Part shown: positions 1 to 64,000 of the stretch, one piece after another
Position numbering within the stretch: position 1 is the stretch's first letter
How the letters are laid out: every line of letters begins with the position of its first letter
The notes under the pieces: model-generated
The model's input: the letters and a program-made list of their open reading frames with translations, nothing else
What the model was told of the DNA's origin: nothing
Database searches by the model: none
Made by a program: the position numbers and the translations under genes
NCBI GenBank assembly: GCA_020058765.1
Contig: JAGVDM010000001.1
Location: 84,963-148,962, forward strand
Length of the DNA stretch: 64,000 bases
Source: Candidatus Peribacterales bacterium
GTDB taxonomy: Bacteria > Patescibacteriota > Gracilibacteria > Peribacterales > Peribacteraceae
Reading direction: 5' to 3'

Positions 1-43
1 GCACCACGTGCTTGCCACCCTTGGTATCGGGCACAGACGCTCT

Positions 44-2332
44 CTAGAACATTGAAAGCTGGTCCTTCTTTGACGTAGGTATTTTTGGCTGTTCTGCCTG
101 TTGTCCCTGTGGGGGATTCTCTGCGTCTCCTGCTATCGCACGCAGATATTTCCATGTCTGTCGACCGTACTCTTTGGCCTCCAGTCGTGTATCCAAAAAT
201 CGCACGTCGCTTTCTTTCGTGCCGAATGCGTTAAATGTGCGCAGTAGCCGGTGCAGCCTATGGCGGAGGCGAGGCAGGGAATAGAGGCCAAATCCATCCG
301 CATAGTGCTCCGCGCGCTTACTGAACACGGGGTTAGCTGGGTGGTCGAACGGGAGACTCTCTATTACGAGGTGGTGCGCCGTTTCGGGAGGGAGCTCTAC
401 GGTTTCAAATGACCAAGGCGTAATGGCCCACACAACCGGAGCTTCCGCTGCACAGAACTCTGCCTGCATTCGGCCAGTGCCTCCGCTCAATCCTTGGCAG
501 ATGAGCGTAACTCCGCGCTGCTCTGCCTCTTCTGCAAATCGCACAAATACATCTTCAATTCTGCCGCGACTGCCCATCAGCAGAATCGTCTTGCCTGGGA
601 GCGGATGCTTCACCAAATCCTCCGGCTTGATTTCTGGTGTATAGAGCAATGGCACAGGAGAGCTCACCGTACCGGGGATAACACTGGTGGGCATTTCTCG
701 TGCAACGATTTCCTGCAAGTGCTCCGCGCTCTGTGGCGGCACAAGGAGTGACACGCGGAAGCGATCGTAGAGCTGCTCCTTGAGCAGTGCACTCACACGA
801 TCTGGCGTTGCCTCCAGGAACTGGCTGCCGTTTTGTCGTGTTTCGATCCAGGTGATCCACCCCTTCTCTTCGCCGCTCTTGAACCACTCACGGATTGCGC
901 CAAGCATGCGTCGCACGTGAGGAACAGTTGTTCGCTCCTCTACCTGTGCTACCAGCTTTGCGAGCTGGATTGCATCACCAGTGCGTACGTCCTTTGTTGT
1001 TACATAGTGCACGTCGTGCATGGCACGAGTCTTCTCCACCCAGAGCTGCAGTAGGTCTGTAAGGCCAGTAAGAGCACTGTCACCTTCTGCAGCAGCCCGC
1101 AAGTCATCAAGCGCACAGAACCATCCGTAGGCGCGTGTAGCGGTGTCCTCGAGCATAGATGCATCATCGATGATGATGTGTACATCACCTGCCAGCAGTG
1201 CGTAGCCGGGATGACCGGTATTGGCGGCGATTTCTAACAATTGCCGGTGGTTGAGCACCGTAAGTGGACCGAGTTCTGTAAATTGCGCAGTAAATCCATC
1301 AGATCCATCGGTACAGGCGAGCTTGCCGCCCCATACGCTGCGCTCATCGCCATGAATCGGTGCATCTTCTGTTGTGCGTGGTTCGTACCACGCGAGCTTG
1401 AGCGCAATTGTCGCCTCGTCTGCGGTGTACTGTTCCTGCGAAGCGAGCGCTTCTGCATGCGCCGCATCAAGCAGATGATACGCGGGGTGAATAACGGTTA
1501 CGTCTGCAGGGAGTTCCCCCGTACGCAGACTGGCATGCAAATTCTTTACGGCAAGCACGCGCCGCACGGGTGAAGGCGATCGGGCGATGCTTCCCAAAAA
1601 ACCGCGATTGAGCGGCTCTTCCACCAACTGGAGCTGCCCGCGATCAGGTAGTGGTATCTCTCTACTTTCGTTATGTGTACCTGCGGCAGCCATCGGCGGC
1701 ATACGTAGCCACATTGGCTGGTGCGTGGCTGTTGCCTTCGGTAGTGCGCCAAAGAGCTGACGGTAGCCCTCGGGTGCCCGCTGCATAATCGAGCGCAGTG
1801 GCACTTCCAGCTCGGGTGTTATCTGCTCCAAACGTTCCCAACAATGTGCAAGGAGCTCCATCGTTGCTCGCACATCACCAAGTGCACGGTGCACTGGGGC
1901 ATGATTCAGCTTGAGCACCCGGCTCATGTAGCCGAGCGAATAACTCTCCAATTCGGGGAACACCACACTTGCGAGCATCGACGTATCGATCCATGGTCGA
2001 TCGGTGAGGTCGATACCCTCACCCTTGAGCATGCGCAAATCGAAGCCCACGTTCTGCCCCACGATCAATGCGCCATCCCCAATGCGTCGCGTGATTGCAT
2101 CACGCACTTCATCCATGGTCGGCTGATCCGCCAACGCTTCGGGGTGAATGTGTGTGAGCGCCACCACCTGCGCAGGGATCTCGTCTGGTATGCGGATCAG
2201 TTGTTCAAACTCATCTACCACCTTGCCACCTTCAATGCGCATGGAAGCGAACTCAATGACGCGATTCACGCGGGGGACAAACCCCGTTGTTTCTGTATCC
2301 AGCACAACCAGCGGAATAGATGGCAGCTTCAC
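44..2332 (-). CDS. DEDDh 3'-5' exonuclease fused to a degenerate DinG-type helicase body
   Basis: N-terminal DTETTG, NVGFD and HRALGD exonuclease motifs; C-terminal DinG-like elements (LPFDHP, LDTRL..KEYG); no Walker A, and the DEAH position reads DDAS. Confidence 0.8.
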   Translation of the reverse strand: MKLPSIPLVVLDTETTGFVPRVNRVIEFASMRIEGGKVVDEFEQLIRIPDEIPAQVVALTHIHPEALADQPTMDEVRDAITRRIGDGALIVGQNVGFDLRMLKGEGIDLTDRPWIDTSMLASVVFPELESYSLGYMSRVLKLNHAPVHRALGDVRATMELLAHCWERLEQITPELEVPLRSIMQRAPEGYRQLFGALPKATATHQPMWLRMPPMAAAGTHNESREIPLPDRGQLQLVEEPLNRGFLGSIARSPSPVRRVLAVKNLHASLRTGELPADVTVIHPAYHLLDAAHAEALASQEQYTADEATIALKLAWYEPRTTEDAPIHGDERSVWGGKLACTDGSDGFTAQFTELGPLTVLNHRQLLEIAANTGHPGYALLAGDVHIIIDDASMLEDTATRAYGWFCALDDLRAAAEGDSALTGLTDLLQLWVEKTRAMHDVHYVTTKDVRTGDAIQLAKLVAQVEERTTVPHVRRMLGAIREWFKSGEEKGWITWIETRQNGSQFLEATPDRVSALLKEQLYDRFRVSLLVPPQSAEHLQEIVAREMPTSVIPGTVSSPVPLLYTPEIKPEDLVKHPLPGKTILLMGSRGRIEDVFVRFAEEAEQRGVTLICQGLSGGTGRMQAEFCAAEAPVVWAITPWSFETVELPPETAHHLVIESLPFDHPANPVFSKRAEHYADGFGLYSLPRLRHRLHRLLRTFNAFGTKESDVRFLDTRLEAKEYGRQTWKYLRAIAGDAENPPQGQQAEQPKIPTSKKDQLSMF

Positions 2333-2356
2333 GCGAGCATCCTAGCGGACGCAGGG

Positions 2357-3622
2357 TTACTTGGCCTCCTCTTCTTTTGGCGTTTCTTCTGCTGGAGCAT
2401 CGGCAGGTGCCTCTTCTGCGGGAGCAGCAACTGCGGCGGCTTTGCTTTTCTTCCCCTTCGGTGGGGCAGCTTCCTCCGCACCGTCTTCTGCAGTGTTGAA
2501 CTCCGTCACGATCACTTCTCCTCCGCGCAGCTCAGCAAGCTTCGCCTTGAAGGCAGGGAGCTCTTCGTAGTTATACATGTCGAGTTCGAAACCGGTGAGC
2601 TCTGTTGCAAGGCGAATGTTCTGACCCTTCTTTCCAATGGCCATTGGGCGCTGTGCCTCTTCCACAAAGACGGCAGCGCGCTTTTTGATGCGGCGGCCTT
2701 CGTCGTCTACCAACTCCTGGTCGTTCACAATGATCACAGCAGAAATAGCAGCTGGCTGTAGAGCAGTCGAGATGAGTTTGATTGGGTCTTCGCTCCACTC
2801 AATCATATCCACGCGCTCGCCATTCAACTCTTCCATCACTGCCTGAATGCGCACGCCCTTCTGACCCACGCAGGCGCCGATCGGATCGATGCGGGGATCA
2901 TTGCTCTTCACAGCAACTTTGCTACGGAAGCCAGGGTCACGAGCGATAGCCATGATCTCCACGTCACCGTTGCGCACTTCAGGGATTTCCAGATCGAGCA
3001 ACTTTCGCACTAAGCCCTTGTGCGTGCGGGAAATTCGCAACTGAGGGCCCTTGCCCGTCATCTCTACTGTGTCCAGGTACACGCGAATACGTTTCCCTGT
3101 GTAGTAGTGCTCACCCTGGATCTGTTCGCGCCAAGGGAGGCTCACGGTCATGCCTTCAATTTCCAGCGTAACCCAGTTGTGCTCCACTTTGGTTACCGTG
3201 GCGGTGAGGAGCTCTTCCTCGCGCCCCTTGAACATGGTGTACAAGCTCTGCTTTTCTGCCTCTTGGATCTTCTGCAAGATCACCTGCTTTGCAGCCTGAG
3301 CGGCAATGCGGCCGTACTCCACAGGCGTTACATCAATCTCGATCTCATCACCCTCTTCTGCATCGTGCTTCATCTTCCGTGCATCCTTCAGGCTGATTTC
3401 GAAGTTATCGTTCTCCACGTCTTCCACTACTTCCTTCACAAGAAGAATCACCGGCATGTCTTGCCCTTCCTTCAGATCTACACGGATCTCCTGCTCCTTG
3501 TTCCCGTAATCTTTGCGGTATGCGGTAGCGATCGCCTGTTTTACGGCGTCGAGCACCTGCTCCGGGTTCACATTTTTCTCGGAACAGATTTGGTTGATAG
3601 CAGCGATGAATGAGGCTCGCAT
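2357..3622 (-). CDS. nusA: Transcription termination/antitermination factor NusA
   Basis: GRIAAQAAKQ, S1 region, ARDPGFRSK, DPIGACVG and AIGKKGQNIRLA KH motifs; start moved to ATG 3622 (MRASF). Confidence 0.97.
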   Translation of the reverse strand: MRASFIAAINQICSEKNVNPEQVLDAVKQAIATAYRKDYGNKEQEIRVDLKEGQDMPVILLVKEVVEDVENDNFEISLKDARKMKHDAEEGDEIEIDVTPVEYGRIAAQAAKQVILQKIQEAEKQSLYTMFKGREEELLTATVTKVEHNWVTLEIEGMTVSLPWREQIQGEHYYTGKRIRVYLDTVEMTGKGPQLRISRTHKGLVRKLLDLEIPEVRNGDVEIMAIARDPGFRSKVAVKSNDPRIDPIGACVGQKGVRIQAVMEELNGERVDMIEWSEDPIKLISTALQPAAISAVIIVNDQELVDDEGRRIKKRAAVFVEEAQRPMAIGKKGQNIRLATELTGFELDMYNYEELPAFKAKLAELRGGEVIVTEFNTAEDGAEEAAPPKGKKSKAAAVAAPAEEAPADAPAEETPKEEEAK

Positions 3623-3639
3623 GACTGAAGATGGGGAAG

Positions 3640-3673
3640 AAAAAACCCACCATCCCGACGATGCGGGATAGTG
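3640..3673 (-). terminator. Intrinsic terminator-like hairpin in the nusA 5' leader (putative attenuator)
   Basis: Minus strand CACTATCCCG-CATCGT-CGGGATGGTG-GG-TTTTTT between the promoter and the nusA start. Confidence 0.65.
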
Positions 3674-3699
3674 ATGATTCAGAACGATCCGACAAGCAA

Positions 3700-3728
3700 A
3701 GTGTACCCATCGTTTTGCCAGCTGGCAA
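3700..3728 (-). promoter_or_regulatory. Sigma70-like promoter of nusA
   Basis: TTGCCA (3728-3723), 17 bp spacer, TACACT (3705-3700). Confidence 0.65.
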
Positions 3729-3776
3729 GTTGTTGGCGAACGTTCCAAACGAGGCAATTCCTGCTAGCCTGTACCC

Positions 3777-4208
3777 GTGCATATCTTCGCCTTCACAGCA
3801 GCGGCAAGCGCCATCTTGAGTCTTGGCATCGCATTGCTGACCGATGCGTTCCTTGGCGAACGGATCGCCATCCTTGGTGATTGGGTTGGCCTGCAGCTGT
3901 CGCATAATCCAGGTATAGCGTTTGGTCTGCACCTCGGCCCGTATCAAGATGCGGTCATTATCACCGCCATCCTTGCGCTTGTATGGGCTGCGCACCGCAC
4001 TGCACGTACCCGTATAGAACAGGTGGCATTCGGCCTTGTGATTGGTGGAGGCATCGCGAACGCAATAGATCGTGTGCTGGATGGTGTAGTAACCGACATG
4101 GTGCAGGTTGGTACATTCCCCATTTTTAACATGGCGGATATTTGCATTAACGTCGGTGCAGGATTGCTCCTTCTCAGTCTTGCACGAGAGTGGTGGAAAG
4201 GGCGTTAG
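3777..4208 (+). CDS. lspA: Lipoprotein signal peptidase II
   Basis: NPGIAFG, GGGIANAIDR, VTD and FNMAD motifs; hydrophobic. Confidence 0.93.
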   Translation: MHIFAFTAAASAILSLGIALLTDAFLGERIAILGDWVGLQLSHNPGIAFGLHLGPYQDAVIITAILALVWAAHRTARTRIEQVAFGLVIGGGIANAIDRVLDGVVTDMVQVGTFPIFNMADICINVGAGLLLLSLAREWWKGR

Positions 4209-4301
4209 GTGCGAAAAACGGCACCAGAAACAGAGAGGGAAAGACCCGGGAAAATGCTGGTAGAAAGCCGCATATAGGCTATGATGGCGTCTCCGCTTCT
4301 T

Positions 4302-5600
4302 ATGGACGTGCGGTATCACATCGACGGCGGATTCGCCCTGCGTGGAGACGTCACGATTAGTGGGTCGAAAAATGCTGCGTTGCCCATGATTGCAGCGAGC
4401 ATTCTTGCATCTGGTGAGACCGTGCTCCACAACGTGCCACGATTGAGCGACACACTGAAAATGCTCGAAATTCTCGAGTTTCTGGGGGCTGAAACCTCGT
4501 TCCAGGATAATACGGTGCGCATTCGCACACACAACCTCCAATCCAAGCCGATCCCGAAAGAGCTCGTATCATCCCTGCGTGGATCGATTGTGATCTTGGG
4601 GCCATTGCTCGCGCGCTTTGGTGTAGTGGAAATGTCGTATCCCGGTGGGTGCGTGCTCGGCAAGCGTCCCGTTGGCCCGCACATTACTGCACTCAAACAG
4701 CTTGGTGCCGAAGATATGAGCACAGACGAAGTGCTCCATCTACAGGGCACCCTCAAGCCGGCGCATGTCATCCTGCCGGAGTTCTCGGTCACCGCCACGG
4801 AGAACGTGGTACTAGCAGCTGCATTGGTACCGGGCGAAACAGTCATTGAGCTTGCAGCAGCGGAGCCGCATGTGCAGGAAGTAGAGCGCATGGCGGCAGC
4901 TATGGGTGCGCATATCGAAGGAATTGGTACACACACCGTGCGCGTGACAGGTGCGAAGCAGCTTCACCCTACCGAGCATCGTGTTCCGTTCGATTATCTG
5001 GAGGCAGGCGCGTTTACCATTGGCGCACTTGTGACGCGGGGAAAGGTGCGCATGCATGATGTCGACCAGTCACACCTACTCTCATTTCTTGATTCCGTCC
5101 GTCGTCTTGGCGGTGTGTGGCGTTACGATGCGGGCGAGCAAATTCTCTTTGTGGATGGCGAGATTTCCTCTCTTGTGTCTGGTGAGGTGCGTACGAATAT
5201 CTTCCCAGGGTTCCCTACCGATCTACAGGCGCCCATGGGTGTGCTTATGACGCAGGCAAATGGTGTGAGTCGAGTATTCGAGCGCCTGTATGAGGGGCGT
5301 ATGGCGTATCTCTACGAGCTCGAAAAAATGGGGGCACACGTGGAAATCCTCAATGCGCACCAGGCGCTCATCATTGGGCCTCGCCAGCTCAAAGGCCGCA
5401 TTGTTGCCAGTAACGATATTCGTGCAGGTGTAGGCATGGTGCTTGCCGCTCTCTGCGCCGAGGGACATTCCACCATTACCGATGTTCGTTACATTGAGCG
5501 CGGCTACGATCGCCTAGAAGACAAATTGCGTGGGCTCGGCGCCAAGATCGAAAAAACAATTGTAGAGGCACCGCAGCCAGAAGCCGTAGCACGCTCATAA
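4302..5600 (+). CDS. murA: UDP-N-acetylglucosamine 1-carboxyvinyltransferase
   Basis: SGSKNAALP, PGGCVLGKRPV (catalytic Cys loop), FPGFPTDLQ, DIRAG, IERGY; start uncertain (4281 or 4302). Confidence 0.97.
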   Translation: MDVRYHIDGGFALRGDVTISGSKNAALPMIAASILASGETVLHNVPRLSDTLKMLEILEFLGAETSFQDNTVRIRTHNLQSKPIPKELVSSLRGSIVILGPLLARFGVVEMSYPGGCVLGKRPVGPHITALKQLGAEDMSTDEVLHLQGTLKPAHVILPEFSVTATENVVLAAALVPGETVIELAAAEPHVQEVERMAAAMGAHIEGIGTHTVRVTGAKQLHPTEHRVPFDYLEAGAFTIGALVTRGKVRMHDVDQSHLLSFLDSVRRLGGVWRYDAGEQILFVDGEISSLVSGEVRTNIFPGFPTDLQAPMGVLMTQANGVSRVFERLYEGRMAYLYELEKMGAHVEILNAHQALIIGPRQLKGRIVASNDIRAGVGMVLAALCAEGHSTITDVRYIERGYDRLEDKLRGLGAKIEKTIVEAPQPEAVARS

Positions 5601-5663
5601 GTCACCGCGTAAAACACGCCAAACAGCTTTTGTTCTCCATCGAAGTTCCCTATCATTTCGCCA

Positions 5664-6203
5664 ATGCTTACCATTACTTCAGAAAAAGGCTCTCTGCTGC
5701 TCAATGTGGGCAAGCGTACAGTGGTCATCTTCCCCGATGCCAGCCGTAAAGTCGCATCCGGTGAATTGCATTTACTCGGTGCGCCCGAGGAAGAATCTCG
5801 AGAGGGGGTCATCTCTTGGCCTGGTGAATACGATGTGGATGGAATCGCCATTCGTGGCATTGGTCACGAGGAAGGAAAGGCAGTTTCCTACATGCTAGAA
5901 GTAGAAGGTGTGCACTTTGGGCTCGTACACTCTCCACTTGCGGAGTGGTCAGATTACGAAGTGGAATTGATGGGCAATATCGATGTGCTATGCGTACCAT
6001 CAGATAATCCCAAGGTGGTGCAAAAACTCGTGGATGACATCGATCCACGTGTGCTGATTCCCGTGAAGACAGGTGGCGGCGAGAAGTACGCAGAAACGCT
6101 CAAGGTGTGCGGAGCTACAGGCAAAGAAACAGTGGAAAAGTATGTAGTGAAGACGAGCGGTCTCCCCTCAGAGGGGCGCGAAGTCGTCATCTTCGCCGAC
6201 TAG
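5664..6203 (+). CDS. Degenerate MBL-fold (Lactamase_B_3-like) protein
   Basis: WPGEYDVDGIAIRG, GNIDVLCVP and IDPRVLIP match the family pattern; no HxHxDH motif. Confidence 0.65.
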   Translation: MLTITSEKGSLLLNVGKRTVVIFPDASRKVASGELHLLGAPEEESREGVISWPGEYDVDGIAIRGIGHEEGKAVSYMLEVEGVHFGLVHSPLAEWSDYEVELMGNIDVLCVPSDNPKVVQKLVDDIDPRVLIPVKTGGGEKYAETLKVCGATGKETVEKYVVKTSGLPSEGREVVIFAD

Positions 6204-6257
6204 CTTTTCCTGCCAAGTCCTTACGCTGGTGCCTGCATTGCGCCATACTTTGCGTGT

Positions 6258-6332
6258 GGTCCCGTAGTTCAATGGATAGAACGACCCTCTCCTAAGGGGT
6301 AAATGCAGGTTCGATTCCCGCCGGGACTACCA
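6258..6332 (+). tRNA. tRNA-Arg (CCT)
   Basis: GGTCCCG acceptor stem, D-arm TAGTTCAATGGATAGAAC, anticodon loop CTCCTAA, GGTTCGATTCC T-arm, encoded CCA. Confidence 0.95.
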
Positions 6333-6337
6333 CAATC

Positions 6338-6871
6338 ATGACTTCGTACGTCGCTTTCCTCCGGGGTATCAATGTCGGCGGGAACAAAAAGGTTCCCATG
6401 GCCGATCTAAAAAAATTACTCGAGAGTCTTGGGCACAAGAATGTACGAACGCTTCTCGCGAGCGGGAATGCGATTTTTGATGTGTCATCCGGCACGGCAG
6501 CTACGCTGAAGAAAGACATTGAATCTGCATTCACCAAGAAGTTTGGGTTCTCCTCGCATATCATTTTGCGCACTATCGACGATATCGCAGCATTGGTTCA
6601 TTCCAACCCCTTTCGAGGCATTCCGGTTACCAAGGACACACGGCTCTACGTGACATTTTTCACAGACAAGCCGACCAGCAAGCTCAAAACGTACACTTCT
6701 CCCGATGGGAACTTTCGTATTTTGCGGGTGTCAGAGTTCGAGCTATGCAGCGTGCTTACAGTTGCGCCAAACAGCCGCTCCGTAGATCTTATGGCGATTG
6801 TAGAGAAAGAATTCGGCAAGAACGTCACCACTCGCAACTGGAACACTATCGAAAAAATCCTGGGAAAATAA
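6338..6871 (+). CDS. DUF1697 family protein
   Basis: YVAFLRGINVGG..KVPM, VRTLLASGN and C-terminal TTRNWNT signatures. Confidence 0.9.
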   Translation: MTSYVAFLRGINVGGNKKVPMADLKKLLESLGHKNVRTLLASGNAIFDVSSGTAATLKKDIESAFTKKFGFSSHIILRTIDDIAALVHSNPFRGIPVTKDTRLYVTFFTDKPTSKLKTYTSPDGNFRILRVSEFELCSVLTVAPNSRSVDLMAIVEKEFGKNVTTRNWNTIEKILGK

Positions 6872-6916
6872 ATCGTCAAGTTGTAACGATTTTGAACAGA
6901 GAGCGTCTTCACACTC

Positions 6917-7453
6917 ATGACCCGCGCTCACGCCCGCGATCCGCTTGTTGTTGTGTATAGCGAACACAAGAAAAATCGCAGATTTTCGAACCTTGCGCAG
7001 CGTGTTGCGCGGTATAAACATGCAGTCATGCGAGGCGCTCCACCTGAAGATGACGACGTCGAAACCTCCGTGCTGAGCGGTGAATATTCCACGGGAGCGA
7101 GTGATACTGCGGTGATGGAAGCAACTGTGTTGGAATCCGACAGCGCGCCGATTGCTCTAGAGCCACATCCCGCGGTGCGGAAAATCGTAGATTTCCTCCG
7201 TGGTGGGAACTTTGGCAGATTGGAAAAATTTGAATGGGGATTCACGCAAGATGGGAAGAGTGATGGTGCTGTTGCAGAAGGTCATACTCCTGAAGGTGCG
7301 AAGGTGAAGATTTCTGTCGATCGTGGGAGATCATTGCGCCTCGATTTGAGCGGCGTTCAGCAGAGATACTCTTTGTCAGTATTTGATTTGATGGCTCAGG
7401 GAAAGGAAGTGCACGTACTCCAGACAATTCAGCAGTACATGCGAGGGTGGTAA
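6917..7453 (+). CDS. Hypothetical protein
   Basis: 178 aa ORF filling the gap in a co-oriented run; no recognised motif; start uncertain. Confidence 0.55.
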   Translation: MTRAHARDPLVVVYSEHKKNRRFSNLAQRVARYKHAVMRGAPPEDDDVETSVLSGEYSTGASDTAVMEATVLESDSAPIALEPHPAVRKIVDFLRGGNFGRLEKFEWGFTQDGKSDGAVAEGHTPEGAKVKISVDRGRSLRLDLSGVQQRYSLSVFDLMAQGKEVHVLQTIQQYMRGW

Positions 7454-7489
7454 TTTGGAGACAGGAGTAGCCTACAAGATGCTTTGGCT

Positions 7490-7846
7490 ATGAATGTTCT
7501 CCTTCTGCCGGCTCCCCCAGCGATTCATGCACATATGCTGGTGGAGGCCGCAGCCCCAGAGAAGGAGGTTGTGGAAGTCCGCGAACAGAAACGTCAAACA
7601 CTTGCGGACATTGCATCGCTGCTCAATAACACATACACAGATGTGCATTTCACTATGCGTGGGTCAATGTTGCATGGTGCCAGTTGGTGCGGTCGAGTAG
7701 AGGTGGAAATCACACAAAAGAGCGACGAAATTCATTTTGTGATCTACGGCACCGAGGCAGGCGCAACAGGCATGATTCGCGACACGGAAGACGTATACGC
7801 ATTCATACGAGAATCATTACAGGATTGCTGCCAGAAGAGGCGATAA
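7490..7846 (+). CDS. Hypothetical protein
   Basis: About 118 aa ORF, co-oriented; no recognised motif. Confidence 0.5.
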   Translation: MNVLLLPAPPAIHAHMLVEAAAPEKEVVEVREQKRQTLADIASLLNNTYTDVHFTMRGSMLHGASWCGRVEVEITQKSDEIHFVIYGTEAGATGMIRDTEDVYAFIRESLQDCCQKRR

Positions 7847-7872
7847 GGAAGATCTGTGGTATACTGCGCCCC

Positions 7873-9594
7873 ATGCGAATCTCTGCATGGCTCTTCGTTA
7901 CAATTCTACTGCCCGTAAGCGCTTTTGCGCTCGATTATACCAATACCACGCTGCTCTATACCGATGCACCTTTTGCACCTGCAGAGAGCGCTGCGATCAG
8001 CGTGCTTACGAATTTGCACGCAGTGGAAGGGAACCCCGATGGTACATTCCGCCCAGAGCGCACGCTGAACCGCGCTGAATTTTTGAAAATCGTTCTCGCG
8101 AGTGCGCCCAATATCCGTGTCTCGCTGTCTGATGCAGCGAACTGTTTCCCCGATGTGCGGCAGCAAGATTGGTTTAGCCCGTACGTGTGCCTCGCGCAGA
8201 AGCGCGGGATTGTAAGTGGCTACCCAGATGGCACGTTCGGTCCCGCGAACCCCGTGAATTACGCCGAGGCGCTCAAGATGCTCGGTGAGCTGTACGAAGT
8301 TATGCGCTTCTGTGCGGAAGAAAGCTCCACTGATGGGTGCATCCGCTGGTCCGATTACCGGGAGCAATATCCGAGTCCTTGGTACGCGTCGTACGCACAG
8401 GTAGCCGCAGATCGTGGCACAGCACTTCCTATCAATTTGTCGTACGCAACGCCGCTTACACGTGGCCAAATGGCCAGGCTGGCTGCCGCCTATCGTGCAG
8501 ATCACGACGGCGAACTCGGGCGCTACCGCGCGGCGGAACGAGGTGAATATGTGCCAGTGCAATCCTCTGCTTCATCGGTGAGCAGCGCGTCCACATCGGC
8601 ATCTTCTGTAAGCAGTACGGGGAGTTCAGTATCTTCTAGCTCATCTGCGTCTTCTGTAGCGATGTTCGGCGAACCACAGTCACAAGCGCTGGTGCTTGGT
8701 GAGCAGAGCGAACCGATCGTACGCGGAATGTTCACTCCATGGACAGATGACGTCATCATTCGCATCGCGGAGATTGAACTGGATAAAGAGGTGAAGTCGT
8801 TCAAAGCTCTTCATCTTGTGAACCAAACAGGCGAAAAACTCGGTACGTTCACACTCGATATTTACGATCAGGAGAATGAGACATGGAAGGCATACTTCCA
8901 AACGTCAGACAATAAACGCCTCCCCAAAGGGCAGCAGACACGCCTCGGTGTGGTCGCTGATGTAAAAACGAGCGAGGAAGGAGGATTTTCTGGTGAATGG
9001 GTACAGGTCATGCAATTCATTATTACCGTGCAGAATGCAGGCGATGGGCAATCGAGCACCATCGTAGCTGCAGATCTGGAGCGGCCACCACATCTGGTCA
9101 CATTGGGCAAAATTACCGGGGTCGAAAACACGCTTGGCAGCGGCGGTACATTGAAAGTAGGGAGCAATCGTAAAGTGGCACGCTTCGCTTTCTCAGGAAG
9201 CACTCTCGAAGATGACGTGCTGCATGTTGAGCAACTCCTGTTCGACCTTGAGCGATCCTTTGGTCTGGAGCTCGGTAACTGGTCGATTGGTCGCCCAGGG
9301 GTAGTGGATCGTCAGCCGTGCTTTATGCAGGGGCCAAACCGCGTGAGCTGTTCGGTGATTCCAGAAAATCATGGACGCCTGCATGATGGCCAAGTGGAAC
9401 TGGAGCTCTTTGCGGATGTTGATCTGGCGCAGCCGTCCGATGATCGGACACTGCAAGTGTTCCTCATTGAGCCCGGCACCATTAGCGCAGGAGGCGCTGT
9501 GTGGTGGAACGACGACGTCACACGAGTGACATGGATCGAAACAGATGATCGCCCTATGTCGACGGGTCCGCTGTGGACGATCCGCGAGAATTAA
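7873..9594 (+). CDS. Secreted S-layer homology (SLH) domain protein with Ser-rich linker
   Basis: Signal peptide (MRISAWLFVTILLPVSAFA); SLH motifs GNPDGTFRPERTLNRAEF, GYPDGTFGPANPVNYAEA and LTRGQMA; poly-Ser linker; beta-rich C-terminus. Confidence 0.85.
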   Translation: MRISAWLFVTILLPVSAFALDYTNTTLLYTDAPFAPAESAAISVLTNLHAVEGNPDGTFRPERTLNRAEFLKIVLASAPNIRVSLSDAANCFPDVRQQDWFSPYVCLAQKRGIVSGYPDGTFGPANPVNYAEALKMLGELYEVMRFCAEESSTDGCIRWSDYREQYPSPWYASYAQVAADRGTALPINLSYATPLTRGQMARLAAAYRADHDGELGRYRAAERGEYVPVQSSASSVSSASTSASSVSSTGSSVSSSSSASSVAMFGEPQSQALVLGEQSEPIVRGMFTPWTDDVIIRIAEIELDKEVKSFKALHLVNQTGEKLGTFTLDIYDQENETWKAYFQTSDNKRLPKGQQTRLGVVADVKTSEEGGFSGEWVQVMQFIITVQNAGDGQSSTIVAADLERPPHLVTLGKITGVENTLGSGGTLKVGSNRKVARFAFSGSTLEDDVLHVEQLLFDLERSFGLELGNWSIGRPGVVDRQPCFMQGPNRVSCSVIPENHGRLHDGQVELELFADVDLAQPSDDRTLQVFLIEPGTISAGGAVWWNDDVTRVTWIETDDRPMSTGPLWTIREN

Positions 9595-10445
9595 GCGATT
9601 TCGGAATGCAGTGCAGCCTGCAGATCGGTCTGCATGGCTGCAGCAGCAGCGTGCGCTGCGTCGCGCCAGTCGGTTCCTGCAGAAGCGTACAGAATGCTGC
9701 GGGAAGCATTCACAATTGCGCCGGAGCCATCTGGCATAAAGCCGTGTTTCACATCCTGCGCGATGCCTCCTTGTGCCCCGTATCCCGGGATCAAGAATGG
9801 CGAGAGCGGCATGAGGGTACGCAGGTACCGCAGCTCTTCGGGGTAGGTTGCCCCAACCACCGCACCAATACAGGAGAAGTTCGATTCTGATCCCACCTGG
9901 TGCATTGCCCAGCTCGCCACAAGGCCAGCAAGGTGCTCATGTACAGCCTCATCTCCCACGGGCAAATCTTGCAAATCACCGGAGCTCGGATTGCTCGTTT
10001 TTACGAGCACGAAAATACCCTTCTCATTTTTAGCGCAGCGTTCAATGAACGGATTTACACCGTCAGAACCAAGGTACGCATTGACCGTGATGGCATCAAT
10101 CGGGCTTCCTGCATGCAAGTATGCATCGGCATACGCATCGCATGTGGAGCCAATATCACCACGTTTTGCGTCGGCAATTACTATTAGCCCCTGCTCTTTT
10201 GCATATGCGCATACATCCCAAAACACACGCATGCCTTCCCAGCCAAGCAGCTCGAAGTATGCAAGCTGCGGCTTGATGCAGGAGGCAATGTCTTTGGTTG
10301 CATCAATAATGCCGATACAGAAATCGCGTACCCCAGTCTCATTGCGCTGTACGCCATCGGGCAATTTTTCCAGTACGGGATCCAGACCCACGCAGACAGG
10401 GGATGTGTTTTTCACCCGAGCTGTGAGTGCATCTGCGAAGTGCAT
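9591..10445 (-). CDS. pyrF: Orotidine-5'-phosphate decarboxylase
   Basis: VCVGLDP, DAKRGDIGST, VKTSN, GAVVGAT, LIPGYGAQGG, NASRSI; start at MHFAD, preceded by TACCAT. Confidence 0.95.
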   Translation of the reverse strand: MHFADALTARVKNTSPVCVGLDPVLEKLPDGVQRNETGVRDFCIGIIDATKDIASCIKPQLAYFELLGWEGMRVFWDVCAYAKEQGLIVIADAKRGDIGSTCDAYADAYLHAGSPIDAITVNAYLGSDGVNPFIERCAKNEKGIFVLVKTSNPSSGDLQDLPVGDEAVHEHLAGLVASWAMHQVGSESNFSCIGAVVGATYPEELRYLRTLMPLSPFLIPGYGAQGGIAQDVKHGFMPDGSGAIVNASRSILYASAGTDWRDAAHAAAAAMQTDLQAALHSEIA

Positions 10446-10474
10446 CTGCCGCATGGTAGCCCCAGATTTCTGTG

Positions 10475-11977
10475 CTAGCCATCGATATTTTGCCGATATT
10501 GCAATGCCTCCGCTACGTGCACGGTTTCAATGGCATCACTCCCCCCAAGGTCGGCAATGGTGCGCGCTACTTTGATAGTGCGATGATAGGCGCGGGCAGA
10601 AAGCCCCATGCGCTGCACAGCGGTGCGGAGCAATTGCTGGGAAGCTTCGCCAAGCGGGCACAGCGTATCGATCTGCTTTACGCCCATTTCCTTGTTGGTT
10701 TGGATCGACAGATGTGCGAAACGGAGAGCTTGGAGTGTTCGTGCACGAATCACACGCTCCAATATTGCTGCGCTCGTTTCCTCGCCCGATGACGGCGGTG
10801 CTTGCAGGTCTTCTATTGCCACGGGCTGTACATCAATCGTCAGGTCGATACGGTCGAGAAGCGGCGCGGATATACGGCGCTTGATCCGCTGTGCGCTCGC
10901 GGCGCTGTAGGTAGATGGGTTCATGGCCGCCACCATGATGAAGTCTGCGGGGAACGTCACTGAGCCCTGCGCGCGAGTGATCGTAATCGTGCGATCTTCC
11001 AGCGGTTGACGCAGTACTTCCAGCACCTGCGGAGGAAACTCCGCAATTTCATCGAGGAACAGCACGCCGCGATGTGCGAGGCTGATTTCCCCTGGGCCGG
11101 GTACTTGTCCACCGCCCACGATACTCACGCCGCTCGCGGTGTGGTGCACCAATCGAAACGGACGACTGCGGATGAGCGGCGCGTTCTCTGGGAGAAGATT
11201 GGCTACCGAGTAAATCTGCGTCACCTCGATAGATTCCTCGGAAGAGAGTGGCGGCAAGATGCCTCGAAATGCACGGGCAAGGAGTGTTTTGCCTGCACCG
11301 GGTGCACCGGAGAGCAATACGTTGTGCCCGCCGGCAGCAGCGATCTCCAATGCGCGCTTGGCATGGTGTTGCCCGCGCACATCTGCAAAATCCACCACGC
11401 CTTCTGGCAATGTATCTGCTGCGCTACTCGCTGGCACGATCACTTCTGGTATAGGCAACGCACCTTGCAGAATCTGTACGAGTTCTTTGAGGTTCTGGGG
11501 CGCAATCACGGTGAGCCCCGGAATCAGCGCCGCCTCGGGGCCGTTCACTGCGGGTACCACCAGTGTTTTGATTCCAAGCCTGCGGCAGGCGATTGCCGCA
11601 GACAGCACACCGGTAACATGGCGCAAGCTCCCATCGAGCGCGAGCTCGCCCACGAATGCCGTGGAGGAGAATGTGGTTTCCGGCAGCACGGCTTGTCCAT
11701 TTACAATAAGCAACCCGAGTGCGATCGGCAGGTCGTACCGCGGGCCAGCTTTGCGCAAATCTGCGGGTGCCAGGTTCACCGTGGTCACCCGTCCGGTCGG
11801 TATTTTAAACCCGCTACTACGTACAGCCATCCAGACACGCTGTTTACTTTCCTGTACAGCAGTATCGCCGAGGCCGACGATCATCATCTTCGCTTCACCC
11901 TGTGTGCAGCCGACTTCTACAGTGATCTTTTCGCTCTTGAGCCCAACATTCTGGAAGGAGGTGAGTTGCGTTAGCAT
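10475..11977 (-). CDS. comM: ComM/YifB Mg-chelatase-like AAA+ ATPase (competence helicase)
   Basis: VNLAPADLRK, GELALDG, Walker A GAPGAGKT, PGEISLAHRGVLFLDE, LLDRID, LSARAYHRTIKVARTIADL. Confidence 0.93.
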   Translation of the reverse strand: MLTQLTSFQNVGLKSEKITVEVGCTQGEAKMMIVGLGDTAVQESKQRVWMAVRSSGFKIPTGRVTTVNLAPADLRKAGPRYDLPIALGLLIVNGQAVLPETTFSSTAFVGELALDGSLRHVTGVLSAAIACRRLGIKTLVVPAVNGPEAALIPGLTVIAPQNLKELVQILQGALPIPEVIVPASSAADTLPEGVVDFADVRGQHHAKRALEIAAAGGHNVLLSGAPGAGKTLLARAFRGILPPLSSEESIEVTQIYSVANLLPENAPLIRSRPFRLVHHTASGVSIVGGGQVPGPGEISLAHRGVLFLDEIAEFPPQVLEVLRQPLEDRTITITRAQGSVTFPADFIMVAAMNPSTYSAASAQRIKRRISAPLLDRIDLTIDVQPVAIEDLQAPPSSGEETSAAILERVIRARTLQALRFAHLSIQTNKEMGVKQIDTLCPLGEASQQLLRTAVQRMGLSARAYHRTIKVARTIADLGGSDAIETVHVAEALQYRQNIDG

Positions 11978-12054
11978 GTCAGTAGAGTGTACTCTCGTAC
12001 ACCTGCTGTCTACAGTGATTGGGTAGACAGACGTACACCTCTATATTGGAGAGC

Positions 12055-12423
12055 ATGTCTGCAAGATCCACTGCCATCGTCGGCCAACGCGGAGAGACTA
12101 TTGCCGTCGAGTATCTGCGCGTAATCGGGTACCGCATCTATGCCTGCAATGTGCAGCTCGGTCACGATGAGATCGACATCGTCGCGCATGATCCACAGGA
12201 TAATGTAATTGTTTTTGTGGAAGTAAAAGCACGTGCATCACGTAGCGGCAACTACGCGCCGGAGCTGAACATGACGACGGTGAAAAAACGTCGGCTGCGG
12301 CGTGCAATGGATCGCTGGGTAACCGAGCGACACTATGAGGGTGGGTATCGCCTCGATTTCATTGGCGTTGCCGCAGGTGCCGTGTGCGCCCATGCCCGCG
12401 AATTGGAATTGCCTACCGAATAA
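12055..12423 (+). CDS. yraN: YraN family endonuclease
   Basis: GQRGE..A..YL, EIDIVA, VFVEVKAR, RLDFIGV; divergent from comM. Confidence 0.9.
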   Translation: MSARSTAIVGQRGETIAVEYLRVIGYRIYACNVQLGHDEIDIVAHDPQDNVIVFVEVKARASRSGNYAPELNMTTVKKRRLRRAMDRWVTERHYEGGYRLDFIGVAAGAVCAHARELELPTE

Positions 12424-13111
12424 CAGCAGTCACCCTCCCCGTGGAGAGTGCCACTTGCAGGGGCATTGCTGCAGGGTTGAGGTCACTCTTCATCGCACGC
12501 TCGAGCGTGGCACGCTTTTGCTCACCGGTAATCAGAAGTACTTGTTGCTGGCTCGCAAGGATGACAAGGGGCGACACACTAATGCGATCATGCACAGCGA
12601 ATGCATCGGTAGTGGTGTGCAGCACGAGCACTTCGCCGAATGCAGTTTCTGGCACAGGGGGAAACAGCGATGCAATGTGCCCGTCTGGTCCGAGGCCCAA
12701 CGTGATCACATCTGGCGGGTGCGCGGAGAACAGGTGCACCAGCGCTTCGCCGTAGGCAATCACGCCATCCTCAATCGATAAGCTTGTATCGGGGAAGTAC
12801 ATATTCCCTGGGGGCACATCCGCATTGGCGAGCAGAGTATCGCGTACGAGCTGCTGATTGCTGTTTTTGTCATCCGCGGGTACCCAACGTTCGTCGAGTA
12901 AGAAGAGTTTCACGCACGTCCAATCAATATCGGTGTTTTCGCCGAGTGCTTGGTACACGGGACCGGGCGTGCTGCCACCAGAGAGGCCTACAATACATTC
13001 GCCGCGATCCTGCTGCACTGCAATGATCTTTGTGGCGAGGAGCGCAGTGGCTTTGCTGACGAACTCCTGTTCGTCCTTGGTTTCCACCAATGTGCATGGC
13101 AGTGGTGTCAT
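12413..13111 (-). CDS. pgl: 6-phosphogluconolactonase
   Basis: LSGGSTP, DERWVP..D..SN, LGLGPDGHIASLFP; ATGA overlap with the zwf stop. Confidence 0.93.
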   Translation of the reverse strand: MTPLPCTLVETKDEQEFVSKATALLATKIIAVQQDRGECIVGLSGGSTPGPVYQALGENTDIDWTCVKLFLLDERWVPADDKNSNQQLVRDTLLANADVPPGNMYFPDTSLSIEDGVIAYGEALVHLFSAHPPDVITLGLGPDGHIASLFPPVPETAFGEVLVLHTTTDAFAVHDRISVSPLVILASQQQVLLITGEQKRATLERAMKSDLNPAAMPLQVALSTGRVTAVIR

Positions 13112-14580
13112 GCGATCTCTTGCCAGGAACGTCCGTCGCGTCCGATCCATTCATGGATCGCCTCCGGCCCCATGGAACCTGCAGGATATTCATGGAGCGC
13201 CGTCGTGTCTTTGCTTAAATGCGATTGCACGGGGTCGAGGAGCCGCCACGACATTTGTACTTCCTCAAACGAAAGGAACCACTGCTTGCGACCGTGAATT
13301 GCTTCCAGCAGGAGCATGCCGTGTTCCGGCAAACAGTCGCCAAAACAAATGAGCGGATCGGAGAGCACGAGCGGGCGGAACACTGGCTCCGTACCGCCGA
13401 GCTTCGTTTGCAATTCGAAACGCATACCTGCCTCACCCTGCAAGATCACGTGTAGGCGGTTTGGAGTACTGCCTTCACCCACCGCGTGCGGAACTTGGAA
13501 CTGGATCGAAATGCGAGTTTCCTTCTTCTGCAGGCGCTTGCCTGATCGTAAGTAGAAGGGCACACCTTCCCAGCGCGAAATACGTGTCATGAGTCGCAGT
13601 GCCGCAAAGGTATTGGTGCGTGACTGCGGGTCTACGTCCTGCTCCTCGCGGTAGCCCGGTACGCTCTTGCCGTTCACCGTGCCCGCGGCGTACTGCCCCT
13701 GGAGCACAATGTCATCCATATCCGTTGCCGGTGGCAGGTAGAGCTGCGACAGCGCATTGGCGCGACTCTCGCGGAACCCGTCCGCATCGTGTTGCACGCG
13801 CATGGTGAGGAGTGCCATTGCCATCATTAAGTGCGACTGGAACATGTCGCGGAATGTTCCTGTGTGCTCAAAGTACCCGGCACGCTGCTCTATGCCTCCC
13901 GGTTCCGCTGCAGTGATCTCCACATACTCAATCAGTGTGTTTTTAAACAGTCGCTCAAGCACTGGGTTTGCATAGCGCAGGTAGAACACGTTGCGCACGG
14001 CTTCTTTACCGAGGTAGTGATCCAGCAAATAAATCTCTTCATCACTAAAGCAGCTGCTGAGTTGTTTCTTGATCAGTTCAAAACTCTTTAGGTCGCCGCC
14101 CACAGGTTTCTCCACAATGTTGCGCAGGGGAATACCTTCCTCATGTACGCCACCCTTGCACAGATTTTCGGAAATCGCGCCGAATACTGATGGCGGCACG
14201 GAGTAGTACGCCAGGCGCACGGGGTTTTTCCATCCTTTTTCGAGGCCACGGAGCTTCTTTGCCAGTGCTGCGAAATCATCCTCTTCATCGTAATTGCCTT
14301 GGTGGTAATGCACGCGCTCAAGGAATGCGGCGAGCTTCTTCTCGTTGGGCTCAATGAGGTCTTTGCGGATCGACTGTTCCACCATCCCGCGGAATTCGTC
14401 ATCGGTCATTGGTGATCGGGCAAATCCCACGAGGGCGTAGTCATCGGGGAGGCGACCCTTCTCTGCGAGAATGTAGAGCGCAGGGTAGATCTTGAGCTGC
14501 GCCAAGTGCCCCGATGCACCAAAAAGCACGAAGCTGAATGGTTGGGATGCCGAGAGGAGGGAAGACTGCAGATCGACCAT
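13108..14580 (-). CDS. zwf: Glucose-6-phosphate 1-dehydrogenase
   Basis: FGASGHLA, EKPVG, LDHYLGKE, DMFQSH, RWEGVPFYLRSGK. Confidence 0.96.
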   Translation of the reverse strand: MVDLQSSLLSASQPFSFVLFGASGHLAQLKIYPALYILAEKGRLPDDYALVGFARSPMTDDEFRGMVEQSIRKDLIEPNEKKLAAFLERVHYHQGNYDEEDDFAALAKKLRGLEKGWKNPVRLAYYSVPPSVFGAISENLCKGGVHEEGIPLRNIVEKPVGGDLKSFELIKKQLSSCFSDEEIYLLDHYLGKEAVRNVFYLRYANPVLERLFKNTLIEYVEITAAEPGGIEQRAGYFEHTGTFRDMFQSHLMMAMALLTMRVQHDADGFRESRANALSQLYLPPATDMDDIVLQGQYAAGTVNGKSVPGYREEQDVDPQSRTNTFAALRLMTRISRWEGVPFYLRSGKRLQKKETRISIQFQVPHAVGEGSTPNRLHVILQGEAGMRFELQTKLGGTEPVFRPLVLSDPLICFGDCLPEHGMLLLEAIHGRKQWFLSFEEVQMSWRLLDPVQSHLSKDTTALHEYPAGSMGPEAIHEWIGRDGRSWQEIA

Positions 14581-14649
14581 GGAAGCCCCATTGTAGCCCT
14601 TCAGAGCGAGTGCACAATCCGCTTTGGGGTACAGAACGTACACTTTTTC

Positions 14650-14678
14650 TTGTCTACGGAATTGTGTCTCGCTAGGAT
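14650..14678 (+). promoter_or_regulatory. Sigma70-like promoter for the SAM riboswitch/metK transcript
   Basis: TTGTCT, 17 bp spacer, TAGGAT. Confidence 0.6.
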
Positions 14679-14695
14679 CGGCACACAACATCGCG

Positions 14696-14799
14696 CTATC
14701 ACGAGTGGTGGTGAGGGAACTGGCCCGGTGATCCACCCCCCAACAGTCCCGCGCATGCGGGAAAATGTGGGACATCCAGCCCCATACGGGGAGAGATAG
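14696..14799 (+). ncRNA. SAM-I riboswitch aptamer
   Basis: P1 CTATC/GATAG; ATCACGAG; P2 with GAGGGAACTGGCCC..TGA kink-turn; CTGG/CCAG pseudoknot; P3 with CAAC bulge; P4 CCCC-ATAC-GGGG; directly upstream of metK. Confidence 0.92.
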
Positions 14800-14816
14800 G
14801 AAGCACCTGCAGATCT

Positions 14817-14860
14817 GCGCTCTCTCCGGAAACGGGAAGGCGCGTTTCCTTCAATTTTCT
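14817..14860 (+). terminator. Riboswitch expression-platform terminator-like hairpin
   Basis: GCGCTCTCTCCG-GAAA-CGGGAAGGCGC followed by a T-rich tract; the CTCTCC arm is complementary to GGAGAG at the aptamer 3' end. Confidence 0.6.
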
Positions 14861-14871
14861 TTCTTTCTCCC

Positions 14872-16029
14872 ATGTCGTACCTCTTCACTTCCGAGTCGGT
14901 CACCGAGGGTCACCCCGATAAAATCTGCGACCAGATCAGCGATGCAATTCTGGATGAAGCACTGCGCCAAGATCCAGGTGCGCACGTTGCATGCGAGTGC
15001 TTGGCAACAACCGGTCTCGTGGTGGTTGCGGGTGAGATGCGTACCAAAGGATATGTAAATATTGCCGGCATCACGCGCGAAGTGATTCGGCAGATCGGCT
15101 ACGACGATGCTGTATATGGTTTCGATCACAAGGCATGTGCAGTTGTGGTGAGCATTGGTGAACAGAGTGCGGATATTGCACAGGGTGTGGATGAAGATAC
15201 GAATGTAGAAAAGGAACAGGGCGCGGGGGATCAGGGTTTGATGTTCGGCTACGCATGCGATGAAACGCCGGAGCTCATGCCATTGCCTATCGCTCTTGCC
15301 CACAAGCTCACACGCAAGCTCTCACAGGTGCGTAAGAACAAAGAGCTGTCGTACCTGCGTCCAGATGGTAAGAGCCAGGTCACAGTCCAGTACGCCGATG
15401 ACGGCACACCCGAGCGCGTGGAGTGTGTGGTGATTTCCACACAACATGCCGACGGTATTCCACATGAACAGATTTGTGCAGACATGAAGAAGTTCATTAT
15501 TGAACCTGTGTGTGGCCAGTATCTTGATGAGAAAACGAAGTACCACATCAACCCCACAGGACGTTTTGTGATCGGTGGGCCTCCAGGCGACTGCGGCCTC
15601 ACAGGTCGCAAGATTATTGTGGATAGCTACGGCGGCATGGGTCGTCATGGCGGGGGTGCGTTCTCGGGCAAAGATCCAAGTAAGGTCGACCGATCGGGTG
15701 CGTATGCGGCACGATGGGTAGCCAAACACGTCGTAAAAGCTGGTCTCGCCAAGCGCTGCGAGGTGCAGGTGGCCTACGCCATCGGCGTGGCCAAGCCTGT
15801 ATCCATTCGTGTGGATACCTTTGGCACCGGTACCAAGTCCGACGCCGCACTCTCCGCCGCAGTCATGAAGACATTCGACCTGCGCCCTGCATCCATCATT
15901 CGCGATCTCGATCTGCTCAAGCCACAGTACAAAGCGCTTGCCGCGTACGGGCACCTCGGTCGCGAAGATCTTTCTGTTGGCTGGGAGCGGTGCGACCGCA
16001 TCGATGCATTGTTGCAGGCAGTTGGCTGA
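14872..16029 (+). CDS. metK: S-adenosylmethionine synthetase
   Basis: [35 protein letters not shown]. Confidence 0.99.
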
Positions 16030-16077
16030 AACAGGGCAATCCAGTAAAGTAGAGGAATCGTTCCCCTCCCTCTGGTT

Positions 16078-16971
16078 ATGGTCGCCTCATTCAGTTCTAT
16101 CTTCAGCAGCAGTTTGCAGCGCGTGCGCACGTGCATACTGCCTGTTCTGCTCACAGCCGTTGTTGTAGGCGCAGTCAATGCACTGCCCGCGGCATTGTTG
16201 CCACAGCAAACAGAAGGAGGCACAGATGCAGCCAGTGTTCTGGAGGCCATTCTGCAGGGGGATGAGGCGCAGATTGAAGCAATGGTCGAGCAAGCCGAAG
16301 AAACAGAAGATGCTCCACCATTGACCGCCGAAGAAGGCGTGATCGCTGCAGCGCTAATGATCCTCTCGATTATTGTTTCGATCTTTGGCGGATTCTATTT
16401 AATGATTGTCATTGCAGAAGGGTACAGCGATCCCGCCGCTGGGCTTCGACGATTGCCTAGCCTTCTGCTGCCTATCGCCGGTACAACATTTTGGATGTTC
16501 ATCGTATCGTACATATGGGTGCCGCTGCTGCCAGCAGTCGGTCTGCTCTTGTGGGATGGCGTGCAGTATGGACAGCCGACACCAACAGCAATTGGCGTTG
16601 CCGTTCTACTGTTTTTTGTGAGCGCGGTCGTTGCGCTCGTTCGTATGCCGCGTTTGTTCTTTGCGCCGATCATTCTCGTGCGTGAAAAAACGGGAATCAC
16701 AGAGAGCGTTCGCCTGAGCGAACAGCGCACGCGTGGGTACTGGAGCAAGATCGTTCTGAATAATCTCGCGTTCGCTATTATTGGATTCATTGTCATGATG
16801 CTGCTGTTCGCAATTCTGGGTTCACTGTTTGTTGCATTGGCATTCGCTGGGCAAATGGGCGCAGTAGCCGGCTCCTTCGTGATGGTACTTGGGCAATTAC
16901 TCATCAACGCATGGAACCAAGCATTCCACGTTGAGTTGGCGCTCACTATCTTCGACAATCCCCGCGAGTAA
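16078..16971 (+). CDS. Multi-pass membrane protein of unknown function
   Basis: About 6-7 hydrophobic segments; ESVRLS..RTRGYW pattern. Confidence 0.7.
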   Translation: MVASFSSIFSSSLQRVRTCILPVLLTAVVVGAVNALPAALLPQQTEGGTDAASVLEAILQGDEAQIEAMVEQAEETEDAPPLTAEEGVIAAALMILSIIVSIFGGFYLMIVIAEGYSDPAAGLRRLPSLLLPIAGTTFWMFIVSYIWVPLLPAVGLLLWDGVQYGQPTPTAIGVAVLLFFVSAVVALVRMPRLFFAPIILVREKTGITESVRLSEQRTRGYWSKIVLNNLAFAIIGFIVMMLLFAILGSLFVALAFAGQMGAVAGSFVMVLGQLLINAWNQAFHVELALTIFDNPRE

Positions 16972-17086
16972 TTTTCGCACTTCAGAAAGTCGTAAATATG
17001 ACTTCACGAAGCCGATTTTTATTTGGCGTACCACTTCCCTGTGAAGAACAGTTTCCCTTGCCCCAAGGCAGGCATACATTCAATAC

Positions 17087-17590
17087 ATGAATGCTCTCCG
17101 CAAAAACTACGATCAGGCAGTACAAGGTCTCTATGGTTCGGAAGGTGTGGATACACAAGACTCGCGCGTTGCCGCGCTCCGGCAATCACTTGCGCCCTTG
17201 GGGCACGCAGATGTACTCAATGGTCTGCCAGACAATGCGGATGAGCGGCAGATTATGGGGCGGCTGATGGAAATGGGTCAGGGGATGTCCGAGGAGCCAG
17301 ATAGTGATCCTGCAAAAGAGAAACTTCCCAGTAAGCCGGAGTTGCGCGCGTACGTTGCGGCGAGTAAGCATCTCAGCCCGGAGCATGCAGGCGTGTTGCT
17401 CGCACGCGTGCAGGAACATGCATACCAATCCGAATCGCCGTATCACGCCATTGCACTGAATGCCCTCGCCGAAGGTGGCGACAAAGCGGCGCAAGGCATC
17501 CTCGCCACCAAGCGGCAGGCCGAAATCAAAAAGGCTCGCGCCGAACAGGGCACACGCGTACGCGGATGCTGTGAAGGTCACGAGTTCTAG
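17087..17590 (+). CDS. Hypothetical protein
   Basis: 167 aa helical-looking ORF; its stop overlaps the convergent gene by 4 bp. Confidence 0.55.
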   Translation: MNALRKNYDQAVQGLYGSEGVDTQDSRVAALRQSLAPLGHADVLNGLPDNADERQIMGRLMEMGQGMSEEPDSDPAKEKLPSKPELRAYVAASKHLSPEHAGVLLARVQEHAYQSESPYHAIALNALAEGGDKAAQGILATKRQAEIKKARAEQGTRVRGCCEGHEF

Positions 17591-18159
17591 TCTGTGTGCT
17601 CCTCGGCAGCGCCGCTGCCGTTCTTGCCATTGCTCAGTACGAGATCGGGCATGAGTGTACCAAGGCGCTCGCAGTGCAAACTGATCTGATTGCGTAGCGC
17701 ATCTACACCCGCTGCTATCGCGAGTTCCCGATCCACCACAATCCTGCGTACGCTGCCATTGTACTGCTGAAGCATTGCGCCCAGATCGAGCGTGTTGTCG
17801 CAAGAAAGCACGTCTGCATTTGGCGTGGATGTGAGGTGGAGTTCCCGTATTGCCTGTGGCGTTGCCGTACGAGGTGCCTCATCTGGTACAGATGGATTTA
17901 TCATGCGGCCGTTCATCTGGTCGCGGATGTACTTTGCTAGTACATCGCGTGGGATCCTCCGGAACCGAGACCCAGGAATGCGCCAACCCTTCAGCTCTCC
18001 ATTGTCGAATATGCGGATGACGGTCTGCTGGGAAACCATCATAATCTGCGCTGCTTCACCTGTAGTGAAGACTTCTTTTTCCGCGAGGTGTGGGGGCACT
18101 ATAAATGCAATGGGCTCGCGCTCTACGCCGTTGCTTGGAGGGATATTTTCGCTTGGCAT
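17587..18159 (-). CDS. Excisionase-like (HTH_17/MerR-type) DNA-binding protein with possible degenerate receiver domain
   Basis: VFTTGEAAQIMMVSQQTVIRIFDNGELKGWRIPGSRFRRIPR; start ATG 18159 follows a TTGACA-18-TACTCT promoter. Confidence 0.8.
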   Translation of the reverse strand: MPSENIPPSNGVEREPIAFIVPPHLAEKEVFTTGEAAQIMMVSQQTVIRIFDNGELKGWRIPGSRFRRIPRDVLAKYIRDQMNGRMINPSVPDEAPRTATPQAIRELHLTSTPNADVLSCDNTLDLGAMLQQYNGSVRRIVVDRELAIAAGVDALRNQISLHCERLGTLMPDLVLSNGKNGSGAAEEHTD

Positions 18160-18168
18160 AAGGGAGAG

Positions 18169-18198
18169 AGAGTACTTGTGAGACATTGAATATGTCAA
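18169..18198 (-). promoter_or_regulatory. Promoter of the HTH gene with overlapping inverted repeat
   Basis: Minus strand TTGACA, 18 bp, TACTCT; GACAT-N5-ATGTC at 18182-18196 overlaps the -35 box. Confidence 0.55.
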
Positions 18199-18245
18199 CA
18201 ATACTATGCAGACCAACAGTGGATTGCCGTTAGTATCACGGGCGT

Positions 18246-19082
18246 ATGTGGTTCCCGCTCGCGCTCCTCTCGGCTGTGCTCTACGCCTGTATGTGGCTCT
18301 TCGCGCGTGGCAGCCGCGGCATGCCCACAGCATTCGTTACTGCCGCCGCGAGCATGTGGGCGCCGCCCATGCTGGTATGGACGCTTTTCAATGTGGATTA
18401 CCCCTGGGGCGATCCGTTGTGGCAGCGCTACCTTGTGCTGCCCTTCTTTCTTATTCCTATCACGCTGCTGGGGCTCACGCTCGCGGGGCAGCGTACCGAA
18501 GTGAGTATCATCAAGCCGCTCTCCGCACTCTCCACAGTGGCAGCGCTCTGCGCGAGTGTTTTGTTGTTCGGTGCAGAGTTTCGTCTCGCGCATACGATTG
18601 GCATCGCCGTGATCACCGTGGGGCTCCTTTTGCTGTACCACGGTCGTTGGGAATCCTGGCGCACTCCGTGGCCGTGGATCGCATTCGTGGGTGTGCTGGT
18701 ACTGGGGGCAAACGCTGCGGTCGCTCGCGAAGTGCTTGTGATTTTTCGGGAGCCGCTCGCCTTGATCACGCTCGCAGCGACAGGATCGTTCTGCGTGAAC
18801 GGTGCACTTGCTATCCGCGAGCGACGGGTCATCAAAATTGCCTCTCGTGACGTGGTATTTCTCTTCGCCTTTGCCGCCACAAATTTGGCGCAGGATCTTC
18901 TCACCTTCACAGCCCTCACCATGGGGCCTGCTCCCCACGTGATCGCCGTGAAACGGACGAGCATTCTGTTTGCCGCATTCATGAGCTACTTCATTTTTCG
19001 CGATCGCGACCAACCGCTCTGGCGGCTCATGGCCGCGAGCGGAGTGGTGGTGATTGGCGTGGCGTGCCTCAGCCTCGGCTAA
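18246..19082 (+). CDS. EamA/DMT family transporter
   Basis: About 10 TM segments in two repeats; VIAVKRTSILF motif. Confidence 0.85.
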   Translation: MWFPLALLSAVLYACMWLFARGSRGMPTAFVTAAASMWAPPMLVWTLFNVDYPWGDPLWQRYLVLPFFLIPITLLGLTLAGQRTEVSIIKPLSALSTVAALCASVLLFGAEFRLAHTIGIAVITVGLLLLYHGRWESWRTPWPWIAFVGVLVLGANAAVAREVLVIFREPLALITLAATGSFCVNGALAIRERRVIKIASRDVVFLFAFAATNLAQDLLTFTALTMGPAPHVIAVKRTSILFAAFMSYFIFRDRDQPLWRLMAASGVVVIGVACLSLG

Positions 19083-21556
19083 CGCGGTGTGAGCAGCGTG
19101 CCCGGGTAGTAATACTGCAGGATCTGCTCTCCTGTTTTTCCTTCTAATGCTTGGCCTTTTGAGCCGCAGCCAGACATACCAACACCATGGCCATTCATGG
19201 GCATACCGTTGCACCACGGGTCTGGCTTTGAAGCGAACACTTCCGCGAAAGGATAATTGCCCCAACCAATTTCCGATGGCGCACGCGTGCGCCCGTCATC
19301 GCTCGAGAAGTACGCAGTCTTCACAATCTTGCCGTCTTTCTTCACAACAATATCCGCAGTACTCCGCACTGCACGTACCCATCCTGGGTGCGCCTCCTCA
19401 AATGCGACCCCACCGTACTTCTGGAATCGTGCGGGGCTGTCGTCACCGTCGTATGGCATACCCGGGAACTTACGATTCGTACTCTCCATGTAGTGTGCGG
19501 CATAGCTGCGTGCTGCCACGGCAAATGCGCGCTGCTTTTCGTAGGGTTCCGTATCTGGCTCTTCTGCCAGGCCTGCCAAATACTCCTCAAGGGGCAACTC
19601 ATTGATGAGCACGAGCTGGTCATCAATGACGCGGCACTCAATGATGCCACGGAAACGATTATGCGTTTGCTGCCAACTACTGATCGTAATTGGATCCGCA
19701 ACGCCCTGCATTTGCACAATGCCGCGAGCGATGACTGTTGGTCCATCGTAGGCGATGCATGTGTCGAATTCTTTCTGCACGCGAAGCGTTCCATATGCTG
19801 CAGTTTTGCCGGGGATCTGTATGCCCCCAGCTCCCTGCAAGGTGGCCTGCTGCCCTTCATAACTTAATCTGATCCGGATGGGTGCCGCATCATTCGATAC
19901 GGTGCGCCGTGCCGTAGCCCGGCTGCTGTTCGATGCAGCTGTTGCCGTAGGGCGCGGGCGGACAACACTCGGTTGCACGCGTACTGTTGCATCCTGCGCA
20001 GAGGGGGTCAGTCTTCCGCGCAGAGCAGGATCAATCGTGCGTCTGCCGCTCGCCTTGAGCGTATAGCGCACGTTGCCAATTTGTAACGTGGTAGAAACTG
20101 CCTCCCGCGGGAACTGAATGCGCAGAGTAATAATCGCGGTTTCTCCGGCGCGCACACTTTTGGGCAGGAGCAGTTCCTGTCGGATGCGCATTTCGCGTCC
20201 GGTGCCAATATCCTGCCACACGCCAATGCGCGAATCGGTACGCGTGACATCGGCAATACGATCCCGCTGCTTGGCACCACTGCTACCAGCGCGGTACAGC
20301 AGACTCACCTTTGTTTGGCCCCCAGGGAGCCCTGTAAGCTCCGTGCTCCCCACAGCGGAAAGCACAGGGGCACCAGCCTTCACCGCTGTCGGAGTAGTAA
20401 TGCCCTCACGATCCGTACGGCGCAGCGTTGTAGGGAACCGCACTGGCACATCAATGTCGCCCTCCTCCACATGGCGGCGCACTTGGGTCATAACCTGATT
20501 CATGTAGTACCCCGGGCACGCGGTGCTCACCAGGGCACCGTGCCCCACAATCTGCTCAAGCTTCTCGCCGTGGTAATCCACCGCTGTGGAGAAATCCACT
20601 TTGTACTCTCTAGCCAAGTCGTACAGAAGCCACTGCAAGCTCTTCACCTGCGCCTGTGTTGGTTGCTCCACCTCAAAGTTTCCCATCAATGCAATGCCGA
20701 TGGTGCTCACATTGGAGCAATACGCATGGCCTCCCACTACGTATTTTCCTCCAGCCTTTCCTTCGTAGATCTGCCCCTCTTCATCCACCACAAAGTGGTA
20801 GCCAATATCCCCCCATCCGCGGCTATCCGCGTGGTAGGTGTAGAGCGCACGCATCCGTTCATGCGGGGGGCGAGGGTCGTCCGTCACTTTAATAGCGGTG
20901 TGGTGCACCACAAGCAGACGCACATCATTGGAGTACTCCTGCGCCCAGCGGAGCTTCTCACCAGATTTCGTATGCGTTACTGTGCGCGCCGTGCGGAAAT
21001 CCCGCGGGAAATCCTCTTGCCACTGTTTGCACTGCTCGATGCGCGCAGAGGATGTACTGCTGTTGGTCGAGCCGTTTTCTTCCGGTGCGATGTCCGATCG
21101 TTCCACTTCTTCTCCGTCCACAAGCAAGCTTTCATCTGCACCCCACTGCGCTCGCGTGAGAACCCTTGGCGCACCTACCAATCCCTGTGCTGCCACTTCG
21201 TATGAAGGTGGTGCATGTGATACACGGATAGGATGCATGTCGTACTCCTTCGTTGCGCCACGTACCCGCACATCGGTCACCGGCTCGGGGAACAGAACCA
21301 AGTTCGATTCTCTCAGCAGCGGGTCGAATTCTTTTTCGATCTCCAATGTTTCCCATGGTTGCCATGTGCCGTCTACGCGCGCGCTCACCTGCAACTGAAT
21401 GTCATCGGTGGGTACGCCAATGCTTAGCGCATCAATGGGATCATCAAAACGATGCAGCTGTGGCTGGTCGAGCGCAGTTGCTCCTGTAAGCAAGGCACAG
21501 GAAACAATGGCGATACTCCTCGTGCAGGCCGCGAGGCGTGTGGAACGAATCCGCAT
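19079..21556 (-). CDS. Secreted N-acetylmuramoyl-L-alanine amidase (Amidase_2) fused to a SpoIID/LytB domain
   Basis: Signal-like N-terminus; RAQWGA, VVHHTA, GWGDIGYHF, GGHA, TACPG; C-terminal LEEYL, AVAARSY, GHGVGMS, ILQYYYPG. Confidence 0.9.
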   Translation of the reverse strand: MRIRSTRLAACTRSIAIVSCALLTGATALDQPQLHRFDDPIDALSIGVPTDDIQLQVSARVDGTWQPWETLEIEKEFDPLLRESNLVLFPEPVTDVRVRGATKEYDMHPIRVSHAPPSYEVAAQGLVGAPRVLTRAQWGADESLLVDGEEVERSDIAPEENGSTNSSTSSARIEQCKQWQEDFPRDFRTARTVTHTKSGEKLRWAQEYSNDVRLLVVHHTAIKVTDDPRPPHERMRALYTYHADSRGWGDIGYHFVVDEEGQIYEGKAGGKYVVGGHAYCSNVSTIGIALMGNFEVEQPTQAQVKSLQWLLYDLAREYKVDFSTAVDYHGEKLEQIVGHGALVSTACPGYYMNQVMTQVRRHVEEGDIDVPVRFPTTLRRTDREGITTPTAVKAGAPVLSAVGSTELTGLPGGQTKVSLLYRAGSSGAKQRDRIADVTRTDSRIGVWQDIGTGREMRIRQELLLPKSVRAGETAIITLRIQFPREAVSTTLQIGNVRYTLKASGRRTIDPALRGRLTPSAQDATVRVQPSVVRPRPTATAASNSSRATARRTVSNDAAPIRIRLSYEGQQATLQGAGGIQIPGKTAAYGTLRVQKEFDTCIAYDGPTVIARGIVQMQGVADPITISSWQQTHNRFRGIIECRVIDDQLVLINELPLEEYLAGLAEEPDTEPYEKQRAFAVAARSYAAHYMESTNRKFPGMPYDGDDSPARFQKYGGVAFEEAHPGWVRAVRSTADIVVKKDGKIVKTAYFSSDDGRTRAPSEIGWGNYPFAEVFASKPDPWCNGMPMNGHGVGMSGCGSKGQALEGKTGEQILQYYYPGTLLTPR

Positions 21557-21583
21557 GAGGGCAGAAGTATACTCGATTCAGCC

Positions 21584-22675
21584 CTACGCTGCGAGCAAAT
21601 GCTCATATGCGCTCACCATCGTTTCCAGTCCGAATTTCCGATGCGCGAGTTCCTGAGCGCCCTTCGAAAGATCTGTACGCAGAGAAATATTCTCGCATTC
21701 GTGAAGTGCCTTACACAATGCGCCTGCGTCGCCCGCTGGTACCACCAAGCCTGTCCCCGGTTCTACGTATTCCGCGATGCCACATGCGTCGGTCACAATC
21801 ACTGGTGTGCCCATTGCCATTGCCTCCGCAGCAACGAGACCAAATGGGTCGTGCTCGCGAGATGGAAGCACGAGCACATCACATTCTTGGTAGAACGCGC
21901 CAAGATCATCACATTGTGGCTGCAGAGTGATGCGCTCCTTGCAGTGTGTATTCTCGATCATTGCACGCAGGTGCGATTCCTCTGGGCCTTTCCCTACAAT
22001 GTGCAGCGTTGCCTGTGGTTGAGTGGCAACTGCTTGCACAAGCAGATCAACACCCTTGTCGTGCGTGAGGCGGGCAACGCAACCGATGTGCAATGTTTCG
22101 TGTTTCTGGCGTCGGTTTTTTGTAACGGTAAATCGCGTGAGATCAATTCCATTCGGTATTGCGACTATGCGGTGGTCCGGCCACCCAAGGTGCAAGTAGA
22201 TACTTTTGCTCAATCCTGAAACACACACTGTCGTGGCACTTGCGGCTAGCCTCCGTAGCAGTGGCAGCCAAGGGTTCCACCGCAACCATCGCCCCACTCG
22301 GTCGTGCTCCAGCCACAGTACATGGCAACCCCGTCTTTTGGCGTCTGCTGTTAGCAACAGCTTTTCACTCATACTCAGCATCACCACGGCGTCTGGCTTC
22401 TGCAATGCATCCAGTGCATCTGTAAGCAAACGGCGCATACCACGTTGTCGCCACGCAAAAGAGGCCGCGAGTATTTCTGTGACCGGTGGTGATCCAATAT
22501 CCAATGCATGCGTATCAATTCCTGCTGCTTTGCAGAGCTTGAGTAATACAGGGCAACTCCCCAAGAATTGCACGTCATGTCCGCGCTCCTTGAGCCCGCG
22601 CATGAGCGACATCGTCTGCACCTCGGCACCACCATGTGCGCTCTCCAGCGGGAATCGGGTAAAAAGGATTCGCAT
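21584..22675 (-). CDS. Glycosyltransferase family 4
   Basis: GGAE, IPNGID, ARL..DKG, PFGLVAAEAMAMGTPVI. Confidence 0.92.
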   Translation of the reverse strand: MRILFTRFPLESAHGGAEVQTMSLMRGLKERGHDVQFLGSCPVLLKLCKAAGIDTHALDIGSPPVTEILAASFAWRQRGMRRLLTDALDALQKPDAVVMLSMSEKLLLTADAKRRGCHVLWLEHDRVGRWLRWNPWLPLLRRLAASATTVCVSGLSKSIYLHLGWPDHRIVAIPNGIDLTRFTVTKNRRQKHETLHIGCVARLTHDKGVDLLVQAVATQPQATLHIVGKGPEESHLRAMIENTHCKERITLQPQCDDLGAFYQECDVLVLPSREHDPFGLVAAEAMAMGTPVIVTDACGIAEYVEPGTGLVVPAGDAGALCKALHECENISLRTDLSKGAQELAHRKFGLETMVSAYEHLLAA

Positions 22676-22713
22676 GCCCGTAGCATACGGCAATCTCGCC
22701 TTGTTCGTGCAGA

Positions 22714-23169
22714 CTACCTCGTAAGACCAAACCAGCGCGCGAATTCGTCGAGCATGAATTCCCACCAGGCACCATCCTGCTGCCAGCGTTGCTCGCGCAA
22801 TGTCTTGAGTTGCTCCTGTGGATCTGGCGCGCTGCCATGGAGCTGCTGCTCCAATTCTTTTTCTATATCCAGAGCAATAAGGCTATGCAATTCAGTATAT
22901 TGCTCGTGTGTACGCTGAATGATGAGCTCAAATCGATCGTTGCGCTCTTTACTGGTTGGTACAGATACCTCTCCCGCTTTCTCCGGCACCAGCTGACCCA
23001 TCAGCATGGAATCCGTTCCGCGGACAGAAGCAACGATACCAGTGAGCACCAGCAATCCAACAATCACTACCGCAGTGATCTTCTGGGTAATGTCGCAGCG
23101 AGCCTTTCTGTAGAGCGGTGTTTGTATTGTGTCCACGAATATATTATACAATAATTCGTGATTATACAC
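22714..23169 (-). CDS. Hypothetical membrane-anchored coiled-coil protein
   Basis: One TM segment followed by a Glu/Gln-rich helix; start uncertain. Confidence 0.5.
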   Translation of the reverse strand: MYNHELLYNIFVDTIQTPLYRKARCDITQKITAVVIVGLLVLTGIVASVRGTDSMLMGQLVPEKAGEVSVPTSKERNDRFELIIQRTHEQYTELHSLIALDIEKELEQQLHGSAPDPQEQLKTLREQRWQQDGAWWEFMLDEFARWFGLTR

Positions 23170-23205
23170 AATAACCTATACAGACCTCAATACAGAGCTC
23201 AATAG

Positions 23206-23478
23206 CTAATCTGTCTCACCGTACTCCACGTTTTTGTAGCCAAATGGGTAGGGCCAGCGTGGGCGGGGGCCGCTGGGTGTTTGCACAATTTCACGCACGT
23301 TCTTCAGCACGTCGTCACGACCCTGTTGCACTGATTGCGTGGCGGCAGCCTGTTCAGCTTCTTGTAACTCATCTACCCCTTGGTCTTCGGTAACGGTGTC
23401 TTGCTCAGCATCATCTTCTGCGATTACCGTGGTTGCTGGCATACGGAGTTCTTCTGATTTCAGTGTACCGATGGACAT
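23206..23478 (-). CDS. Small acidic hypothetical protein
   Basis: About 90 aa; C/T-rich leader like other genes in the window. Confidence 0.5.
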   Translation of the reverse strand: MSIGTLKSEELRMPATTVIAEDDAEQDTVTEDQGVDELQEAEQAAATQSVQQGRDDVLKNVREIVQTPSGPRPRWPYPFGYKNVEYGETD

Positions 23479-23666
23479 ACAGAGGAAGGGGATGGGAAAT
23501 GAGTGCGCAGAGTTTGCTGTGAGCACTGCCGAATCGCAATAACTTTCGTGACTTGTAAAAAGTGGCTTAAAACCAAGGAAAAACCTACATCCAATACAAT
23601 CGAATGCCCTTCCAGAGCGCGTCAGCTATCCGGTGAGGTAGCGTGTGAGGTTGTTGCGATACGCTA

Positions 23667-24971
23667 CTAGCGCGGGACGATCTTCTCTTGCCCGTCCATG
23701 TACGGTCGCAACGGTTCTGGCACCGTAATGCTTCCGTCCGCATTCTGGTACATTTCCAAAATCGGAATGAGGATGCGAGGGCTAGCGATACAGGTGTTGT
23801 TCAGCGTGTGCACAAAGCGGCGCTTTCCATCTGCGTCGGTGTACTTGATGTTCAGGCGTCGAGCCTGGAAGTCGCCCAAGTAGCTGCAGCTGTGGGTTTC
23901 CCCATAGGCGTTGCGGCTGGGCATCCACGTTTCAATGTCCTGCATATACACCTTGCCCTTGCCCATATCGCCCGTGCAGATATCCAAAATCCTGTATGGG
24001 AGTTTGAGCGCCTGCAGCACATCTTCAGCATTTGTACGGATCTCCTCGAAAATCGCGAGCGCCTCCTCTTGGTCCGCGCGGCAGAGCACGACCTGCTCCA
24101 CCTTTTCAAACTGATGCACGCGGTAGAGACCCTTGGTGTCTTTGCCGTAGGAGCCTGCTTCGCGGCGGAAGCATGCGCTATAGCCGGCGTATCGCTTTGG
24201 CAGCTCCGCTTCGGCGAGCGTTTCATCCTTATGGTAACTGCATACTGTCACTTCCGATGTGCCGATCAAATACACACCGTCACCAGTGATCGGTCCATCT
24301 TTCACCTCCTGCCCACCCACGGTGTAGATGTTCTGCTGATCCACACCCGGGAAGAACCCCGTACCCATAAAGCAGTCGTAGTTGGCAAGCAGCGGCGGGC
24401 TGAAGAGCGTCCAGCCTTTGCGCGTGAGGGAATCCATAGTGAATCGCAGCACCGCGTGGTGCAGGCGGGCGCCATCTCCTTTTAGGAAGTAGCTCCGTGC
24501 TCCGGACACTTTTGCTCCGCGAGGCAGATCGATGATATCGAGCGCTTCACCGAGCGTGACGTGATCCTTCGGTTCAAATGCGAATGTTGGCGCTTCGCCC
24601 CAGCGGCGCGCTTCTACGTTCTCCGCGTCACTTTTCCCCACTGGTACCGTTGGCAACGGGAGCGCAGGCAGCATGTATTGCAAGTCCTGCCATGCGGCTT
24701 CGGCCGTCTTCAATTCCTCCTCCTTCACTTTCAACGTCACGCCGAGTTCTTTCATCTCTGCAAGTGCCTTCTCCTTTTGTGCGCCCTGCATTTTTGGAAT
24801 GTCCTTACTGACCGTGTTCTTCGTAGCGCGCATGGCATCTACTTCCACCTGCAGCGCACGTCGGTCTTCATCGAGCGCCAAGAAGTCATCTACATTGAAT
24901 GTAATGTTCTTCGCGTCCGCTGCACGCTGGTATTCCTGTGGCCGGGCTCGGAGGTCATCTAAGTCAATCAT
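23667..24971 (-). CDS. serS: Serine--tRNA ligase
   Basis: N-terminal coiled arm, GTSE, FRREAG, RVHQFEKVE, ETHSCS, HTLNNT. Confidence 0.97.
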   Translation of the reverse strand: MIDLDDLRARPQEYQRAADAKNITFNVDDFLALDEDRRALQVEVDAMRATKNTVSKDIPKMQGAQKEKALAEMKELGVTLKVKEEELKTAEAAWQDLQYMLPALPLPTVPVGKSDAENVEARRWGEAPTFAFEPKDHVTLGEALDIIDLPRGAKVSGARSYFLKGDGARLHHAVLRFTMDSLTRKGWTLFSPPLLANYDCFMGTGFFPGVDQQNIYTVGGQEVKDGPITGDGVYLIGTSEVTVCSYHKDETLAEAELPKRYAGYSACFRREAGSYGKDTKGLYRVHQFEKVEQVVLCRADQEEALAIFEEIRTNAEDVLQALKLPYRILDICTGDMGKGKVYMQDIETWMPSRNAYGETHSCSYLGDFQARRLNIKYTDADGKRRFVHTLNNTCIASPRILIPILEMYQNADGSITVPEPLRPYMDGQEKIVPR

Positions 24972-25064
24972 TGCGTGCAGAATACCTCGGGGAGAAGGCT
25001 TGTTGCCAGAGAACCGGGCACGGTTTGTACACGACGCCACTCTCTTGTAGTAGCCTGTGTACGC

Positions 25065-25799
25065 ATGGCTCTTCTTTCGCTCAGCGACATTTCTTTTGGG
25101 ATCGGGCAGCACCAGATTCTGCGAAACATCGCTTTCGATGTAGCAGAGGGCGACATCGTGGGTCTTATTGGGCCCAATGGTTCCGGCAAAACAACACTCT
25201 TCAACGTACTCTCTGGGTTCCTTAAGCCCAGCAGCGGCGCGATTCTCTATCGTGAGGGCGACATTACCGCGCTCTCTGCGGCGCGCAGATCAAGGTTAGG
25301 GATCGGCCGTGTGTTCCAGAACTTCGGCATCTTCCGCGATATGACGCTGGAAGAAAATGTGCTCGTAGCCCTCGAAGCGCTCCCAAAAGATCGCCGTATT
25401 CAGTTGGGAGATTTGCGAACGGTAGTAGGGGAAACGCTCGAAATGGTCGGGCTCAGTTCGCATGCCAAAAAGAAAGCAGGCTGCCTTTCTGGTGGGCAGA
25501 TGCGTCTGCTGGAAATTGCTCGTACGCTCAAGAGCGGCAAGGAACTATTCCTCTTAGATGAGCCTACGGCGGGCGTGTCTCCCAAAATGACGGGACAGGT
25601 CGCCGATCTTATTACAGCACTCAAGCGTGAGGGGAAAACAGTGCTCATCATCGAGCATGACCTTCCGTTCATCGGCAGCATTTGCGATCGCGTGATTGTG
25701 ATGGATGTAGGGCAGATTGTTCTGCAGGGCACCCCGGGCGAGGTGAAGAAGAGCAAAGAGCTGCAGGAGATCTATTTTGGAGCGGACCCCACAACGTAA
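25065..25799 (+). CDS. Branched-chain amino acid-type ABC transporter ATP-binding protein (LivG/F-like)
   Basis: GPNGSGKTT, LSGGQ, LLDEPTAG, IEHD. Confidence 0.9.
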   Translation: MALLSLSDISFGIGQHQILRNIAFDVAEGDIVGLIGPNGSGKTTLFNVLSGFLKPSSGAILYREGDITALSAARRSRLGIGRVFQNFGIFRDMTLEENVLVALEALPKDRRIQLGDLRTVVGETLEMVGLSSHAKKKAGCLSGGQMRLLEIARTLKSGKELFLLDEPTAGVSPKMTGQVADLITALKREGKTVLIIEHDLPFIGSICDRVIVMDVGQIVLQGTPGEVKKSKELQEIYFGADPTT

Positions 25800-25878
25800 G
25801 GTCGTGGAGGAAAATATTGCCAAATACCTCGCAGAGCGCGAGAATTTTGCAGATATACCCCTTTTACCCCACTTATCC

Positions 25879-26997
25879 ATGAAGAAGTCATTACTCTTGG
25901 GTGCCGCAGCTCTGGCACTCGTTGGCTGCCAGCCAGCCACGCCAGACGTGATCACAAATGAGCCGATTAAAATTGGTCTGATTGCTCCTCTTACGGGCGA
26001 TGCAGCCGGTCTCGGTGCAGACGTATCCAACGGTGCACAGATGGCAGTCGCAAAGATCAACGCTGCCGATGGCATTGGTGGCCGACAGATTCAATTGATT
26101 ATGGAAGACGGCAAATGCGCAGGAGCCGATGCGGCAACAGCTGCCCAGAAGCTCGTGAATGTCGATAAGGTCGTTGCGATTGTTGGTGGCCTCTGCAGCG
26201 GTGAAACACTTGCAGCTGCTCCTATTGTAGAAGCAGCAAAGGTCATTCTGCTTTCTCCAACGAGCAGTAGCCCAGATGTGACTGCCGCAGGTGAATTTGT
26301 GTTCCGCAACTATCCAAGCGATGCGCTCAAGACCGTTGCGATGGCCAAGTATTTCCAGGATAAAGGTTTCACGAAAGTGGCCATCATCAGCGAGAACACA
26401 GACTTCTCCCAAGGATTCCGAGACTCCCTCGCAGAGCAGCTGCCTGAGGGCACAATCGTTTTCGACGAAACAGTCGATCCTGGCACAAAGGACTTCCGCA
26501 CGCTCGTGACACGCTTGAAGGATATGGAGTTCGATGTGTTCGTTCCGAACGGCAACAGCGATGCAGTGATTGGGCCAATGATCGAGCAGCTGCGTGAGCA
26601 GGGGCTTACTCAGCCAGCAGTCGGTCATGATGCGGCTGATTCCGTCACCATGGCGAAAGATCTACCAGAGGCAACGAACAACCTCTTTGTGATCAACGTT
26701 GCTTCTGAGCTTGCGGATGCAGACTTCGCCCCAATGTTTGAGGCGGAATACGGTGCACCGCAGTACGGCATCTCTTTCGCAGGTTACGCGAGTGATGCAG
26801 TGCATGTACTTGCACAGGCAATGATCGAGGTAGGTACCGATGGATCGGCATTGCAGCAGTACCTGCTGAGCATGCCGGATTACACTGGCGCAGTGGGCAC
26901 GTTCCACTTCGATCAGAACGGCGATGTGGTAGGTATTCCCTACGTTCTCAAAGAATACGTGGATGGTGAAATCATCACGCGTAATCCCCTCAACTAA
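25879..26997 (+). CDS. Liv-type ABC transporter substrate-binding lipoprotein
   Basis: Lipobox LVGC; IKIGLIAPLTG, EDGKC, GGLCSG. Confidence 0.9.
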   Translation: MKKSLLLGAAALALVGCQPATPDVITNEPIKIGLIAPLTGDAAGLGADVSNGAQMAVAKINAADGIGGRQIQLIMEDGKCAGADAATAAQKLVNVDKVVAIVGGLCSGETLAAAPIVEAAKVILLSPTSSSPDVTAAGEFVFRNYPSDALKTVAMAKYFQDKGFTKVAIISENTDFSQGFRDSLAEQLPEGTIVFDETVDPGTKDFRTLVTRLKDMEFDVFVPNGNSDAVIGPMIEQLREQGLTQPAVGHDAADSVTMAKDLPEATNNLFVINVASELADADFAPMFEAEYGAPQYGISFAGYASDAVHVLAQAMIEVGTDGSALQQYLLSMPDYTGAVGTFHFDQNGDVVGIPYVLKEYVDGEIITRNPLN

Positions 26998-27014
26998 CGG
27001 AGCACTACACAATG

Positions 27015-27048
27015 AACAGGGAGGAAGAGCGCTCTTCCTCCCTGTTTT
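27015..27048 (+). terminator. Perfect inverted repeat after the binding-protein gene (terminator or mRNA stabiliser)
   Basis: AACAGGGAGGAAGAGC|GCTCTTCCTCCCTGTT is a 32 bp perfect palindrome followed by TT. Confidence 0.75.
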
Positions 27049-27066
27049 GTGATACCGTTTCCTCCA

Positions 27067-27945
27067 ATGCAGCTCCTCGTGAACGCCCTCATTGCTGGAT
27101 CGCTCGCCGCCCTCATCGCCGGCGGGCTTGCGCTTGTGTACGGCGTGCTTGGGATCTTTAACATGGCTCTCGGGCAACTGGTGCTCATTGGCGGATACGC
27201 AACATGGTGGTTGTATCAAGTGGCGGGCTTGCCTTTGATAGTGAGCATTCTGGGTGGTCTTGCCACTGGCGCACTCTGCACGTGGCTCACGTTCGAAGTG
27301 TTCGTGAATCCTTTCTATCGCAAGCACCGCTTCCTTCCGCTGGTTACCACCATCGCCTGGAGCATGATCCTGGATGGGCTCATTTTGCTCCTCTTTGAGG
27401 AGCGTCCGCGGAGCATTATTTCGGGTTTGCCCGAAGGATTTATTCTTTGGGGGGCGCACATAAGTATGCAACAGTGCGTACTTGTATCGGTCACAGTGTG
27501 CGCACTCTGCGCGTTTGGGTACGTGTTTCATTGCACGTCCCTCGGCAGGCGCTTACGTGCCGTGGTGCAGAACACGCATGCCAGCTTGAGCCTCGGTATC
27601 AATGCTCCGCTCTTGTACCGAGCTATTTTCATCATGAGCGGCGTGTTTGCAGCGGGCGGTGGCATCTTCATTGGTATCGACCAAAACCTCTCGCCTACGC
27701 TCGGGTTTACCTACACCATCAAGGCATACGCGGCGATCATTGCTGGTGGGAAGGGGAACGTATGGGGTGCAGTGTTGTGCGCGTACATCATCGCGCTCCT
27801 CGAACAATTGCTCGTTGGCGTGCACTGGTTCAACGCCTTCTACGTCCCTGCTGGCTACCAGCAAACGGTCGCGCTCCTCTTCATCATTGGTATTCTGCTC
27901 CTGCGCCCGCAGGGATTGTTCGCTCACAAAGTCCGCTCCGCCTGA
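27067..27945 (+). CDS. Liv-type ABC transporter permease (LivH-like)
   Basis: GLALVYGVLGIFNMA, LGRRLRAV, LLLRPQGLF. Confidence 0.9.
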   Translation: MQLLVNALIAGSLAALIAGGLALVYGVLGIFNMALGQLVLIGGYATWWLYQVAGLPLIVSILGGLATGALCTWLTFEVFVNPFYRKHRFLPLVTTIAWSMILDGLILLLFEERPRSIISGLPEGFILWGAHISMQQCVLVSVTVCALCAFGYVFHCTSLGRRLRAVVQNTHASLSLGINAPLLYRAIFIMSGVFAAGGGIFIGIDQNLSPTLGFTYTIKAYAAIIAGGKGNVWGAVLCAYIIALLEQLLVGVHWFNAFYVPAGYQQTVALLFIIGILLLRPQGLFAHKVRSA

Positions 27946-27948
27946 TCT

Positions 27949-28803
27949 ATGAATTTCGCTTGGCACATCATTACGCTCATCGCGATCCAAATGCCGGCGA
28001 TACTCGGGTACAACTTCGTGTTCGGGAAAGGCAAAATCTTCCACTTCGGCCCGCTCGGCGTATCGCTCATTACCGCGTACGCATCGGTGCTCACACTGGT
28101 GCATACACAAAGCTTCGTCCTCTCATTCGTTGCCGGCTTGTGCGCCGCACTCCTCGTGTCGCTACTCTTCGCGTGGCTATCGTTCCGGCTAGAAGCAGAC
28201 GGGCTTGGTGTAATTTCTCTCGCTGTGCACCTTGGTCTCATGGCTGTGGTGTTGAATTCGAACGTGCTCACCCGGGGTGCACTCGGTATACCTGGAGTGA
28301 AGCGTATGGCGTTCTTGCAGTCCGTGAGCGACTTCGCCATTTTTAGTGGCGTCATTGCCGTCATCGCTATCATCGCGGCGTATTTCCTCAATCGCAGTGC
28401 CTTCGGCCGGCGTCTTTCCGCGCTTGCGGAGCACAATTGGTATGCCGAGGCCGTAGGTGTGAACCGGCGCCACACACATACATGGGCGTTCGTCATTGCG
28501 GCGATTGGATCTACATTCAGCAATTTTCTTTTTCCGCAGTACCTCACGCTCCTCCATCCCAGCGATTACCAATTCCATTCGTTCGTCTTCTACATCATGG
28601 TGATTGTGGCCGGGAATCCGGGGAGCGTTCTTGGTGTGGCTACCTCCACAGCGCTACTCATGATCCTGAAGGAATCCATCCGCTTCATTGCATTACCTGC
28701 AGCCATGATTGGCCCGGTGCGGCTCATGCTATTTGGTGCGGTACTCTTCGCCGCGGTGTGCTGGAGGCGAGACACGCTCTTTCCGCCGAAGCGCGAAGTG
28801 TAG
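27949..28803 (+). CDS. Liv-type ABC transporter permease (LivM-like)
   Basis: LTRGALGI, SAFGRRLSAL, AEAVGVN; multiple TM segments. Confidence 0.88.
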   Translation: MNFAWHIITLIAIQMPAILGYNFVFGKGKIFHFGPLGVSLITAYASVLTLVHTQSFVLSFVAGLCAALLVSLLFAWLSFRLEADGLGVISLAVHLGLMAVVLNSNVLTRGALGIPGVKRMAFLQSVSDFAIFSGVIAVIAIIAAYFLNRSAFGRRLSALAEHNWYAEAVGVNRRHTHTWAFVIAAIGSTFSNFLFPQYLTLLHPSDYQFHSFVFYIMVIVAGNPGSVLGVATSTALLMILKESIRFIALPAAMIGPVRLMLFGAVLFAAVCWRRDTLFPPKREV

Positions 28804-28872
28804 TGTGCAAATCCACAGAACTTTACAGAGAATTGCTGGAGCGAAACGCTGTTGTGGGTACAATCAACCGAC

Positions 28873-30852
28873 ATGTCCAAATCCAATCAGTTCAGGCTCG
28901 TTTCCCAGTTCTCCCCTACCGGTGATCAGCCGGAGGCAATCAAGAAACTGGTTGAGGGAATCCAGGCAGGAGAGCGGCACCAAACACTCCTCGGCGCTAC
29001 GGGCACAGGCAAAACATTTGCCATGGCCAACATCGTGGCGCAACTGCAGCGCCCCACGCTGGTACTTGCGCACAACAAAACACTCGCTGCACAGCTCTGC
29101 AGTGAGTTCCAAAGTTTCTTCCCAGACAACGCAGTTTCGTACTTCGTATCGTACTACGATTACTACCAACCAGAGGCGTACTTGCCCACGACTGACACGT
29201 ATATCGAGAAAGATGCGAGCATCAACGAGGAGATCGAAAAATTCCGTCATGCAGCTACGCACAACCTCCTCAAGCGTCGGGATGTGCTCATCGTTGCATC
29301 TGTATCCTGCATTTACGGTCTGGGCGACGTGGAAGACTACGAAGCGCTCGCCATTACCCTCAAGAAAGGTGACCCTATCCAACGCGACAAGTTTCTTCGC
29401 CGCCTAACGGACATCCAGTATCGCCGTTCCGGTATGGACTTCAAGCAGGGCATGGTGCACGTGCTCGGAGATACAGTGGAAGTGTTTCCACCCGGCGGTG
29501 ACACGGTGTTTCGTATCGAGATGCCGTTTGATGAAGTGGAAACGATCCAAGAAGTAGACTGCTTCACCGGCGAATTGCTGCAGGATCTCGACGAAGTCAT
29601 CATCTTCCCTGCATCGCATAACGTCACCACACAAGAAAAGATTCAGCGCGCATGCAGCTTGATCCTGGATGACATGGCGATCCGCGAAAAGGAACTGCTC
29701 GCTGCAGGTGAACTCGCCAAAGCAGAGCGCATTCGTCAGCGCACAGAATACGACGTCGAAATGCTCAAAGAGACGGGGTACTGCACCGGTATCGAAAACT
29801 ACATTCGCTATCTAAACGATCAGCCGCCGGGCACTCCGCCAAGTACGCTCCTCGATTACTTTCCGGAGGACTTCCTCATGTTCATCGACGAATCGCACAT
29901 CAGCATCCCGCAGGTGGGCGGTATGCATGAGGGCAATCGCAGCCGCAAGCAAACGCTTATCGACTATGGCTTCCGTTTGCCTAGCTCGCACGACAACCGC
30001 CCCCTCAAATTCAATGAATTTGAATCGCGCATAAAGCAGGCGGTGTATGTATCCGCTACACCAGGGCCATACGAGTACAAGCACACGCCCAAAAACCGCA
30101 TTGTTGAGCAGATCATCCGTCCTACGGGGCTCGTTGATCCAGTGGTGATCGTGAGGCCGAGCAAGAATCAGGTAGATGATCTCACGGCAGAAATTCATGC
30201 GACGATCGCGCGCAAGGAGCGCGTGCTGCTCACCACACTCACCAAGAAGAGCGCAGAGGATTTCACCAAGTACCTGCAAGATGCAGGATTCAAAGTGCGG
30301 TATCTCCATAGCGATATCGAAACACTCGAGCGCATCGAAATTCTGCGGCAGCTCCGCATAGGAGACATCGATATCCTCGTGGGTATTAACCTGCTGCGCG
30401 AAGGTCTCGATCTCCCAGAAGTGAGCTTCATTGGCATCCTCGATGCCGATAAGCAGGGCTTCCTCCGCTCACGGGATGCGCTCATCCAAACTATTGGGCG
30501 CGCAGCGCGCAACGTGAACGGCCACGTCACGCTCTACGCAGATAAAATGACCGATGCCATGAAGGCGGCAATGGGCGAAACGGAACGCCGTCGCACCATC
30601 CAGGAGGCGTACAACAAGAAGCATGGCATTACGCCTCAAAGCATTATCAAGGCTGTGCACGACATTGCCGAGGAGGGCAAAAAATTGGAACTCCGCCGCC
30701 CCAAGCGGGATCACAGCAAGATCCCGCAGGACGAAAAGAAGCGGCTCATGGAGGAGCTGGAGCTGCAGATGGAGATTGCCGCGCAGAACCTAGAATTCGA
30801 AAAAGCAGCCGATTTGCGCGACGAAGTCGAGCTCCTACGGAGGGGAAAATAG
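28873..30852 (+). CDS. uvrB: Excinuclease ABC subunit B
   Basis: PTGDQP, GATGTGKT, YYDYYQPEAY, DESH, LREGLDLPEV, C-terminal UVR domain. Confidence 0.99.
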   Translation: MSKSNQFRLVSQFSPTGDQPEAIKKLVEGIQAGERHQTLLGATGTGKTFAMANIVAQLQRPTLVLAHNKTLAAQLCSEFQSFFPDNAVSYFVSYYDYYQPEAYLPTTDTYIEKDASINEEIEKFRHAATHNLLKRRDVLIVASVSCIYGLGDVEDYEALAITLKKGDPIQRDKFLRRLTDIQYRRSGMDFKQGMVHVLGDTVEVFPPGGDTVFRIEMPFDEVETIQEVDCFTGELLQDLDEVIIFPASHNVTTQEKIQRACSLILDDMAIREKELLAAGELAKAERIRQRTEYDVEMLKETGYCTGIENYIRYLNDQPPGTPPSTLLDYFPEDFLMFIDESHISIPQVGGMHEGNRSRKQTLIDYGFRLPSSHDNRPLKFNEFESRIKQAVYVSATPGPYEYKHTPKNRIVEQIIRPTGLVDPVVIVRPSKNQVDDLTAEIHATIARKERVLLTTLTKKSAEDFTKYLQDAGFKVRYLHSDIETLERIEILRQLRIGDIDILVGINLLREGLDLPEVSFIGILDADKQGFLRSRDALIQTIGRAARNVNGHVTLYADKMTDAMKAAMGETERRRTIQEAYNKKHGITPQSIIKAVHDIAEEGKKLELRRPKRDHSKIPQDEKKRLMEELELQMEIAAQNLEFEKAADLRDEVELLRRGK

Positions 30853-30865
30853 GCGTACAGTGTTC

Positions 30866-30893
30866 TTGACAATTGTTAATTAAAGTTTACGAT
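30866..30893 (+). promoter_or_regulatory. Sigma70-like promoter
   Basis: TTGACA, 16 bp, TACGAT; near-palindrome TTGACAATTGTTAA over the -35 box. Confidence 0.5.
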
Positions 30894-30923
30894 AGCACCC
30901 ATTTGTCTCTCACACCCTATCGT

Positions 30924-31343
30924 ATGCGTCTGATTGTTGTGTTCTCCCTGGTTGTATCGCTCGCCGTCCCCGGTGTGGCGGATGCTGCGTCGTACTACCT
31001 CAATCGCTACGAAGATGGCGAAATTACGCGTTACGGCAGCCCAGACTGGTATTCCGACATTCTCTACACGTCTCCGCTAAGCGTAACGCCATACCGCACG
31101 ACAACGCACGCATTGCACCCGTACTACAGAAACAGCTACTACACCCGCACGCTCCCTAGCAAGAAGATCACGCGGCCAGAATTCTACCGGTACCTCGAGG
31201 ATCTGTATTACCAGAACCTGCTCACCGGTAATGCTTCGCCACAACTACAGCGTGAAGCACCGCTCAACCTGCGTTGCCCAAACTACGCCGTTCGCCGCGA
31301 GAGCTACCGCATGCCTCGTGAGTTCCTAGGGTGCACGAACTAA
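30924..31343 (+). CDS. Secreted Tyr-rich hypothetical protein
   Basis: Signal peptide ending VADA; many Tyr; two C-terminal Cys. Confidence 0.65.
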   Translation: MRLIVVFSLVVSLAVPGVADAASYYLNRYEDGEITRYGSPDWYSDILYTSPLSVTPYRTTTHALHPYYRNSYYTRTLPSKKITRPEFYRYLEDLYYQNLLTGNASPQLQREAPLNLRCPNYAVRRESYRMPREFLGCTN

Positions 31344-32176
31344 TTCCCTATTGATTCAAATACCTTGAGCGCCCGAGCATAGCCCTCGGGTGTTCCAGTA
31401 TCTACGCGCGTGCCGTCGCAGGCATAGCCGTACATCGGCATGCCGGCAGCCAGCTGTGCAATGAGTGCATCGATCAAGCGAATTTCTCCGCCATGGCTGC
31501 CTTGTACGGTCGGGAGTACATCAAAGGTGGATCGTGGAATGATGTAGCGGCCTACGATACCTAGTGTGGATGGCGCGTCTTTTGGATCGGGCTTTTCCAC
31601 CATCTCGCTTACGATCTTGAGCCGCGGATCTGTTGGATCTTCACCGCGTATGCCCACAATGCCATATCTATTGGTGTTCTCACGCGGGACGTTCTCTAGC
31701 GCCACAATCGCTCCTTCGCCCTTGGCATGGTGTTCAAATACCTCCTTGAGCTGGGCAATGCCGGGCTTTGCTCCGGTAAAGAGGTCATCACCGAAAAGCA
31801 CAGCAACATAGTCGCTTTGCACCCAATCCTTCGCCTGCAGGATTGCGTGGCCATCACCAAGTTGATCGCGTTGGTACACGGTATGGAAGTTGAGCTTGCT
31901 GTACCGCTTCAGTGGTTCGATGAGTGAGTGCTTCCCTCGTCGCTTCAATTCTTCTTCCAATGCAGGGTCGTCATAAAAGTATTCGGGGATTTTCTCCTTC
32001 CCTTTGCTGATCACAAAACAAATATCTTCGATGCCCGCGGCCATACACTCATCCACAATGTGCGCGATGATTGGCTCCTTCCCCAGGGGGAGTAATTCCT
32101 TTGGCACTACCTTCGTCCAAGGAAGAAATCGTGTGCCAAGACCCGCTACGGGAAGGATTGCCTGGGTGATCTTCAT
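31340..32176 (-). CDS. galU: UTP--glucose-1-phosphate uridylyltransferase
   Basis: PVAGLGTRFLP.TK..PKE, LGDGHA, VEKP, GEIRLIDAL, DTGT. Confidence 0.9.
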   Translation of the reverse strand: MKITQAILPVAGLGTRFLPWTKVVPKELLPLGKEPIIAHIVDECMAAGIEDICFVISKGKEKIPEYFYDDPALEEELKRRGKHSLIEPLKRYSKLNFHTVYQRDQLGDGHAILQAKDWVQSDYVAVLFGDDLFTGAKPGIAQLKEVFEHHAKGEGAIVALENVPRENTNRYGIVGIRGEDPTDPRLKIVSEMVEKPDPKDAPSTLGIVGRYIIPRSTFDVLPTVQGSHGGEIRLIDALIAQLAAGMPMYGYACDGTRVDTGTPEGYARALKVFESIGN

Positions 32177-32221
32177 AGGCCGAAGCATAGCATTTTTGGG
32201 CATTTTCTACGAATTGCAATT

Positions 32222-32239
32222 TTGGCTTCGTAGAGCCAA
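32222..32239. promoter_or_regulatory. Palindromic site TTGGCT-N6-AGCCAA (copy 1)
   Basis: Lies in the divergent galU / histone-like gene intergenic region; same arms and spacer as 40736-40753. Confidence 0.45.
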
Positions 32240-32346
32240 AAAATAGAGCATTTTTTGGGTGCATCCTACAGATGGCTTCGTGACGCCACTTTACAGGCAT
32301 ACCCTTTGTACGCTACAATGGCCGGAAACCTTTCACACAAATTCCT

Positions 32347-32760
32347 ATGACCACTTCTCAAGGACTCGCTGTTGTGCAGAACCTTTACCTGCTGCAGATC
32401 GACTTGCGCCGCTGCCTAGACGGCGACCTCTCCGACCCAGCCCAGCGCCGCGAAGCGCAGGCACGGGTGAAGGAATTCTCCACGCTCCTCAAGCAAGCCG
32501 ACTGGCGCTACATGGGCGGAGAAGATGTGCTGATGAGTTTGCAGGACATGGAGAAGGAATTCCGTGAGAAGATCGTTGCTCGTGCATCTGCACGCAAAGC
32601 GATGCCTCGTGTTGCTACAAGACGTGCTGTGCAGGCCGTGGTAAAGAAGGCCACTACTCGCCCGTCTGCAAAAGTGCGCACTGCAAAACCGGTACAGGCG
32701 AAGAAGGTCACCAAGAAGCCGGCTCGCAAGTCGCCCGCTCGTAAAACAAAGCGTCGCTAA
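32347..32760 (+). CDS. Small protein with histone H1-like Lys/Ala/Arg-rich tail
   Basis: About 75 aa helical N-domain then AKKVTKKPARKSPARKTKRR. Confidence 0.7.
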   Translation: MTTSQGLAVVQNLYLLQIDLRRCLDGDLSDPAQRREAQARVKEFSTLLKQADWRYMGGEDVLMSLQDMEKEFREKIVARASARKAMPRVATRRAVQAVVKKATTRPSAKVRTAKPVQAKKVTKKPARKSPARKTKRR

Positions 32761-33236
32761 ATCCCCTCACTAATGCGCACGATCTTTACGCGCTCCTCTT
32801 TGGGGATGAGGATCTTCAGCACGCAGTCTTTTGAGAATGTTGCTTTCACTTTCCGTGGATCCACACTGCAAGGCATGGTGACACTGCGGGAGAAGTCGCC
32901 CCAGAAACACTCCTGCAAATAGAATTGATTCTCAGGAATCGTATCGTTGTTTTTTCGTGATCCGCGAATGGTCACAACGCGATCATCTACTTCGATATCC
33001 AAGTCACTCATGCGTACTCCGGCAATCGGTGCGCGAATGATGTAGTAGTCATCCTGCTCGTAAATATCCACCGCAATCTGACCCATCGGGCGTTGTGCAG
33101 GAGGAGGGGGTGGAGCGTTTTGTGGTACTGCTGGAGCCACATTTTGCCAATTCTGCGGCTCGGGCAATTCGGTCAATTGCGTTGACTCTTGTGGTGGCCC
33201 GAAGGAGAAAATTCCGTGAAATGGCGAAGGGCTCAT
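32757..33236 (-). CDS. Hsp20/alpha-crystallin family small heat-shock protein
   Basis: VDIYE, IAGV...DLDI, IRGSR, QECFWGDFSRSV, VLKILIPK; Pro-rich N-terminus. Confidence 0.9.
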   Translation of the reverse strand: MSPSPFHGIFSFGPPQESTQLTELPEPQNWQNVAPAVPQNAPPPPPAQRPMGQIAVDIYEQDDYYIIRAPIAGVRMSDLDIEVDDRVVTIRGSRKNNDTIPENQFYLQECFWGDFSRSVTMPCSVDPRKVKATFSKDCVLKILIPKEERVKIVRISEGI

Positions 33237-33339
33237 TTCACTCTATCCTACAGAAAGCGCTTGCAGATGTGCAAAAATGATTACTCGCGTGTTCGTGCAA
33301 GTTGTTGTTGATTCATCTTCCAGGTTTTCATCTGTGTGC

Positions 33340-33368
33340 TTGACCGTTCGTGTACATCTTCGTACGAT
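33340..33368 (+). promoter_or_regulatory. Sigma70-like promoter of the attenuated transcript
   Basis: TTGACC (33340-33345), 17 bp, TACGAT (33363-33368). Confidence 0.7.
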
Positions 33369-33378
33369 TGTAATCGTC

Positions 33379-33432
33379 ATGCAGCGTTTGTCTCTCATCG
33401 TCGCTCTTCTCGTCGTCCCGCCCAAGGGATAG
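33379..33432 (+). CDS. Putative Leu/Ile/Val-rich leader peptide MQRLSLIVALLVVPPKG
   Basis: 17 codons, 8 of them Leu/Ile/Val; begins 10 nt after the -10 box; the stop codon overlaps the antiterminator arm. Confidence 0.7.
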   Translation: MQRLSLIVALLVVPPKG

Positions 33433-33483
33433 AGGTGCGCCGTTGTCGACTTCCATGCAGCACCTCTCCCCGAGGTGCTTTTT
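33431..33483 (+). terminator. Attenuator: antiterminator/terminator pair
   Basis: Terminator GCACCTC-TCCCC-GAGGTGC-TTTTT (33460-33483); alternative pairing of AGAGGTGC (33431-33438) with GCACCTCT (33460-33467). Confidence 0.8.
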
Positions 33484-33504
33484 GTCTCTATTCCCCTCAT
33501 CATC

Positions 33505-33945
33505 ATGGTGCACCTGGACACCACAGAACTGGGCACAACTCACGCTCCCGCTCCTGCAGAAGCAGAGCAAATCAGTGCCATAGAAGCACAAACAGAAGCC
33601 GCTTCTCACGAAGCGTGGCGCCTGACTACTTCCATTTCCCGAATGGAGACTCGGCACTACCGCGAACGTGCGCAGGAGGTGCTCAAAAATGTGGGGAACG
33701 GCAAACCGCTCTTTAATGTAGTGGACTACATCACTGTGAGCGAGCAGCCGCAGGCGGCTCCAGATGCAGAGGATCCACGCGAGCAAACCGGTACGCTCAT
33801 TCGTGTGCGTACAACACTGTCTGGCGTTTGGCGCGAGCAGTGGATACCTACGCCCTTCAGCGATCGTGAGCGCGTAGCAGCACAATCCGCCGATATGGTA
33901 CGCAGTATGGCGCACTCGTTACTTGGGTCGCAGCAGGAAGCGTAA
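33505..33945 (+). CDS. Hypothetical protein under attenuator control
   Basis: 146 aa from ATG 33505 (MVHLDTT) after a C/T-rich leader; no recognised motif. Confidence 0.6.
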   Translation: MVHLDTTELGTTHAPAPAEAEQISAIEAQTEAASHEAWRLTTSISRMETRHYRERAQEVLKNVGNGKPLFNVVDYITVSEQPQAAPDAEDPREQTGTLIRVRTTLSGVWREQWIPTPFSDRERVAAQSADMVRSMAHSLLGSQQEA

Positions 33946-33988
33946 GAGTGTTGTAGTCACGCATGCACTTGGTCGGTATCCTCTCGTG

Positions 33989-34786
33989 GTGACCCACGTA
34001 CACGCATTGTTCCTCGGTGTCCTACAAGGACTCACAGAGTTCCTGCCTGTTTCCAGCTCTGGGCATTTGGTTCTTGCAGAAACGTTCCTGCAGTTACCTA
34101 TCGCCGAGCGGGATCTTCTTGGGTTTGACGTGCTCCTGCACGCGGCAACGGCGCTCGCATTGCTGCTGTGCTACGCGAAGATGTGGTGGAAGATCGGCAG
34201 GTCTGCATTCGTGCCTGATCCGCAGCATCGTCGGCTGCTTGGTCTGCTCATTCTTGCCACCATCCCAGGGGCGGTTGCGGGAGTGCTGCTCGATGACTGG
34301 ATCGCCGAATACACCCGATCAGTAACAGTGGTGGCAATTGCCCTTATGGGCACCGCAACAATGCTGATACTTTCCGCGTTCGGCCGCGGCAACGGAGGTG
34401 TGCATACGATTTCGGTGCGACAAGCGATGATGATTGGTGTTGCACAGGCATGCGCACTCGTACCAGGTTTATCCCGCTCAGGTCTTACCATTAGCGTCGG
34501 GCAGCTTTCCGGTCTGGCTCGTCGTGAGGCACTCGACTTTTCCTTCCTCATGGCATTCCCCATCATTGTTGGCGCGAGTGCCATGACTGGCATTGATGTG
34601 CTTCGTGGAGAGGTGCAACTGCCACCACTCTTCATATCCATCACGGGATTCATCGCCTCGTTCGTCGTCAGCATTCTCGCAATTTTTTCACTGCGGAGAT
34701 TCGTCGTAAAATTCAGCCTGGCATGGTTTGCCTTGTATCTCTTCCCTGCAGCTATAGCTCTGTTGGTCGCCAGCCGCGGTCTATGA
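33989..34786 (+). CDS. uppP: Undecaprenyl-diphosphate phosphatase
   Basis: QGLTEFLPVSSSGHL, PGLSRSG, FSFLMA. Confidence 0.95.
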   Translation: MTHVHALFLGVLQGLTEFLPVSSSGHLVLAETFLQLPIAERDLLGFDVLLHAATALALLLCYAKMWWKIGRSAFVPDPQHRRLLGLLILATIPGAVAGVLLDDWIAEYTRSVTVVAIALMGTATMLILSAFGRGNGGVHTISVRQAMMIGVAQACALVPGLSRSGLTISVGQLSGLARREALDFSFLMAFPIIVGASAMTGIDVLRGEVQLPPLFISITGFIASFVVSILAIFSLRRFVVKFSLAWFALYLFPAAIALLVASRGL

Positions 34787-34875
34787 TATTTCCCGTAGAA
34801 CATGTCTTGCTTCCGACGATTCTGTGAGTAGAATGCGCCCACTCGGTTCCTGTAGCTTTTTTCTCCTTCGAACGC

Positions 34876-35100
34876 ATGTCCGGTCCGATCCTCAACAACA
34901 ACATCCGCCGTCTGCGTTTCGATAAGCATATGACGCAGGAGGAGCTTGCACTGCGCACGGGCGTAAGCCGCCAAACCATCATGAGCATTGAACGTGGCCA
35001 GACCAATCCATCCGTGCTGCTTGCCTACAAGATTTCTGCTGCATTGGAGGTGCCAATCACCGAAGTATTCGCAATGGAAGGCAACCTCGCACCAGTGTAA
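34876..35100 (+). CDS. XRE-family HTH transcriptional regulator
   Basis: MTQEELALRTGVSRQTIMSIERGQTNPSV. Confidence 0.9.
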   Translation: MSGPILNNNIRRLRFDKHMTQEELALRTGVSRQTIMSIERGQTNPSVLLAYKISAALEVPITEVFAMEGNLAPV

Positions 35101-36764
35101 GCGATTGCATCCAGAGCTTTGACGTGCGCCGCGACAGCGGCGTTTTTTGTGGCGCGCGCATCGACCAAATAGAGCTGTGGCTGCCGTATGCCTTGCCATT
35201 CATCCATGCCTAATCGACACACAATATCCATGGGTTCTGTGCAGTAGGGCAGTAGCCCGCCGCGGTGGAACCCGATCAACTTCCGTCCCTGCACTTTGCC
35301 CTGCAGGTGCAGGCGTTCTTTACCCACCTGGCGTGCATCGTCGATCCGCACGTTGCGGATCAGGAAGAGCGGCTCGCGATTGCCCTGGCCGTGTGGCTCC
35401 AGTGTATCGAGCGCTGCAATGAACGTTGTCGTAATTACGTCCGTTGGCAACATCGCATCGATCTCTGTTGTAGGCACGAGCATATCTGGCGTGGTGCGCT
35501 CCGCGATATCCGCGTGCAATCCCATACATAACGCTTCCCAGTGTTCGCGCAGCAGTGTGCAACCTGCTGCCTGCGCATGACCGCCGTATCGCAGAAGCAA
35601 ATGCTTGTGGCGATCGAGCCCTTCTGCGATGTGATACGCAGGCGTGCTGCGCAGCGATGCGGTACACATATCGCCCTCTTGCACTGCCACCATGCTTGGC
35701 CGACCGATCCGCTCGGTGAGGCGGCCGGCAATGAGGCCAATAATGCCATGGGAATACGTCGTGCTTAGGCTCGAGAGGAGCGGGGGCGTGGTAGGTGTAG
35801 CTTCGATCTCTTTCAATGCCTGTGCAAAATGCTCTTCGGTTTCCGTCTGGCGATCACGGTTGAGTGTGTCGAGCGTGGTAATTGCATCTGTATCCCCAAG
35901 TAATGCCTGCAGCGCCAGATCGGGTGATGCCATGCGCCCCGATGCATTGATGCGCGGCGCAAGACGAAAGGCGATGTCGGTACTCGTGATCGTGAGGGGA
36001 TCAATCCCTGCAATTTCTGCGAGCGCGAGGAGAGGGCTATTACGCAACGCACCGAAGTGGCGCAGTCCCTGCTGCACAAGTAGGCGGTTATAGCCGGTGA
36101 GCGGCACGAGGTCTGCAACGGTACCAATGGTCGCCAATACAGCGTCTTCTTCGTGACCCTGCCACGATGCTCCTTCCACCATGCGCAGCAGGTGGTACAC
36201 CACGCCGGCACCAGATGGGTGCGGCAGTGGGTAGAGTGCAGATCTCCCTGGATGCACGATAGCCAAGGCATCGGGCAGTGCATCTGTGAGCATGTGGTGA
36301 TCGGTGACGATTACATCCATGCCGCACTGCTTCGCAAGAGCAACTTCTGCAATCGCACTCACACCTGTATCTGCAGTGATCATCAACGTAACGTGCTGTG
36401 CGTGCATGTCCTCCACCATGCGTGCAGATAGGCCGTAGCCGTCATGCACGCGGTGGGGCAGGCGCACGATCGGTTCCAAGTCATACCTGCGGAACAGGCG
36501 TATGAGCTGGGCAACGGCAGTAATGCCGTCGCAATCGTAGTCGCCCACAATGCCCACCGTTTCGTGCTGTGCAATAGCGGCACGAATACGTTCTGCAGCC
36601 AGTGCTGCATCGGGCAGCAGATCTGGCGCGCCGAATGTATCTATCGCTGTTGTATCCAGCCCGCGGGCTCGACGCAGGGCATCCAGCAACGATGCGCCGA
36701 GAAGCCCATCACTGTTGTGTATGGACCATCGCCTGCCTGTGAACGACAAATGAGGGTCAGTCAT
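35025..36764 (-). CDS. recJ: Single-stranded-DNA-specific exonuclease RecJ
   Basis: GDYDCDG, TDHH, GTVADLVPL, PRINASGR, GGHAQAAG, LEPHGQGN. Confidence 0.95.
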   Translation of the reverse strand: MTDPHLSFTGRRWSIHNSDGLLGASLLDALRRARGLDTTAIDTFGAPDLLPDAALAAERIRAAIAQHETVGIVGDYDCDGITAVAQLIRLFRRYDLEPIVRLPHRVHDGYGLSARMVEDMHAQHVTLMITADTGVSAIAEVALAKQCGMDVIVTDHHMLTDALPDALAIVHPGRSALYPLPHPSGAGVVYHLLRMVEGASWQGHEEDAVLATIGTVADLVPLTGYNRLLVQQGLRHFGALRNSPLLALAEIAGIDPLTITSTDIAFRLAPRINASGRMASPDLALQALLGDTDAITTLDTLNRDRQTETEEHFAQALKEIEATPTTPPLLSSLSTTYSHGIIGLIAGRLTERIGRPSMVAVQEGDMCTASLRSTPAYHIAEGLDRHKHLLLRYGGHAQAAGCTLLREHWEALCMGLHADIAERTTPDMLVPTTEIDAMLPTDVITTTFIAALDTLEPHGQGNREPLFLIRNVRIDDARQVGKERLHLQGKVQGRKLIGFHRGGLLPYCTEPMDIVCRLGMDEWQGIRQPQLYLVDARATKNAAVAAHVKALDAIAYTGARLPSIANTSVIGTSNAAEIL

Positions 36765-36799
36765 CCCTGGGGATGCCACCCTACCAGAGCTCTTGCTCC

Positions 36800-37393
36800 T
36801 TACGAAACCACCCGTGTCATGCGTTCGGTTCGGCGAGCGCGGAGGATCGTCCACACAGCACCGCCAATCAAGGTCATCACACCGGCAGCCGTTCCGGCGC
36901 CTGTTGGCGGCAACGGCTTCCCTTTGCCTGTTGGGCCAGGGAGCAATGGTGCACCGCCGTGCAGTTCAATACCCTGTTCTTCCAGGAGCAAGAACGCCTG
37001 CTGGCGAATCTCCGCTTCTGCCTTCGCTTTGGCCTGTGTGTCGGTAATGCGTTCCAACGTACGCATCAGTTCCAAGAATTCACGGTTCACTGGCTCATCA
37101 GAAAGCGCCATTTCCTGTTCCGTAGCAGCTCCATGGAGTGCTTCCTCTTCCTCAGTCCATTCTTCCGCAGCGGCTGGGTGCTGCTCTGCAAAGATTGCAG
37201 CCTGTTCAGCATCCCGGCGTGCAGCGCTCTCGCTCTGTTGGCGGCTTACACGATCCGATGCTTCGCGGGGCTGCGCAGGAAGGAGCAGCTCATTGCTCAG
37301 GAGCACGTCGTACGGGTTCACGTAGGCGTGCGCCATGCTAGGGAGCAAGAGCGTCATGAGTGCCAAAGCCAGTCTGTTTTTGTTTGTTGACAT
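36800..37393 (-). CDS. Secreted protein with C-terminal LPxTG-like sorting signal
   Basis: Signal peptide ending AHA; C-terminal LPPTG, hydrophobic stretch and basic tail RARR. Confidence 0.7.
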   Translation of the reverse strand: MSTNKNRLALALMTLLLPSMAHAYVNPYDVLLSNELLLPAQPREASDRVSRQQSESAARRDAEQAAIFAEQHPAAAEEWTEEEEALHGAATEQEMALSDEPVNREFLELMRTLERITDTQAKAKAEAEIRQQAFLLLEEQGIELHGGAPLLPGPTGKGKPLPPTGAGTAAGVMTLIGGAVWTILRARRTERMTRVVS

Positions 37394-37421
37394 CATAGTA
37401 TTGTAGCAGAATCGGTCGAAA

Positions 37422-38489
37422 TTAACAAACCTTCTCTTGGGCCAGATGACACTGATAGAACTCCTGGTCATCGAGCACGCCGTCACCGTCGCTATCCACA
37501 TTGAGCGGATCGGTTTCTTCGTCGTCCACAATGCCGTTGAGGTTTTTATCCTCCCAGAAGATCTTGTTTACGAAGTTTGGCACATAGTCCTTTGGTGCGC
37601 TGTACTGCGTGCGGATGCTGTAATCCACCAAGCAGTAGCCATCACAGAGACCATCACGATCAGTGTCCCACGATACCGGCGAGGTTTCGCCCGGATCCAG
37701 GCGACCGTTCTTGTTCTTATCTTCAATGCTATCAATAATTCCGTCGCCATCTGTATCGCGACGTACAGGACTCGTGCCCTGGCCGAAATATTCCACACCA
37801 TCAAGGATACCGTCATCGTCGCTATCGCTGTCGTAGTTGAGCGTGCCGAGCTCCTGCTCCAGCTTGGTATTGAGACCATCTCTATCCTCATCTACGCCAA
37901 TAGGCAGTACCTCTTCTGTCATCAAGTAACACGTGTCGCCTGCGCGGAACACTTCCTTCTGGTGACGGATCTTGCCACGAACGCTTTCGGCTTCATTCAG
38001 AATATCTTCGGTGTAGCTACGAAGCGTTGTAAATTCGCTGCGTCGCTCGTCCTGAAGTTTCTTTTGAATATTCGTTTGTTCCAATTCCGAGAGGAACACG
38101 TACCCCGGCAGAATGCCGATCTTCTTTTTTAAATCCTCTTCCTTAAAACTATCAGGGAAGCAGTAGCCCCAGTAACGCACGGTGCGCCCCTTGTCGCCAA
38201 AGAGTGTTTTGCGCGTGACGTTCTGCATGTCATAGGGCATGTGGAAGATCACGTTCACATGTGGCGGAACGCTCGCACCTTTTGTGATGTCCTCCGCCTT
38301 GATTGTCTTCCAAAGCACCTGTCCGCGCATATGTGCGGGCAAGAGGCGTGCTGCTAGCTCCTCATTGAGTCCATCGTCATGCGATCCCGTGGCGCCATAT
38401 GCCATGAGCGCAACGAAGGCAGTGCCTGTGCAGACAGTAAGCCATGCACATACGTGTCGCATGCGGTGCTGTATCCGATTCGCAGACAT
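37422..38489 (-). CDS. Membrane-anchored protein with TSP3-like Ca-binding repeats
   Basis: N-terminal TM; repeated D-x-D/N-x-D/N-G motifs (DEDRDG, DSDDDG, DTDGDG, DKNKNG, DTDRDG, DKNLNG, DSDGDG). Confidence 0.8.
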   Translation of the reverse strand: MSANRIQHRMRHVCAWLTVCTGTAFVALMAYGATGSHDDGLNEELAARLLPAHMRGQVLWKTIKAEDITKGASVPPHVNVIFHMPYDMQNVTRKTLFGDKGRTVRYWGYCFPDSFKEEDLKKKIGILPGYVFLSELEQTNIQKKLQDERRSEFTTLRSYTEDILNEAESVRGKIRHQKEVFRAGDTCYLMTEEVLPIGVDEDRDGLNTKLEQELGTLNYDSDSDDDGILDGVEYFGQGTSPVRRDTDGDGIIDSIEDKNKNGRLDPGETSPVSWDTDRDGLCDGYCLVDYSIRTQYSAPKDYVPNFVNKIFWEDKNLNGIVDDEETDPLNVDSDGDGVLDDQEFYQCHLAQEKVC

Positions 38490-38599
38490 CAGGATATTGT
38501 ACCAAAAAACGCCTTCCGGCGCCAGATGGGTAATACGGCCAGTTTCCGTGTTTTTCTCCCCGCTGTGGGTAGAGTTCGGTATCATTTCTCCGCAAACGT

Positions 38600-39679
38600 A
38601 TGCCAAAGGATTACTACGACATTCTGGGCGTGGAACGTGGTGCGTCTCAAGACGACATTAAACGTGCGTATCGCAAACTCAGCAAAGAGCTGCATCCCGA
38701 TAAACACAAAGGTGAAAAGGAGTCAGAGCAACGCTACAAAGAGGTGAATGAGGCATACGAAACGCTCAACAACCCCAAGAAGCGCCAAGCGTACGACCAA
38801 TTTGGACATGCAGGTACAAATGGTGGCGCTGGGGGGTTCCAGGGTTTCGGTGGATTCCAAGGATTCAATCCCGAGGATGTGGGTGGATTTTCGGATCTGT
38901 TCGAAAGCTTCTTTGGCGGGAGTCGCGGTGGCGGTGTTCCGCGCCAGGAGCGCGGACGCGATTTGGAAATTGAAATCTCAATTTCCTTTGTTGAAGCAGT
39001 ACAAGGTGTGGAGCGACCAATCACTTTACGGCGCCAGCGGACATGCACAACGTGCAAAGGCAGTGGCGCCAAAGAGGGGACATCCACCAAAAAATGCGAC
39101 ACCTGCGGAGGCACCGGTCAAACGGTACGCACCGTACAATCATTCTTCGGGAGCATTCAGCAAACAGCTATCTGTGGCACGTGCCGAGGTAGCGGCAAGG
39201 TGCCAGAAACACCGTGCTCAACATGCAAAGGTGAGGGTCGCACAGAGGAGAAGTCCACAGTGACCGTTGCGGTTCCTGCAGGTATTCATGATGGGCAAAC
39301 GCTACGCGTGCGCGGCGAAGGTGAAGCAGGTCGCCAGGGCACACAGAGCGGAGATCTCTTCGTGCGGATTCGCATCGAGCCGGATTCCCGATTCTCTCGC
39401 GACGGCGATGATATTTATTCCAATATTACGATTCCCGTCGTGGATGCCATCCTTGGTGCAGAGCACGAAGTGGAGAGCGTTCTCGGCTCAGTGACACTCA
39501 AAATCCCGGAAGGCACGCAGTCTGGCCAAGTGTTCCGCATTCGCGGAAAAGGGATGCCTGTGGTCGGCGCGTCCAGCAGATTCGGCGATCACTTTGTGAC
39601 AGTGAATGTGGATATCCCTCGTAAGCTCAGCAAAAAAGAGCGCCAGCTCATCGAAGAATGGAAGACCCTGCAATCCTGA
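38600..39679 (+). CDS. dnaJ: Chaperone DnaJ
   Basis: J domain with HPD, G/F-rich region, four CxxCxGxG motifs. Confidence 0.98.
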   Translation: MPKDYYDILGVERGASQDDIKRAYRKLSKELHPDKHKGEKESEQRYKEVNEAYETLNNPKKRQAYDQFGHAGTNGGAGGFQGFGGFQGFNPEDVGGFSDLFESFFGGSRGGGVPRQERGRDLEIEISISFVEAVQGVERPITLRRQRTCTTCKGSGAKEGTSTKKCDTCGGTGQTVRTVQSFFGSIQQTAICGTCRGSGKVPETPCSTCKGEGRTEEKSTVTVAVPAGIHDGQTLRVRGEGEAGRQGTQSGDLFVRIRIEPDSRFSRDGDDIYSNITIPVVDAILGAEHEVESVLGSVTLKIPEGTQSGQVFRIRGKGMPVVGASSRFGDHFVTVNVDIPRKLSKKERQLIEEWKTLQS

Positions 39680-40240
39680 TCACACATCCAGATTGCCCAA
39701 GTCGTCGTCTTCGCTGGGTGCTGCCATCACCGGCGACAGCTCTTCTCCATCGGGTCGGCCGCCTGTAACCGCGACACCCTCTTTGAGCTGCAGCACCACT
39801 TGCCGGTAGTCACCCTGACCAGTGCTCATGGTGGTGAGATCCTGTAGGTCTGGGTGGCTTGCAACGTGCAAGTGCACAACGCGACGGAAGTATGGGCTCA
39901 TTGGTTGGAGCGCTACACGGTTGCCCGTTTTTCGTACGAATTCTGCTTTCCGTTCGGCGGCCTTGCGTACCTTCTCCTCCTGATCGCGGCGATATCCATC
40001 GACATCCAATACTAAGAACGGACTGGCTTCCGCACCGTCTTTGCTGCGCACAATCGCCTTGAGCAGGTGCTGCACAGAATTGAGCGTTTCCCCATGCCAT
40101 CCGATTAACTTACTTGGAATCGACGACACGATGTCGATGCGCTGGAATCCGTCACCCTCGGACATGCTAATGCTATCGAAGGGCAGGTTGAGCCGAGTGA
40201 GCAGTCCCTCCAAGATTTCTTTGATAAGAGTCTGATTCAT
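39680..40240 (-). CDS. Jag/KhpB (EloR)-like KH + R3H RNA-binding protein lacking the Jag_N domain
   Basis: LIGWHGETLNSVQHL, DVDGYRR, PMSPYFRRVVH (R3H). Confidence 0.88.
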   Translation of the reverse strand: MNQTLIKEILEGLLTRLNLPFDSISMSEGDGFQRIDIVSSIPSKLIGWHGETLNSVQHLLKAIVRSKDGAEASPFLVLDVDGYRRDQEEKVRKAAERKAEFVRKTGNRVALQPMSPYFRRVVHLHVASHPDLQDLTTMSTGQGDYRQVVLQLKEGVAVTGGRPDGEELSPVMAAPSEDDDLGNLDV

Positions 40241-40277
40241 ACAGGCGCCAGAATAGCGGGCGCTCGTCGCGTTGCAA

Positions 40278-40331
40278 ACATTCGCTCGATGACACAACAA
40301 AAGAAGCCTCCGTTGTTACGGAGGCTTCTTG
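40278..40331 (-). terminator. Intrinsic terminator downstream of HU
   Basis: AAGAAGCCTCCGT-TGTT-ACGGAGGCTTCTT inverted repeat with flanking A/T runs. Confidence 0.85.
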
Positions 40332-40352
40332 ATTGTCAGAGGAAAACGCCGA

Positions 40353-40628
40353 CTACCGAACAGCGTCCTTGAGCGTCTTACCAGCCTTGAAGGTTGGAAC
40401 CTTCATTGCTGGGATAGAGATGCGCTGGCTTGGGTTGCGTGGGTTCACACCCTGGCGAGCTGCGCGCTTGGAAACCTTGAATGTACCAAAACCAGTAACC
40501 GTGACGGACTTGCCGCCCTTCAGGTTCTTGGTGATGTACGCAATGAATGCCTCGAGAGAATCACCAGCTGCGCGCTTAGTGATACCAGCTGCATCCGCGA
40601 TTGCGTTGATGAGATCCTGCTTGGACAT
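40353..40628 (-). CDS. hup: DNA-binding protein HU
   Basis: MSKQDLINAIA, GFGTF, RAARQGVNP, PTFKAGKTLKDAV. Confidence 0.96.
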   Translation of the reverse strand: MSKQDLINAIADAAGITKRAAGDSLEAFIAYITKNLKGGKSVTVTGFGTFKVSKRAARQGVNPRNPSQRISIPAMKVPTFKAGKTLKDAVR

Positions 40629-40735
40629 AACGGAGTGGGGTAAGAAGTAAGCCACGCCTAGTCTATGCTCACTTTTCGCATCATCAAGCGGAGAATCGCC
40701 GATTGATGCCCAATTTTTGGCTTGCGATCGTCAAG

Positions 40736-40753
40736 TTGGCTTTTCAAAGCCAA
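40736..40753. promoter_or_regulatory. Palindromic site TTGGCT-N6-AGCCAA (copy 2)
   Basis: Lies in the divergent HU/topA intergenic region; an extra TTTTGGCTT half-site at about 40715-40723. Confidence 0.45.
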
Positions 40754-40895
40754 AAATGGTGATCAAGAAAGATACTCACACACAGGGATAAAACATGGTA
40801 TTTCGCCCTTTTTTGGGCTGCTGTGACCTCATTTTCCCGCTTGAAACGCCTTTTCGCTTTACAGCAGAGGCATGGACTCTCTAGGCTCGGTGGCC

Positions 40896-43292
40896 GTGGC
40901 AACACACCTTGTTATTGTCGAGAGCCCAACGAAAGCGAAGACCATTAAACGCTTCCTTGGGAAGGATTACGTCGTGCAGGCGAGCATGGGTCATGTGCGC
41001 GATCTGCCCAAGTCCACGCTTGGTGTAGATACCGACGGCAAATTCGAACCGACCTACGAAGTACCCGACGACAAGAAGACCACAGTGAAGCACTTGAAGG
41101 ATGCGCTCAAAGAAGCAGATACTCTCTGGATCGCAACAGACGAAGACCGCGAAGGAGAGGCAATCGGTTGGCACCTCATTGAAGTGCTCAAGCCTAAAGG
41201 CAAAGAGGTAAAGCGCATCGTCTTCCACGAGATCACGGAGTCTGCATTAAAGGAAGCAATCGCCAGCCCGCGAGATATCGATATGCGCCTCGTGGATGCG
41301 CAACAGGCGCGCCGTGTACTCGATCGTCTGGTTGGGTACACACTTTCGCCATTCCTGTGGAAGAAGGTCTACCGCGGTTTGTCCGCTGGTCGTGTGCAAT
41401 CCGTCGCCGTGCGCATCATTGTGGATCGCGAGCGCGAGATTCAGGCGTTCATCCCCGAGGAGTACTGGACGATCACGGCGAATTTGCAGACCGAAAAACA
41501 GGAAGACTTCACTGCCGAACTCCGCGCGAAGAACGGCGAGAAGTTCGTGCCAACGAATGAGGCCGAATCTGCGCAGGTGCTTGCAGATCTGCAGGGCGCA
41601 ACGTACGCGGTGAGCGAAGTGGAGGAGAAGGAAGTGCGCCGAACAGCGCCACCCCCATTTACCACATCCACTCTCCAGCAAGAAGCTGGTCGCAAGCTTG
41701 GCTTCTCGGTGAAGCAAACAATGATGGTGGCGCAGCAGCTCTACGAAGGTATCGACATTGGTCACGGCCAAGGCCCCACAGGTCTCATTACCTACATGCG
41801 TACCGACTCGGTGAATTTGAGCACCAAGGCACTCGCCGATGCAAAAACGACCATCGAAAAACTCTACGGTCGTGAATACATCCTCACAGAAGCGCGCACC
41901 TACAAAACCAAGAGCAAGGGGGCACAGGAGGCGCACGAAGCCATTCGCCCAACCGAGATTGAGCGCACACCAGAGTCCCTCAAGGACGTGCTCGATACGC
42001 AGCAACTCAAGCTCTACACACTCATCTGGAACCGCACTATCGCCACGCAGATGCCTGCCGCAGAGCTCAAGCGCGTGGGTGTAGATATTACTGCCGCAAC
42101 GTACACATTCCGCGCGACTGGTCAGACTGTTACGTTCGACGGGTACCTGCGCGTGTACTCCGAGGGAACCGACGAACCGGAAGATGATCGTCGTGAAGGT
42201 GCAGAGGGTGACAACGAGAAGTATCTGCCACAACTCGCAGAAGGTCAGCCGCTCGTGTGCGAGAAGATCGATCCGGTGCAGCACTTCACCAAACCGCCAC
42301 CACGGTACACAGAAGCAAGCCTCGTAAAAAAACTTGAGGAAGAGGGCATCGGCCGCCCAAGCACCTATGCACCAACAATCAGCACTGTGCAGGCACGCGG
42401 CTACATTCGCAAAGAAGGGAAGCAGCTCATCCCCGAGGATATCGCCTTCCGTGTTACAGACATTCTTGCGGAGCACTTTAGCGACGTTGTGGATCTTGCG
42501 TTCACTGCGCGCATGGAAGAATCACTCGATGAAATTGCAGAGGGCAGCACACAGAGCGAAGTGTTCCTGAAAGGTTTCTACGGTCCGTTCAGCAAACTTG
42601 TTTCTGCCAAAACAGAAGTGCTCACCAAGGCAGATGTCATGAAAGAACGCATTCTGGGTGATGATCCCAAAACTGGCCTCGTAGTGATCGCCAAGTCGGG
42701 TCGTTTTGGCCCGTACGTACAGCTCGGCCCTACAGAACCAAAAGAGAAAGTGGAGAAGAAGTCACGAGCGAAGAAGGGCGAGAAGAAGGCAGAGAAAGCA
42801 CCAAAGAGCGACAAACCTAAGCAGCGATCCGCATCGCTCCCCAAGGGTCGCACCACCGAGGACATTACGCTCGAAGAGGCACTCGCACTGCTCGCCTTTC
42901 CCAAGGAGATCGGCGCGCTCAATGGCGAAACAGTAGTGGTTGCCTTGGGTCGATTCGGCCCGTACTTGAAGATCGGTGAGAAGAACGTGTCTATCCCCAA
43001 AGATGTCGACCCCACGACTGTGACGATCGACAATGCAGAGGAATTCCGCAAGAACGCCGAGGAGATGAAGCGCAAACAGAACGAGCCACTCAAGGTTTTC
43101 GGCAAGGATCCTACGAGTGGTGGAGAGATCCAATTGAAAGACGGTCGCTATGGTCCATACGTCACCGATGGTGAAACAAACGCGTCACTCCCCAAAGCCT
43201 ACGACCCCGATACGCTCACAGAAGCGCAGGCGGTGGAGATCTTGGTAAAGAAGCGCGCCGCCCCCAAGCGGAAATGGCGAGGAAAGAAATAG
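40896..43292 (+). CDS. topA: DNA topoisomerase I
   Basis: VIVESPTKAK, ATDEDREGE, SAGRVQS, ITYMRTD, GIGRPSTY; C-terminal GRF/YGPY repeats; GTG start after TAGGCT. Confidence 0.98.
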   Translation: MATHLVIVESPTKAKTIKRFLGKDYVVQASMGHVRDLPKSTLGVDTDGKFEPTYEVPDDKKTTVKHLKDALKEADTLWIATDEDREGEAIGWHLIEVLKPKGKEVKRIVFHEITESALKEAIASPRDIDMRLVDAQQARRVLDRLVGYTLSPFLWKKVYRGLSAGRVQSVAVRIIVDREREIQAFIPEEYWTITANLQTEKQEDFTAELRAKNGEKFVPTNEAESAQVLADLQGATYAVSEVEEKEVRRTAPPPFTTSTLQQEAGRKLGFSVKQTMMVAQQLYEGIDIGHGQGPTGLITYMRTDSVNLSTKALADAKTTIEKLYGREYILTEARTYKTKSKGAQEAHEAIRPTEIERTPESLKDVLDTQQLKLYTLIWNRTIATQMPAAELKRVGVDITAATYTFRATGQTVTFDGYLRVYSEGTDEPEDDRREGAEGDNEKYLPQLAEGQPLVCEKIDPVQHFTKPPPRYTEASLVKKLEEEGIGRPSTYAPTISTVQARGYIRKEGKQLIPEDIAFRVTDILAEHFSDVVDLAFTARMEESLDEIAEGSTQSEVFLKGFYGPFSKLVSAKTEVLTKADVMKERILGDDPKTGLVVIAKSGRFGPYVQLGPTEPKEKVEKKSRAKKGEKKAEKAPKSDKPKQRSASLPKGRTTEDITLEEALALLAFPKEIGALNGETVVVALGRFGPYLKIGEKNVSIPKDVDPTTVTIDNAEEFRKNAEEMKRKQNEPLKVFGKDPTSGGEIQLKDGRYGPYVTDGETNASLPKAYDPDTLTEAQAVEILVKKRAAPKRKWRGKK

Positions 43293-43362
43293 TATTTCCG
43301 TGTTCCGGATTCCGGCGGTTCCACGGTAAGATGATTCCGGTCTCGGTGTTCTTTTGTTCCGT

Positions 43363-43438
43363 AGGCGCTTAGCTCAGTCGGTAGAGCGTCGGTCTCCAAA
43401 ACCGAAGGTCGTAGGTTCGATCCCTACAGCGCCTGCCA
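43363..43438 (+). tRNA. tRNA-Trp (CCA)
   Basis: AGGCGCT acceptor stem, TCGGT-CTCCAAA-ACCGA anticodon arm, GGTTCGATCC T-arm, encoded CCA. Confidence 0.96.
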
Positions 43439-43500
43439 AATCAAAATATACAAGCATCGATCCCCTAGTTGCCCCACACATTCCGGCGCATACTTGGCGT

Positions 43501-46500
43501 ATGCCCACTTTCCCAACAGTCATTAAATCCCCCGTTGTTCTTGCTGGAATCGTTGTCGCTGCCGCGCTTGCGGTGAGCGTGGGTCTCTGGCAATTGCTTG
43601 CACCATCGCAATCACCACAGCAGGCAGCGCTATTCCAGCCATCCGCACAGTACCAGCGGATTGGCGAAGGCACGCCGCTTGCCATGCAGTTTACGGTGCC
43701 TATGCGCCAAGAAAGCGTGGAGCAGCATCTCACTATCGAGCCAACAGTGGAGGGGTCAGTGGAGTGGACGGATGACCGAACAGTGACATTCCGCCCGGCT
43801 GCACCGCTTGCAATGAGCGGTACGTATACCGTCACCGTGGCGCCACTGGCGCAACGCAAAGACGGCGCAGTACTGGGTGCATCTATGACAACAAAGTTTC
43901 TCGTTGCCGGAGCACCGCGCGTAAGTCAGTCCATTCCGCCACCAGAATCGCAAAATGTATCTCCCATGCAGCCGGTGACGATCATCTTCGATCGACCGAT
44001 GGCGGCATTAACTACCCTCACCGAACAGGGGAATCAATTCGCTGATTGGCCAGTAACAATCACACCGCCAGTCGCTGGTACATGGAAGTGGCTAAGCACC
44101 ACAACAGCGGAGTTCACTCCTGCGGATGACTTTGCTCCTGGCACGTCATACCGCGTGCAAGTGCCCGCTGGTATTTCTACGGTGCGTGGCGAACGAACTA
44201 CAGAGGAATTTATGTGGAACTTCACTACGTCACGCCCCGCAGTGGAAACGAGCGAACCACCAGATGGTTTTGAGGGCAGCGGCCCTGAAACCGAGATAGT
44301 GCTTCACTTCAATCAAGAGATCGATCTGCAGAGTGTTTTGGCGCACACACGCCTACTGCTTTCCGTACAAGGTCGTCGATTGCATGATGATGAACTGGGC
44401 GCTGCACGCGAAGCGAATCCATCTGCAGATATTGCCGTTCCTGTTGCCTTTAAAGCCGTGTATGGCCAACGCGAAGAGGACAGTGGAACAGTGACCGATA
44501 CGTCATCTGTTGTGCTTATTCCTACCGCACCACTCGCATTCGACAGTTGGTACACAGTCATCGTGGATGACGGTGTCATGAGCCCCGGCGGCACGCTCGG
44601 CAGCGAAGCGCCGTTCACCATGCAGTTTCGCACAGCAGGTGCTATGCGTATGAATGCTGTTCGGCAAGAATACGGCTCGCTCGTATTCGATTTCAGTAAT
44701 CCATACGATGCGAAGACGGTGAAAAATGCGATCACTATCGCACCCAAGCCAGCAGATTGGGATGACCTTACAGTGGAGGAAAACTTCTGGGATTCCACCA
44801 GCTTGTACCTGTATCCCACATTGGATCCAAGTACGGAATACACCATCAACGTGACTGCTGCTCTGAAGGATTCGTTCGGGCAAGCGCTCCAGAATCCCGG
44901 GGAGAAATTTACCTTTACGACATCGGCAATCGAGCCACGTGTCTTTATACATTCAAACGGTGACTTTGGTGTGTTCGAACGGGATCTGCCACCAGTGCAC
45001 TACATCAATGCTGTGAACGTGGATCACATTGATGTGGCATTCGCACAATTGTCCCTCGAGGAGTTCCTGCAGATGCAACGACAGAAATATGCCGATTGGT
45101 CGTTTGCCCCTGCATTGCAAGATCATGCCATGCATCGCGCATGGAAGTTCCCCGTCACAACGCCCAAAAACGAATGGCAAGTTGTGACTTTGGATCTGGA
45201 AAAAGAACTTGGCCAATCACTGCCTTCCGGCATATACGCACTCACAGCTACTGCGCCTGAATATCATCAATATTACGAGGCTCGGCAGAAGATCGAAGTG
45301 AATTATTTCACGATCAGTAGTACTTCACTCACGCTCAAGTACAGCGGAAACCAGGCATTGGTATGGGCGGTAGACATGAAGACGGGTGCACCGATTGCAG
45401 ATGCAGAAATCACGCTGCATGACTTAAACGGTCAGGCTGTGGTGAGTGGTCGTACTGATAGCGAAGGATTCTTTCAAACAGAGATCAATGCTGCTGCATT
45501 CGCAGTGGACGGCAATACATGGAACCCCGAAATTTGGGTGACAGCACGTACAGCTACAGACTTCGCATTCGTAGGGAGCAGCTGGAATAGCGGCATGTAC
45601 CCAAGCGACTTCGGCATGAGTGAAAACTGGCAGCCGGAGGGCGGAAAGAACGAAATGTACAGCCACCTGTATACCGATCGTCCTATTTATCGCACCGGGG
45701 ATACGGTGCACTTCAAGGGCATTGTGCGCCTCAAAGATGATCGCGGCGTACTCTCTGCCCCTGCGCAGGGGCGCAGTATCCGCGTGCGTATCGACGACGC
45801 GGAGGGGAACACAGTCTTCAGTCAAACACTGCCGATTTCTGCATTCGGGAGCTTCAATGGCAGCATGCCGATTGATACAAAGGCGGGGCTCGGTACGTAC
45901 TGGATGAATGCGGAGTTCGAAGACAGCAGTGACCTCGTATACAACTGGGCTTCCGCGAGCTTCGAAGTCCTCGCGTATCGCAAACCGGAATTCCGCGTAG
46001 ACGTGAATTTTGATACAGAGGAAGCATTCGGTGGGGGCACCATTGGTGCGACCATTGAGGGCGCGTACTACTTCGGCATGCCGATGGATGATGCAACGGT
46101 GCAGTGGCGTGCAATGACCACTGACTACTACTTCAATCGTTACACCGATGGCTGGTACTCCTTCAGCTTGGAGGATTCGTGGTGTTGGTACGACTGCGAG
46201 CGAGAGAGCGAGCCGCTTGCCGATGGTGAGGGGACGCTCGATGACACTGGGAAGTTCCATGTGAAGATCCCCGTTGACCTTACCGAAGAGGCGTTGAGCC
46301 AAGTGCTCTCGCTGGATGTGGATATTACAGATGCCAGCAATCAGGTGGTGAGCACCCGCGCATCCATCCCAGTACATAAGGCAGATGTATACGTAGGTAT
46401 TCGTCCGGAAGACTACGTAGTGCAGCCTGGTGAAGAAGCGAGCGTTGGCCTGGTTACTGTGATGCCCGATGGCACGCCAAAGCCCAACCAACGTGTGGAA

Positions 46501-49500
46501 ATCACTGTGTACAAGCGCACCTGGAACACCACGCGCAAAAAGGGCGTGGATGGCGCGTTCTACTACGACAATGAGCCAATGGATGAGCGTGTCGATACCA
46601 CATCTGTAAGCACGGAAGCCGACGGCAAAGCCACGGCGAAAGTGCGGATCCCTGCGGGTGGGCAATACCGCGTGCTCGCCGTAGTGAAAGACAGTGACGG
46701 TCGCGAAGCCAAAGCAGATACATCCATCTATGCGTGGTCAGACACGTACTTCAACTGGCCGCACAGCAACAGTAACCGCATGACAGTCACGGCGGATCAG
46801 CCCGAATACAAGGCAGGCGAAACAGCCACGCTCCTCGTGCAGTCGCCGTTCCAAGGCGAAGGCGTTTCCGCACTCGTTACCGTGGAACGCGAAGGAATCA
46901 TGTCGCGCATGGTGGTGCCGATTACCAGCTCCGCGCAGCCGATCACGATCCCTGTTACAGAGGAAATGATTCCGAATGCGTATGTCTCAGTTGTTGTAGT
47001 GAAGCCGCGCGTGGGTGAAACGTTCAATGAGTACGGACTGGACACAGGTGCTCCTGCCTTCCGCATTGGTTACGCAAAGCTCAAGGTAGAGAACGCATCG
47101 AAGGGTCTTACAATTACTATTGAGCCAAACAAACGGCGCTACCTGCCGGCTGAACCAGTAGAAGTTCGCCTACTTGCGCAGGATGCACAGGGCAATCCGG
47201 TGCAGGCGGAAATCTCCCTCGCAACGGTCGACATGAGCGTGCTGGCACTCACAGGATTCCGTGTGCCAAACTTGCTCGATCTCTTCTATGCAGATCGCGG
47301 CCTTGGCGTGCGCACGGCACAAAATTTGCTCTACATTCTGGAGCGATTCAAACCGGGTTCCAAAGGCGGTGGCGGTGGCGATTTGGAGGAACGCGCACGT
47401 GGAAACTTCAAAGATACAGCGTACTGGAATCCTTCCATCATCACGGGTGCGGATGGTCGTGCATCGGTGCAATTCACTCTGCCGGATAACCTCACTACGT
47501 GGCAGATTCTTGCGACGGGTCACACCAAAGACAGCCTTGTTGGCGCCTTTGCAACGGAGATTTTGGAAACCAAACAGGTGATTGTTCGGCCGGTGCGTCC
47601 GCGTTTTGCAGTACATGGCGACAAGGCAGAGCTTGCTGCCATTGTGCATAACGGCATGGAAGAAGCGGCAAGCTTCAATGTCATACTCGGTGGCACAGGG
47701 TTTGAAGTTGCAGATGCAGAACAAATGATCACGATCCCAGCGAATGGTCAGGCGAAGCTCGTGTTCCCCGTGACATTCGCAAGCAGCGGAGACAAGGCAT
47801 CGTTCATCTTCACAGCGCAGGGCGTGAACGCTCGTGATGAAATTCACGAGTCCATTCCGTTGGTGCCATTTGGCATTCCACATGCCGTTGCAACGTCGGG
47901 CTTCACCGATGGCGAGGGGGCAGAGGAAACGCTCTTTGTTCCCGTAAAAGAAGAGGTGACGGGAGTAGAAACCGAAGTAACGCTCTCGCCTACGCTCGCT
48001 ACGTATCTGCCCAAGGGCTTGGAATACTTGGTACAGTATCCGTACGGATGCGCAGAACAAACGGTGTCGAGCTTCTTGCCGAACATTGCTATGGCGGAGT
48101 TGCAGGGCTTCGATGCGTTCCAGGTCGTTTCTCAGGAAGACCTCGATGCCAAGGTCACTGCAGGGTTGCAGCGCCTTATCACCTTCCAGCGCAGTGACGG
48201 CGGATTTGGATACTGGGAAGGGTCGAGTGAGAGTCACACGTACCTCACGGCATACATTGTGCACGCATTGCATCTCACACGAAATGCGGGCTACACAGTG
48301 GATGCTGGCGTACTGCAGAACGCTCGCTCATATTTGAGCGATGCTCTGCGCCGTCACCGTATGGAGAGTGATATTGATCTCTCTGAGCGCGCATACATTC
48401 TCTACGTGCTGGGCGAAACAGGCGCACCGGATCAGGCACTCCTGAGCAATCTGTATGGTCAGCGGGACAAGCTCAGCACATTCTCCAAGGCGTACCTCGC
48501 CATGGCGCTTGATCGCATTGGCGATGAGCGTCGCGCGCTGAGCGTGCTCAACGAAATACTCGCTACGGCGAGTGTGAATCCACGCGGTGTGCAGTTCGAA
48601 GAAAAGAACGGATGGCAGTATCGCCGGTTCATGAGCACGGATCAGCGTACGACAGCTCTCGTACTGCAGGCGATGCTCCGCATTGATCCGCAGAACACAC
48701 TTGTGGCGAACGTCGTTCGCGGCATGCTGGCTATGCGCCAAGGTGGTCACTGGGACACCACGCAATCCACCACAGCAAGCATCTTCAGCTTAGTGGAGTT
48801 CCTGGAGCAAACAGGAGAGCTGGATGGAGACTTTACCGCAACGCTTTCCGTAGATGGCACCGCAGTTGCGGAGGCGACGTTCGATGCAACAAACATCCTT
48901 TCACGCCAAACCAAAGTGGTGCCTGCCAGTGCAATGACCTACGGCCAAATGAATCCGCTGCAGGTGGCCAAAGAGGGTGCGGGACGGCTCTACTACGATG
49001 TACTGCTCACCTACTTCTGGAAGACACAACGCATTGATCCAATGGAAGCGGGCATGAGCGTGATGCGAGAAATCACGCCCGTACCTGGCTCCGTTGAGCG
49101 CCCAACGGTTGGCTCCACCTACAAAGTGAAGGTGACCATTACTGTGCCCGAGGAGCGCCACTTTGTTGCGGTGGAAAGCCCGCACCCTGCAGGTATGGAA
49201 GGCGTGGACTTTGCACTCCAAACCACGCAGCAACACCTGCAGGAGGAAATACAAAACGAAGAGCGCAGCGAATGGGGTTGGTGGTGGGATTCCAGCTGGT
49301 ACTTCAGCCACAAGGAATTCCGCGACGATCAGGTATTCCTGTTCGCCGATCACCTGCCTGCCGGTGTGTACAACTACGAATACCTTGTACGCGCTACTCT
49401 GCCTGGCACATTCCGTTGGCGTCCTGCACGCGCGTACGAAATGTACTTCCCGGAAGTGTTCGGCAATACCGCAGGCGGCGTCGTGCAAATTCACGATGCA

Positions 49501-49512
49501 CCACAGTCGTAA
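43501..49512 (+). CDS. Bacterial alpha-2-macroglobulin with N-terminal Ig-like repeats
   Basis: TDRPIYRTG, LPDNLTTW, thioester YPYGCAEQ, QRSDGGFGYW, RATLPG..PARAYEMYFPE; N-terminal TM; start moved to ATG 43501. Confidence 0.95.
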   Translation: MPTFPTVIKSPVVLAGIVVAAALAVSVGLWQLLAPSQSPQQAALFQPSAQYQRIGEGTPLAMQFTVPMRQESVEQHLTIEPTVEGSVEWTDDRTVTFRPAAPLAMSGTYTVTVAPLAQRKDGAVLGASMTTKFLVAGAPRVSQSIPPPESQNVSPMQPVTIIFDRPMAALTTLTEQGNQFADWPVTITPPVAGTWKWLSTTTAEFTPADDFAPGTSYRVQVPAGISTVRGERTTEEFMWNFTTSRPAVETSEPPDGFEGSGPETEIVLHFNQEIDLQSVLAHTRLLLSVQGRRLHDDELGAAREANPSADIAVPVAFKAVYGQREEDSGTVTDTSSVVLIPTAPLAFDSWYTVIVDDGVMSPGGTLGSEAPFTMQFRTAGAMRMNAVRQEYGSLVFDFSNPYDAKTVKNAITIAPKPADWDDLTVEENFWDSTSLYLYPTLDPSTEYTINVTAALKDSFGQALQNPGEKFTFTTSAIEPRVFIHSNGDFGVFERDLPPVHYINAVNVDHIDVAFAQLSLEEFLQMQRQKYADWSFAPALQDHAMHRAWKFPVTTPKNEWQVVTLDLEKELGQSLPSGIYALTATAPEYHQYYEARQKIEVNYFTISSTSLTLKYSGNQALVWAVDMKTGAPIADAEITLHDLNGQAVVSGRTDSEGFFQTEINAAAFAVDGNTWNPEIWVTARTATDFAFVGSSWNSGMYPSDFGMSENWQPEGGKNEMYSHLYTDRPIYRTGDTVHFKGIVRLKDDRGVLSAPAQGRSIRVRIDDAEGNTVFSQTLPISAFGSFNGSMPIDTKAGLGTYWMNAEFEDSSDLVYNWASASFEVLAYRKPEFRVDVNFDTEEAFGGGTIGATIEGAYYFGMPMDDATVQWRAMTTDYYFNRYTDGWYSFSLEDSWCWYDCERESEPLADGEGTLDDTGKFHVKIPVDLTEEALSQVLSLDVDITDASNQVVSTRASIPVHKADVYVGIRPEDYVVQPGEEASVGLVTVMPDGTPKPNQRVEITVYKRTWNTTRKKGVDGAFYYDNEPMDERVDTTSVSTEADGKATAKVRIPAGGQYRVLAVVKDSDGREAKADTSIYAWSDTYFNWPHSNSNRMTVTADQPEYKAGETATLLVQSPFQGEGVSALVTVEREGIMSRMVVPITSSAQPITIPVTEEMIPNAYVSVVVVKPRVGETFNEYGLDTGAPAFRIGYAKLKVENASKGLTITIEPNKRRYLPAEPVEVRLLAQDAQGNPVQAEISLATVDMSVLALTGFRVPNLLDLFYADRGLGVRTAQNLLYILERFKPGSKGGGGGDLEERARGNFKDTAYWNPSIITGADGRASVQFTLPDNLTTWQILATGHTKDSLVGAFATEILETKQVIVRPVRPRFAVHGDKAELAAIVHNGMEEAASFNVILGGTGFEVADAEQMITIPANGQAKLVFPVTFASSGDKASFIFTAQGVNARDEIHESIPLVPFGIPHAVATSGFTDGEGAEETLFVPVKEEVTGVETEVTLSPTLATYLPKGLEYLVQYPYGCAEQTVSSFLPNIAMAELQGFDAFQVVSQEDLDAKVTAGLQRLITFQRSDGGFGYWEGSSESHTYLTAYIVHALHLTRNAGYTVDAGVLQNARSYLSDALRRHRMESDIDLSERAYILYVLGETGAPDQALLSNLYGQRDKLSTFSKAYLAMALDRIGDERRALSVLNEILATASVNPRGVQFEEKNGWQYRRFMSTDQRTTALVLQAMLRIDPQNTLVANVVRGMLAMRQGGHWDTTQSTTASIFSLVEFLEQTGELDGDFTATLSVDGTAVAEATFDATNILSRQTKVVPASAMTYGQMNPLQVAKEGAGRLYYDVLLTYFWKTQRIDPMEAGMSVMREITPVPGSVERPTVGSTYKVKVTITVPEERHFVAVESPHPAGMEGVDFALQTTQQHLQEEIQNEERSEWGWWWDSSWYFSHKEFRDDQVFLFADHLPAGVYNYEYLVRATLPGTFRWRPARAYEMYFPEVFGNTAGGVVQIHDAPQS

Positions 49513-49515
49513 CGC

Positions 49516-51912
49516 ATGTTGTTCTTCCACCATCGCACGGCACACGTCGACCGCCGCCAGCGAATCCTGATCGCGGCGGGGGTCGTGTGCGTGCTTGTCA
49601 TCGGCTTCGCACTGCTGCCATTACCCGGCGCAATTTGGCGGCCCCCTCTGCAGACTCCGATTACGGTTACCGATCGCGAAGGTCGCTTGCTCTTCTCCGC
49701 GCGCCAAACAAACTTCGGCGCGCAGGCGCCGATTGCATTCGAGGAGATTCCCACGCACATCCGAGACGGCCTCGTCGCGATGGAAGATCGTGGATTCTAT
49801 GGGCACCCTGGTGTGAGCATCCGCGGCGTCGCACGCGCATCCCAACAGAACCTTCGTTCCGGCAGAGTCATCTCTGGTGGATCTACACTCACGCAGCAAC
49901 TCGTGCGCATCCGCCTCAACCCCAAGCGAAGAAGTGTGTCGTACAAACTGCGTGAAATGTATCTCGCGCTCAAGGTCGATGCGCTGTTTTCGAAGGAAGA
50001 AATCCTCGAGCAATATCTCAATTCCGTGTATTTCGGCCACCAGGCCTATGGGCTGCGCAGTGCCGCGCAGACGTACTTCGGCAAGGAGCCAGGGGAGCTG
50101 TCCATTGCCGAATCCGCATTACTCATTGGCGTCGTGCAGTCACCTGTTTCCCTCGATCCATTCAAGAACCGCGCAGGGGCAATTGCTCGTCGCGATCGCG
50201 TGCTCAATGCATGGGTGGAGACAGGCGTCATTACCGCCGAAGATGCCGAGCAAGCACGAAACGAATCCCTGCGGCTTGCTCCTGATCGCGTAGACATCCT
50301 CGCGCCGCACTTCGTGTTCTGGGCACTTGAGCAGGCAGGTGAAGATGTTGCGCCAGGCGCAGAACTGCGCACCACGCTCGACCTGACATTGCAGCAAGAA
50401 ATTGAAAGGATCGTTGATCATCGTCTGCTGGAGCTTGCAGAGAAGAACGCCACGTCCGCAGCAGTGGTGGTGCTGGATGCGAAGAACGGAGACATCCTCA
50501 CGATGATTGGTTCTGCCGATTACTTCGATGCACTTCACGACGGCGCAGTGAATGTTGCGATTGCTGCGCGTCAGCCGGGTTCCGCGCTCAAGCCGTTCAC
50601 ATACGCGCTCGCGCTCGCTGGTGGAGATACAGCTGCAACTACAGTGGCCGATACTGAAGTGCAGCTGCTGACGGAGGAAGGGAACCCCTACACACCTCGT
50701 AACTACGATTACGATCTGCACGGCTTGGTGCGCTACCGCGAGGCACTCGCGAATTCCTATAACATCGCTGCAGTAAAGGTGCTCGAGAAAGTCGGCGTGC
50801 AGCGGTTCATGGAATTCTTGCGTCGTGCCGGTATCACTACCCTCACGCGTGATCCCGAGTTCTACGGTCTTGCACTCACCCTCGGCAGCGGCGAAGTCCG
50901 CCTGCTTGAGCTTGCCGAAGCCTACGGCATTTTTCCGCGTGGTGGCGTCACACTCCACACACGCACATTTCTCGATGAACCTGTAGTACCTGGCGATACT
51001 ATTCTCGATCCCCGCGTGGCATGGATTATCAGTAATATTTTGAGCGACGCATCTGCACGTTTGCCGGAATTCGGAGAAGGCACGCCGCTTTCTGTGCCGC
51101 CACACCGGGTGGCTGCCAAGACTGGCACCACGCGCAACGCACGCGACAACTGGGTGGTGGGGTACACGTCGGATCGTATTGTGGGCGTGTGGGTGGGCAA
51201 TGCAGACAACACACCCATGAAGGGCACGTCTGGTGTTACGGGCGCTGGGCCGATCTTTCGTGATGCTATGGCGGCTGCACTGCGTGGTATGCCGCCTGCG
51301 GATTTCCCTCGCCCCGCAGGTATGAGCACCATCGCAATCTGCCCCCTCTCCGGCAAGCTCCCCACCAGTGAGTGCTCTCGTACCATGCAGGAAGTATTTG
51401 TTGCGGGTACCGAACCCACGGAGCCAGATGACATCTACCGTCGTGTGCCGATTGATCGGCGCAACGGCCTGCTGGCCAATGCGAGCTGCCCCGAAGAGTT
51501 TGTAGAACAGCGCACGTTCACACTCTTCCCTGCGGATGTTCGCTCATGGGCGAGGGAGAACGGCTTCCGCGAACCGCCTGTGCAGGTGTCACCATTATGT
51601 GGCGGTGTCGCAGAGGGGCTGCCCGACGTAGCACGCGATACACTCCACATCACACAACCGCAGCCGGGGGACAGCTACTTGCTCGATCCACTCATTCCAG
51701 ATGAGAACGAGCAGATCACGCTGGAAGCTAGAGCAGGCACGGCAATACACACTGTTGAGTGGCTTGTGGACGACGTTTTGGTTGGTACTGGCACAGCCCC
51801 CGACTTCCGTATTCGTTGGCGGCCGATCGCTGGTGTGCACCGCATTGTTGCGCGCACAGTCGATCAAGCCGCCTCTGTGCAGATTCTCGTGGAAAACGGA
51901 GTATCTCGATGA
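49516..51912 (+). CDS. pbpC: Penicillin-binding protein 1C
   Basis: EDRGFYGHPG and GGSTLTQQ (transglycosylase); SALK, SYN, KTG (transpeptidase); C-terminal PBP1C-type domain; 3 bp after A2M. Confidence 0.9.
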   Translation: MLFFHHRTAHVDRRQRILIAAGVVCVLVIGFALLPLPGAIWRPPLQTPITVTDREGRLLFSARQTNFGAQAPIAFEEIPTHIRDGLVAMEDRGFYGHPGVSIRGVARASQQNLRSGRVISGGSTLTQQLVRIRLNPKRRSVSYKLREMYLALKVDALFSKEEILEQYLNSVYFGHQAYGLRSAAQTYFGKEPGELSIAESALLIGVVQSPVSLDPFKNRAGAIARRDRVLNAWVETGVITAEDAEQARNESLRLAPDRVDILAPHFVFWALEQAGEDVAPGAELRTTLDLTLQQEIERIVDHRLLELAEKNATSAAVVVLDAKNGDILTMIGSADYFDALHDGAVNVAIAARQPGSALKPFTYALALAGGDTAATTVADTEVQLLTEEGNPYTPRNYDYDLHGLVRYREALANSYNIAAVKVLEKVGVQRFMEFLRRAGITTLTRDPEFYGLALTLGSGEVRLLELAEAYGIFPRGGVTLHTRTFLDEPVVPGDTILDPRVAWIISNILSDASARLPEFGEGTPLSVPPHRVAAKTGTTRNARDNWVVGYTSDRIVGVWVGNADNTPMKGTSGVTGAGPIFRDAMAAALRGMPPADFPRPAGMSTIAICPLSGKLPTSECSRTMQEVFVAGTEPTEPDDIYRRVPIDRRNGLLANASCPEEFVEQRTFTLFPADVRSWARENGFREPPVQVSPLCGGVAEGLPDVARDTLHITQPQPGDSYLLDPLIPDENEQITLEARAGTAIHTVEWLVDDVLVGTGTAPDFRIRWRPIAGVHRIVARTVDQAASVQILVENGVSR

Positions 51913-52015
51913 TCTCGAAATGCTCTCCAAATAAAGCAAATCCTTGGTTGCAGGGGGAACGGTGACCATATACTCTTTCCCTCCACTTTTGAGCCTGTAC
52001 TCTGCCCGGACTTCC

Positions 52016-54151
52016 ATGACTCTCTCCAACCGAGATCTGGCCGCGTCCCCCGCTCTAGAGCAGGAAATAGGCAGTGCCCAGACCAACGGAGTAGTCGTTC
52101 CCGAGAACGGGAACGGCGATCATGGTATCGCGGAAATTCCCGAGATTGCCTACGTGCAGGAGGAGTTTGGCGCGTGGCTCAAGTACTTACTTGAACGTAA
52201 TGGTATCGAGATTGATGCGGCTCAAAGCCGCGCGATCGATATCGTTGTGGCACAGTTCGCAGACCGCTGTTACAAGTTGCTCGATGAGCAGCTGTTCCCC
52301 AACGCGATCAATCGATATGCCGAGCGCGATTTGAAGGAATTCTACGTTTCGAAAATTCGGGAACAGCTTACGAGCGATAAGGCATCCGCAGCGGTGATCC
52401 TCGATCAGGCGATCTACCATATGGTGCGCCAGGAACTCGGCAAGGATCACCCGAATCAAATTGTGGAATTAAGTATGGGGCGGCCGCATGCGAACCTCTA
52501 CACGTCCGCTGCCGGGGGAAAGGTGTCACGCGTTGGCTATCCTTCACTGGAGGAGCAGGTGCGTCAGATCAAGGAGCAGATCGGCGATCGTAAAGCGTTC
52601 TTGGTGGACGATACAACCGTAGAAGGAGGGACTTTCAATACCGCAACAGAGCTGTTAAAGCAGGGAGGAATACAGATGGCAGATCTAGAGAAGCATTTGG
52701 TGTACTTCCTTACTCTCCGTGAGGAAACAGGAATGAAGCGCAAATCGCCGCCATATACGAGGAGCGTCAAAATGACGAATTCGCGAGGCTCGATTGAGCT
52801 ACGCGAGTGTTCCGTGTTCGGCGGTGCCCAAGAAGCCACATCTGCGGACAATTCCCGCGCGGTGGTCATTCCGGCGTTTCCCCCCTTCAGCGACGGCACG
52901 GCATTGCGCATGGCGAAAAATGGCGTGAGCATTCTCAATATTGCCGAGGCCGCAAGCGAATTAAATCAGCTCAACAAGGAATTTGCGGAAGACCTCGGGG
53001 GTATCCTTGGGAAGGGGCCAAAAGGCATCACACTCGGTACGTTCAACCTCGTACCTGCCGATCCCGCGGAGCAGCGTGAATCTGCTCCGAATGATCCAAC
53101 AGAGATGATCGGACAAGGTCGGGCGTTCATGCGTCATGCTATGGCGAAGATCCTAGGGAAGGAGCTCCCTGCGAATGAGTCGCTGGAAAAATATCTTGCA
53201 AGCGTACCTCTCGTTGATTATCTGCAGATTGCCAAGGAACACACCGAGAGGCAGCCGAAACCAGCAATCAACACGGTCTGCGTGGATACCGACGGTACCA
53301 TCGCAGAGATGATGCCGGTGGATCCGGAGCTGCGGGAGATCGGTGGACCAATGCTCTTCCGGGAGACGCAGCTTGGATTCCATGTATATCAACGCGCAGC
53401 ACGCGGTGTCCGCAAGTTACTGCGAACGAACCAACTCGCCACCGTGAGCAAGCTCGGCTCCGAGAATATCGAGCAAGTGTTGCAGCTCTTCTACCGGTGG
53501 AAGCTCGATGCGGAGGCGGAGCAGCAATACGGCGAAGAAGCCAAGGAGCGCATCCGCCAGATCTTTATTGAGGGCTACGGCAAAGGTAGAGGGCTCGTGG
53601 AAGCCGAGCGCTTCATCGACAGCATGCCCACGCGCTACCACGCGATTCGTCACATGACGTGGGATCTGCCACTCGATGAAATTTACACCAAGAATGCCGA
53701 AGCGCAGCAGTTCGCTATGAACGTGCAGCGCCGCGGTGGCAAGCTCGTGTTTGTTACTGCATCACCGCGCATCCACGCCGTGAAGCTCCTCACGTCGCTC
53801 GGCATCATGCAGAATCCCGGCCCAGACCATTTCGAGCTCTATACGGTGGAAGATCTGTACGATCCGGAGACCGTCCCGCGCCGCCGAAATCCGCATCCCA
53901 ACCAGATGTTCGTAGAGCGGGAGAAGAGCGTGATCTTGCAGCAGCTCCACGAGAACACCGGCGTGGAAAAGGGAAAGATCGCCATGGGGGGCGATGTATA
54001 CCGCACCGAAGTGCAGCCAGCGCTCTTCAACGGGTTCCCAGCACGCATCGTGCGCAATCCTGCCCAGCTCAAACAGTACGCGATGGGTATTCAGCTCCCC
54101 GGCGACGACGCCATCAAGCAGGAAGATCTGTATCACGAATTCCAACAGTAA
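52016..54151 (+). CDS. Type I PRTase-like domain fused to a HAD-superfamily phosphatase domain
   Basis: PRPP-binding loop FLVDDTTVEGGT; HAD motifs DTDGT, VFVTAS, K (REKS), MGGD; TATACT at 51969-51974 upstream. Confidence 0.7.
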   Translation: MTLSNRDLAASPALEQEIGSAQTNGVVVPENGNGDHGIAEIPEIAYVQEEFGAWLKYLLERNGIEIDAAQSRAIDIVVAQFADRCYKLLDEQLFPNAINRYAERDLKEFYVSKIREQLTSDKASAAVILDQAIYHMVRQELGKDHPNQIVELSMGRPHANLYTSAAGGKVSRVGYPSLEEQVRQIKEQIGDRKAFLVDDTTVEGGTFNTATELLKQGGIQMADLEKHLVYFLTLREETGMKRKSPPYTRSVKMTNSRGSIELRECSVFGGAQEATSADNSRAVVIPAFPPFSDGTALRMAKNGVSILNIAEAASELNQLNKEFAEDLGGILGKGPKGITLGTFNLVPADPAEQRESAPNDPTEMIGQGRAFMRHAMAKILGKELPANESLEKYLASVPLVDYLQIAKEHTERQPKPAINTVCVDTDGTIAEMMPVDPELREIGGPMLFRETQLGFHVYQRAARGVRKLLRTNQLATVSKLGSENIEQVLQLFYRWKLDAEAEQQYGEEAKERIRQIFIEGYGKGRGLVEAERFIDSMPTRYHAIRHMTWDLPLDEIYTKNAEAQQFAMNVQRRGGKLVFVTASPRIHAVKLLTSLGIMQNPGPDHFELYTVEDLYDPETVPRRRNPHPNQMFVEREKSVILQQLHENTGVEKGKIAMGGDVYRTEVQPALFNGFPARIVRNPAQLKQYAMGIQLPGDDAIKQEDLYHEFQQ

Positions 54152-54154
54152 CCC

Positions 54155-55444
54155 ATGTCCGGCATACGAGCCGCACACCTGCTGGCAGATCTCGCACCGC
54201 ATCTGCAACGGCTTGCGGAGCAGATGCAGGTGCAGCCGGAGCTTGCGCCAGACATTCGGCGTATTGCCGATATGCACGCAGCTCGATTGTTTGCGTTACT
54301 AAAAACAGATGTATTCACACATCGCGTGCAATTCCATTCGCAGCACGATGGAGAGCAGTTTGATCCAGCCGCGCATACAGATGCGCTTGCGATCGTGCCG
54401 CAGCATCACCTCACGTTCCTTGCGCAGCAAGAGCAGCCAATACAGCAGCGCACACAAGATGTTCTCCGCTTACACGGTCGATTGGATGCTGGGGAAATTA
54501 CTGCATCCGTTGCTGCGATCGAGCAGCAATTCATTGCCGACTGTGAGGTCGTGCTCGGTCGCCTACATGTTCCACATACCGATCCTGAGCATGGAACACT
54601 GCCACAGAAGACGGTTGTTGCGAGCGATATGGATGGTGTTCTTGCCGTGCTGCGTATGCAGAATCCCGAACACAAAGGACCGGTGCAATTCCGCGATACC
54701 CGCCTCGGCTCTGCGGTGCAGCGCAATGCAGAAGCGTTTGAAGAAGAAGTACGTGCTCGTGCAGGCGGTCTTGCTGCTCCAAACGACCACGATACAGAAA
54801 GGGGATTGCTGCCCTACTTCGTGCAGAAATACGGTTCGGTGATGGAGGAGGGGTGGGGAGAGGAATCGCAGCAACGTATTCGTCAGATCTTCCTCGAGAG
54901 TTATCCTGCTTCTCGAAGAGAAGAGGCTCTGCAGGCAGCGGAGCAGCATATTGCCGGTATGCCACTTGCGTATCATGTCTTCCGTCATAAAACATGGGAT
55001 CACAATGTTGCTGATGTGTACGACATGGATCAACAAGCGGCAGATTTTGCTATCCAGGTTATTGAGCGAGGCGGAACACTGCTCTTTGTGACTGCGGCAC
55101 CACGCATTCATGCTCTAAAAATGCTCAAAGCATCCGGCGTCATGGATGCAGTTGGCCCCGAAGGTTTCGAGTTGTATACCATGGAAGACATGTACGAACC
55201 CGGTACGGTAGAAAACCGCACTTTCGCCGAAGGCGACAAGGGTACACTCCTAGCCAATTGGGCTCAGCAGCGGGGTATCCCCAAAGACCAAATCGCTATG
55301 GGCGGTGATCAGTATCACAGCGATGTGGCACCGGTGGTGGCACAAGGCATCCAGTCTCGTGTTGTGAGCGGACCCGCAGGGTTGAATCGATACCTCGCAA
55401 GCATACGTCTGCCGCGCGATGAGGCTTCAGGAGCCCAGGAATAG
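54155..55444 (+). CDS. HAD-superfamily phosphatase, paralogue of the upstream gene's C-terminal domain
   Basis: DMDGV, LFVTAA, K (GDKG), GDQYHSD; long blocks shared with 52016-54151. Confidence 0.75.
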   Translation: MSGIRAAHLLADLAPHLQRLAEQMQVQPELAPDIRRIADMHAARLFALLKTDVFTHRVQFHSQHDGEQFDPAAHTDALAIVPQHHLTFLAQQEQPIQQRTQDVLRLHGRLDAGEITASVAAIEQQFIADCEVVLGRLHVPHTDPEHGTLPQKTVVASDMDGVLAVLRMQNPEHKGPVQFRDTRLGSAVQRNAEAFEEEVRARAGGLAAPNDHDTERGLLPYFVQKYGSVMEEGWGEESQQRIRQIFLESYPASRREEALQAAEQHIAGMPLAYHVFRHKTWDHNVADVYDMDQQAADFAIQVIERGGTLLFVTAAPRIHALKMLKASGVMDAVGPEGFELYTMEDMYEPGTVENRTFAEGDKGTLLANWAQQRGIPKDQIAMGGDQYHSDVAPVVAQGIQSRVVSGPAGLNRYLASIRLPRDEASGAQE

Positions 55445-55495
55445 CCGCCCCCAGAGTGGTGTACCTGTCTTTGCGGTTAAATCCCCTCCCATACG

Positions 55496-55555
55496 TTGTT
55501 CTTGGGTCTCCTTCTCATTACAATCCGTTCTAGAGGGTCCGGTTCTACGGACTCT
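55496..55555 (+). promoter_or_regulatory. Internal promoter and leader hairpin before the nucleoside hydrolase
   Basis: TTGTTC, 17 bp, TACAAT (55519-55524); AGGGTCCG/CGGACTCT stem at 55534-55555. Confidence 0.45.
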
Positions 55556-55575
55556 GCTCTCCGTTACTCGCATAT

Positions 55576-56574
55576 ATGACCCAGCGACCTCTGATCATCG
55601 ACTGCGACACCGGCGAAGATGATGCAATCGCGCTCGTGCTTGCTTCGATGGCGGGTCTGCCGCTCAAGTACATCGTGACGTGTCATGGGAATACGTCACT
55701 TGAGAATGCCACCAGGAACTCAGCAGACATCATGAGTCTTGTGGGTGCATCCGACGTGAAGATCATTAAGGGTGCGGCCAAGGCGCTGGAGCCTCATAAG
55801 TTGGAAGGTGAAAACTTTACGGTGGGGGAGGATTTCATTGGCAAGAACGGCATCTGCAATGTGCAGCTCCCGCTTTCTCAATACGACAATATCCTCGACT
55901 TCGGTGACGACAAGTACATTGAAGAGCTTGCAAATCGCATCCGCGAGTGCGGTCCCGTTGATTACATCATCACGGGTCCTTGCACTAATTTCGCGCGTCT
56001 CTGCGAATACTTCGGCGAGGAGATCAAACAGCACATCAACTCGCTCACCATCATGGGTGGCGCGGTATACGTGACTGGCACGCGTGGTGCGGGCGTGCGC
56101 AACGTGCAGCACGATCGCGATCCTACGAAACCGTCCGACTCTTGGGCGGAGTTCAACTTCTACTGCGACCCGAAAGCCATCGAAATCACGCTGCGCGCAA
56201 ACCTGAATCCACTCCTCGTGACGTGGGATATTTGCACGCGGTTTGAGGTGGGAATGGATGTCATTCAGAGCCTGCAATCCGACACACCCGGCGGCAAATT
56301 CGTCATGGAGCTCATGAATGCTTTCATGCAGAACTTCGGGATCAAGAACAAAACGCACTTCGAGCTCTGCGACCCGCTGACCATCATGGCGTACATGGGC
56401 TACGGTCAGGTGAATAAAGACGCGGTATGCATCATCACTGATCGTCATCACTTCGGGAAAAGCTACTCCGACATTGGGTGCCCAGAAGTACGGTACTTCT
56501 ACGCATCGAAAGCAGAGGTGCCCGTGATCATCAACGACATGCTCACAAAGATGGGCATTCACCGCACAGCCTAA
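55576..56574 (+). CDS. Nucleoside hydrolase (IUNH family)
   Basis: DCDTGEDD, GPCTN, MGG, AEFNFYCDP, LCDP. Confidence 0.92.
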   Translation: MTQRPLIIDCDTGEDDAIALVLASMAGLPLKYIVTCHGNTSLENATRNSADIMSLVGASDVKIIKGAAKALEPHKLEGENFTVGEDFIGKNGICNVQLPLSQYDNILDFGDDKYIEELANRIRECGPVDYIITGPCTNFARLCEYFGEEIKQHINSLTIMGGAVYVTGTRGAGVRNVQHDRDPTKPSDSWAEFNFYCDPKAIEITLRANLNPLLVTWDICTRFEVGMDVIQSLQSDTPGGKFVMELMNAFMQNFGIKNKTHFELCDPLTIMAYMGYGQVNKDAVCIITDRHHFGKSYSDIGCPEVRYFYASKAEVPVIINDMLTKMGIHRTA

Positions 56575-57572
56575 TGGAACGCGACCCCGCCATCGTGGTA
56601 CCCGGCGGCCTCAATACAGACTTCATCCTTACGGGACTGAGCCGCTTGCTGAAGCCCGGGGAGCTGGGTGCGGGTAGCACCATGGATATCAAGCCCGGTG
56701 GGAAGTCCCGTAACATTGCTCAGATGATCGCGAGCTTGAGCGGACCTGGGAGTGTTGCCATGCTCGGGCGTACGGTGCGTGACCGCTTTGGGTTGTGGCA
56801 GGCACCCTACGAAGCACTCAAAGAAAGCGGCGTGAATGTAGATCATGTGCAAGTGCTCTCTCCAGAGGAAGCAGGCACAGATTTGCCAGGTCTCGCGCTT
56901 ATTCCCGTCGATCGTGATGGGCAGAATCAAATCTACTTGTACCCTGGCGCGAATGCAGACTTCTCCCCCGCAGACATTGATGCTGCGGAAGGGGTATTCG
57001 AAGGTGCAGGAGCGCAGAAGGGCATCCTCGCACTCTCGCTCGAAATGCCACTGGCCACAGCCACGCGCGCTATTGCTCTCGCCAAGCGACATGCGCTCAA
57101 AGTGGTGCTGGATCCGGGCGGCATTAGCCCCAATCCTTCAGTCGAGGAATTGGATCAATACAAAACGCTGCTCGATGGAGTGGATCTCTTTAAACCCAAT
57201 GAACACGAAGTGAAAGTTCTTACAGATATCGCCGTGGTGAATTTGGAAACAGCCATACAGGCAGCCAAAATTCTCCGGGATCTCGGTGTAGGTGCCGTGC
57301 TGATTACCGCAGGCAAAGATGGTGCCTATCTGCTTGCTGACGGCGTAGAGGAGCACATTCCCATCCCGAATGTGCAGATCAATTCTACCGCCCGTGATGC
57401 CACGGGTTGCGGTGACCAGACCATGGCAGCGCTCTGTGCTCGTTTACAGGCAGGCGATAGCCTAACCCAGGCAGCACGCACAGGCGTGCTCGCAGGCACG
57501 CTGCAGTTCTACCGCACGGGTGTGCAGCCGGTTTCCGCTGCCGAGTTGGCGGAGTGGCAGCACAAGGCCTAA
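56574..57572 (+). CDS. Ribokinase-like PfkB family sugar kinase
   Basis: PGGKSRNIA, PNEHE, DATGCGD; TAATG coupling to the hydrolase. Confidence 0.88.
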   Translation: MERDPAIVVPGGLNTDFILTGLSRLLKPGELGAGSTMDIKPGGKSRNIAQMIASLSGPGSVAMLGRTVRDRFGLWQAPYEALKESGVNVDHVQVLSPEEAGTDLPGLALIPVDRDGQNQIYLYPGANADFSPADIDAAEGVFEGAGAQKGILALSLEMPLATATRAIALAKRHALKVVLDPGGISPNPSVEELDQYKTLLDGVDLFKPNEHEVKVLTDIAVVNLETAIQAAKILRDLGVGAVLITAGKDGAYLLADGVEEHIPIPNVQINSTARDATGCGDQTMAALCARLQAGDSLTQAARTGVLAGTLQFYRTGVQPVSAAELAEWQHKA

Positions 57573-59203
57573 AGCCCTGGGCACGCTGCGCGAATGACCG
57601 GATCTGTCACGGTCTTCCCAAATGTTTTTGTGAATGCCGCAGCGAATTCCTGTGCCAGTTTTTCGGCTGCTGCTGCATAGTCTTCGGGGTTCTTCCATGT
57701 GCGTTCTGGGTCAAGAATCGTACTCTCCACCCCCGGGCACGATGTGGGCACACTAAACTTCCACAGAGGATCCTCGCGCATGACGGCCGAGTCGAATGTG
57801 CCGTGTTGCACTGCTTGTACGATCGCACGTGTCACGTCGATATCCATTCGTTTCCCTGTGCCGTAGCCACCGCCCGTCCAGCCTGTATTCACTACATACA
57901 CATGGGTACCGTGCTTGCTCATACGTTTTGCCAACAGATCGGCGTAATCCTTGGGATTGCGCGGCATAAACGGCCCACCAAAGAATCGCGAGAATGCCGA
58001 CACTGGGGTGGTAATACCCGTTTCGGTACCGGCGAGTTTGCTCGTGTAACCCATAAGGAACCAGAGCATTGCTTGCGCGGTAGTGAGCCGTGCGATTGGT
58101 GGCAATACGCCGTTGGCGTCTGCAGTCAGGAAGATGATGGTCTCCGGATGTGTGCCACAGGCACCGGGCTTTGCACTCGGCAGAAAGTCGAGAGGGTACG
58201 ACGCTCTCGAGTTCTCCGCGAATCGGTCATCGTCCACATCTACCGTGCCATTGGGGTACACCATGGCATTCTCAATGATCACACCGCTTTGCGCAGTAGC
58301 ACGATGTGAGAAGACGGCGCTATGAATCTGCGTTTCCTTTGTCGCATCCAAGCGGATGAGTTTTGCATAGGAGCCGTTCTCCAAATTCGCGACGCCATTC
58401 TCTGACCACAGGTGTTCATCGTCACCGATAAGTGTCATCCCTGCGCCCATAGACAGGGTAGTTTTCCCTGTGCCCGAAAGGCCTAGGAAGAGCGTCGTTT
58501 TTCCGGTGGCATCCTCATTGGCGCTGCAATGCAGTGGTAGCACGTCATGCTCCGGTAGCAGGTAATTCATCACCGTAAACATGAGCTTCTTCACCGCGCC
58601 GCAGTACGCTGTGCCATACACAAAGCCAATGCGACGATCGAAATCCATCGCAATGCACATATCAACCACCTTGCCATCTACTTCTCGCAGCACACCCTGG
58701 TACTTCTCGGTAGAGAGTTTCGTATGCGGAAGGGCAATGAGCGTGAATGGCTTGTCTCCAAAAACACTCGCATTTCCGTGTATGGCAGGTCGGAACATAT
58801 TCTCGCAAAAGAGCGCTGTGAGCGGACTATCTGTCACCACCCGCACAGGCAGCGCAAATGCAGCATCCGCACCGAGCGAGCGGTCGCTCACAAATACCTC
58901 TTGGCGATCTTTGAGTACGTCGAGCGCGTCATTGAGCAACTGGTCGAATACGGCAGACTCCATGGGGATGCAGGTAGGCGACGACCAGTCGATATGCGCC
59001 TCAGATGCAGCATGGCGCACAATATACGTGTCTTTTGGAATGCGTCCGGTCTCTGCCGCGCGCGTCCAGGTGGCAAGCGCTCCAATGGGCAGCTCCAGCG
59101 CTTCACGATGCTCCAATACTGATGCAATCAGTGCGGCGCGCGACATGTTTCTCTTCGCCTTCTCGTGAGTTGCCACGCGTTCCAATGCTTGTGCTGGAGA
59201 CAT
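57569..59203 (-). CDS. pckA: Phosphoenolpyruvate carboxykinase (ATP)
   Basis: LHCSAN, GLSGTGKTTLS, IGDDEH, ENSRASYP, VNTGWTGG. Confidence 0.96.
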   Translation of the reverse strand: MSPAQALERVATHEKAKRNMSRAALIASVLEHREALELPIGALATWTRAAETGRIPKDTYIVRHAASEAHIDWSSPTCIPMESAVFDQLLNDALDVLKDRQEVFVSDRSLGADAAFALPVRVVTDSPLTALFCENMFRPAIHGNASVFGDKPFTLIALPHTKLSTEKYQGVLREVDGKVVDMCIAMDFDRRIGFVYGTAYCGAVKKLMFTVMNYLLPEHDVLPLHCSANEDATGKTTLFLGLSGTGKTTLSMGAGMTLIGDDEHLWSENGVANLENGSYAKLIRLDATKETQIHSAVFSHRATAQSGVIIENAMVYPNGTVDVDDDRFAENSRASYPLDFLPSAKPGACGTHPETIIFLTADANGVLPPIARLTTAQAMLWFLMGYTSKLAGTETGITTPVSAFSRFFGGPFMPRNPKDYADLLAKRMSKHGTHVYVVNTGWTGGGYGTGKRMDIDVTRAIVQAVQHGTFDSAVMREDPLWKFSVPTSCPGVESTILDPERTWKNPEDYAAAAEKLAQEFAAAFTKTFGKTVTDPVIRAACPGL

Positions 59204-59218
59204 AGAAATAGGGGAGAA

Positions 59219-60508
59219 TTATGGAGTGATGCAGGCGTTGTGCAGGTTCTGGAATACAGGAGAAATGTCTTCTGTGCGGAGAGCTGAATAGGCAATGCGG
59301 ATCATGGATCCAATCGCAATGACTCCTGTGTCGTATTGTGTAAGCAGCGTTTGCCGTACCGTTTCGGCATCGAGTCCGTCAGCCAGTTGCACGCAGAGGA
59401 AGTAGCCCGAATTGAATGGGTATGGCGTGAACGATGTAGCAAATTCCGGGTGCGCCGCGAGCACGCGGCGTACTTCGCGATAGCGCTCCTGCAGGAGCGC
59501 AAACTTCTGTCGCTTTTCCTCCTCGTAGCTTGGTGCGCTGTAGAGCGACATCAATGCGCTCTGCGAATGATGGCAGGCGTTGGATACCGAAGAACGCACC
59601 ATTCCTGCAGCTTTGTGCTCCAGTGCTTGCAGGCCTTTTGCCGTAAGTCCCTTCATACCAAATGTTAGAAAGCCTACGCGCAGACCCCACGCACAATCCT
59701 CCTTTGTAGCCCCATCGATCTTCACTGCGAGGATATTCTCATGCAACCCGGCGATCTTTCCAAAGAGTGATTCGGTCGTTACTCCTTCTTCAAACACGAG
59801 TCCGTAATACGCATCATCAATGAATACCACCAACTGGTCGCCTGCCTCCGCCCTGCGATGAAGCAGGGCGCAGATCTCCTCTACTTCTTCGTGTGTAGGC
59901 GTATACCCGCAGGGATTATTCGGGAAATTCAGCAGGAGAATTTTCTTGCGACCGTGTACAGATTTTACGGCTTCTTCTAGGGCTGAAACGTTAAATGCAT
60001 CCTCAGTAAATGTTTCGAAAAACTTCACCGTCCCACTGTGGTTGTTCTCAAAAGTCAGGCGGTAGTTATCCCAGAATTTATCGGGCAGGATAATCGCATC
60101 ACCTGCATCCACGAACAGTGCCCCGGCACAGTCGAGGGCATGCGTAATCCCCGCAGTCACCACAGGCAGGCTTATTCCCGATTGTAAGGATGGCGTCGCT
60201 TTCCGTATCCGTGTTTGCCAAGTCGTGCGTAGTTCTGCTTCCCCAAATGATGGTGAATAGGTCACCACATCCTTGGGCGTCCTTCCATATGATTGCAGGA
60301 GCGAGGGGAGATACATGGGGCTGCCGTCTTGCTCCAGCGCAATGCCGATCGTTGCGTTGTACGTTTTGCCTCGAGCGTCGGCTGTTTGCCCCAAGATCCC
60401 GGTCACCGGGAAGAAGATCGCTTTTCCCCGAGCAGAGAGCATGGCAAATGCCACGGGGTTCTCGTCTCTTAGTGTTGTGTTCAGGGCTTCCGCAATGGAA
60501 TTGGTCAT
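59219..60508 (-). CDS. PLP-dependent aminotransferase class I/II
   Basis: NATIG, NFPNNPCG, DDAYYG, DGATKE..AWGLRVG. Confidence 0.9.
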   Translation of the reverse strand: MTNSIAEALNTTLRDENPVAFAMLSARGKAIFFPVTGILGQTADARGKTYNATIGIALEQDGSPMYLPSLLQSYGRTPKDVVTYSPSFGEAELRTTWQTRIRKATPSLQSGISLPVVTAGITHALDCAGALFVDAGDAIILPDKFWDNYRLTFENNHSGTVKFFETFTEDAFNVSALEEAVKSVHGRKKILLLNFPNNPCGYTPTHEEVEEICALLHRRAEAGDQLVVFIDDAYYGLVFEEGVTTESLFGKIAGLHENILAVKIDGATKEDCAWGLRVGFLTFGMKGLTAKGLQALEHKAAGMVRSSVSNACHHSQSALMSLYSAPSYEEEKRQKFALLQERYREVRRVLAAHPEFATSFTPYPFNSGYFLCVQLADGLDAETVRQTLLTQYDTGVIAIGSMIRIAYSALRTEDISPVFQNLHNACITP

Positions 60509-60710
60509 GTAGGGGGAGGGTAACAGGTGCAGTACACCGAAGTATGCGTCGGTACACGAGAAACGCAATCGTGCTCGATTCGCGGCTTTCTGTAGGGGAG
60601 AAAGACATTCAATTGATTTCGCTGTATATCCACTTTTGCGCTCAGATAGCTGCGATGCAGGAAAACAGGCTTCCTGCCCACAATGCCCAAAATTCTGCTA
60701 GGATCGATGC

Positions 60711-61559
60711 ATGAGTACCGCTTTTGAACGCATTCGCCAGATGCTCACTGACGCAGGTCAGCAGGCATCCACCAAAATCATCGACATCCTGCCGCAGGCG
60801 GCAGTTGCCGTGCTGATCGTCGGCATCGGCTTACTCGTCTCCGCAGCGCTCTATTTCCTCGCGATGCGCATCATGGAGTTCTTTGCCATCGATAAGCTCG
60901 CTGGCAAAACGCCGTTGCAGCGCTTCCTGCGCGATGCGGGCATCCACAAAAATGTGTCGCACATCCTCGGGTTACTTGTGTTTTGGCTTGGTGTACTCGT
61001 TACACTCATCCTTGCTGCCGATGCGCTTCAGCTGGAGCAGGTATCGAGCGCACTCGCGGTAGTGACCCGCTTCATTCCACAGCTGATTGCGGCATTGCTC
61101 ATTGTGATCTTCGGCATGCTGCTGGCCAAGTTCCTGCAGGTTTTTGTGGAGCAGACACTCGTAAAGGCACACCTGCAATTTGCTGCAGTAGTCGGCAAGG
61201 TGGTATATGTCTGCGTCTTACTGTTCGTACTCCACTTGGTGATCGAGCAGCTGGGCTTCCAGTTGTCGTTCATTACCACCAACATGATGCTCGCAATCAG
61301 TGCGATCGTGGTGGTGTGTGGCATCGGCTTCGTGCTCTCTTGTAAAACTCTGCTCGAGAACGCGGCAGCATGCTATCAACTCCGGCAACACCTCAAGGTG
61401 GGTGATCGCGTGGCAGTGAGTGGTGCACAAGGCGCTGTGGCAGCATTCACGCTCACCAGCGTGGTGTTGCAAACATCCGCAGGCAAAACGATTCTCCCCG
61501 CTCTCGCTTTCTATACCTCTTCCTACACGATCGAAAATCAGCATGAGCAGCGAGCATAA
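60711..61559 (+). CDS. MscS-like/conserved TM-helix membrane protein
   Basis: Repeated LPQ/IPQLIAALLI helices; C-terminal LKVGDRVAV beta domain. Confidence 0.75.
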   Translation: MSTAFERIRQMLTDAGQQASTKIIDILPQAAVAVLIVGIGLLVSAALYFLAMRIMEFFAIDKLAGKTPLQRFLRDAGIHKNVSHILGLLVFWLGVLVTLILAADALQLEQVSSALAVVTRFIPQLIAALLIVIFGMLLAKFLQVFVEQTLVKAHLQFAAVVGKVVYVCVLLFVLHLVIEQLGFQLSFITTNMMLAISAIVVVCGIGFVLSCKTLLENAAACYQLRQHLKVGDRVAVSGAQGAVAAFTLTSVVLQTSAGKTILPALAFYTSSYTIENQHEQRA

Positions 61560-62322
61560 GCCAAGGCCCCTCCTTGTCTCCATTCCGCATGCCGGATCGG
61601 AGATTCCAGAGGAGGTGGCATCGGCCGTTGCGTTGAGCCAGCATGATCTGCTTGGGTACACCGACCTATATACAGATCAGATCTTCAATATCGATAACGT
61701 GTATCTGGTCAGCAATCCTATTTCGCGCGTGATTGTGGACGTCAACCGCGCCCCAGACGATATCTCCCGAGAATACGAACAAGCTGCCGAGGGCGTCACG
61801 GTTCACACCACATGGGACGGCAGGAGCGTGTATGCAAAGGAACCGCCGCAGGAGATTGTCGATGTACTCATCACCAAGTATCACGATCCGTATCATGAGC
61901 AGATCGATAAACGTATGGCAGAAGTGCAGTTCTTGATCGACGGTCACTCGTACCTCTCCGTGGGCCCAAAGCTCAAGCGCGATAGCGGTGAGGAGCGCCC
62001 GGATATCAACTTGGGGAATATGAATTTCTCTACCTGCACGCGTGAGCACACAGTGTTCTTCCGCGAATTTTTTGAGGAACGTGGATACTCCGTGCGTGTG
62101 AATTTCCCGTATACCGGCAAATACATTCTTGGGCACCACTGTCACCGTCGGCGCATCCCGCCGTTTCTTGTGCCGGGCATCCAGATCGAAATCAATCAGG
62201 GACTCTATGTAAAACCCGACTCGTTCGACGCGATTCCTAACCGAGTGGAAGAGTTCCATGCGCTCTTTGCGAAACTTGTTGATGCCTTTACAGAGCGGTT
62301 CCTTGCCGAAGAAGACGCGTGA
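61543..62322 (+). CDS. N-formylglutamate amidohydrolase family protein
   Basis: SIPHAG, D.YTD, SRVIVDVNR, YHDPYH, DGHS, RPDINLG, IQIEIN. Confidence 0.88.
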   Translation: MSSEHKPRPLLVSIPHAGSEIPEEVASAVALSQHDLLGYTDLYTDQIFNIDNVYLVSNPISRVIVDVNRAPDDISREYEQAAEGVTVHTTWDGRSVYAKEPPQEIVDVLITKYHDPYHEQIDKRMAEVQFLIDGHSYLSVGPKLKRDSGEERPDINLGNMNFSTCTREHTVFFREFFEERGYSVRVNFPYTGKYILGHHCHRRRIPPFLVPGIQIEINQGLYVKPDSFDAIPNRVEEFHALFAKLVDAFTERFLAEEDA

Positions 62323-62353
62323 CGACTCCCCATTTTCCTGCTAGAATAGCCCG

Positions 62354-63226
62354 ATGCGTATCGTTGTAGAGGTCACACGTCCCGGCACGCTCCTTGCACT
62401 CGTTGCGGGTGCCGTCGGCTTTGTTGTGTGGACTGTTTCCAGCGTTACGCCAGGTGAGCAGCCTGTAGTTACGGCTTCAGTTGGGGGTACGGAGGTTGCA
62501 GTACAAGAAGAGATTTTGAGTGCAGAAGATGCCGTGCGCAGACGTCGGCAAGAGATTGCCGTGCTCGAGCGCAACGAAGAGATCCTCCGTTACCAGCTCA
62601 AAGAGCTCGAAGAGGTGCAGAAGCGTTTGGGGAATGACTTGGATGGAGACCTTGGTCGGGAGCTCGAAGAGTCGAGAGAGCACTTGCTCATGCTGCTCCA
62701 GGACAAACGCCTAGCAGAAGATCAGCTGCGCACTTCGCTCATGCAGGTGTGGGAAGCAGAAGTACGTGGAGGTCGCGTAAGCGCCAGCTTGTCGGGTCCT
62801 GTTGCATCACTCGTATGGCCTGTGGAACCATCCATCGGAATTTCTGCACACTTCAAAGACAACGACTACGAGGCGCATTTTGGCATCCCGCACTACGCTA
62901 TCGATATCCCCGTATTGCAAAACAGCACTATCCGCGCGCCTGCCGATGGCACGGTGGAAACTGTTGCCGATAATGGAACGGGCTACAGCTACTTGATTCT
63001 CAAGCACCAGGGTGTCGCAACGCTCTACGGGCACGTGGCAGGGTTCTTGGTAGAAGAGGGGCAAGCTGTGCGCCAAGGCGAACCGATCGCGCTCTCGGGC
63101 GGTCAACCCGGCACACGCGGGGCAGGCTCACTTACCACAGGACCACACCTGCACTTTGAAACGATTGTCGATGGCGAACGTGTCGATCCACTCACGATCC
63201 TGCCACCGCATACCAGCGTTCAGTAG
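62354..63226 (+). CDS. M23 family metallopeptidase with coiled coil
   Basis: N-terminal TM, coiled coil, HYAIDI, YGH, TTGPHLHFE. Confidence 0.92.
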   Translation: MRIVVEVTRPGTLLALVAGAVGFVVWTVSSVTPGEQPVVTASVGGTEVAVQEEILSAEDAVRRRRQEIAVLERNEEILRYQLKELEEVQKRLGNDLDGDLGRELEESREHLLMLLQDKRLAEDQLRTSLMQVWEAEVRGGRVSASLSGPVASLVWPVEPSIGISAHFKDNDYEAHFGIPHYAIDIPVLQNSTIRAPADGTVETVADNGTGYSYLILKHQGVATLYGHVAGFLVEEGQAVRQGEPIALSGGQPGTRGAGSLTTGPHLHFETIVDGERVDPLTILPPHTSVQ

Positions 63227-64000
63227 TGCCCTAGCGCATCCTCTGCGCCCTCTGGAAGGATCCCGAGTTGTGCAGCTTGGCTGAACGCATAGTGGTCTGT
63301 CATTCCTGCGACGTAGTCTTTTACGGCTTCGCAAAGGGCTGAACCTGTTTTTTCCTGCAGGGCGATAATCTTGTCATTCGGTGCCTGTTCATAGGCATTG
63401 CACAGCGCATGTACGATCTGCTGCCCTACTGTACTGCGGCGAAGAACGGTCGCGTTGTTGTACATGTGATTCCATAGAAATGCACGGAGTGCATCGAGTG
63501 ATGATCGGAGTGCATCCGAAAAACACACGAGTGGTATCGATGCGCCGTACACATCATCCAGTGTGGTAATACGTTGCGACAGTAGGATCGCCGATGTCTC
63601 TTGGTAGAGATCTGTAACGAGCAGGTGAATGAGCGATCCACGCAGCGAGGTGCCGCGATGTGCGGCACGATCGTACGCTTCGCGAGCCAAAGGTACTGCT
63701 GTGATTTCTTTGAGAGAAAACAGTGACGCCTTCAGGCCATCTTCACAGTCGTGCGCTGTGTATGCAATTTCATCGGCAATATTCACGAGCTGCGCTTCCA
63801 ACGACGGCGCATGCAGGCCGCTGTCGTGCGACGGGTGATCGTGCGGGGTACGGTGCTTCAGTAATCCTTCCAGTACTTCTTTATTCAAATTGAGTCCGCG
63901 GAAGAGTGATCCATGTTCCGCGAGCACATCCACTATTCTGTACGATTGCTCGTTGTGTTCGAAGTGCATGCCATGCGATTGCATCCACACATGGAGAGCT
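63220..64000 (-). CDS. dgt: Deoxyguanosinetriphosphate triphosphohydrolase-like HD protein (5' end outside window)
   Basis: FEHNEQSYRIV, GLNL..EVLEG, EAQLVNIADEIAY..HD, DYVAGMTD. Confidence 0.9.
   Translation of the reverse strand, partial: ALHVWMQSHGMHFEHNEQSYRIVDVLAEHGSLFRGLNLNKEVLEGLLKHRTPHDHPSHDSGLHAPSLEAQLVNIADEIAYTAHDCEDGLKASLFSLKEITAVPLAREAYDRAAHRGTSLRGSLIHLLVTDLYQETSAILLSQRITTLDDVYGASIPLVCFSDALRSSLDALRAFLWNHMYNNATVLRRSTVGQQIVHALCNAYEQAPNDKIIALQEKTGSALCEAVKDYVAGMTDHYAFSQAAQLGILPEGAEDALGHY

What the first reader, a model, noticed from the sequence alone, without database searches (positions are those of the whole stretch)
33340..33945. Complete branched-chain amino acid leader-peptide attenuator controlling an orphan gene
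Seen: a TTGACC-17-TACGAT promoter, then a 17-codon near-leaderless uORF MQRLSLIVALLVVPPKG with 8 Leu/Ile/Val codons (33379-33432), absent from the ORF track. Its stop codon sits on AGAGGTGC (33431-33438), which can pair with GCACCTCT (33460-33467), the 5' arm of the terminator GCACCTC-TCCCC-GAGGTGC-TTTTT. Known: this is the geometry of ilv/leu ribosome-mediated attenuators, where a ribosome reaching the stop masks the antiterminator, and the E. coli ilvL peptide also has an L/I/V run followed by PP-x-G. Inference: the gene 33505-33945, which resembles no BCAA biosynthetic enzyme, and possibly uppP, is induced by BCAA starvation. In a presumed auxotrophic CPR cell this would be a new starvation-sensing output. 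A Liv-type importer lies about 5-8 kb away.
Basis: partly seen in the sequence, partly recalled or inferred. Interest (0 to 1): 0.82.

Follow-up and report, generated by a model that had tools for sequence, protein, structure and literature searches.

The report
Leader-peptide attenuator upstream of uppP
A 17-codon upstream reading frame packed with leucine, isoleucine and valine codons, followed by a switchable transcription stop signal, sits in front of an unknown gene and a cell-wall lipid-recycling gene in a small-genome Peribacteria bacterium; it looks like a classic amino-acid-sensing attenuator put to an unusual use.

Summary
Helix energies for G000/G052 in kcal/mol are: 1:2 -19.0/-20.7, antiterminator 2:3 -14.2/-20.5, terminator 3:4 -12.8/-13.0.

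The only other species held for the genus (G052) keeps the promoter spacing, a 17-codon uORF, all the helices and the same gene order of small ORF then uppP. When a ribosome footprint is masked in both species, the antiterminator wins only while the A site is in the L/I/V run.

The genome lacks IlvC and IlvD. It shows no Shine-Dalgarno enrichment, so an SD-less uORF is normal here. No promoter-like site lies between the terminator and the ORF, so the operon depends on readthrough.

The element was found only in this genus. There are no expression data, and the downstream genes have no link to branched-chain amino acids.

Best reading: a ribosome-mediated attenuator that senses Leu/Ile/Val-tRNA charging (0.55). 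It is a new variant of a known kind and the case is computational only.

The parts
33340..33368 (+). Sigma-70-like promoter: TTGACC, 17-nt spacer, TACGAT. Its position predicts a transcript that starts 2-5 nt before the uORF ATG.
   Evidence: G052 has TTGACG, an 18-nt spacer and TATGCT, with 11 nt from the -10 to the ATG against 10 nt here. The transcription start is inferred, not measured.
33379..33432 (+). 17-codon leader ORF, MQRLSLIVALLVVPPKG plus TAG.
   Evidence: G052 has a 17-codon MAQQFVLVALVVVPPKG plus TAG. Two differences shared by runs X2-X4 fall at third positions of the two Pro codons.
33402..33410 (+). Region 1, lying in codons 8-11. It pairs with region 2.
   Evidence: MFE folds. 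The equivalent helix appears in G052.
33415..33430 (+). Small inner hairpin (5-bp stem, 6-nt loop) covering the V-P-P-K-G codons.
   Evidence: The sequence is identical in G000 and G052.
33431..33439 (+). Region 2, overlapping the stop codon. It pairs either with region 1 or with region 3 (the antiterminator).
33460..33467 (+). Region 3: the 5' arm of the terminator plus one base that pairs only in the antiterminator.
   Evidence: The extra pair is A-T here and C-G in G052.
33472..33483 (+). Region 4 (3' arm of the terminator) followed by a run of five T.
   Evidence: G052 has the same arm and seven T.
33505..33945 (+). Fast-evolving 146-aa protein of unknown function, the first gene after the attenuator.
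   Evidence: No Pfam family. Codon statistics favour this frame by about 40 log units. Homologues are P0004 and P0005. The N-terminus is conserved in G052. A paired 1-nt deletion and insertion in X3/X4 keeps the frame.
33986..34786 (+). uppP (undecaprenyl-diphosphatase, BacA family), probably co-transcribed with the small ORF.
   Evidence: Pfam BacA, E 7e-66. The GTG start is placed by comparison with G052. No promoter-like or terminator-like site lies on the + strand between 33483 and 34685.

Best explanation
The element is a ribosome-mediated (leader-peptide) transcription attenuator.

Proposed mechanism:
1. Transcription starts a few bases before the ATG at 33379, and the 17-codon frame is translated as it emerges.
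2. If Leu-, Ile- and Val-tRNAs are well charged, the ribosome runs on to the Pro-Pro-Lys-Gly-stop end. There it covers region 2 (33431-33439). Regions 3 and 4 then form the terminator, and most transcripts end at about 33483.
3. If the ribosome waits at the L/I/V codons (codons 5-12), it covers region 1 but leaves region 2 free. Region 2 pairs with region 3, the terminator cannot form, and RNA polymerase reads on into the 146-aa ORF and uppP.
4. With no ribosome, helix 1:2 forms and the terminator forms as well.

Shown here: the sequence elements, their energies, their conservation, and the modelled dependence on ribosome position.

Inferred: the transcription start, translation of the uORF, the amino-acid signal, and co-transcription of uppP.
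For: 1. All four segments are present, with the energy order an attenuator needs. For G000/G052 in kcal/mol: helix 1:2 -19.0/-20.7, antiterminator -14.2/-20.5, terminator -12.8/-13.0. Fold z-scores are -3.6 and -3.5.

2. I masked everything up to the leading edge of a ribosome and refolded.
- In G000 the antiterminator dominates (P 0.92-1.00) with the A site at codons 5-12. The terminator dominates at codons 2-4 and 13-18.
- In G052 the antiterminator dominates at codons 5 and 8-14 (P 0.74 at codon 5, 0.89-0.95 at 8-14), and the terminator at codons 6-7 and 15-18. At codons 2-4 neither structure wins (P terminator 0.50-0.54).
- Six of the 8 L/I/V codons in G000 and 5 of the 7 in G052 lie inside these windows.

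3. Conservation in G052, whose UppP is only 59% identical.
- The leader stretch is 73% identical in DNA.
- The uORF has the same 17-codon length and the same last 7 codons.
- The promoter-to-ATG spacing is the same, and so is the gene order.
- The terminator loop differs in length (5 against 3 nt). That fits an RNA hairpin better than a protein operator.

4. The one pair that belongs only to the antiterminator covaries: A-T in G000 and C-G in G052.

5. From codon 8 onward, 4 of the 5 substitutions seen are synonymous third-position changes and the fifth is Leu to Val. The binomial P is 0.045.

6. The L/I/V density exceeds that of all 1668 other intergenic sORFs. The binomial P for 8 or more of 16 is 0.015 at the proteome frequency of 22.7%.

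7. The upstream gene, hsp20, is on the other strand. Only 21 nt separate the T-run from the ORF's ATG, and no other + strand promoter-like site was found. The operon must therefore be transcribed through the terminator.

8. There is no Shine-Dalgarno enrichment genome-wide: 151 of 742 genes against 182 of 742 controls. The lack of an SD before the uORF is therefore not an objection.

9. Intrinsic terminators are in use in this genome. Of 96 terminator-like sites, 34 lie within 100 nt after a same-strand stop codon.
Against: 1. Only two full sequences exist, both from one genus, plus a partial view of three related metagenome runs from two studies. There is a single covarying pair.

2. RNAalifold on the MAFFT alignment found 0 compensatory pairs and did not recover the helices. 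The repeated arms were misaligned.

3. The downstream genes have no known link to branched-chain amino acids, and the organism cannot make them. The usual feedback logic is therefore missing.

4. Region 1 has to be pyrimidine-rich to pair with the purine-rich region 2. In one frame of three that alone gives many Leu and Val codons, so the L/I/V run is not fully independent of the structure.

5. There are no RNA data. The transcription start and translation of the uORF are inferred.

6. The terminator is short: 7-8 pairs and five T in G000.

7. GTC is the rarest Val codon in G000 (13% of Val codons). It is not rare in the four G052 genes I counted (19 of 60).

8. There is a precedent for caution. 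A passage of PMC1262725 reports that changing the candidate regulatory codons of the Streptomyces coelicolor ilvB leader had no effect on regulation.

9. The masking model is thermodynamic, not kinetic. A shift of 2-3 nt in the assumed footprint edge moves the switch window by one codon.
Confidence: 0.55

Rival explanations
1. It is a ribosome-mediated attenuator, but the signal is not branched-chain amino acid supply. The signal could be overall elongation rate or ribosome availability. It could be slow peptide-bond formation at the conserved Pro-Pro-Lys-Gly end (proline or EF-P status). Or it could be a translation inhibitor that stalls ribosomes in the leader.
For: - The most conserved part of the peptide is VVPPKG plus the stop, identical in G000 and G052. 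Both Pro codons changed only synonymously in X2-X4.
- EF-P is encoded in both genomes.
- The output genes have no tie to branched-chain amino acids.
- Any stall at codons 5-12 would give readthrough in the model.
Against: - In the model a ribosome held at the Pro-Pro-Lys codons covers region 2 and favours the terminator. This holds from A site 15 in both species, and already from 13 in G000. A Pro-Pro stall therefore reinforces the default state rather than switching it.
- The L/I/V density is an outlier among sORFs and sits inside the switch window.
- UppP relates to bacitracin tolerance, and bacitracin does not act on ribosomes (recalled knowledge).
Confidence: 0.2
2. It is a structure-only element: a leaky or protein- or ligand-controlled terminator in the 5' leader. 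The short reading frame would then be a by-product of the pyrimidine-rich strand of the helices.
For: - The helices are conserved and significant on their own.
- Region 1 must be complementary to region 2, which biases one frame toward Leu and Val codons.
- The two synonymous changes between G000 and G052 (in codons 9 and 10) also alter pairing in helix 1:2, so they may be selected at the RNA level.
Against: - No Rfam family matches. There was nothing at gathering score, and the only hit at E up to 10 was a snoRNA model at 10 bits on the other strand.
- The ATG, the frame, the 17-codon length and the stop are all kept in G052 although codons 2-7 are heavily substituted.
- The two Pro-codon changes in X2-X4 lie in a hairpin loop and are synonymous.
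- The codon model favours the uORF frame by 4-8 log units in both species.
Confidence: 0.12
3. It is a self-contained tiny gene: a promoter, a 17-residue hydrophobic peptide or a roughly 105-nt small RNA, and its own terminator. The downstream operon would then be expressed by incidental readthrough or from an unrecognised promoter.
For: - Promoter, short structured RNA and terminator is the usual layout of a small-RNA or micropeptide gene.
- The peptide has a 10-residue hydrophobic stretch.
Against: - The hydrophobic stretch is too short to span a membrane (established knowledge).
- The antisense promoter-like site at 33394-33367 has no counterpart in G052 (read).
- The repeat of the terminator's 3' arm at the stop codon is rare: 2 of 96 sites. 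It is conserved, which is unexplained by this reading.
- No room or signal for a promoter exists in the 21 nt before the ORF.
Confidence: 0.08
4. The hairpin is simply the terminator of an upstream gene. In G052 that gene is the DedA/VTT gene, which ends about 125 nt before it. In G000 the hairpin was left behind when that gene was lost.
For: In G052 a VTT/DedA gene (PF09335, E 3e-22) on the same strand ends inside the -35 hexamer. G000 has no homologue of it.
Against: - In G000, and in the colinear contigs of X3/X4, there is no upstream same-strand gene, yet the promoter-like site, the uORF and all the helices are retained.
- A plain terminator needs neither the upstream copy of its 3' arm nor the uORF.
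Confidence: 0.05

Closest known systems
E. coli ilvL / ilvXGMEDA attenuator, and the related leu and ilvBN leaders
   Same: A short leader ORF with a run of Leu/Ile/Val codons, a region 1:2 / 2:3 / 3:4 alternative-pairing layout and an intrinsic terminator before the first gene. ilvL also has its L/I/V run followed by Pro-Pro-x-Gly. The pairing layout of the E. coli leaders is recalled knowledge.
   Different: Here the peptide has 17 residues against 32. The mRNA is probably near-leaderless with no Shine-Dalgarno. There is no detectable sequence or Rfam relationship. The controlled genes are an unknown protein and uppP, not ilv or leu genes. The host lacks the pathway.
Corynebacterium ilvB-II motif / actinobacterial ilvB leader uORFs (PMC10272879, abstract read; PMC1262725, passages read)
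   Same: A BCAA-enriched uORF plus a terminator, predicted by comparative genomics. The uORF is identified from a conserved in-frame start and stop.
   Different: Those elements precede ilvB. The present one precedes non-BCAA genes and is confined to one Peribacteria genus. PMC1262725 also notes that the Streptomyces coelicolor ilvB leader failed a codon-substitution test, a caution that applies here.
Leaderless polycysteine short-ORF attenuators of mycobacteria (bioRxiv 10.1101/834739; only the title and the start of the abstract were seen, in the listing)
   Same: A very short ORF at the 5' end of a leaderless or near-leaderless polycistronic mRNA, whose amino-acid-specific codon run controls the downstream genes.
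   Different: Those use Cys codons and cysteine-related operons. The mechanism there is not known to me from what I read. The leaderless status here is only inferred from the promoter spacing.
Streptomyces leuS and trpS candidate attenuators (PMC1262725, passages read)
   Same: They show that leader-peptide attenuators can control genes other than biosynthetic operons.
   Different: Their targets are still in the cognate amino-acid system (tRNA synthetases). uppP is not.

Membership tests
Classical leader-peptide transcription attenuator (ilv/leu type) | A short translated ORF in the 5' leader | tested here: inconclusive
   A 17-codon ORF with ATG and TAG is conserved in 2 of 2 species of the genus. 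Its frame is favoured by the codon model. There is no SD, but the genome shows no SD enrichment. Translation itself was not observed.
Classical leader-peptide transcription attenuator (ilv/leu type) | A cluster of codons for the sensed amino acid(s) | tested here: met
   G000 has 8 of 17 L/I/V and G052 has 7 of 17. The best 10-residue window holds 8, against a maximum of 7 in 1668 other intergenic sORFs.
Classical leader-peptide transcription attenuator (ilv/leu type) | An intrinsic terminator between the leader ORF and the first structural gene | tested here: met
   A 7-8 bp GC-rich stem plus T5 at 33459-33483. G052 has the same arms plus T7.
Classical leader-peptide transcription attenuator (ilv/leu type) | An antiterminator that shares the terminator's 5' arm, and an upstream 1:2 helix that competes with it | tested here: met
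   The 2:3 pairing is 8 bp in G000 and 9 bp in G052. The 1:2 helix is in the MFE of both. One antiterminator-specific pair covaries.
Classical leader-peptide transcription attenuator (ilv/leu type) | A ribosome stalled at the regulatory codons frees region 2, and a ribosome at the stop masks it | tested here: met
   This is a thermodynamic masking model only. The antiterminator is favoured at A-site codons 5-12 (G000) and 8-14 (G052), and the terminator is favoured at the stop. Kinetics were not modelled.
Classical leader-peptide transcription attenuator (ilv/leu type) | The controlled genes make, import or charge the sensed amino acid | tested here: not met
   The first gene has no Pfam family and the second is uppP/BacA. 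The Liv-type importer is a separate gene cluster 4.5-8.4 kb away.
Classical leader-peptide transcription attenuator (ilv/leu type) | Readthrough rises when the amino acid is limiting | not testable with these tools
   No RNA run holds the stretch. The organism is uncultured.
Rfam amino-acid leader families and any other curated RNA family | A match to a curated covariance model | tested here: not met
   No family reached gathering score in the window at this place. At E up to 10 the only hit was a snoRNA model at 10.3 bits on the other strand.
Leaderless short-ORF attenuators | The transcript begins at or within a few bases of the sORF start codon | tested here: inconclusive
   The -10 hexamer ends 10 nt (G000) or 11 nt (G052) before the ATG, which predicts a 2-5 nt leader. 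No transcription-start data exist.
Antibiotic-responsive leader-ORF attenuators | The downstream gene protects against a ribosome-targeting drug | tested here: not met
   The downstream genes are an unknown soluble protein and uppP. There is no ABC-F, rRNA methylase or efflux gene in the operon.

The most novel reading that the evidence does not exclude
A symbiotic, amino-acid-auxotrophic CPR bacterium has evolved its own near-leaderless Leu/Ile/Val-codon attenuator within one genus. It uses the charging state of imported branched-chain amino acids as a nutritional signal. That signal raises expression of a lineage-specific protein and of the lipid-carrier phosphatase UppP, so it is an envelope output rather than an amino-acid output. 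This would be the first attenuator described in the Candidate Phyla Radiation, and a case of a classical sensor rewired to cell-wall physiology.
Probability: 0.35. Interest if true: 0.75.

Novelty: new variant of a known kind. Interest (0 to 1): 0.6.

Why it matters
Leader-peptide attenuation is textbook biology for amino-acid biosynthetic operons of free-living bacteria. Three points make this case worth noting.

- The same device appears here in a 1.17-Mb Peribacteria genome that cannot make the sensed amino acids. There it controls a cell-envelope gene and an unknown, fast-evolving protein. That would show the mechanism can be reused as a general sensor of nutrient supply in host-dependent bacteria.
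- It is a rare, testable regulatory prediction for a group in which almost nothing is known about gene regulation.
- The element seems to have arisen inside a single genus, inserted between hsp20 and uppP. In several other genera of the family those two genes lie close together. It is therefore also a compact example of how such a switch originates.

Four full-text searches found no paper that links leader peptides with CPR or Patescibacteria, or with uppP.

Tried and rejected
Searches for more copies of the leader
- I scanned the 900 nt upstream of uppP in 29 other genomes of the family. None of the 29 had a terminator-like hairpin together with an L/I/V-rich sORF. The G000 control was found.
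- An 18-mer pattern with up to 2 mismatches was searched in 200 family genomes. It hit 8 genomes other than G000 and G052, and the reversed-pattern control gave 8 hits. All 8 lie inside longer reading frames or have no terminator.
- An exact 21-mer search in genome contigs found only the G052 record.
- An exact 18-mer search in metagenome contigs found 5 stretches, none leader-like.

RNAalifold on a MAFFT alignment of the two leaders misaligned the repeated arms. It gave 0 compensatory pairs and is uninformative.

Function of the 146-aa protein
- Pfam: no family.
- The word-indexed search of 5.8 billion proteins returned only the query itself. The G052 orthologue also returned only itself.
- ESM Atlas: no usable hit by features, and structure TM at most 0.45.
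- The exhaustive HMMER search gave P0004 (E 8.5e-19) and P0005 (E 2e-4). It also gave P0003, a 3077-aa repeat protein matched in 17 stretches. I regard that hit as probably repeat-driven rather than homology.
- Neither P0004 nor P0005 has a Pfam family.
- Their genomic loci could not be found. Nothing turned up in genome contigs. A profile search of 200 genomes of the order hit only G000. A profile search of 401 genomes of the phylum gave one further hit at E 8e-4, which on inspection is an unrelated protein.
- The AlphaFold2 model has mean pLDDT 65.5: six strands plus a C-terminal helix, with the first 34 residues disordered. Foldseek against the PDB found no match at E 0.001 or better. The best was E 0.19 with TM 0.26 or less.

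Expression: no RNA holder is listed for the stretch.

Second candidate: a Met-rich sORF with a terminator on contig C6. Its downstream gene has no match in G052, so conservation could not be tested.

A longer reading frame across the leader is rejected. The +1 frame is open through the leader in both species, but it joins the downstream ORF in frame only in G052, not in G000.

A start for the downstream protein at the GTG inside the terminator arm (the 156-aa form, P0001) is rejected. P0004 and the G052 orthologue both align from the ATG at 33505.

The pdb_via_wide library was absent. Supplementary files of papers were not consulted, and no claim here depends on them.
Full report
OBSERVATION

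- TTGACC at 33340, a 17-nt spacer, TACGAT at 33363-33368, and an ATG 10 nt later.
- The frame 33379-33432 encodes MQRLSLIVALLVVPPKG and ends in TAG.
- AGAGGTGC at 33431-33438 overlaps that stop codon.
- GCACCTCT is at 33460-33467.
- The hairpin GCACCTC / TCCCC / GAGGTGC followed by TTTTT ends at 33483.
- The next ATG is at 33505.

The pattern scan lists both the promoter-like site and the terminator-like site. It lists no other + strand promoter-like site until 34685. The gene upstream is an hsp20 on the minus strand at 32757-33236. This is therefore a divergent intergenic region, and the hairpin cannot be the terminator of an upstream gene in this genome.

Folding 33369-33490 gives -39.4 kcal/mol with z = -3.6, and 0 of 200 shuffles fold as well. 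CGC.CUUCU at 33402-33410 (codons 8-11) pairs with AGAGG.UGCG at 33431-33439, around a small hairpin at 33415-33430. The element thus has all four classical segments: 1:2, 2:3 (antiterminator) and 3:4 (terminator).

Taken alone, the helices score as follows in G000 / G052:
- Helix 1:2: -19.0 / -20.7 kcal/mol
- Antiterminator 2:3: -14.2 / -20.5 kcal/mol
- Terminator 3:4: -12.8 / -13.0 kcal/mol

That is the order an attenuator needs.

I then masked all bases up to the leading edge of a ribosome (P site +15) and refolded.
- In G000 the antiterminator has probability 0.92-1.00 with the A site at codons 5-12. The terminator has 0.85-1.00 at codons 2-4 and 13-18.
- In G052 the antiterminator has 0.74 at codon 5 and 0.89-0.95 at codons 8-14. 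The terminator has 0.83-0.96 at codons 6-7 and 15-18. At codons 2-4 the two structures are about even (terminator 0.50-0.54).
- With no ribosome the MFE has helix 1:2 plus the terminator.
- Six of the 8 L/I/V codons (G000) and 5 of the 7 (G052) lie in the permissive window.

This model is thermodynamic. An earlier version that let RNA behind the ribosome pair across it gave a narrower window, and I replaced it.

THE ORGANISM

The window lies in a 1.17-Mb genome of 10 contigs, 99.3% complete. The record title of the sister genome names it an uncultured Candidatus Peribacteria bacterium.
- The KARI (IlvC) and IlvD families were found in 0 of 2 genomes of the genus, while 14 of 14 control genomes were positive. 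This fits the published view that Peribacteria make few amino acids (PMC4736985, passages read).
- RelA/SpoT and EF-P are present.
- A Liv-type ABC importer lies at 24975-28803.
- Shine-Dalgarno words are not enriched before starts: 151 of 742 genes against 182 of 742 internal controls. The missing SD before the uORF and before the 146-aa ORF is therefore normal here.
- Of 96 terminator-like sites in the genome, 34 lie within 100 nt after a same-strand stop. Intrinsic terminators are in use.

CONSERVATION

A DNA search of 31 genomes matched the leader stretch (window 33395-33518) only in G052, the one other species of the genus, at 73% identity. There UppP is only 59% identical.

G052 has the following:
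- TTGACG, an 18-nt spacer and TATGCT, with 11 nt to the ATG.
- A 17-codon MAQQFVLVALVVVPPKG plus TAG.
- The same inner hairpin.
- A 9-bp antiterminator.
- The same terminator arms, with a 3-nt instead of a 5-nt loop.
- Seven T.
- An ORF that begins MVYLD..., against MVHLD... here, and then uppP.

Three further points come from the comparison.
- The base that pairs only in the antiterminator is A-T in G000 and C-G in G052.
- From codon 8 on, the two species differ at three sites: two synonymous third positions and one Leu-to-Val change.
- Those same changes, together with a 2-nt insertion after the stop, re-register and lengthen helix 1:2 (read). The RNA and the peptide therefore seem to be constrained together.

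Contigs from three metagenome runs of two studies (X2-X4) are 88-92% identical and colinear with G000 across hsp20, the leader and the ORF. They have no indel in the leader. Only 40 of 401 differences were displayed, all of them shared by the three runs. Seven of those fall in 33340-33504, and all miss the hexamers, the start and stop codons and the four pairing segments. Two of them are synonymous third positions of the two Pro codons. With the G052 data, 4 of 5 substitutions from codon 8 on are at third positions (binomial P 0.045).

No copy was found elsewhere.
- 0 of 29 other genomes upstream of uppP.
- 0 true hits in 200 family genomes.
- Nothing in genome contigs or metagenome contigs.

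In other genera hsp20 and uppP often lie close together. The leader and the small ORF therefore look like an insertion or an invention of this genus.

CHANCE

- A 7-mer of the terminator's 3' arm recurs within 80 nt upstream at 2 of 96 terminator-like sites. One is this site, and the other lies inside an opposite-strand ORF.
- The uORF's best 10-residue window has 8 L/I/V. The maximum among 1668 other intergenic ATG-sORFs is 7.
- The binomial P for 8 or more of 16 is 0.015 at the proteome frequency of 22.7%.
- All three Val codons are GTC. That is the rarest Val codon in G000 (13%), but it is not rare in the four G052 genes counted (19 of 60).

One caveat applies. Region 1 must be pyrimidine-rich to pair with region 2, and in one frame of three that alone yields Leu and Val codons.

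WHAT IS CONTROLLED

The 146-aa ORF is real.
- Its frame beats the other two by about 40 log units, as does the hsp20 control.
- X3/X4 carry a paired 1-nt deletion and insertion that keeps the frame.
- Two distant homologues exist among 1.84 billion representatives: P0004 at 37% identity over the full length, and P0005.
- The G052 orthologue is shorter (101 aa) and aligns well only at the N-terminus.

Its function is unknown. There is no Pfam family. The AlphaFold2 model is of moderate confidence, a six-stranded sheet plus a helix behind a disordered N-terminus. It has no significant PDB neighbour.

uppP follows after about 40 nt here and 11 nt in G052. It is single-copy in both genomes. A PAP2-type domain was found in G000 only. 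Some readthrough must therefore always occur, which fits a short terminator.

In G052 a DedA/VTT gene sits directly upstream. From recalled knowledge, that family has been linked to translocation of undecaprenyl phosphate. G000 lacks it.

MECHANISM AND RIVALS

The best reading is a ribosome-mediated attenuator that senses Leu/Ile/Val-tRNA charging (0.55).
- Shown: the elements, their energies, their conservation, and the coincidence of the L/I/V run with the modelled switch window.
- Inferred: the start site, translation of the uORF, the signal, and co-transcription of uppP.
- The conserved Pro-Pro-Lys-Gly-stop end places a slow ribosome over region 2 in the model. I read it as reinforcing termination when supply is good, and that is inference.

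Rivals:
- The same device with another stall signal (0.20).
- A structure-only element with an incidental frame (0.12).
- A self-contained micropeptide or small-RNA gene (0.08).
- A relic dedA terminator (0.05).

The main weaknesses are the thin phylogenetic sample, the absence of RNA data, the lack of physiological logic for the output, and the Streptomyces coelicolor precedent in which a similar-looking ilvB leader failed a codon test (PMC1262725).

COMPARISON AND NOVELTY

The element works like the E. coli ilvL, leu and ilvBN attenuators. Even the Pro-Pro-x-Gly after the L/I/V run recurs in ilvL. It also resembles the actinobacterial ilvB uORFs (PMC10272879 abstract). In its probable near-leaderless start it resembles the mycobacterial polycysteine sORF attenuators (listing only).

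It matches no Rfam family. It fails the one defining feature that concerns the target genes. I therefore file it as a new variant of a known kind rather than a member of any named family.

Four full-text searches found no report of leader-peptide attenuation in CPR or Patescibacteria or before uppP. The library does not cover most subscription journals.

Noticed in passing
G000 contig C6, locus L066:1629-1736 (outside the window): A second possible leader-peptide attenuator. The sORF MMMSMMMLSSRGTAACA has 6 Met in its first 7 codons and contains a 6-mer identical to the 3' arm of a downstream terminator (6-bp stem, 7 T). It lies 153 nt after a DEAD-box helicase gene and 30 nt before a 367-aa ORF with no Pfam family. 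The fold z-score is only -2.1. The hairpin may simply terminate the helicase gene.
   Followed up: partly
window 14693-14802 (+): A SAM riboswitch (RF00162, 46.7 bits, just above the gathering score of 44.4). This genome therefore also uses at least one other terminator-type leader control.
   Followed up: no
whole genome G000: Shine-Dalgarno-like words are not enriched upstream of candidate start codons: 151 of 742 genes against 182 of 742 internal control positions. Translation initiation here seems largely SD-independent. My recalled 16S motif matched nothing, so the anti-SD sequence was not checked.
   Followed up: partly
L017:780-1433 (G052): A DedA/VTT-domain gene (PF09335) lies between hsp20 and the leader in G052, and its stop codon sits inside the leader's -35 hexamer. 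G000 has no homologue. It sits next to uppP. From recalled knowledge, the family has been linked to undecaprenyl-phosphate translocation.
   Followed up: partly
window 33394-33367 (-): A minus-strand promoter-like site (GAGACA, 16-nt spacer, TACAAT) overlaps the start of the uORF and the + strand -10 hexamer. It could be the hsp20 promoter, back to back with the leader promoter. It is not conserved in G052, where hsp20 has a different neighbour.
   Followed up: no
window 33475-33504: A GTG inside the 3' arm of the terminator is in frame with the downstream ORF in both species (10 and 11 codons before the ATG). Gene callers used it for the 156-aa database form P0001. Alignment with P0004 and the G052 orthologue supports the ATG at 33505 as the start.
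   Followed up: partly
window 33843-34004: In the related contigs of runs X3/X4 this 160-nt stretch has the same length but is too diverged to align. It covers the C-terminal end of the 146-aa ORF, the gap and the start of uppP. The flanks are about 88% identical. It is a local hotspot of divergence.
   Followed up: no
protein P0003: A 3077-aa protein built of many short, near-identical Thr/Ser/Gly/Asp-rich repeat units matched the 146-aa protein in 17 stretches (E 6e-19). I judged the match to be repeat-driven rather than homology, but did not test this.
   Followed up: no

Follow-up and report, generated by a model that had tools for sequence, protein, structure and literature searches.

The window examined here, a stretch of 64,000 nucleotides from a tiny-genome, groundwater-type bacterium (Peribacterium), carries at positions 52016-57572 four co-oriented genes, with the following features.

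52016-54151, + strand: P1, an open reading frame of 711 aa (ATG start; alternative TTG at 51944), from the ORF list
52121-53050, + strand: PRTase-like domain of P1, residues ~36-345, from the AF2 model, Foldseek and VIA-align
52598-52633, + strand: PRPP-binding loop of P1, FLVDDTTVEGGT, residues 195-206 (D198, D199, G204, G205, T206), from alignments
53264-54115, + strand: HAD domain of P1, residues ~417-700, from alignments and Foldseek
54155-55444, + strand: P2, an open reading frame of 429 aa, from the ORF list
55445-55575, + strand: 131-bp intergenic spacer between the P2 and hydrolase genes
55576-56574, + strand: gene 3, IUNH-family hydrolase of 332 aa, from the ORF list and PF01156
56574-57572, + strand: gene 4, ribokinase-like PfkB kinase of 332 aa (ORF start listed as 56478/56574), from the ORF list and PF00294

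The P1 and P2 genes are separated by 3 bp (54152-54154), the P2 and hydrolase genes by the 131-bp spacer. At the last junction, which reads GCCTAATGGAA, gene 3 ends in TAA (56572-56574), whose final A is also the first letter of the gene 4 ATG (56574-56576), and through this TAATG overlap gene 4 is translationally coupled to the hydrolase. The layout, and the presence of the PRPP-loop stretch, are just as a sequence-only reading of this DNA had given them. No Rfam match at E ≤ 1 was found within 51700-57700, and folding of the spacer is not above that of shuffled sequences (z 0.10); between 51500 and 58000 no sigma-70-like promoter was seen, and terminator-like sites number 6 where 5.2 are expected by chance. 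The neighbours are housekeeping genes (PBP1C, PEPCK, an aminotransferase). The zwf (13111-14775, - strand) and pgl (12416-13150, - strand) genes do lie in the window, as had been pointed out, but they are outside the cluster, ~38 kb off and on the opposite strand, and the proposed feed into pentose metabolism is linked to them only by their being in the same genome.

P1 joins a domain of type I PRTase fold to a HAD domain with a C1 cap. Neither it nor P2 reaches any Pfam or NCBIfam cut-off (PF00156, 12.5 bits against 26.3; PF12710, 14.7 against 27), and the earlier statement that these two proteins belong to no named family therefore holds; their PRTase and HAD assignments are based on structure models and profile relatives. 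The P1 family is unnamed and very rare: an index of 5.8 billion proteins yielded only 5 relatives, and an exhaustive search of 1.84 billion representative proteins 64 matches, 13 of them at E ≤ 1e-30. The full-length model (pLDDT 62.9) gave structure matches to both HAD and PRTase. The type I PRTase fold claimed for the N-terminal half is borne out by an AF2 model of that domain made from a 17-row alignment (pLDDT 85.9, pTM 0.88), by Foldseek, whose listed PDB matches are type I PRTases or PyrR, except for the uninformatively titled 7f06, with HGXPRT 4zfn the best (E 1.3e-4, prob 1.00), and by a wide VIA-align search, in which the best 27 rows are type I PRTase-fold by title (Z 9.5-7.6, 132-181 residues aligned), apart from two entries with uninformative titles (7f06, 5vog). 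Three distant relatives, P0018, P0019 and P0045, exceed the PF00156 cut-off, at 28, 34.4 and 29.5 bits. The PRPP loop is invariant in a 5-row alignment and present in most of 17 close relatives, being degenerate in P0009 and P0010 and missing from P2. Basic residues of the predicted flexible loop are conserved (R121 and R137 in domain-alignment numbering), and beyond the PRPP loop many charged or aromatic positions are the same throughout both families (LDR, R, R, Q, E/D-x-R-E/D, P..PFSDG).

The HAD domain of P1 carries motif I at DTDG (424-427), motif II at T581, K637, and motif IV at GDVYRTE (659-665), with a helical insert of ~150 aa between motifs I and II. Motifs I-IV are conserved: D426, G427 and K637 are invariant, and D424, T581, G659 and D660 are found in at least 90% of 17 relatives. 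Its Foldseek matches are HDHD3 (3k1z), XMP phosphatase (7ef6) and SDT1 (3onn). P2 likewise has an intact HAD domain, as claimed earlier (SDMDG, TAAPRIHA, K, GDQYHSD), with 37% identity to that of P1 over 313 columns (E 1e-60). Its N-terminus, residues ~21-137, is a vestige of PRTase-like domain plus linker that lacks the PRPP loop: in the A2 profile, positions 178-308 align with P2 residues 21-137 (E 1e-7) and positions 374-654 with residues 146-429 (E 1e-123). P2 is, as judged from these alignments, a truncated paralogue of P1, a relationship missed in the earlier reading. In a tree of the HAD domains P2 clusters with single-copy Peribacteria HADs (support 90/92), the P1 clade standing on a branch of length 1.22.

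Gene 3 is the sole match to PF01156 (IU_nuc_hydro) in the host genome (E 1.9e-46, 159.5 bits, cut-off 34.2). Its best PDB relative is RihA, a pyrimidine nucleoside hydrolase (E 6e-18); with the E. coli protein it shares the fold family, 27% identity, the DxDxxxDD motif and other metal and ribose ligands (D8, D10, D14, D15, N39, E164, N166, D170 and D241 in RihA numbering), but Ile and Cys replace the active-site histidines His82 and His240, there are two insertions, and the C-terminal third is different. Throughout the subfamily a RihA-histidine position is occupied by Cys (22/22 tier-1 members) or Asn (40/42 tier-2 members), and the general-acid His is absent in 64/64. Gene 3 belongs to an atypical IUNH subfamily, a feature that had gone unnoticed; because RihA-type histidines are absent across this subfamily, a substrate other than the common nucleosides is hinted at, which mildly favours the modified nucleoside offered earlier as an alternative. 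Gene 4 matches PF00294 PfkB (E 3.9e-39, 135.2 bits), its 13 PDB matches at E ≤ 1e-10 are all ribokinases, and it is the highest scoring of the host's three PfkB genes on the ribokinase model TIGR02152, though with 165.6 bits it falls below the cut-off of 299.65. At 33% identity to E. coli RbsK it keeps every ribose-site residue (N14, D16, K43, N46, E143, D255). Both genes are far below the NCBIfam equivalog cut-offs, gene 3 missing all of them.

Four related loci were fetched, three of them from Peribacteria and the fourth from a Deltaproteobacteria MAG, and each has the gene set: L004, L006 and L007 carry a P1-family gene, IUNH and PfkB side by side, and L005 runs P1-P2-IUNH up to the contig end. 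From this recurrence the clustering is beyond chance. Of three points on which the sequence-only reading had staked itself, two are settled in its favour: the PRTase fold is there, and the genes do co-occur elsewhere. Two species of the genus have the cluster in the same genomic position; among 41 relatives P1 is found in 2 genomes and IUNH in these and one other, the cassette being absent from 39. The ribokinase of the Deltaproteobacteria cluster is another one, closer to the canonical type (TIGR02152, 252 bits; 30% identity to the window kinase), and the same activity seems to have been recruited independently. Among CPR metagenome loci that extend 600 nt or more beyond the related HAD gene, 20 of 27 have IUNH as the very next gene (4/7 fused, 16/20 stand-alone), against 1 of 16 for distant HADs, and the PRTase-like part is either fused to HAD or encoded nearby, as a separate gene in L023, L028, L032 and L045. 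HAD plus IUNH is the core conserved pair in CPR bacteria, also overlooked before.

Close counterparts are the 520-aa PRTase-HAD proteins of Microgenomates-type CPR bacteria. Their PRTase-like domain is homologous to that of P1 (P1 against the A3 profile, E 1.3e-23), the domain order is the same, and in 4/7 loci the next gene downstream is IUNH; they differ in that their HAD, a PF00702/PF13419 domain, is short and canonical, their loci yielded no ribokinase, and the IUNH has Tyr at the RihA His240 position (8/8 aligned). In databases these uncharacterised proteins are labelled 'HAD hydrolase-like' or 'FMN phosphatase YigB'.

The host genome encodes Prs, a PyrE-like protein and PurF, and the bacterium is predicted to make nucleotides de novo, a capacity that the sequence-only reading had passed over; de novo synthesis in Peribacteria is described as essentially complete in the available text of PMC4736985, and salvage is therefore not essential here. 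Hpt/Apt, UPRTase, nucleoside phosphorylase (PNP/UDP phosphorylase) and RuBisCO were not found in the genome, so that no nucleoside-cleaving enzyme and no candidate for a salvage-type PRTase was found outside the cassette.

The reading we prefer, with a probability of roughly 0.45, is that the four genes form one cytoplasmic cassette which would degrade ribonucleotides or ribonucleosides and reuse the parts. A HAD phosphatase, probably P2 for the most part though the HAD half of P1 may contribute, would take the 5'-phosphate off a nucleoside monophosphate; the IUNH-family hydrolase would cleave the nucleoside to base and ribose; the ribokinase would convert ribose to ribose-5-phosphate, destined for the pentose-phosphate pathway or, via the host Prs, for PRPP; and the type I PRTase domain of P1 would rejoin free base with PRPP when nucleotides are needed. 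We infer every substrate and the direction of flux, and presume a catalytic PRTase domain and joint action of P1 and P2. The strip-and-rebuild loop first proposed was reasonable and survives in this form, but as a closed loop it would be futile, and we therefore read the cassette as catabolism with ribose harvest, base recapture being optional. That the substrates are host-derived, as also proposed, is supported by nothing in the analysis.

For a comparison with yeast, we take Phm8 to be a HAD-type enzyme and Urh1 a member of the IUNH family. In the available part of PMC4039369 Phm8 (a nucleotidase) and Urh1 (a nucleoside hydrolase), together with Pnp1, are described as channelling ribose to the pentose-phosphate pathway, a succession that matches the first three steps above; the yeast genes are scattered, none is a PRTase fusion, and the ribose enters partly as ribose-1-phosphate via a phosphorylase, whereas the window has one operon, a PRTase fused to a phosphatase, and a hydrolase without the two RihA-type histidines. 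Trypanosomatid purine salvage, as described in partial sources, also runs from a nucleoside hydrolase to a type I PRTase (HGPRT, APRT or XPRT) with no nucleoside kinase; trypanosomatids, however, are purine auxotrophs with separate canonical enzymes, whereas PurF and PyrE are encoded in the genome studied here, and the PRTase domain of P1 scores below the Pfam threshold. Several points weigh against the catabolic reading. A PRTase, a nucleotidase and a nucleosidase acting on the same base would make a futile cycle that spends PRPP, and fusion of PRTase to phosphatase would worsen it; salvage is dispensable and nearly all relatives do without the cassette; no transporter is conserved beside it; both histidines are missing from the hydrolase; and P1, P2, hydrolase and kinase all miss curated equivalog cut-offs.

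It is possible, though we think it unlikely, that the PRTase domain of P1 would instead use PRPP to ribosylate an unusual acceptor, after which the fused HAD would strip the 5'-phosphate to leave a free riboside, the hydrolase being specific for that or a related riboside (pyridinium, imidazole or methylated-purine, for example) and the ribokinase recycling the ribose. The domain order, PRTase then HAD, would be that of consecutive steps; the lack of a general-acid His throughout the hydrolase subfamily would suit a leaving group needing no protonation; and the hydrolase is far better conserved than P1 (83% against 33% between two species of the genus; 63% against 28% between window and Deltaproteobacteria locus). 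In ribofuranosyltransferases of polysaccharide synthesis (PMC11231755, in the part available; 7shg) a gPRT and a PRP phosphatase in one polypeptide perform PRPP-dependent transfer and then remove the 5-phosphate; these enzymes act on a glycan acceptor, the surroundings of the window cluster contain no genes for glycan assembly, and the only likeness to P1 seen, in a comparison of HADs, is a local, weak match of the HAD profile to 7shg over ~100 residues (E 2.2e-4). NAPRTase/NAMPT and QPRTase were not found in the host genome, and the NAD source of Peribacteria is called unclear in the text available from PMC4736985; but an NMN product would have no obvious use, since no NMN/NaMN adenylyltransferase was recognised, the sole CTP_transf_like match being a 137-aa protein with domain-level matches only. 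Moreover, the PRTase domain is structurally closest to ordinary purine or pyrimidine PRTases, and making and hydrolysing a riboside in one coupled operon would be antagonistic unless a modifying step came between; no modifying enzyme is encoded within the cluster.

Less probable again is a sensor, in which the PRTase-like domain would bind PRPP or NMP and switch the attached or partner nucleotidase, allowing breakdown to ribose only when pools permit. PyrR, among the closest Foldseek matches, and PurR, among the VIA-align rows, are both PRTase-fold regulators that act via PRPP or nucleotide binding, and the futile-cycle problem would disappear; the PRPP loop, furthermore, is decayed in P0009 and P0010 and deleted in P2 with the HAD motifs intact, so that PRTase chemistry is dispensable in those copies. 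However, P0005 of the two-copy Deltaproteobacteria locus keeps the PRPP loop and has lost the HAD nucleophile, which argues that the PRTase half has its own job, and both the existence of the domain as a separate gene and the invariant residues outside the PRPP loop, a pattern seen more often in active sites, speak against a sensor.

We give little credence to a linear repair route in which the HAD would act on, for instance, 3'-NMPs or damaged or modified NMPs, the hydrolase would free the base and the PRTase would rebuild a clean 5'-NMP. All four activities would be employed with no futile cycle, the best scores of the related CPR HADs, below cut-off, are on the models of pyrimidine 5'-nucleotidase and the house-cleaning nucleotidase YjjG, and the atypical hydrolase site would fit non-standard substrates; but such substrates are hypothetical, a modification on the base would leave the PRTase step without benefit, and IUNH enzymes need the ribose hydroxyls, making deoxynucleosides unlikely substrates.

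A nucleotide-based defence or conflict system, as once suggested, is very improbable: PRTase-like effectors do occur in retrons and Ter-linked modules, according to partial sources, and SLOG/LOG-like genes in 3 related CPR loci, but PADLOC gave 0 matches for the four proteins, P1 has no match to the PRTase-CE family (its relatives sub-threshold ones only) or at E ≤ 0.1 to any other Pfam PRTase family, and the cluster sits in a conserved position among housekeeping genes with no mobile-element genes at its borders. Ter-linked PRTases presumably have Pfam families of their own, and no TerD or ATP-grasp genes lie near P1. What the cluster shares with the Ter-linked PRTase/HAD 'nucleoside-like metabolite' module, reportedly described by Anantharaman et al. 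in 2012, is a PRTase and a HAD phosphatase in one gene neighbourhood.

The four co-oriented genes at 52016-57572 stand where the sequence-only reading had placed them, the ORF listing giving:

52016-54151, + strand: P1, 711 aa if translation begins at the ATG (24 residues more with a TTG at 51944), PRTase-fold domain plus HAD
54155-55444, + strand: P2, 429 aa, HAD-bearing paralogue of P1
55576-56574, + strand: nucleoside hydrolase of the IUNH family, 332 aa, PF01156
56574-57572, + strand: ribokinase-like PfkB kinase, 332 aa, PfkB match 135.2 bits

The spacings are likewise those first described: 3 bp, 131 bp and a TAATG overlap of one base. A search for riboswitches and leader RNAs gave no Rfam match at E <= 1 across 51700-57700; the 131-bp spacer folds no better than shuffled sequences; and a promoter and terminator scan around the cluster was uninformative. 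A search for public sequencing runs listed two DNA runs (shares 0.30 and 0.07) and no RNA run.

The cluster's neighbours are of some interest in themselves. Upstream lie genes for an alpha-2-macroglobulin of bacterial type, some 2000 aa long (43354-49512, + strand), with MG, bait-region, TED and bMG10 domains, and, directly after it, a PBP1C-type penicillin-binding protein (49516-51912, + strand), the two forming a known gene pair; since the listed TTG start of the former (43354) crosses a tRNA gene (43363-43435), its true start must be further downstream. Convergent with the cluster is a gene for ATP-dependent PEP carboxykinase (57569-59203, - strand; PF01293, E 2e-152). It is missing from the syntenic sister-species locus, L004, and PEP carboxykinase is reported as not identified in the published genomes of Ca. 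Peribacter riflensis (PMC4736985).

Neither P1 nor P2 reaches a curated Pfam or NCBIfam cut-off, in keeping with the earlier failure to recognise either as a named family; the sole domain hints from these libraries are PF00156 in P1 (12.5 bits against a cut-off of 26.3, E 0.093) and a HAD model in P2 (PF12710, 14.7 bits against 27). Searching the PDB with the sequence of each singly returned marginal HAD and Prs-loop matches only. The weak PF00156 match falls over the PRPP loop, FLVDDTTVEGGT. Such loops consist of a hydrophobic strand, two acidic residues and x-x-x-(T/S)-G-x-T; that of P1 follows this pattern, but with Glu at the usual Thr/Ser position. Its D198, D199, G204, G205 and T206 are invariant among the five closest relatives, and the distant relatives P0018 (28 bits), P0019 (34.4) and P0045 (29.5) pass the PF00156 cut-off. 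For P1 as a whole the AF2 model is of mediocre quality (pLDDT 62.9, with part of the cap below 50); one half of it matches type I PRTases and the other HAD phosphatases. Modelled separately, from 17 homologous segments of the fetched loci, the N-domain gave a good prediction (pLDDT 85.9, pTM 0.88), for which the Foldseek matches listed, one uninformative title excepted, are type I PRTases or PyrR (probability 0.98-1.00). Of the top 27 rows given by VIA-align over 48,161 chains, all but two with uninformative titles are PRTase-fold by title; 6-oxopurine PRTases head the rows, within ties. The type I PRTase core proposed for the N-terminal half of P1 is thus borne out by the model and by both fold searches. 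As the VIA-align Z scores over those rows are only moderate (9.5-7.6), the predicted fold is secure and the acceptor is not. Conserved positions outside the loop (LDR, two arginines in a low-confidence loop, a Gln, E/D-x-R-E/D and P..PFSDG) resemble an active site more than a simple binding fold. The ESM Atlas was uninformative, placing the N-domain in unnamed clusters at 0.89-0.90, one with 14% PF00156 members.

HAD phosphatases are marked by four motifs: DxDxT/V (I), T/S (II), K (III) and GDxxxD/E (IV). All four were found in both proteins—DTDGT, T581, K637 and GDVYRTE in P1, DMDGV, TAAP, K and GDQYHSD in P2—so that the HAD domains ascribed to them stand, even though P1 has no Pfam HAD match at E <= 0.1 (its orthologue in G001, a relative in the same genus, scores 21.6 bits). 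After motif I, where a cap domain would be expected, there is a helical insert of some 150 residues. The HAD half of the P1 model matches HDHD3, L-2-haloacid dehalogenase, XMP phosphatase and SDT1 (probability 0.99-1.00, E 8e-4 to 1e-2), and is predicted to adopt a Rossmann-like HAD fold with a cap. The C-terminal 310 residues of P1 and 300 of P2 are 37% identical (E 1e-60); residues 1-137 of P2 match the rear of the PRTase-like domain and the linker (E 1e-7), with the PRPP loop gone. P2 is thus a P1-like gene copy that has been truncated.

Relatives of P1 are few. Word-indexed searching of 5.8 billion proteins yielded five, the query included, and exhaustive HMMER over 1.84 billion representatives gave 64 hits at E <= 0.001, 13 of them at E <= 1e-30; none of the ten relatives checked bears an informative name. 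About 30 of the weaker matches are proteins of 500-570 aa that match the N-domain alone, several of which exceed the PF00156 cut-off and have a canonical HAD domain. These in turn have 68 relatives, labelled Roizman-, Beckwith-, Woesebacteria and 'Patescibacteria group', which makes the PRTase-HAD fusion an architecture centred on the CPR (Patescibacteria). It is rare even there: P0019, of the 520-aa PRTase-HAD family of Microgenomates-type CPR bacteria, gave three partial matches and no full-length copy in 401 Patescibacteria genomes. The closest public relatives of the genome carrying the cluster (1.17 Mb, 99% complete) are labelled Candidatus Peribacteria.

The gene set recurs in other genomes, as had been asked of it: comparing the window proteins by tblastn with four P1-related loci gave the following arrangements.

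Gene order in loci related to the cluster, with identity to the window protein
L005, Peribacteria: P1-P2-IUNH up to the contig end; P1 67% identical
L004, same genus (G001): P1-IUNH-PfkB; P1 33% identical
L006, Peribacteria: P1-IUNH-PfkB; P1 32% identical
L007, Deltaproteobacteria MAG: full-length paralogue-P1-IUNH-PfkB; IUNH 63% identical

In L004 the cluster occupies the same chromosomal position as in the window, flanked by PBP1C and an aminotransferase; a divergent ArsP-type permease gene (L004 10744-11724, + strand), not present in the window, lies there between PBP1C and the P1 orthologue. Within the genus the hydrolase is far more conserved than P1 (83% vs 33%). Two of 41 related genomes have the P1 family, and the IUNH is present in both of these and in one genome of another family; in the wider sample of Patescibacteria the window IUNH is found in 3/401 genomes.

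Where the P1-type gene is duplicated, the copies have decayed in complementary ways. The Deltaproteobacteria locus carries tandem full-length paralogues (5282-7375 and 7893-10286): P0009 combines intact HAD motifs with a dead PRPP loop, while in P0005 the loop is kept and Gly replaces the HAD nucleophile Asp. Of the window pair, P2 is without the loop and keeps family-consensus HAD motifs; P1 keeps the loop, and its motif IV, GDVYRTE, is off the consensus GDQxxSD. A maximum-likelihood tree of the HAD domains groups P2 with single-copy Peribacteria proteins (support 90/92), with long branches for the P1 clade (1.22) and P0005 (2.2) that leave some placements uncertain. As far as the sequences speak, complementary decay says that PRTase and HAD activities would both be needed; it suggests, without proving, that the P1-type paralogues act as a pair. 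A predicted complex of the P1 and P2 HAD domains scored 0.00, with controls not run, and is neutral on a P1-P2 heteromer.

The hydrolase scores 159.5 bits against PF01156 (cut-off 34.2), and falls short of the NCBIfam equivalog cut-offs for RihA (98.6 vs 433 bits), RihC (83.8 vs 382) and UriH (74 vs 450). Aligned to E. coli RihA it shows two insertions; its DCDTGEDD falls on DCDPGHDD, the DxDxxxDD metal motif, and the metal and ribose ligands are all kept. Both RihA-type histidines, which serve leaving-group activation, are absent: Ile replaces His82 and Cys replaces His240 (presumably 239 in literature numbering). Across 64 members of the subfamily, position 82 is I/L/V in 60, Ala in one and a gap in three, and position 240 is occupied by Cys in 22, Asn in 40, Ser in one and Phe in one, with Cys in 22/22 close members and Asn in 40/42 more distant ones. 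The HAD-linked IUNHs of other CPR loci have Tyr there (8/8 aligned). Given the missing histidines, it is plausible that the substrate is a non-standard one.

The kinase keeps all six of the residues we take to be the ribose-site and catalytic residues of E. coli RbsK (N14, D16, K43, N46, E143 and D255), N14, K43 and E143 being absent from the two other PfkB proteins of the host genome. Its best family is the ribokinase model TIGR02152 (165.6 bits, short of the equivalog cut-off of 299.65), on which those two score 124.3 and 73.9, and all 13 PDB entries that it matches at E <= 1e-10 are ribokinases. The kinase of the Deltaproteobacteria cluster is only 30% identical and scores much higher on the ribokinase model (252 vs 165.6 bits), so that ribokinase seems to have been recruited twice.

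We read the cluster, tentatively and with a probability of about 0.45, as serving both salvage and catabolism. A route from NMP to ribose-5-phosphate with recapture of the base is the simplest pathway that employs all four activities: a phosphatase would convert NMP to nucleoside, the hydrolase would split this to base and ribose, the kinase would phosphorylate the ribose, and the PRTase would recapture the freed base at the expense of PRPP. Ribose salvage in yeast (PMC4039369) offers a parallel. The host genome has Prs, a PyrE-like OPRT, PurF and a ComF-like protein; zwf and pgl are in the window, as had been noted, and PyrF too. No Hpt/Apt-type PRTase, UPRTase, PNP/UDP phosphorylase, RuBisCO, NAPRTase/NAMPT or QPRTase was found in that genome, in searches whose controls in known genomes were detected in 14/14 cases for PF00156, PF14681 and PF01048, and in 5/14 for PF00016, 8/14 for PF04095 and 12/14 for PF01729. 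Published Peribacteria genomes are described as essentially complete for nucleotide synthesis, without form II/III RuBisCO and with an unclear NAD source (PMC4736985). The salvage and catabolic reading has two weaknesses: with a common base the three nucleotide-handling steps would run as a futile cycle, and a PRTase is fused to a phosphatase.

Three other readings would address the futile cycle. In the first, P1 is an enzyme that ribosylates an unusual base and then dephosphorylates the product, a proposal we consider unlikely in spite of its precedent in the gPRT-PRP ribofuranosyltransferases (PMC11231755). One of these, 7shg, is matched locally by the HAD profile only (E 2.2e-4, profile 548-631 against chain 164-266); its transferase domain is absent from the P1 fold-search results, which does not exclude homology. 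A fuller form of the proposal, about which we are equally doubtful, would make P1 the founder of a CPR-centred, PRPP-dependent family that ribosylates and then dephosphorylates a non-canonical base and, with the histidine-less N-ribohydrolase and the ribokinase, constitutes a dedicated unusual-riboside pathway, the catalytic halves having split after duplication between still-paired paralogues. Candidate ribosides are those of a pyridine (nicotinamide or nicotinate), in organisms without any recognised NAD-precursor phosphoribosyltransferase, or of an imidazole-type base. The NAD-route search of the host genome returned one nucleotidyltransferase of 137 aa and of ambiguous type, and for the NAD synthase model only weak matches, to PP-loops; an NAD-related reading therefore stays in the minority. 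That the PRTase-like domain is a sensor is somewhat less probable again, and that the cluster reformats unusable nucleotides is distinctly improbable. The suggestion of a conflict or defence system, for which PADLOC-DB 2.0 returned no family for any of the four proteins at E <= 0.01, can be given almost no credence.

The kind of pathway that the salvage and catabolic reading invokes is already known. The PRTase-HAD fusion and the four-gene operon are undescribed in the openly readable literature searched. New against that literature are the PRTase-HAD family in its fused and split forms, the close association of this family with an IUNH subfamily that lacks the histidines, the operon form that includes ribokinase, and complementary decay in duplicated copies. 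Two families unnamed in databases are thereby defined, the PRTase-HAD fusion with its recurrent IUNH partner and the hydrolase subfamily lacking the usual catalytic histidines, and the decayed duplicates amount to a natural experiment on keeping both activities on one scaffold. CPR bacteria, with their tiny genomes, are thought to depend on metabolites from neighbouring cells, which makes nucleotide handling central to their lifestyle. The cassette would provide a RuBisCO-free path from nucleotides to ribose-5-phosphate, drawing pentose in an organism without RuBisCO, and would be the sole source of base salvage in a genome without Hpt, Apt, Upp and nucleoside phosphorylases; were its substrate non-canonical, it would fill a gap in CPR cofactor or nucleoside metabolism.

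Pairing of HAD and IUNH extends beyond the P1-type loci. A metagenome scan with the 520-aa family gave 57 loci, whose six-frame ORFs were scored by local HMMs. The IUNH directly follows the HAD in 4/7 fused loci having 600 nt or more downstream and in 16/20 loci where a closely related HAD stands alone (the script scored 15; in L047 the larger overlap fell outside its window), as against just 1/16 loci with a distant HAD, that one being itself a truncated close relative. The IUNH starts near the HAD end, with overlaps of 1 to 76 nt and one gap of 387 nt; in L056 it lies upstream, and L065 has no HAD ORF match. Separate PRTase-like genes occur in L023 (HAD-IUNH-PRT), L045 (PRT-HAD-IUNH), L028 and L032. 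These counts make HAD plus IUNH the conserved core, to which, in a subset, the PRTase-like part is fused or lies close. The metagenome loci, most of them short, showed no PfkB gene, and ribokinase is an addition in the Peribacteria and Deltaproteobacteria form. Around the two other IUNH loci of the 401-genome sample (L073, and L074, which is broken by stops) no family HAD was seen within about 1.3-1.5 kb; the pairing is thus frequent and not universal.

Several minor features were recorded along the way. In L028 (6010-7647), L039 (43-1638) and L042 (3804-5405) a related HAD carries a fused C-terminal extension of some 330 aa, which has no Pfam or NCBIfam match in the first two and no Pfam match in the third. 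Recurrent neighbours in the Microgenomates-type loci (L012, L014, L021, L022, L028, L029, L031, L032, L034, L040, L042, L043, L046 and L047) are HisRS (7), aspartoacylase/AstE-like (7), TrpR-like (6), GNAT (4), histidine-racemase-like (4), SLOG/LOG-like (3) and M20 peptidase (2) genes, and could reflect lineage synteny or a larger pathway. A second PfkB protein of the host genome (G000:C1:295400-297200; L070 489-1451, - strand) scores best on the nucleoside kinase model NF041164, at 101 bits and far below its cut-off, and the organism may accordingly also phosphorylate nucleosides directly. Elsewhere in the window, a SAM riboswitch (RF00162, 14693-14802, + strand; 46.7 bits, barely over the gathering score of 44.4) precedes the S-adenosylmethionine synthetase gene (14872-16029) and overlaps the start of the opposite-strand zwf ORF (13108-14775).
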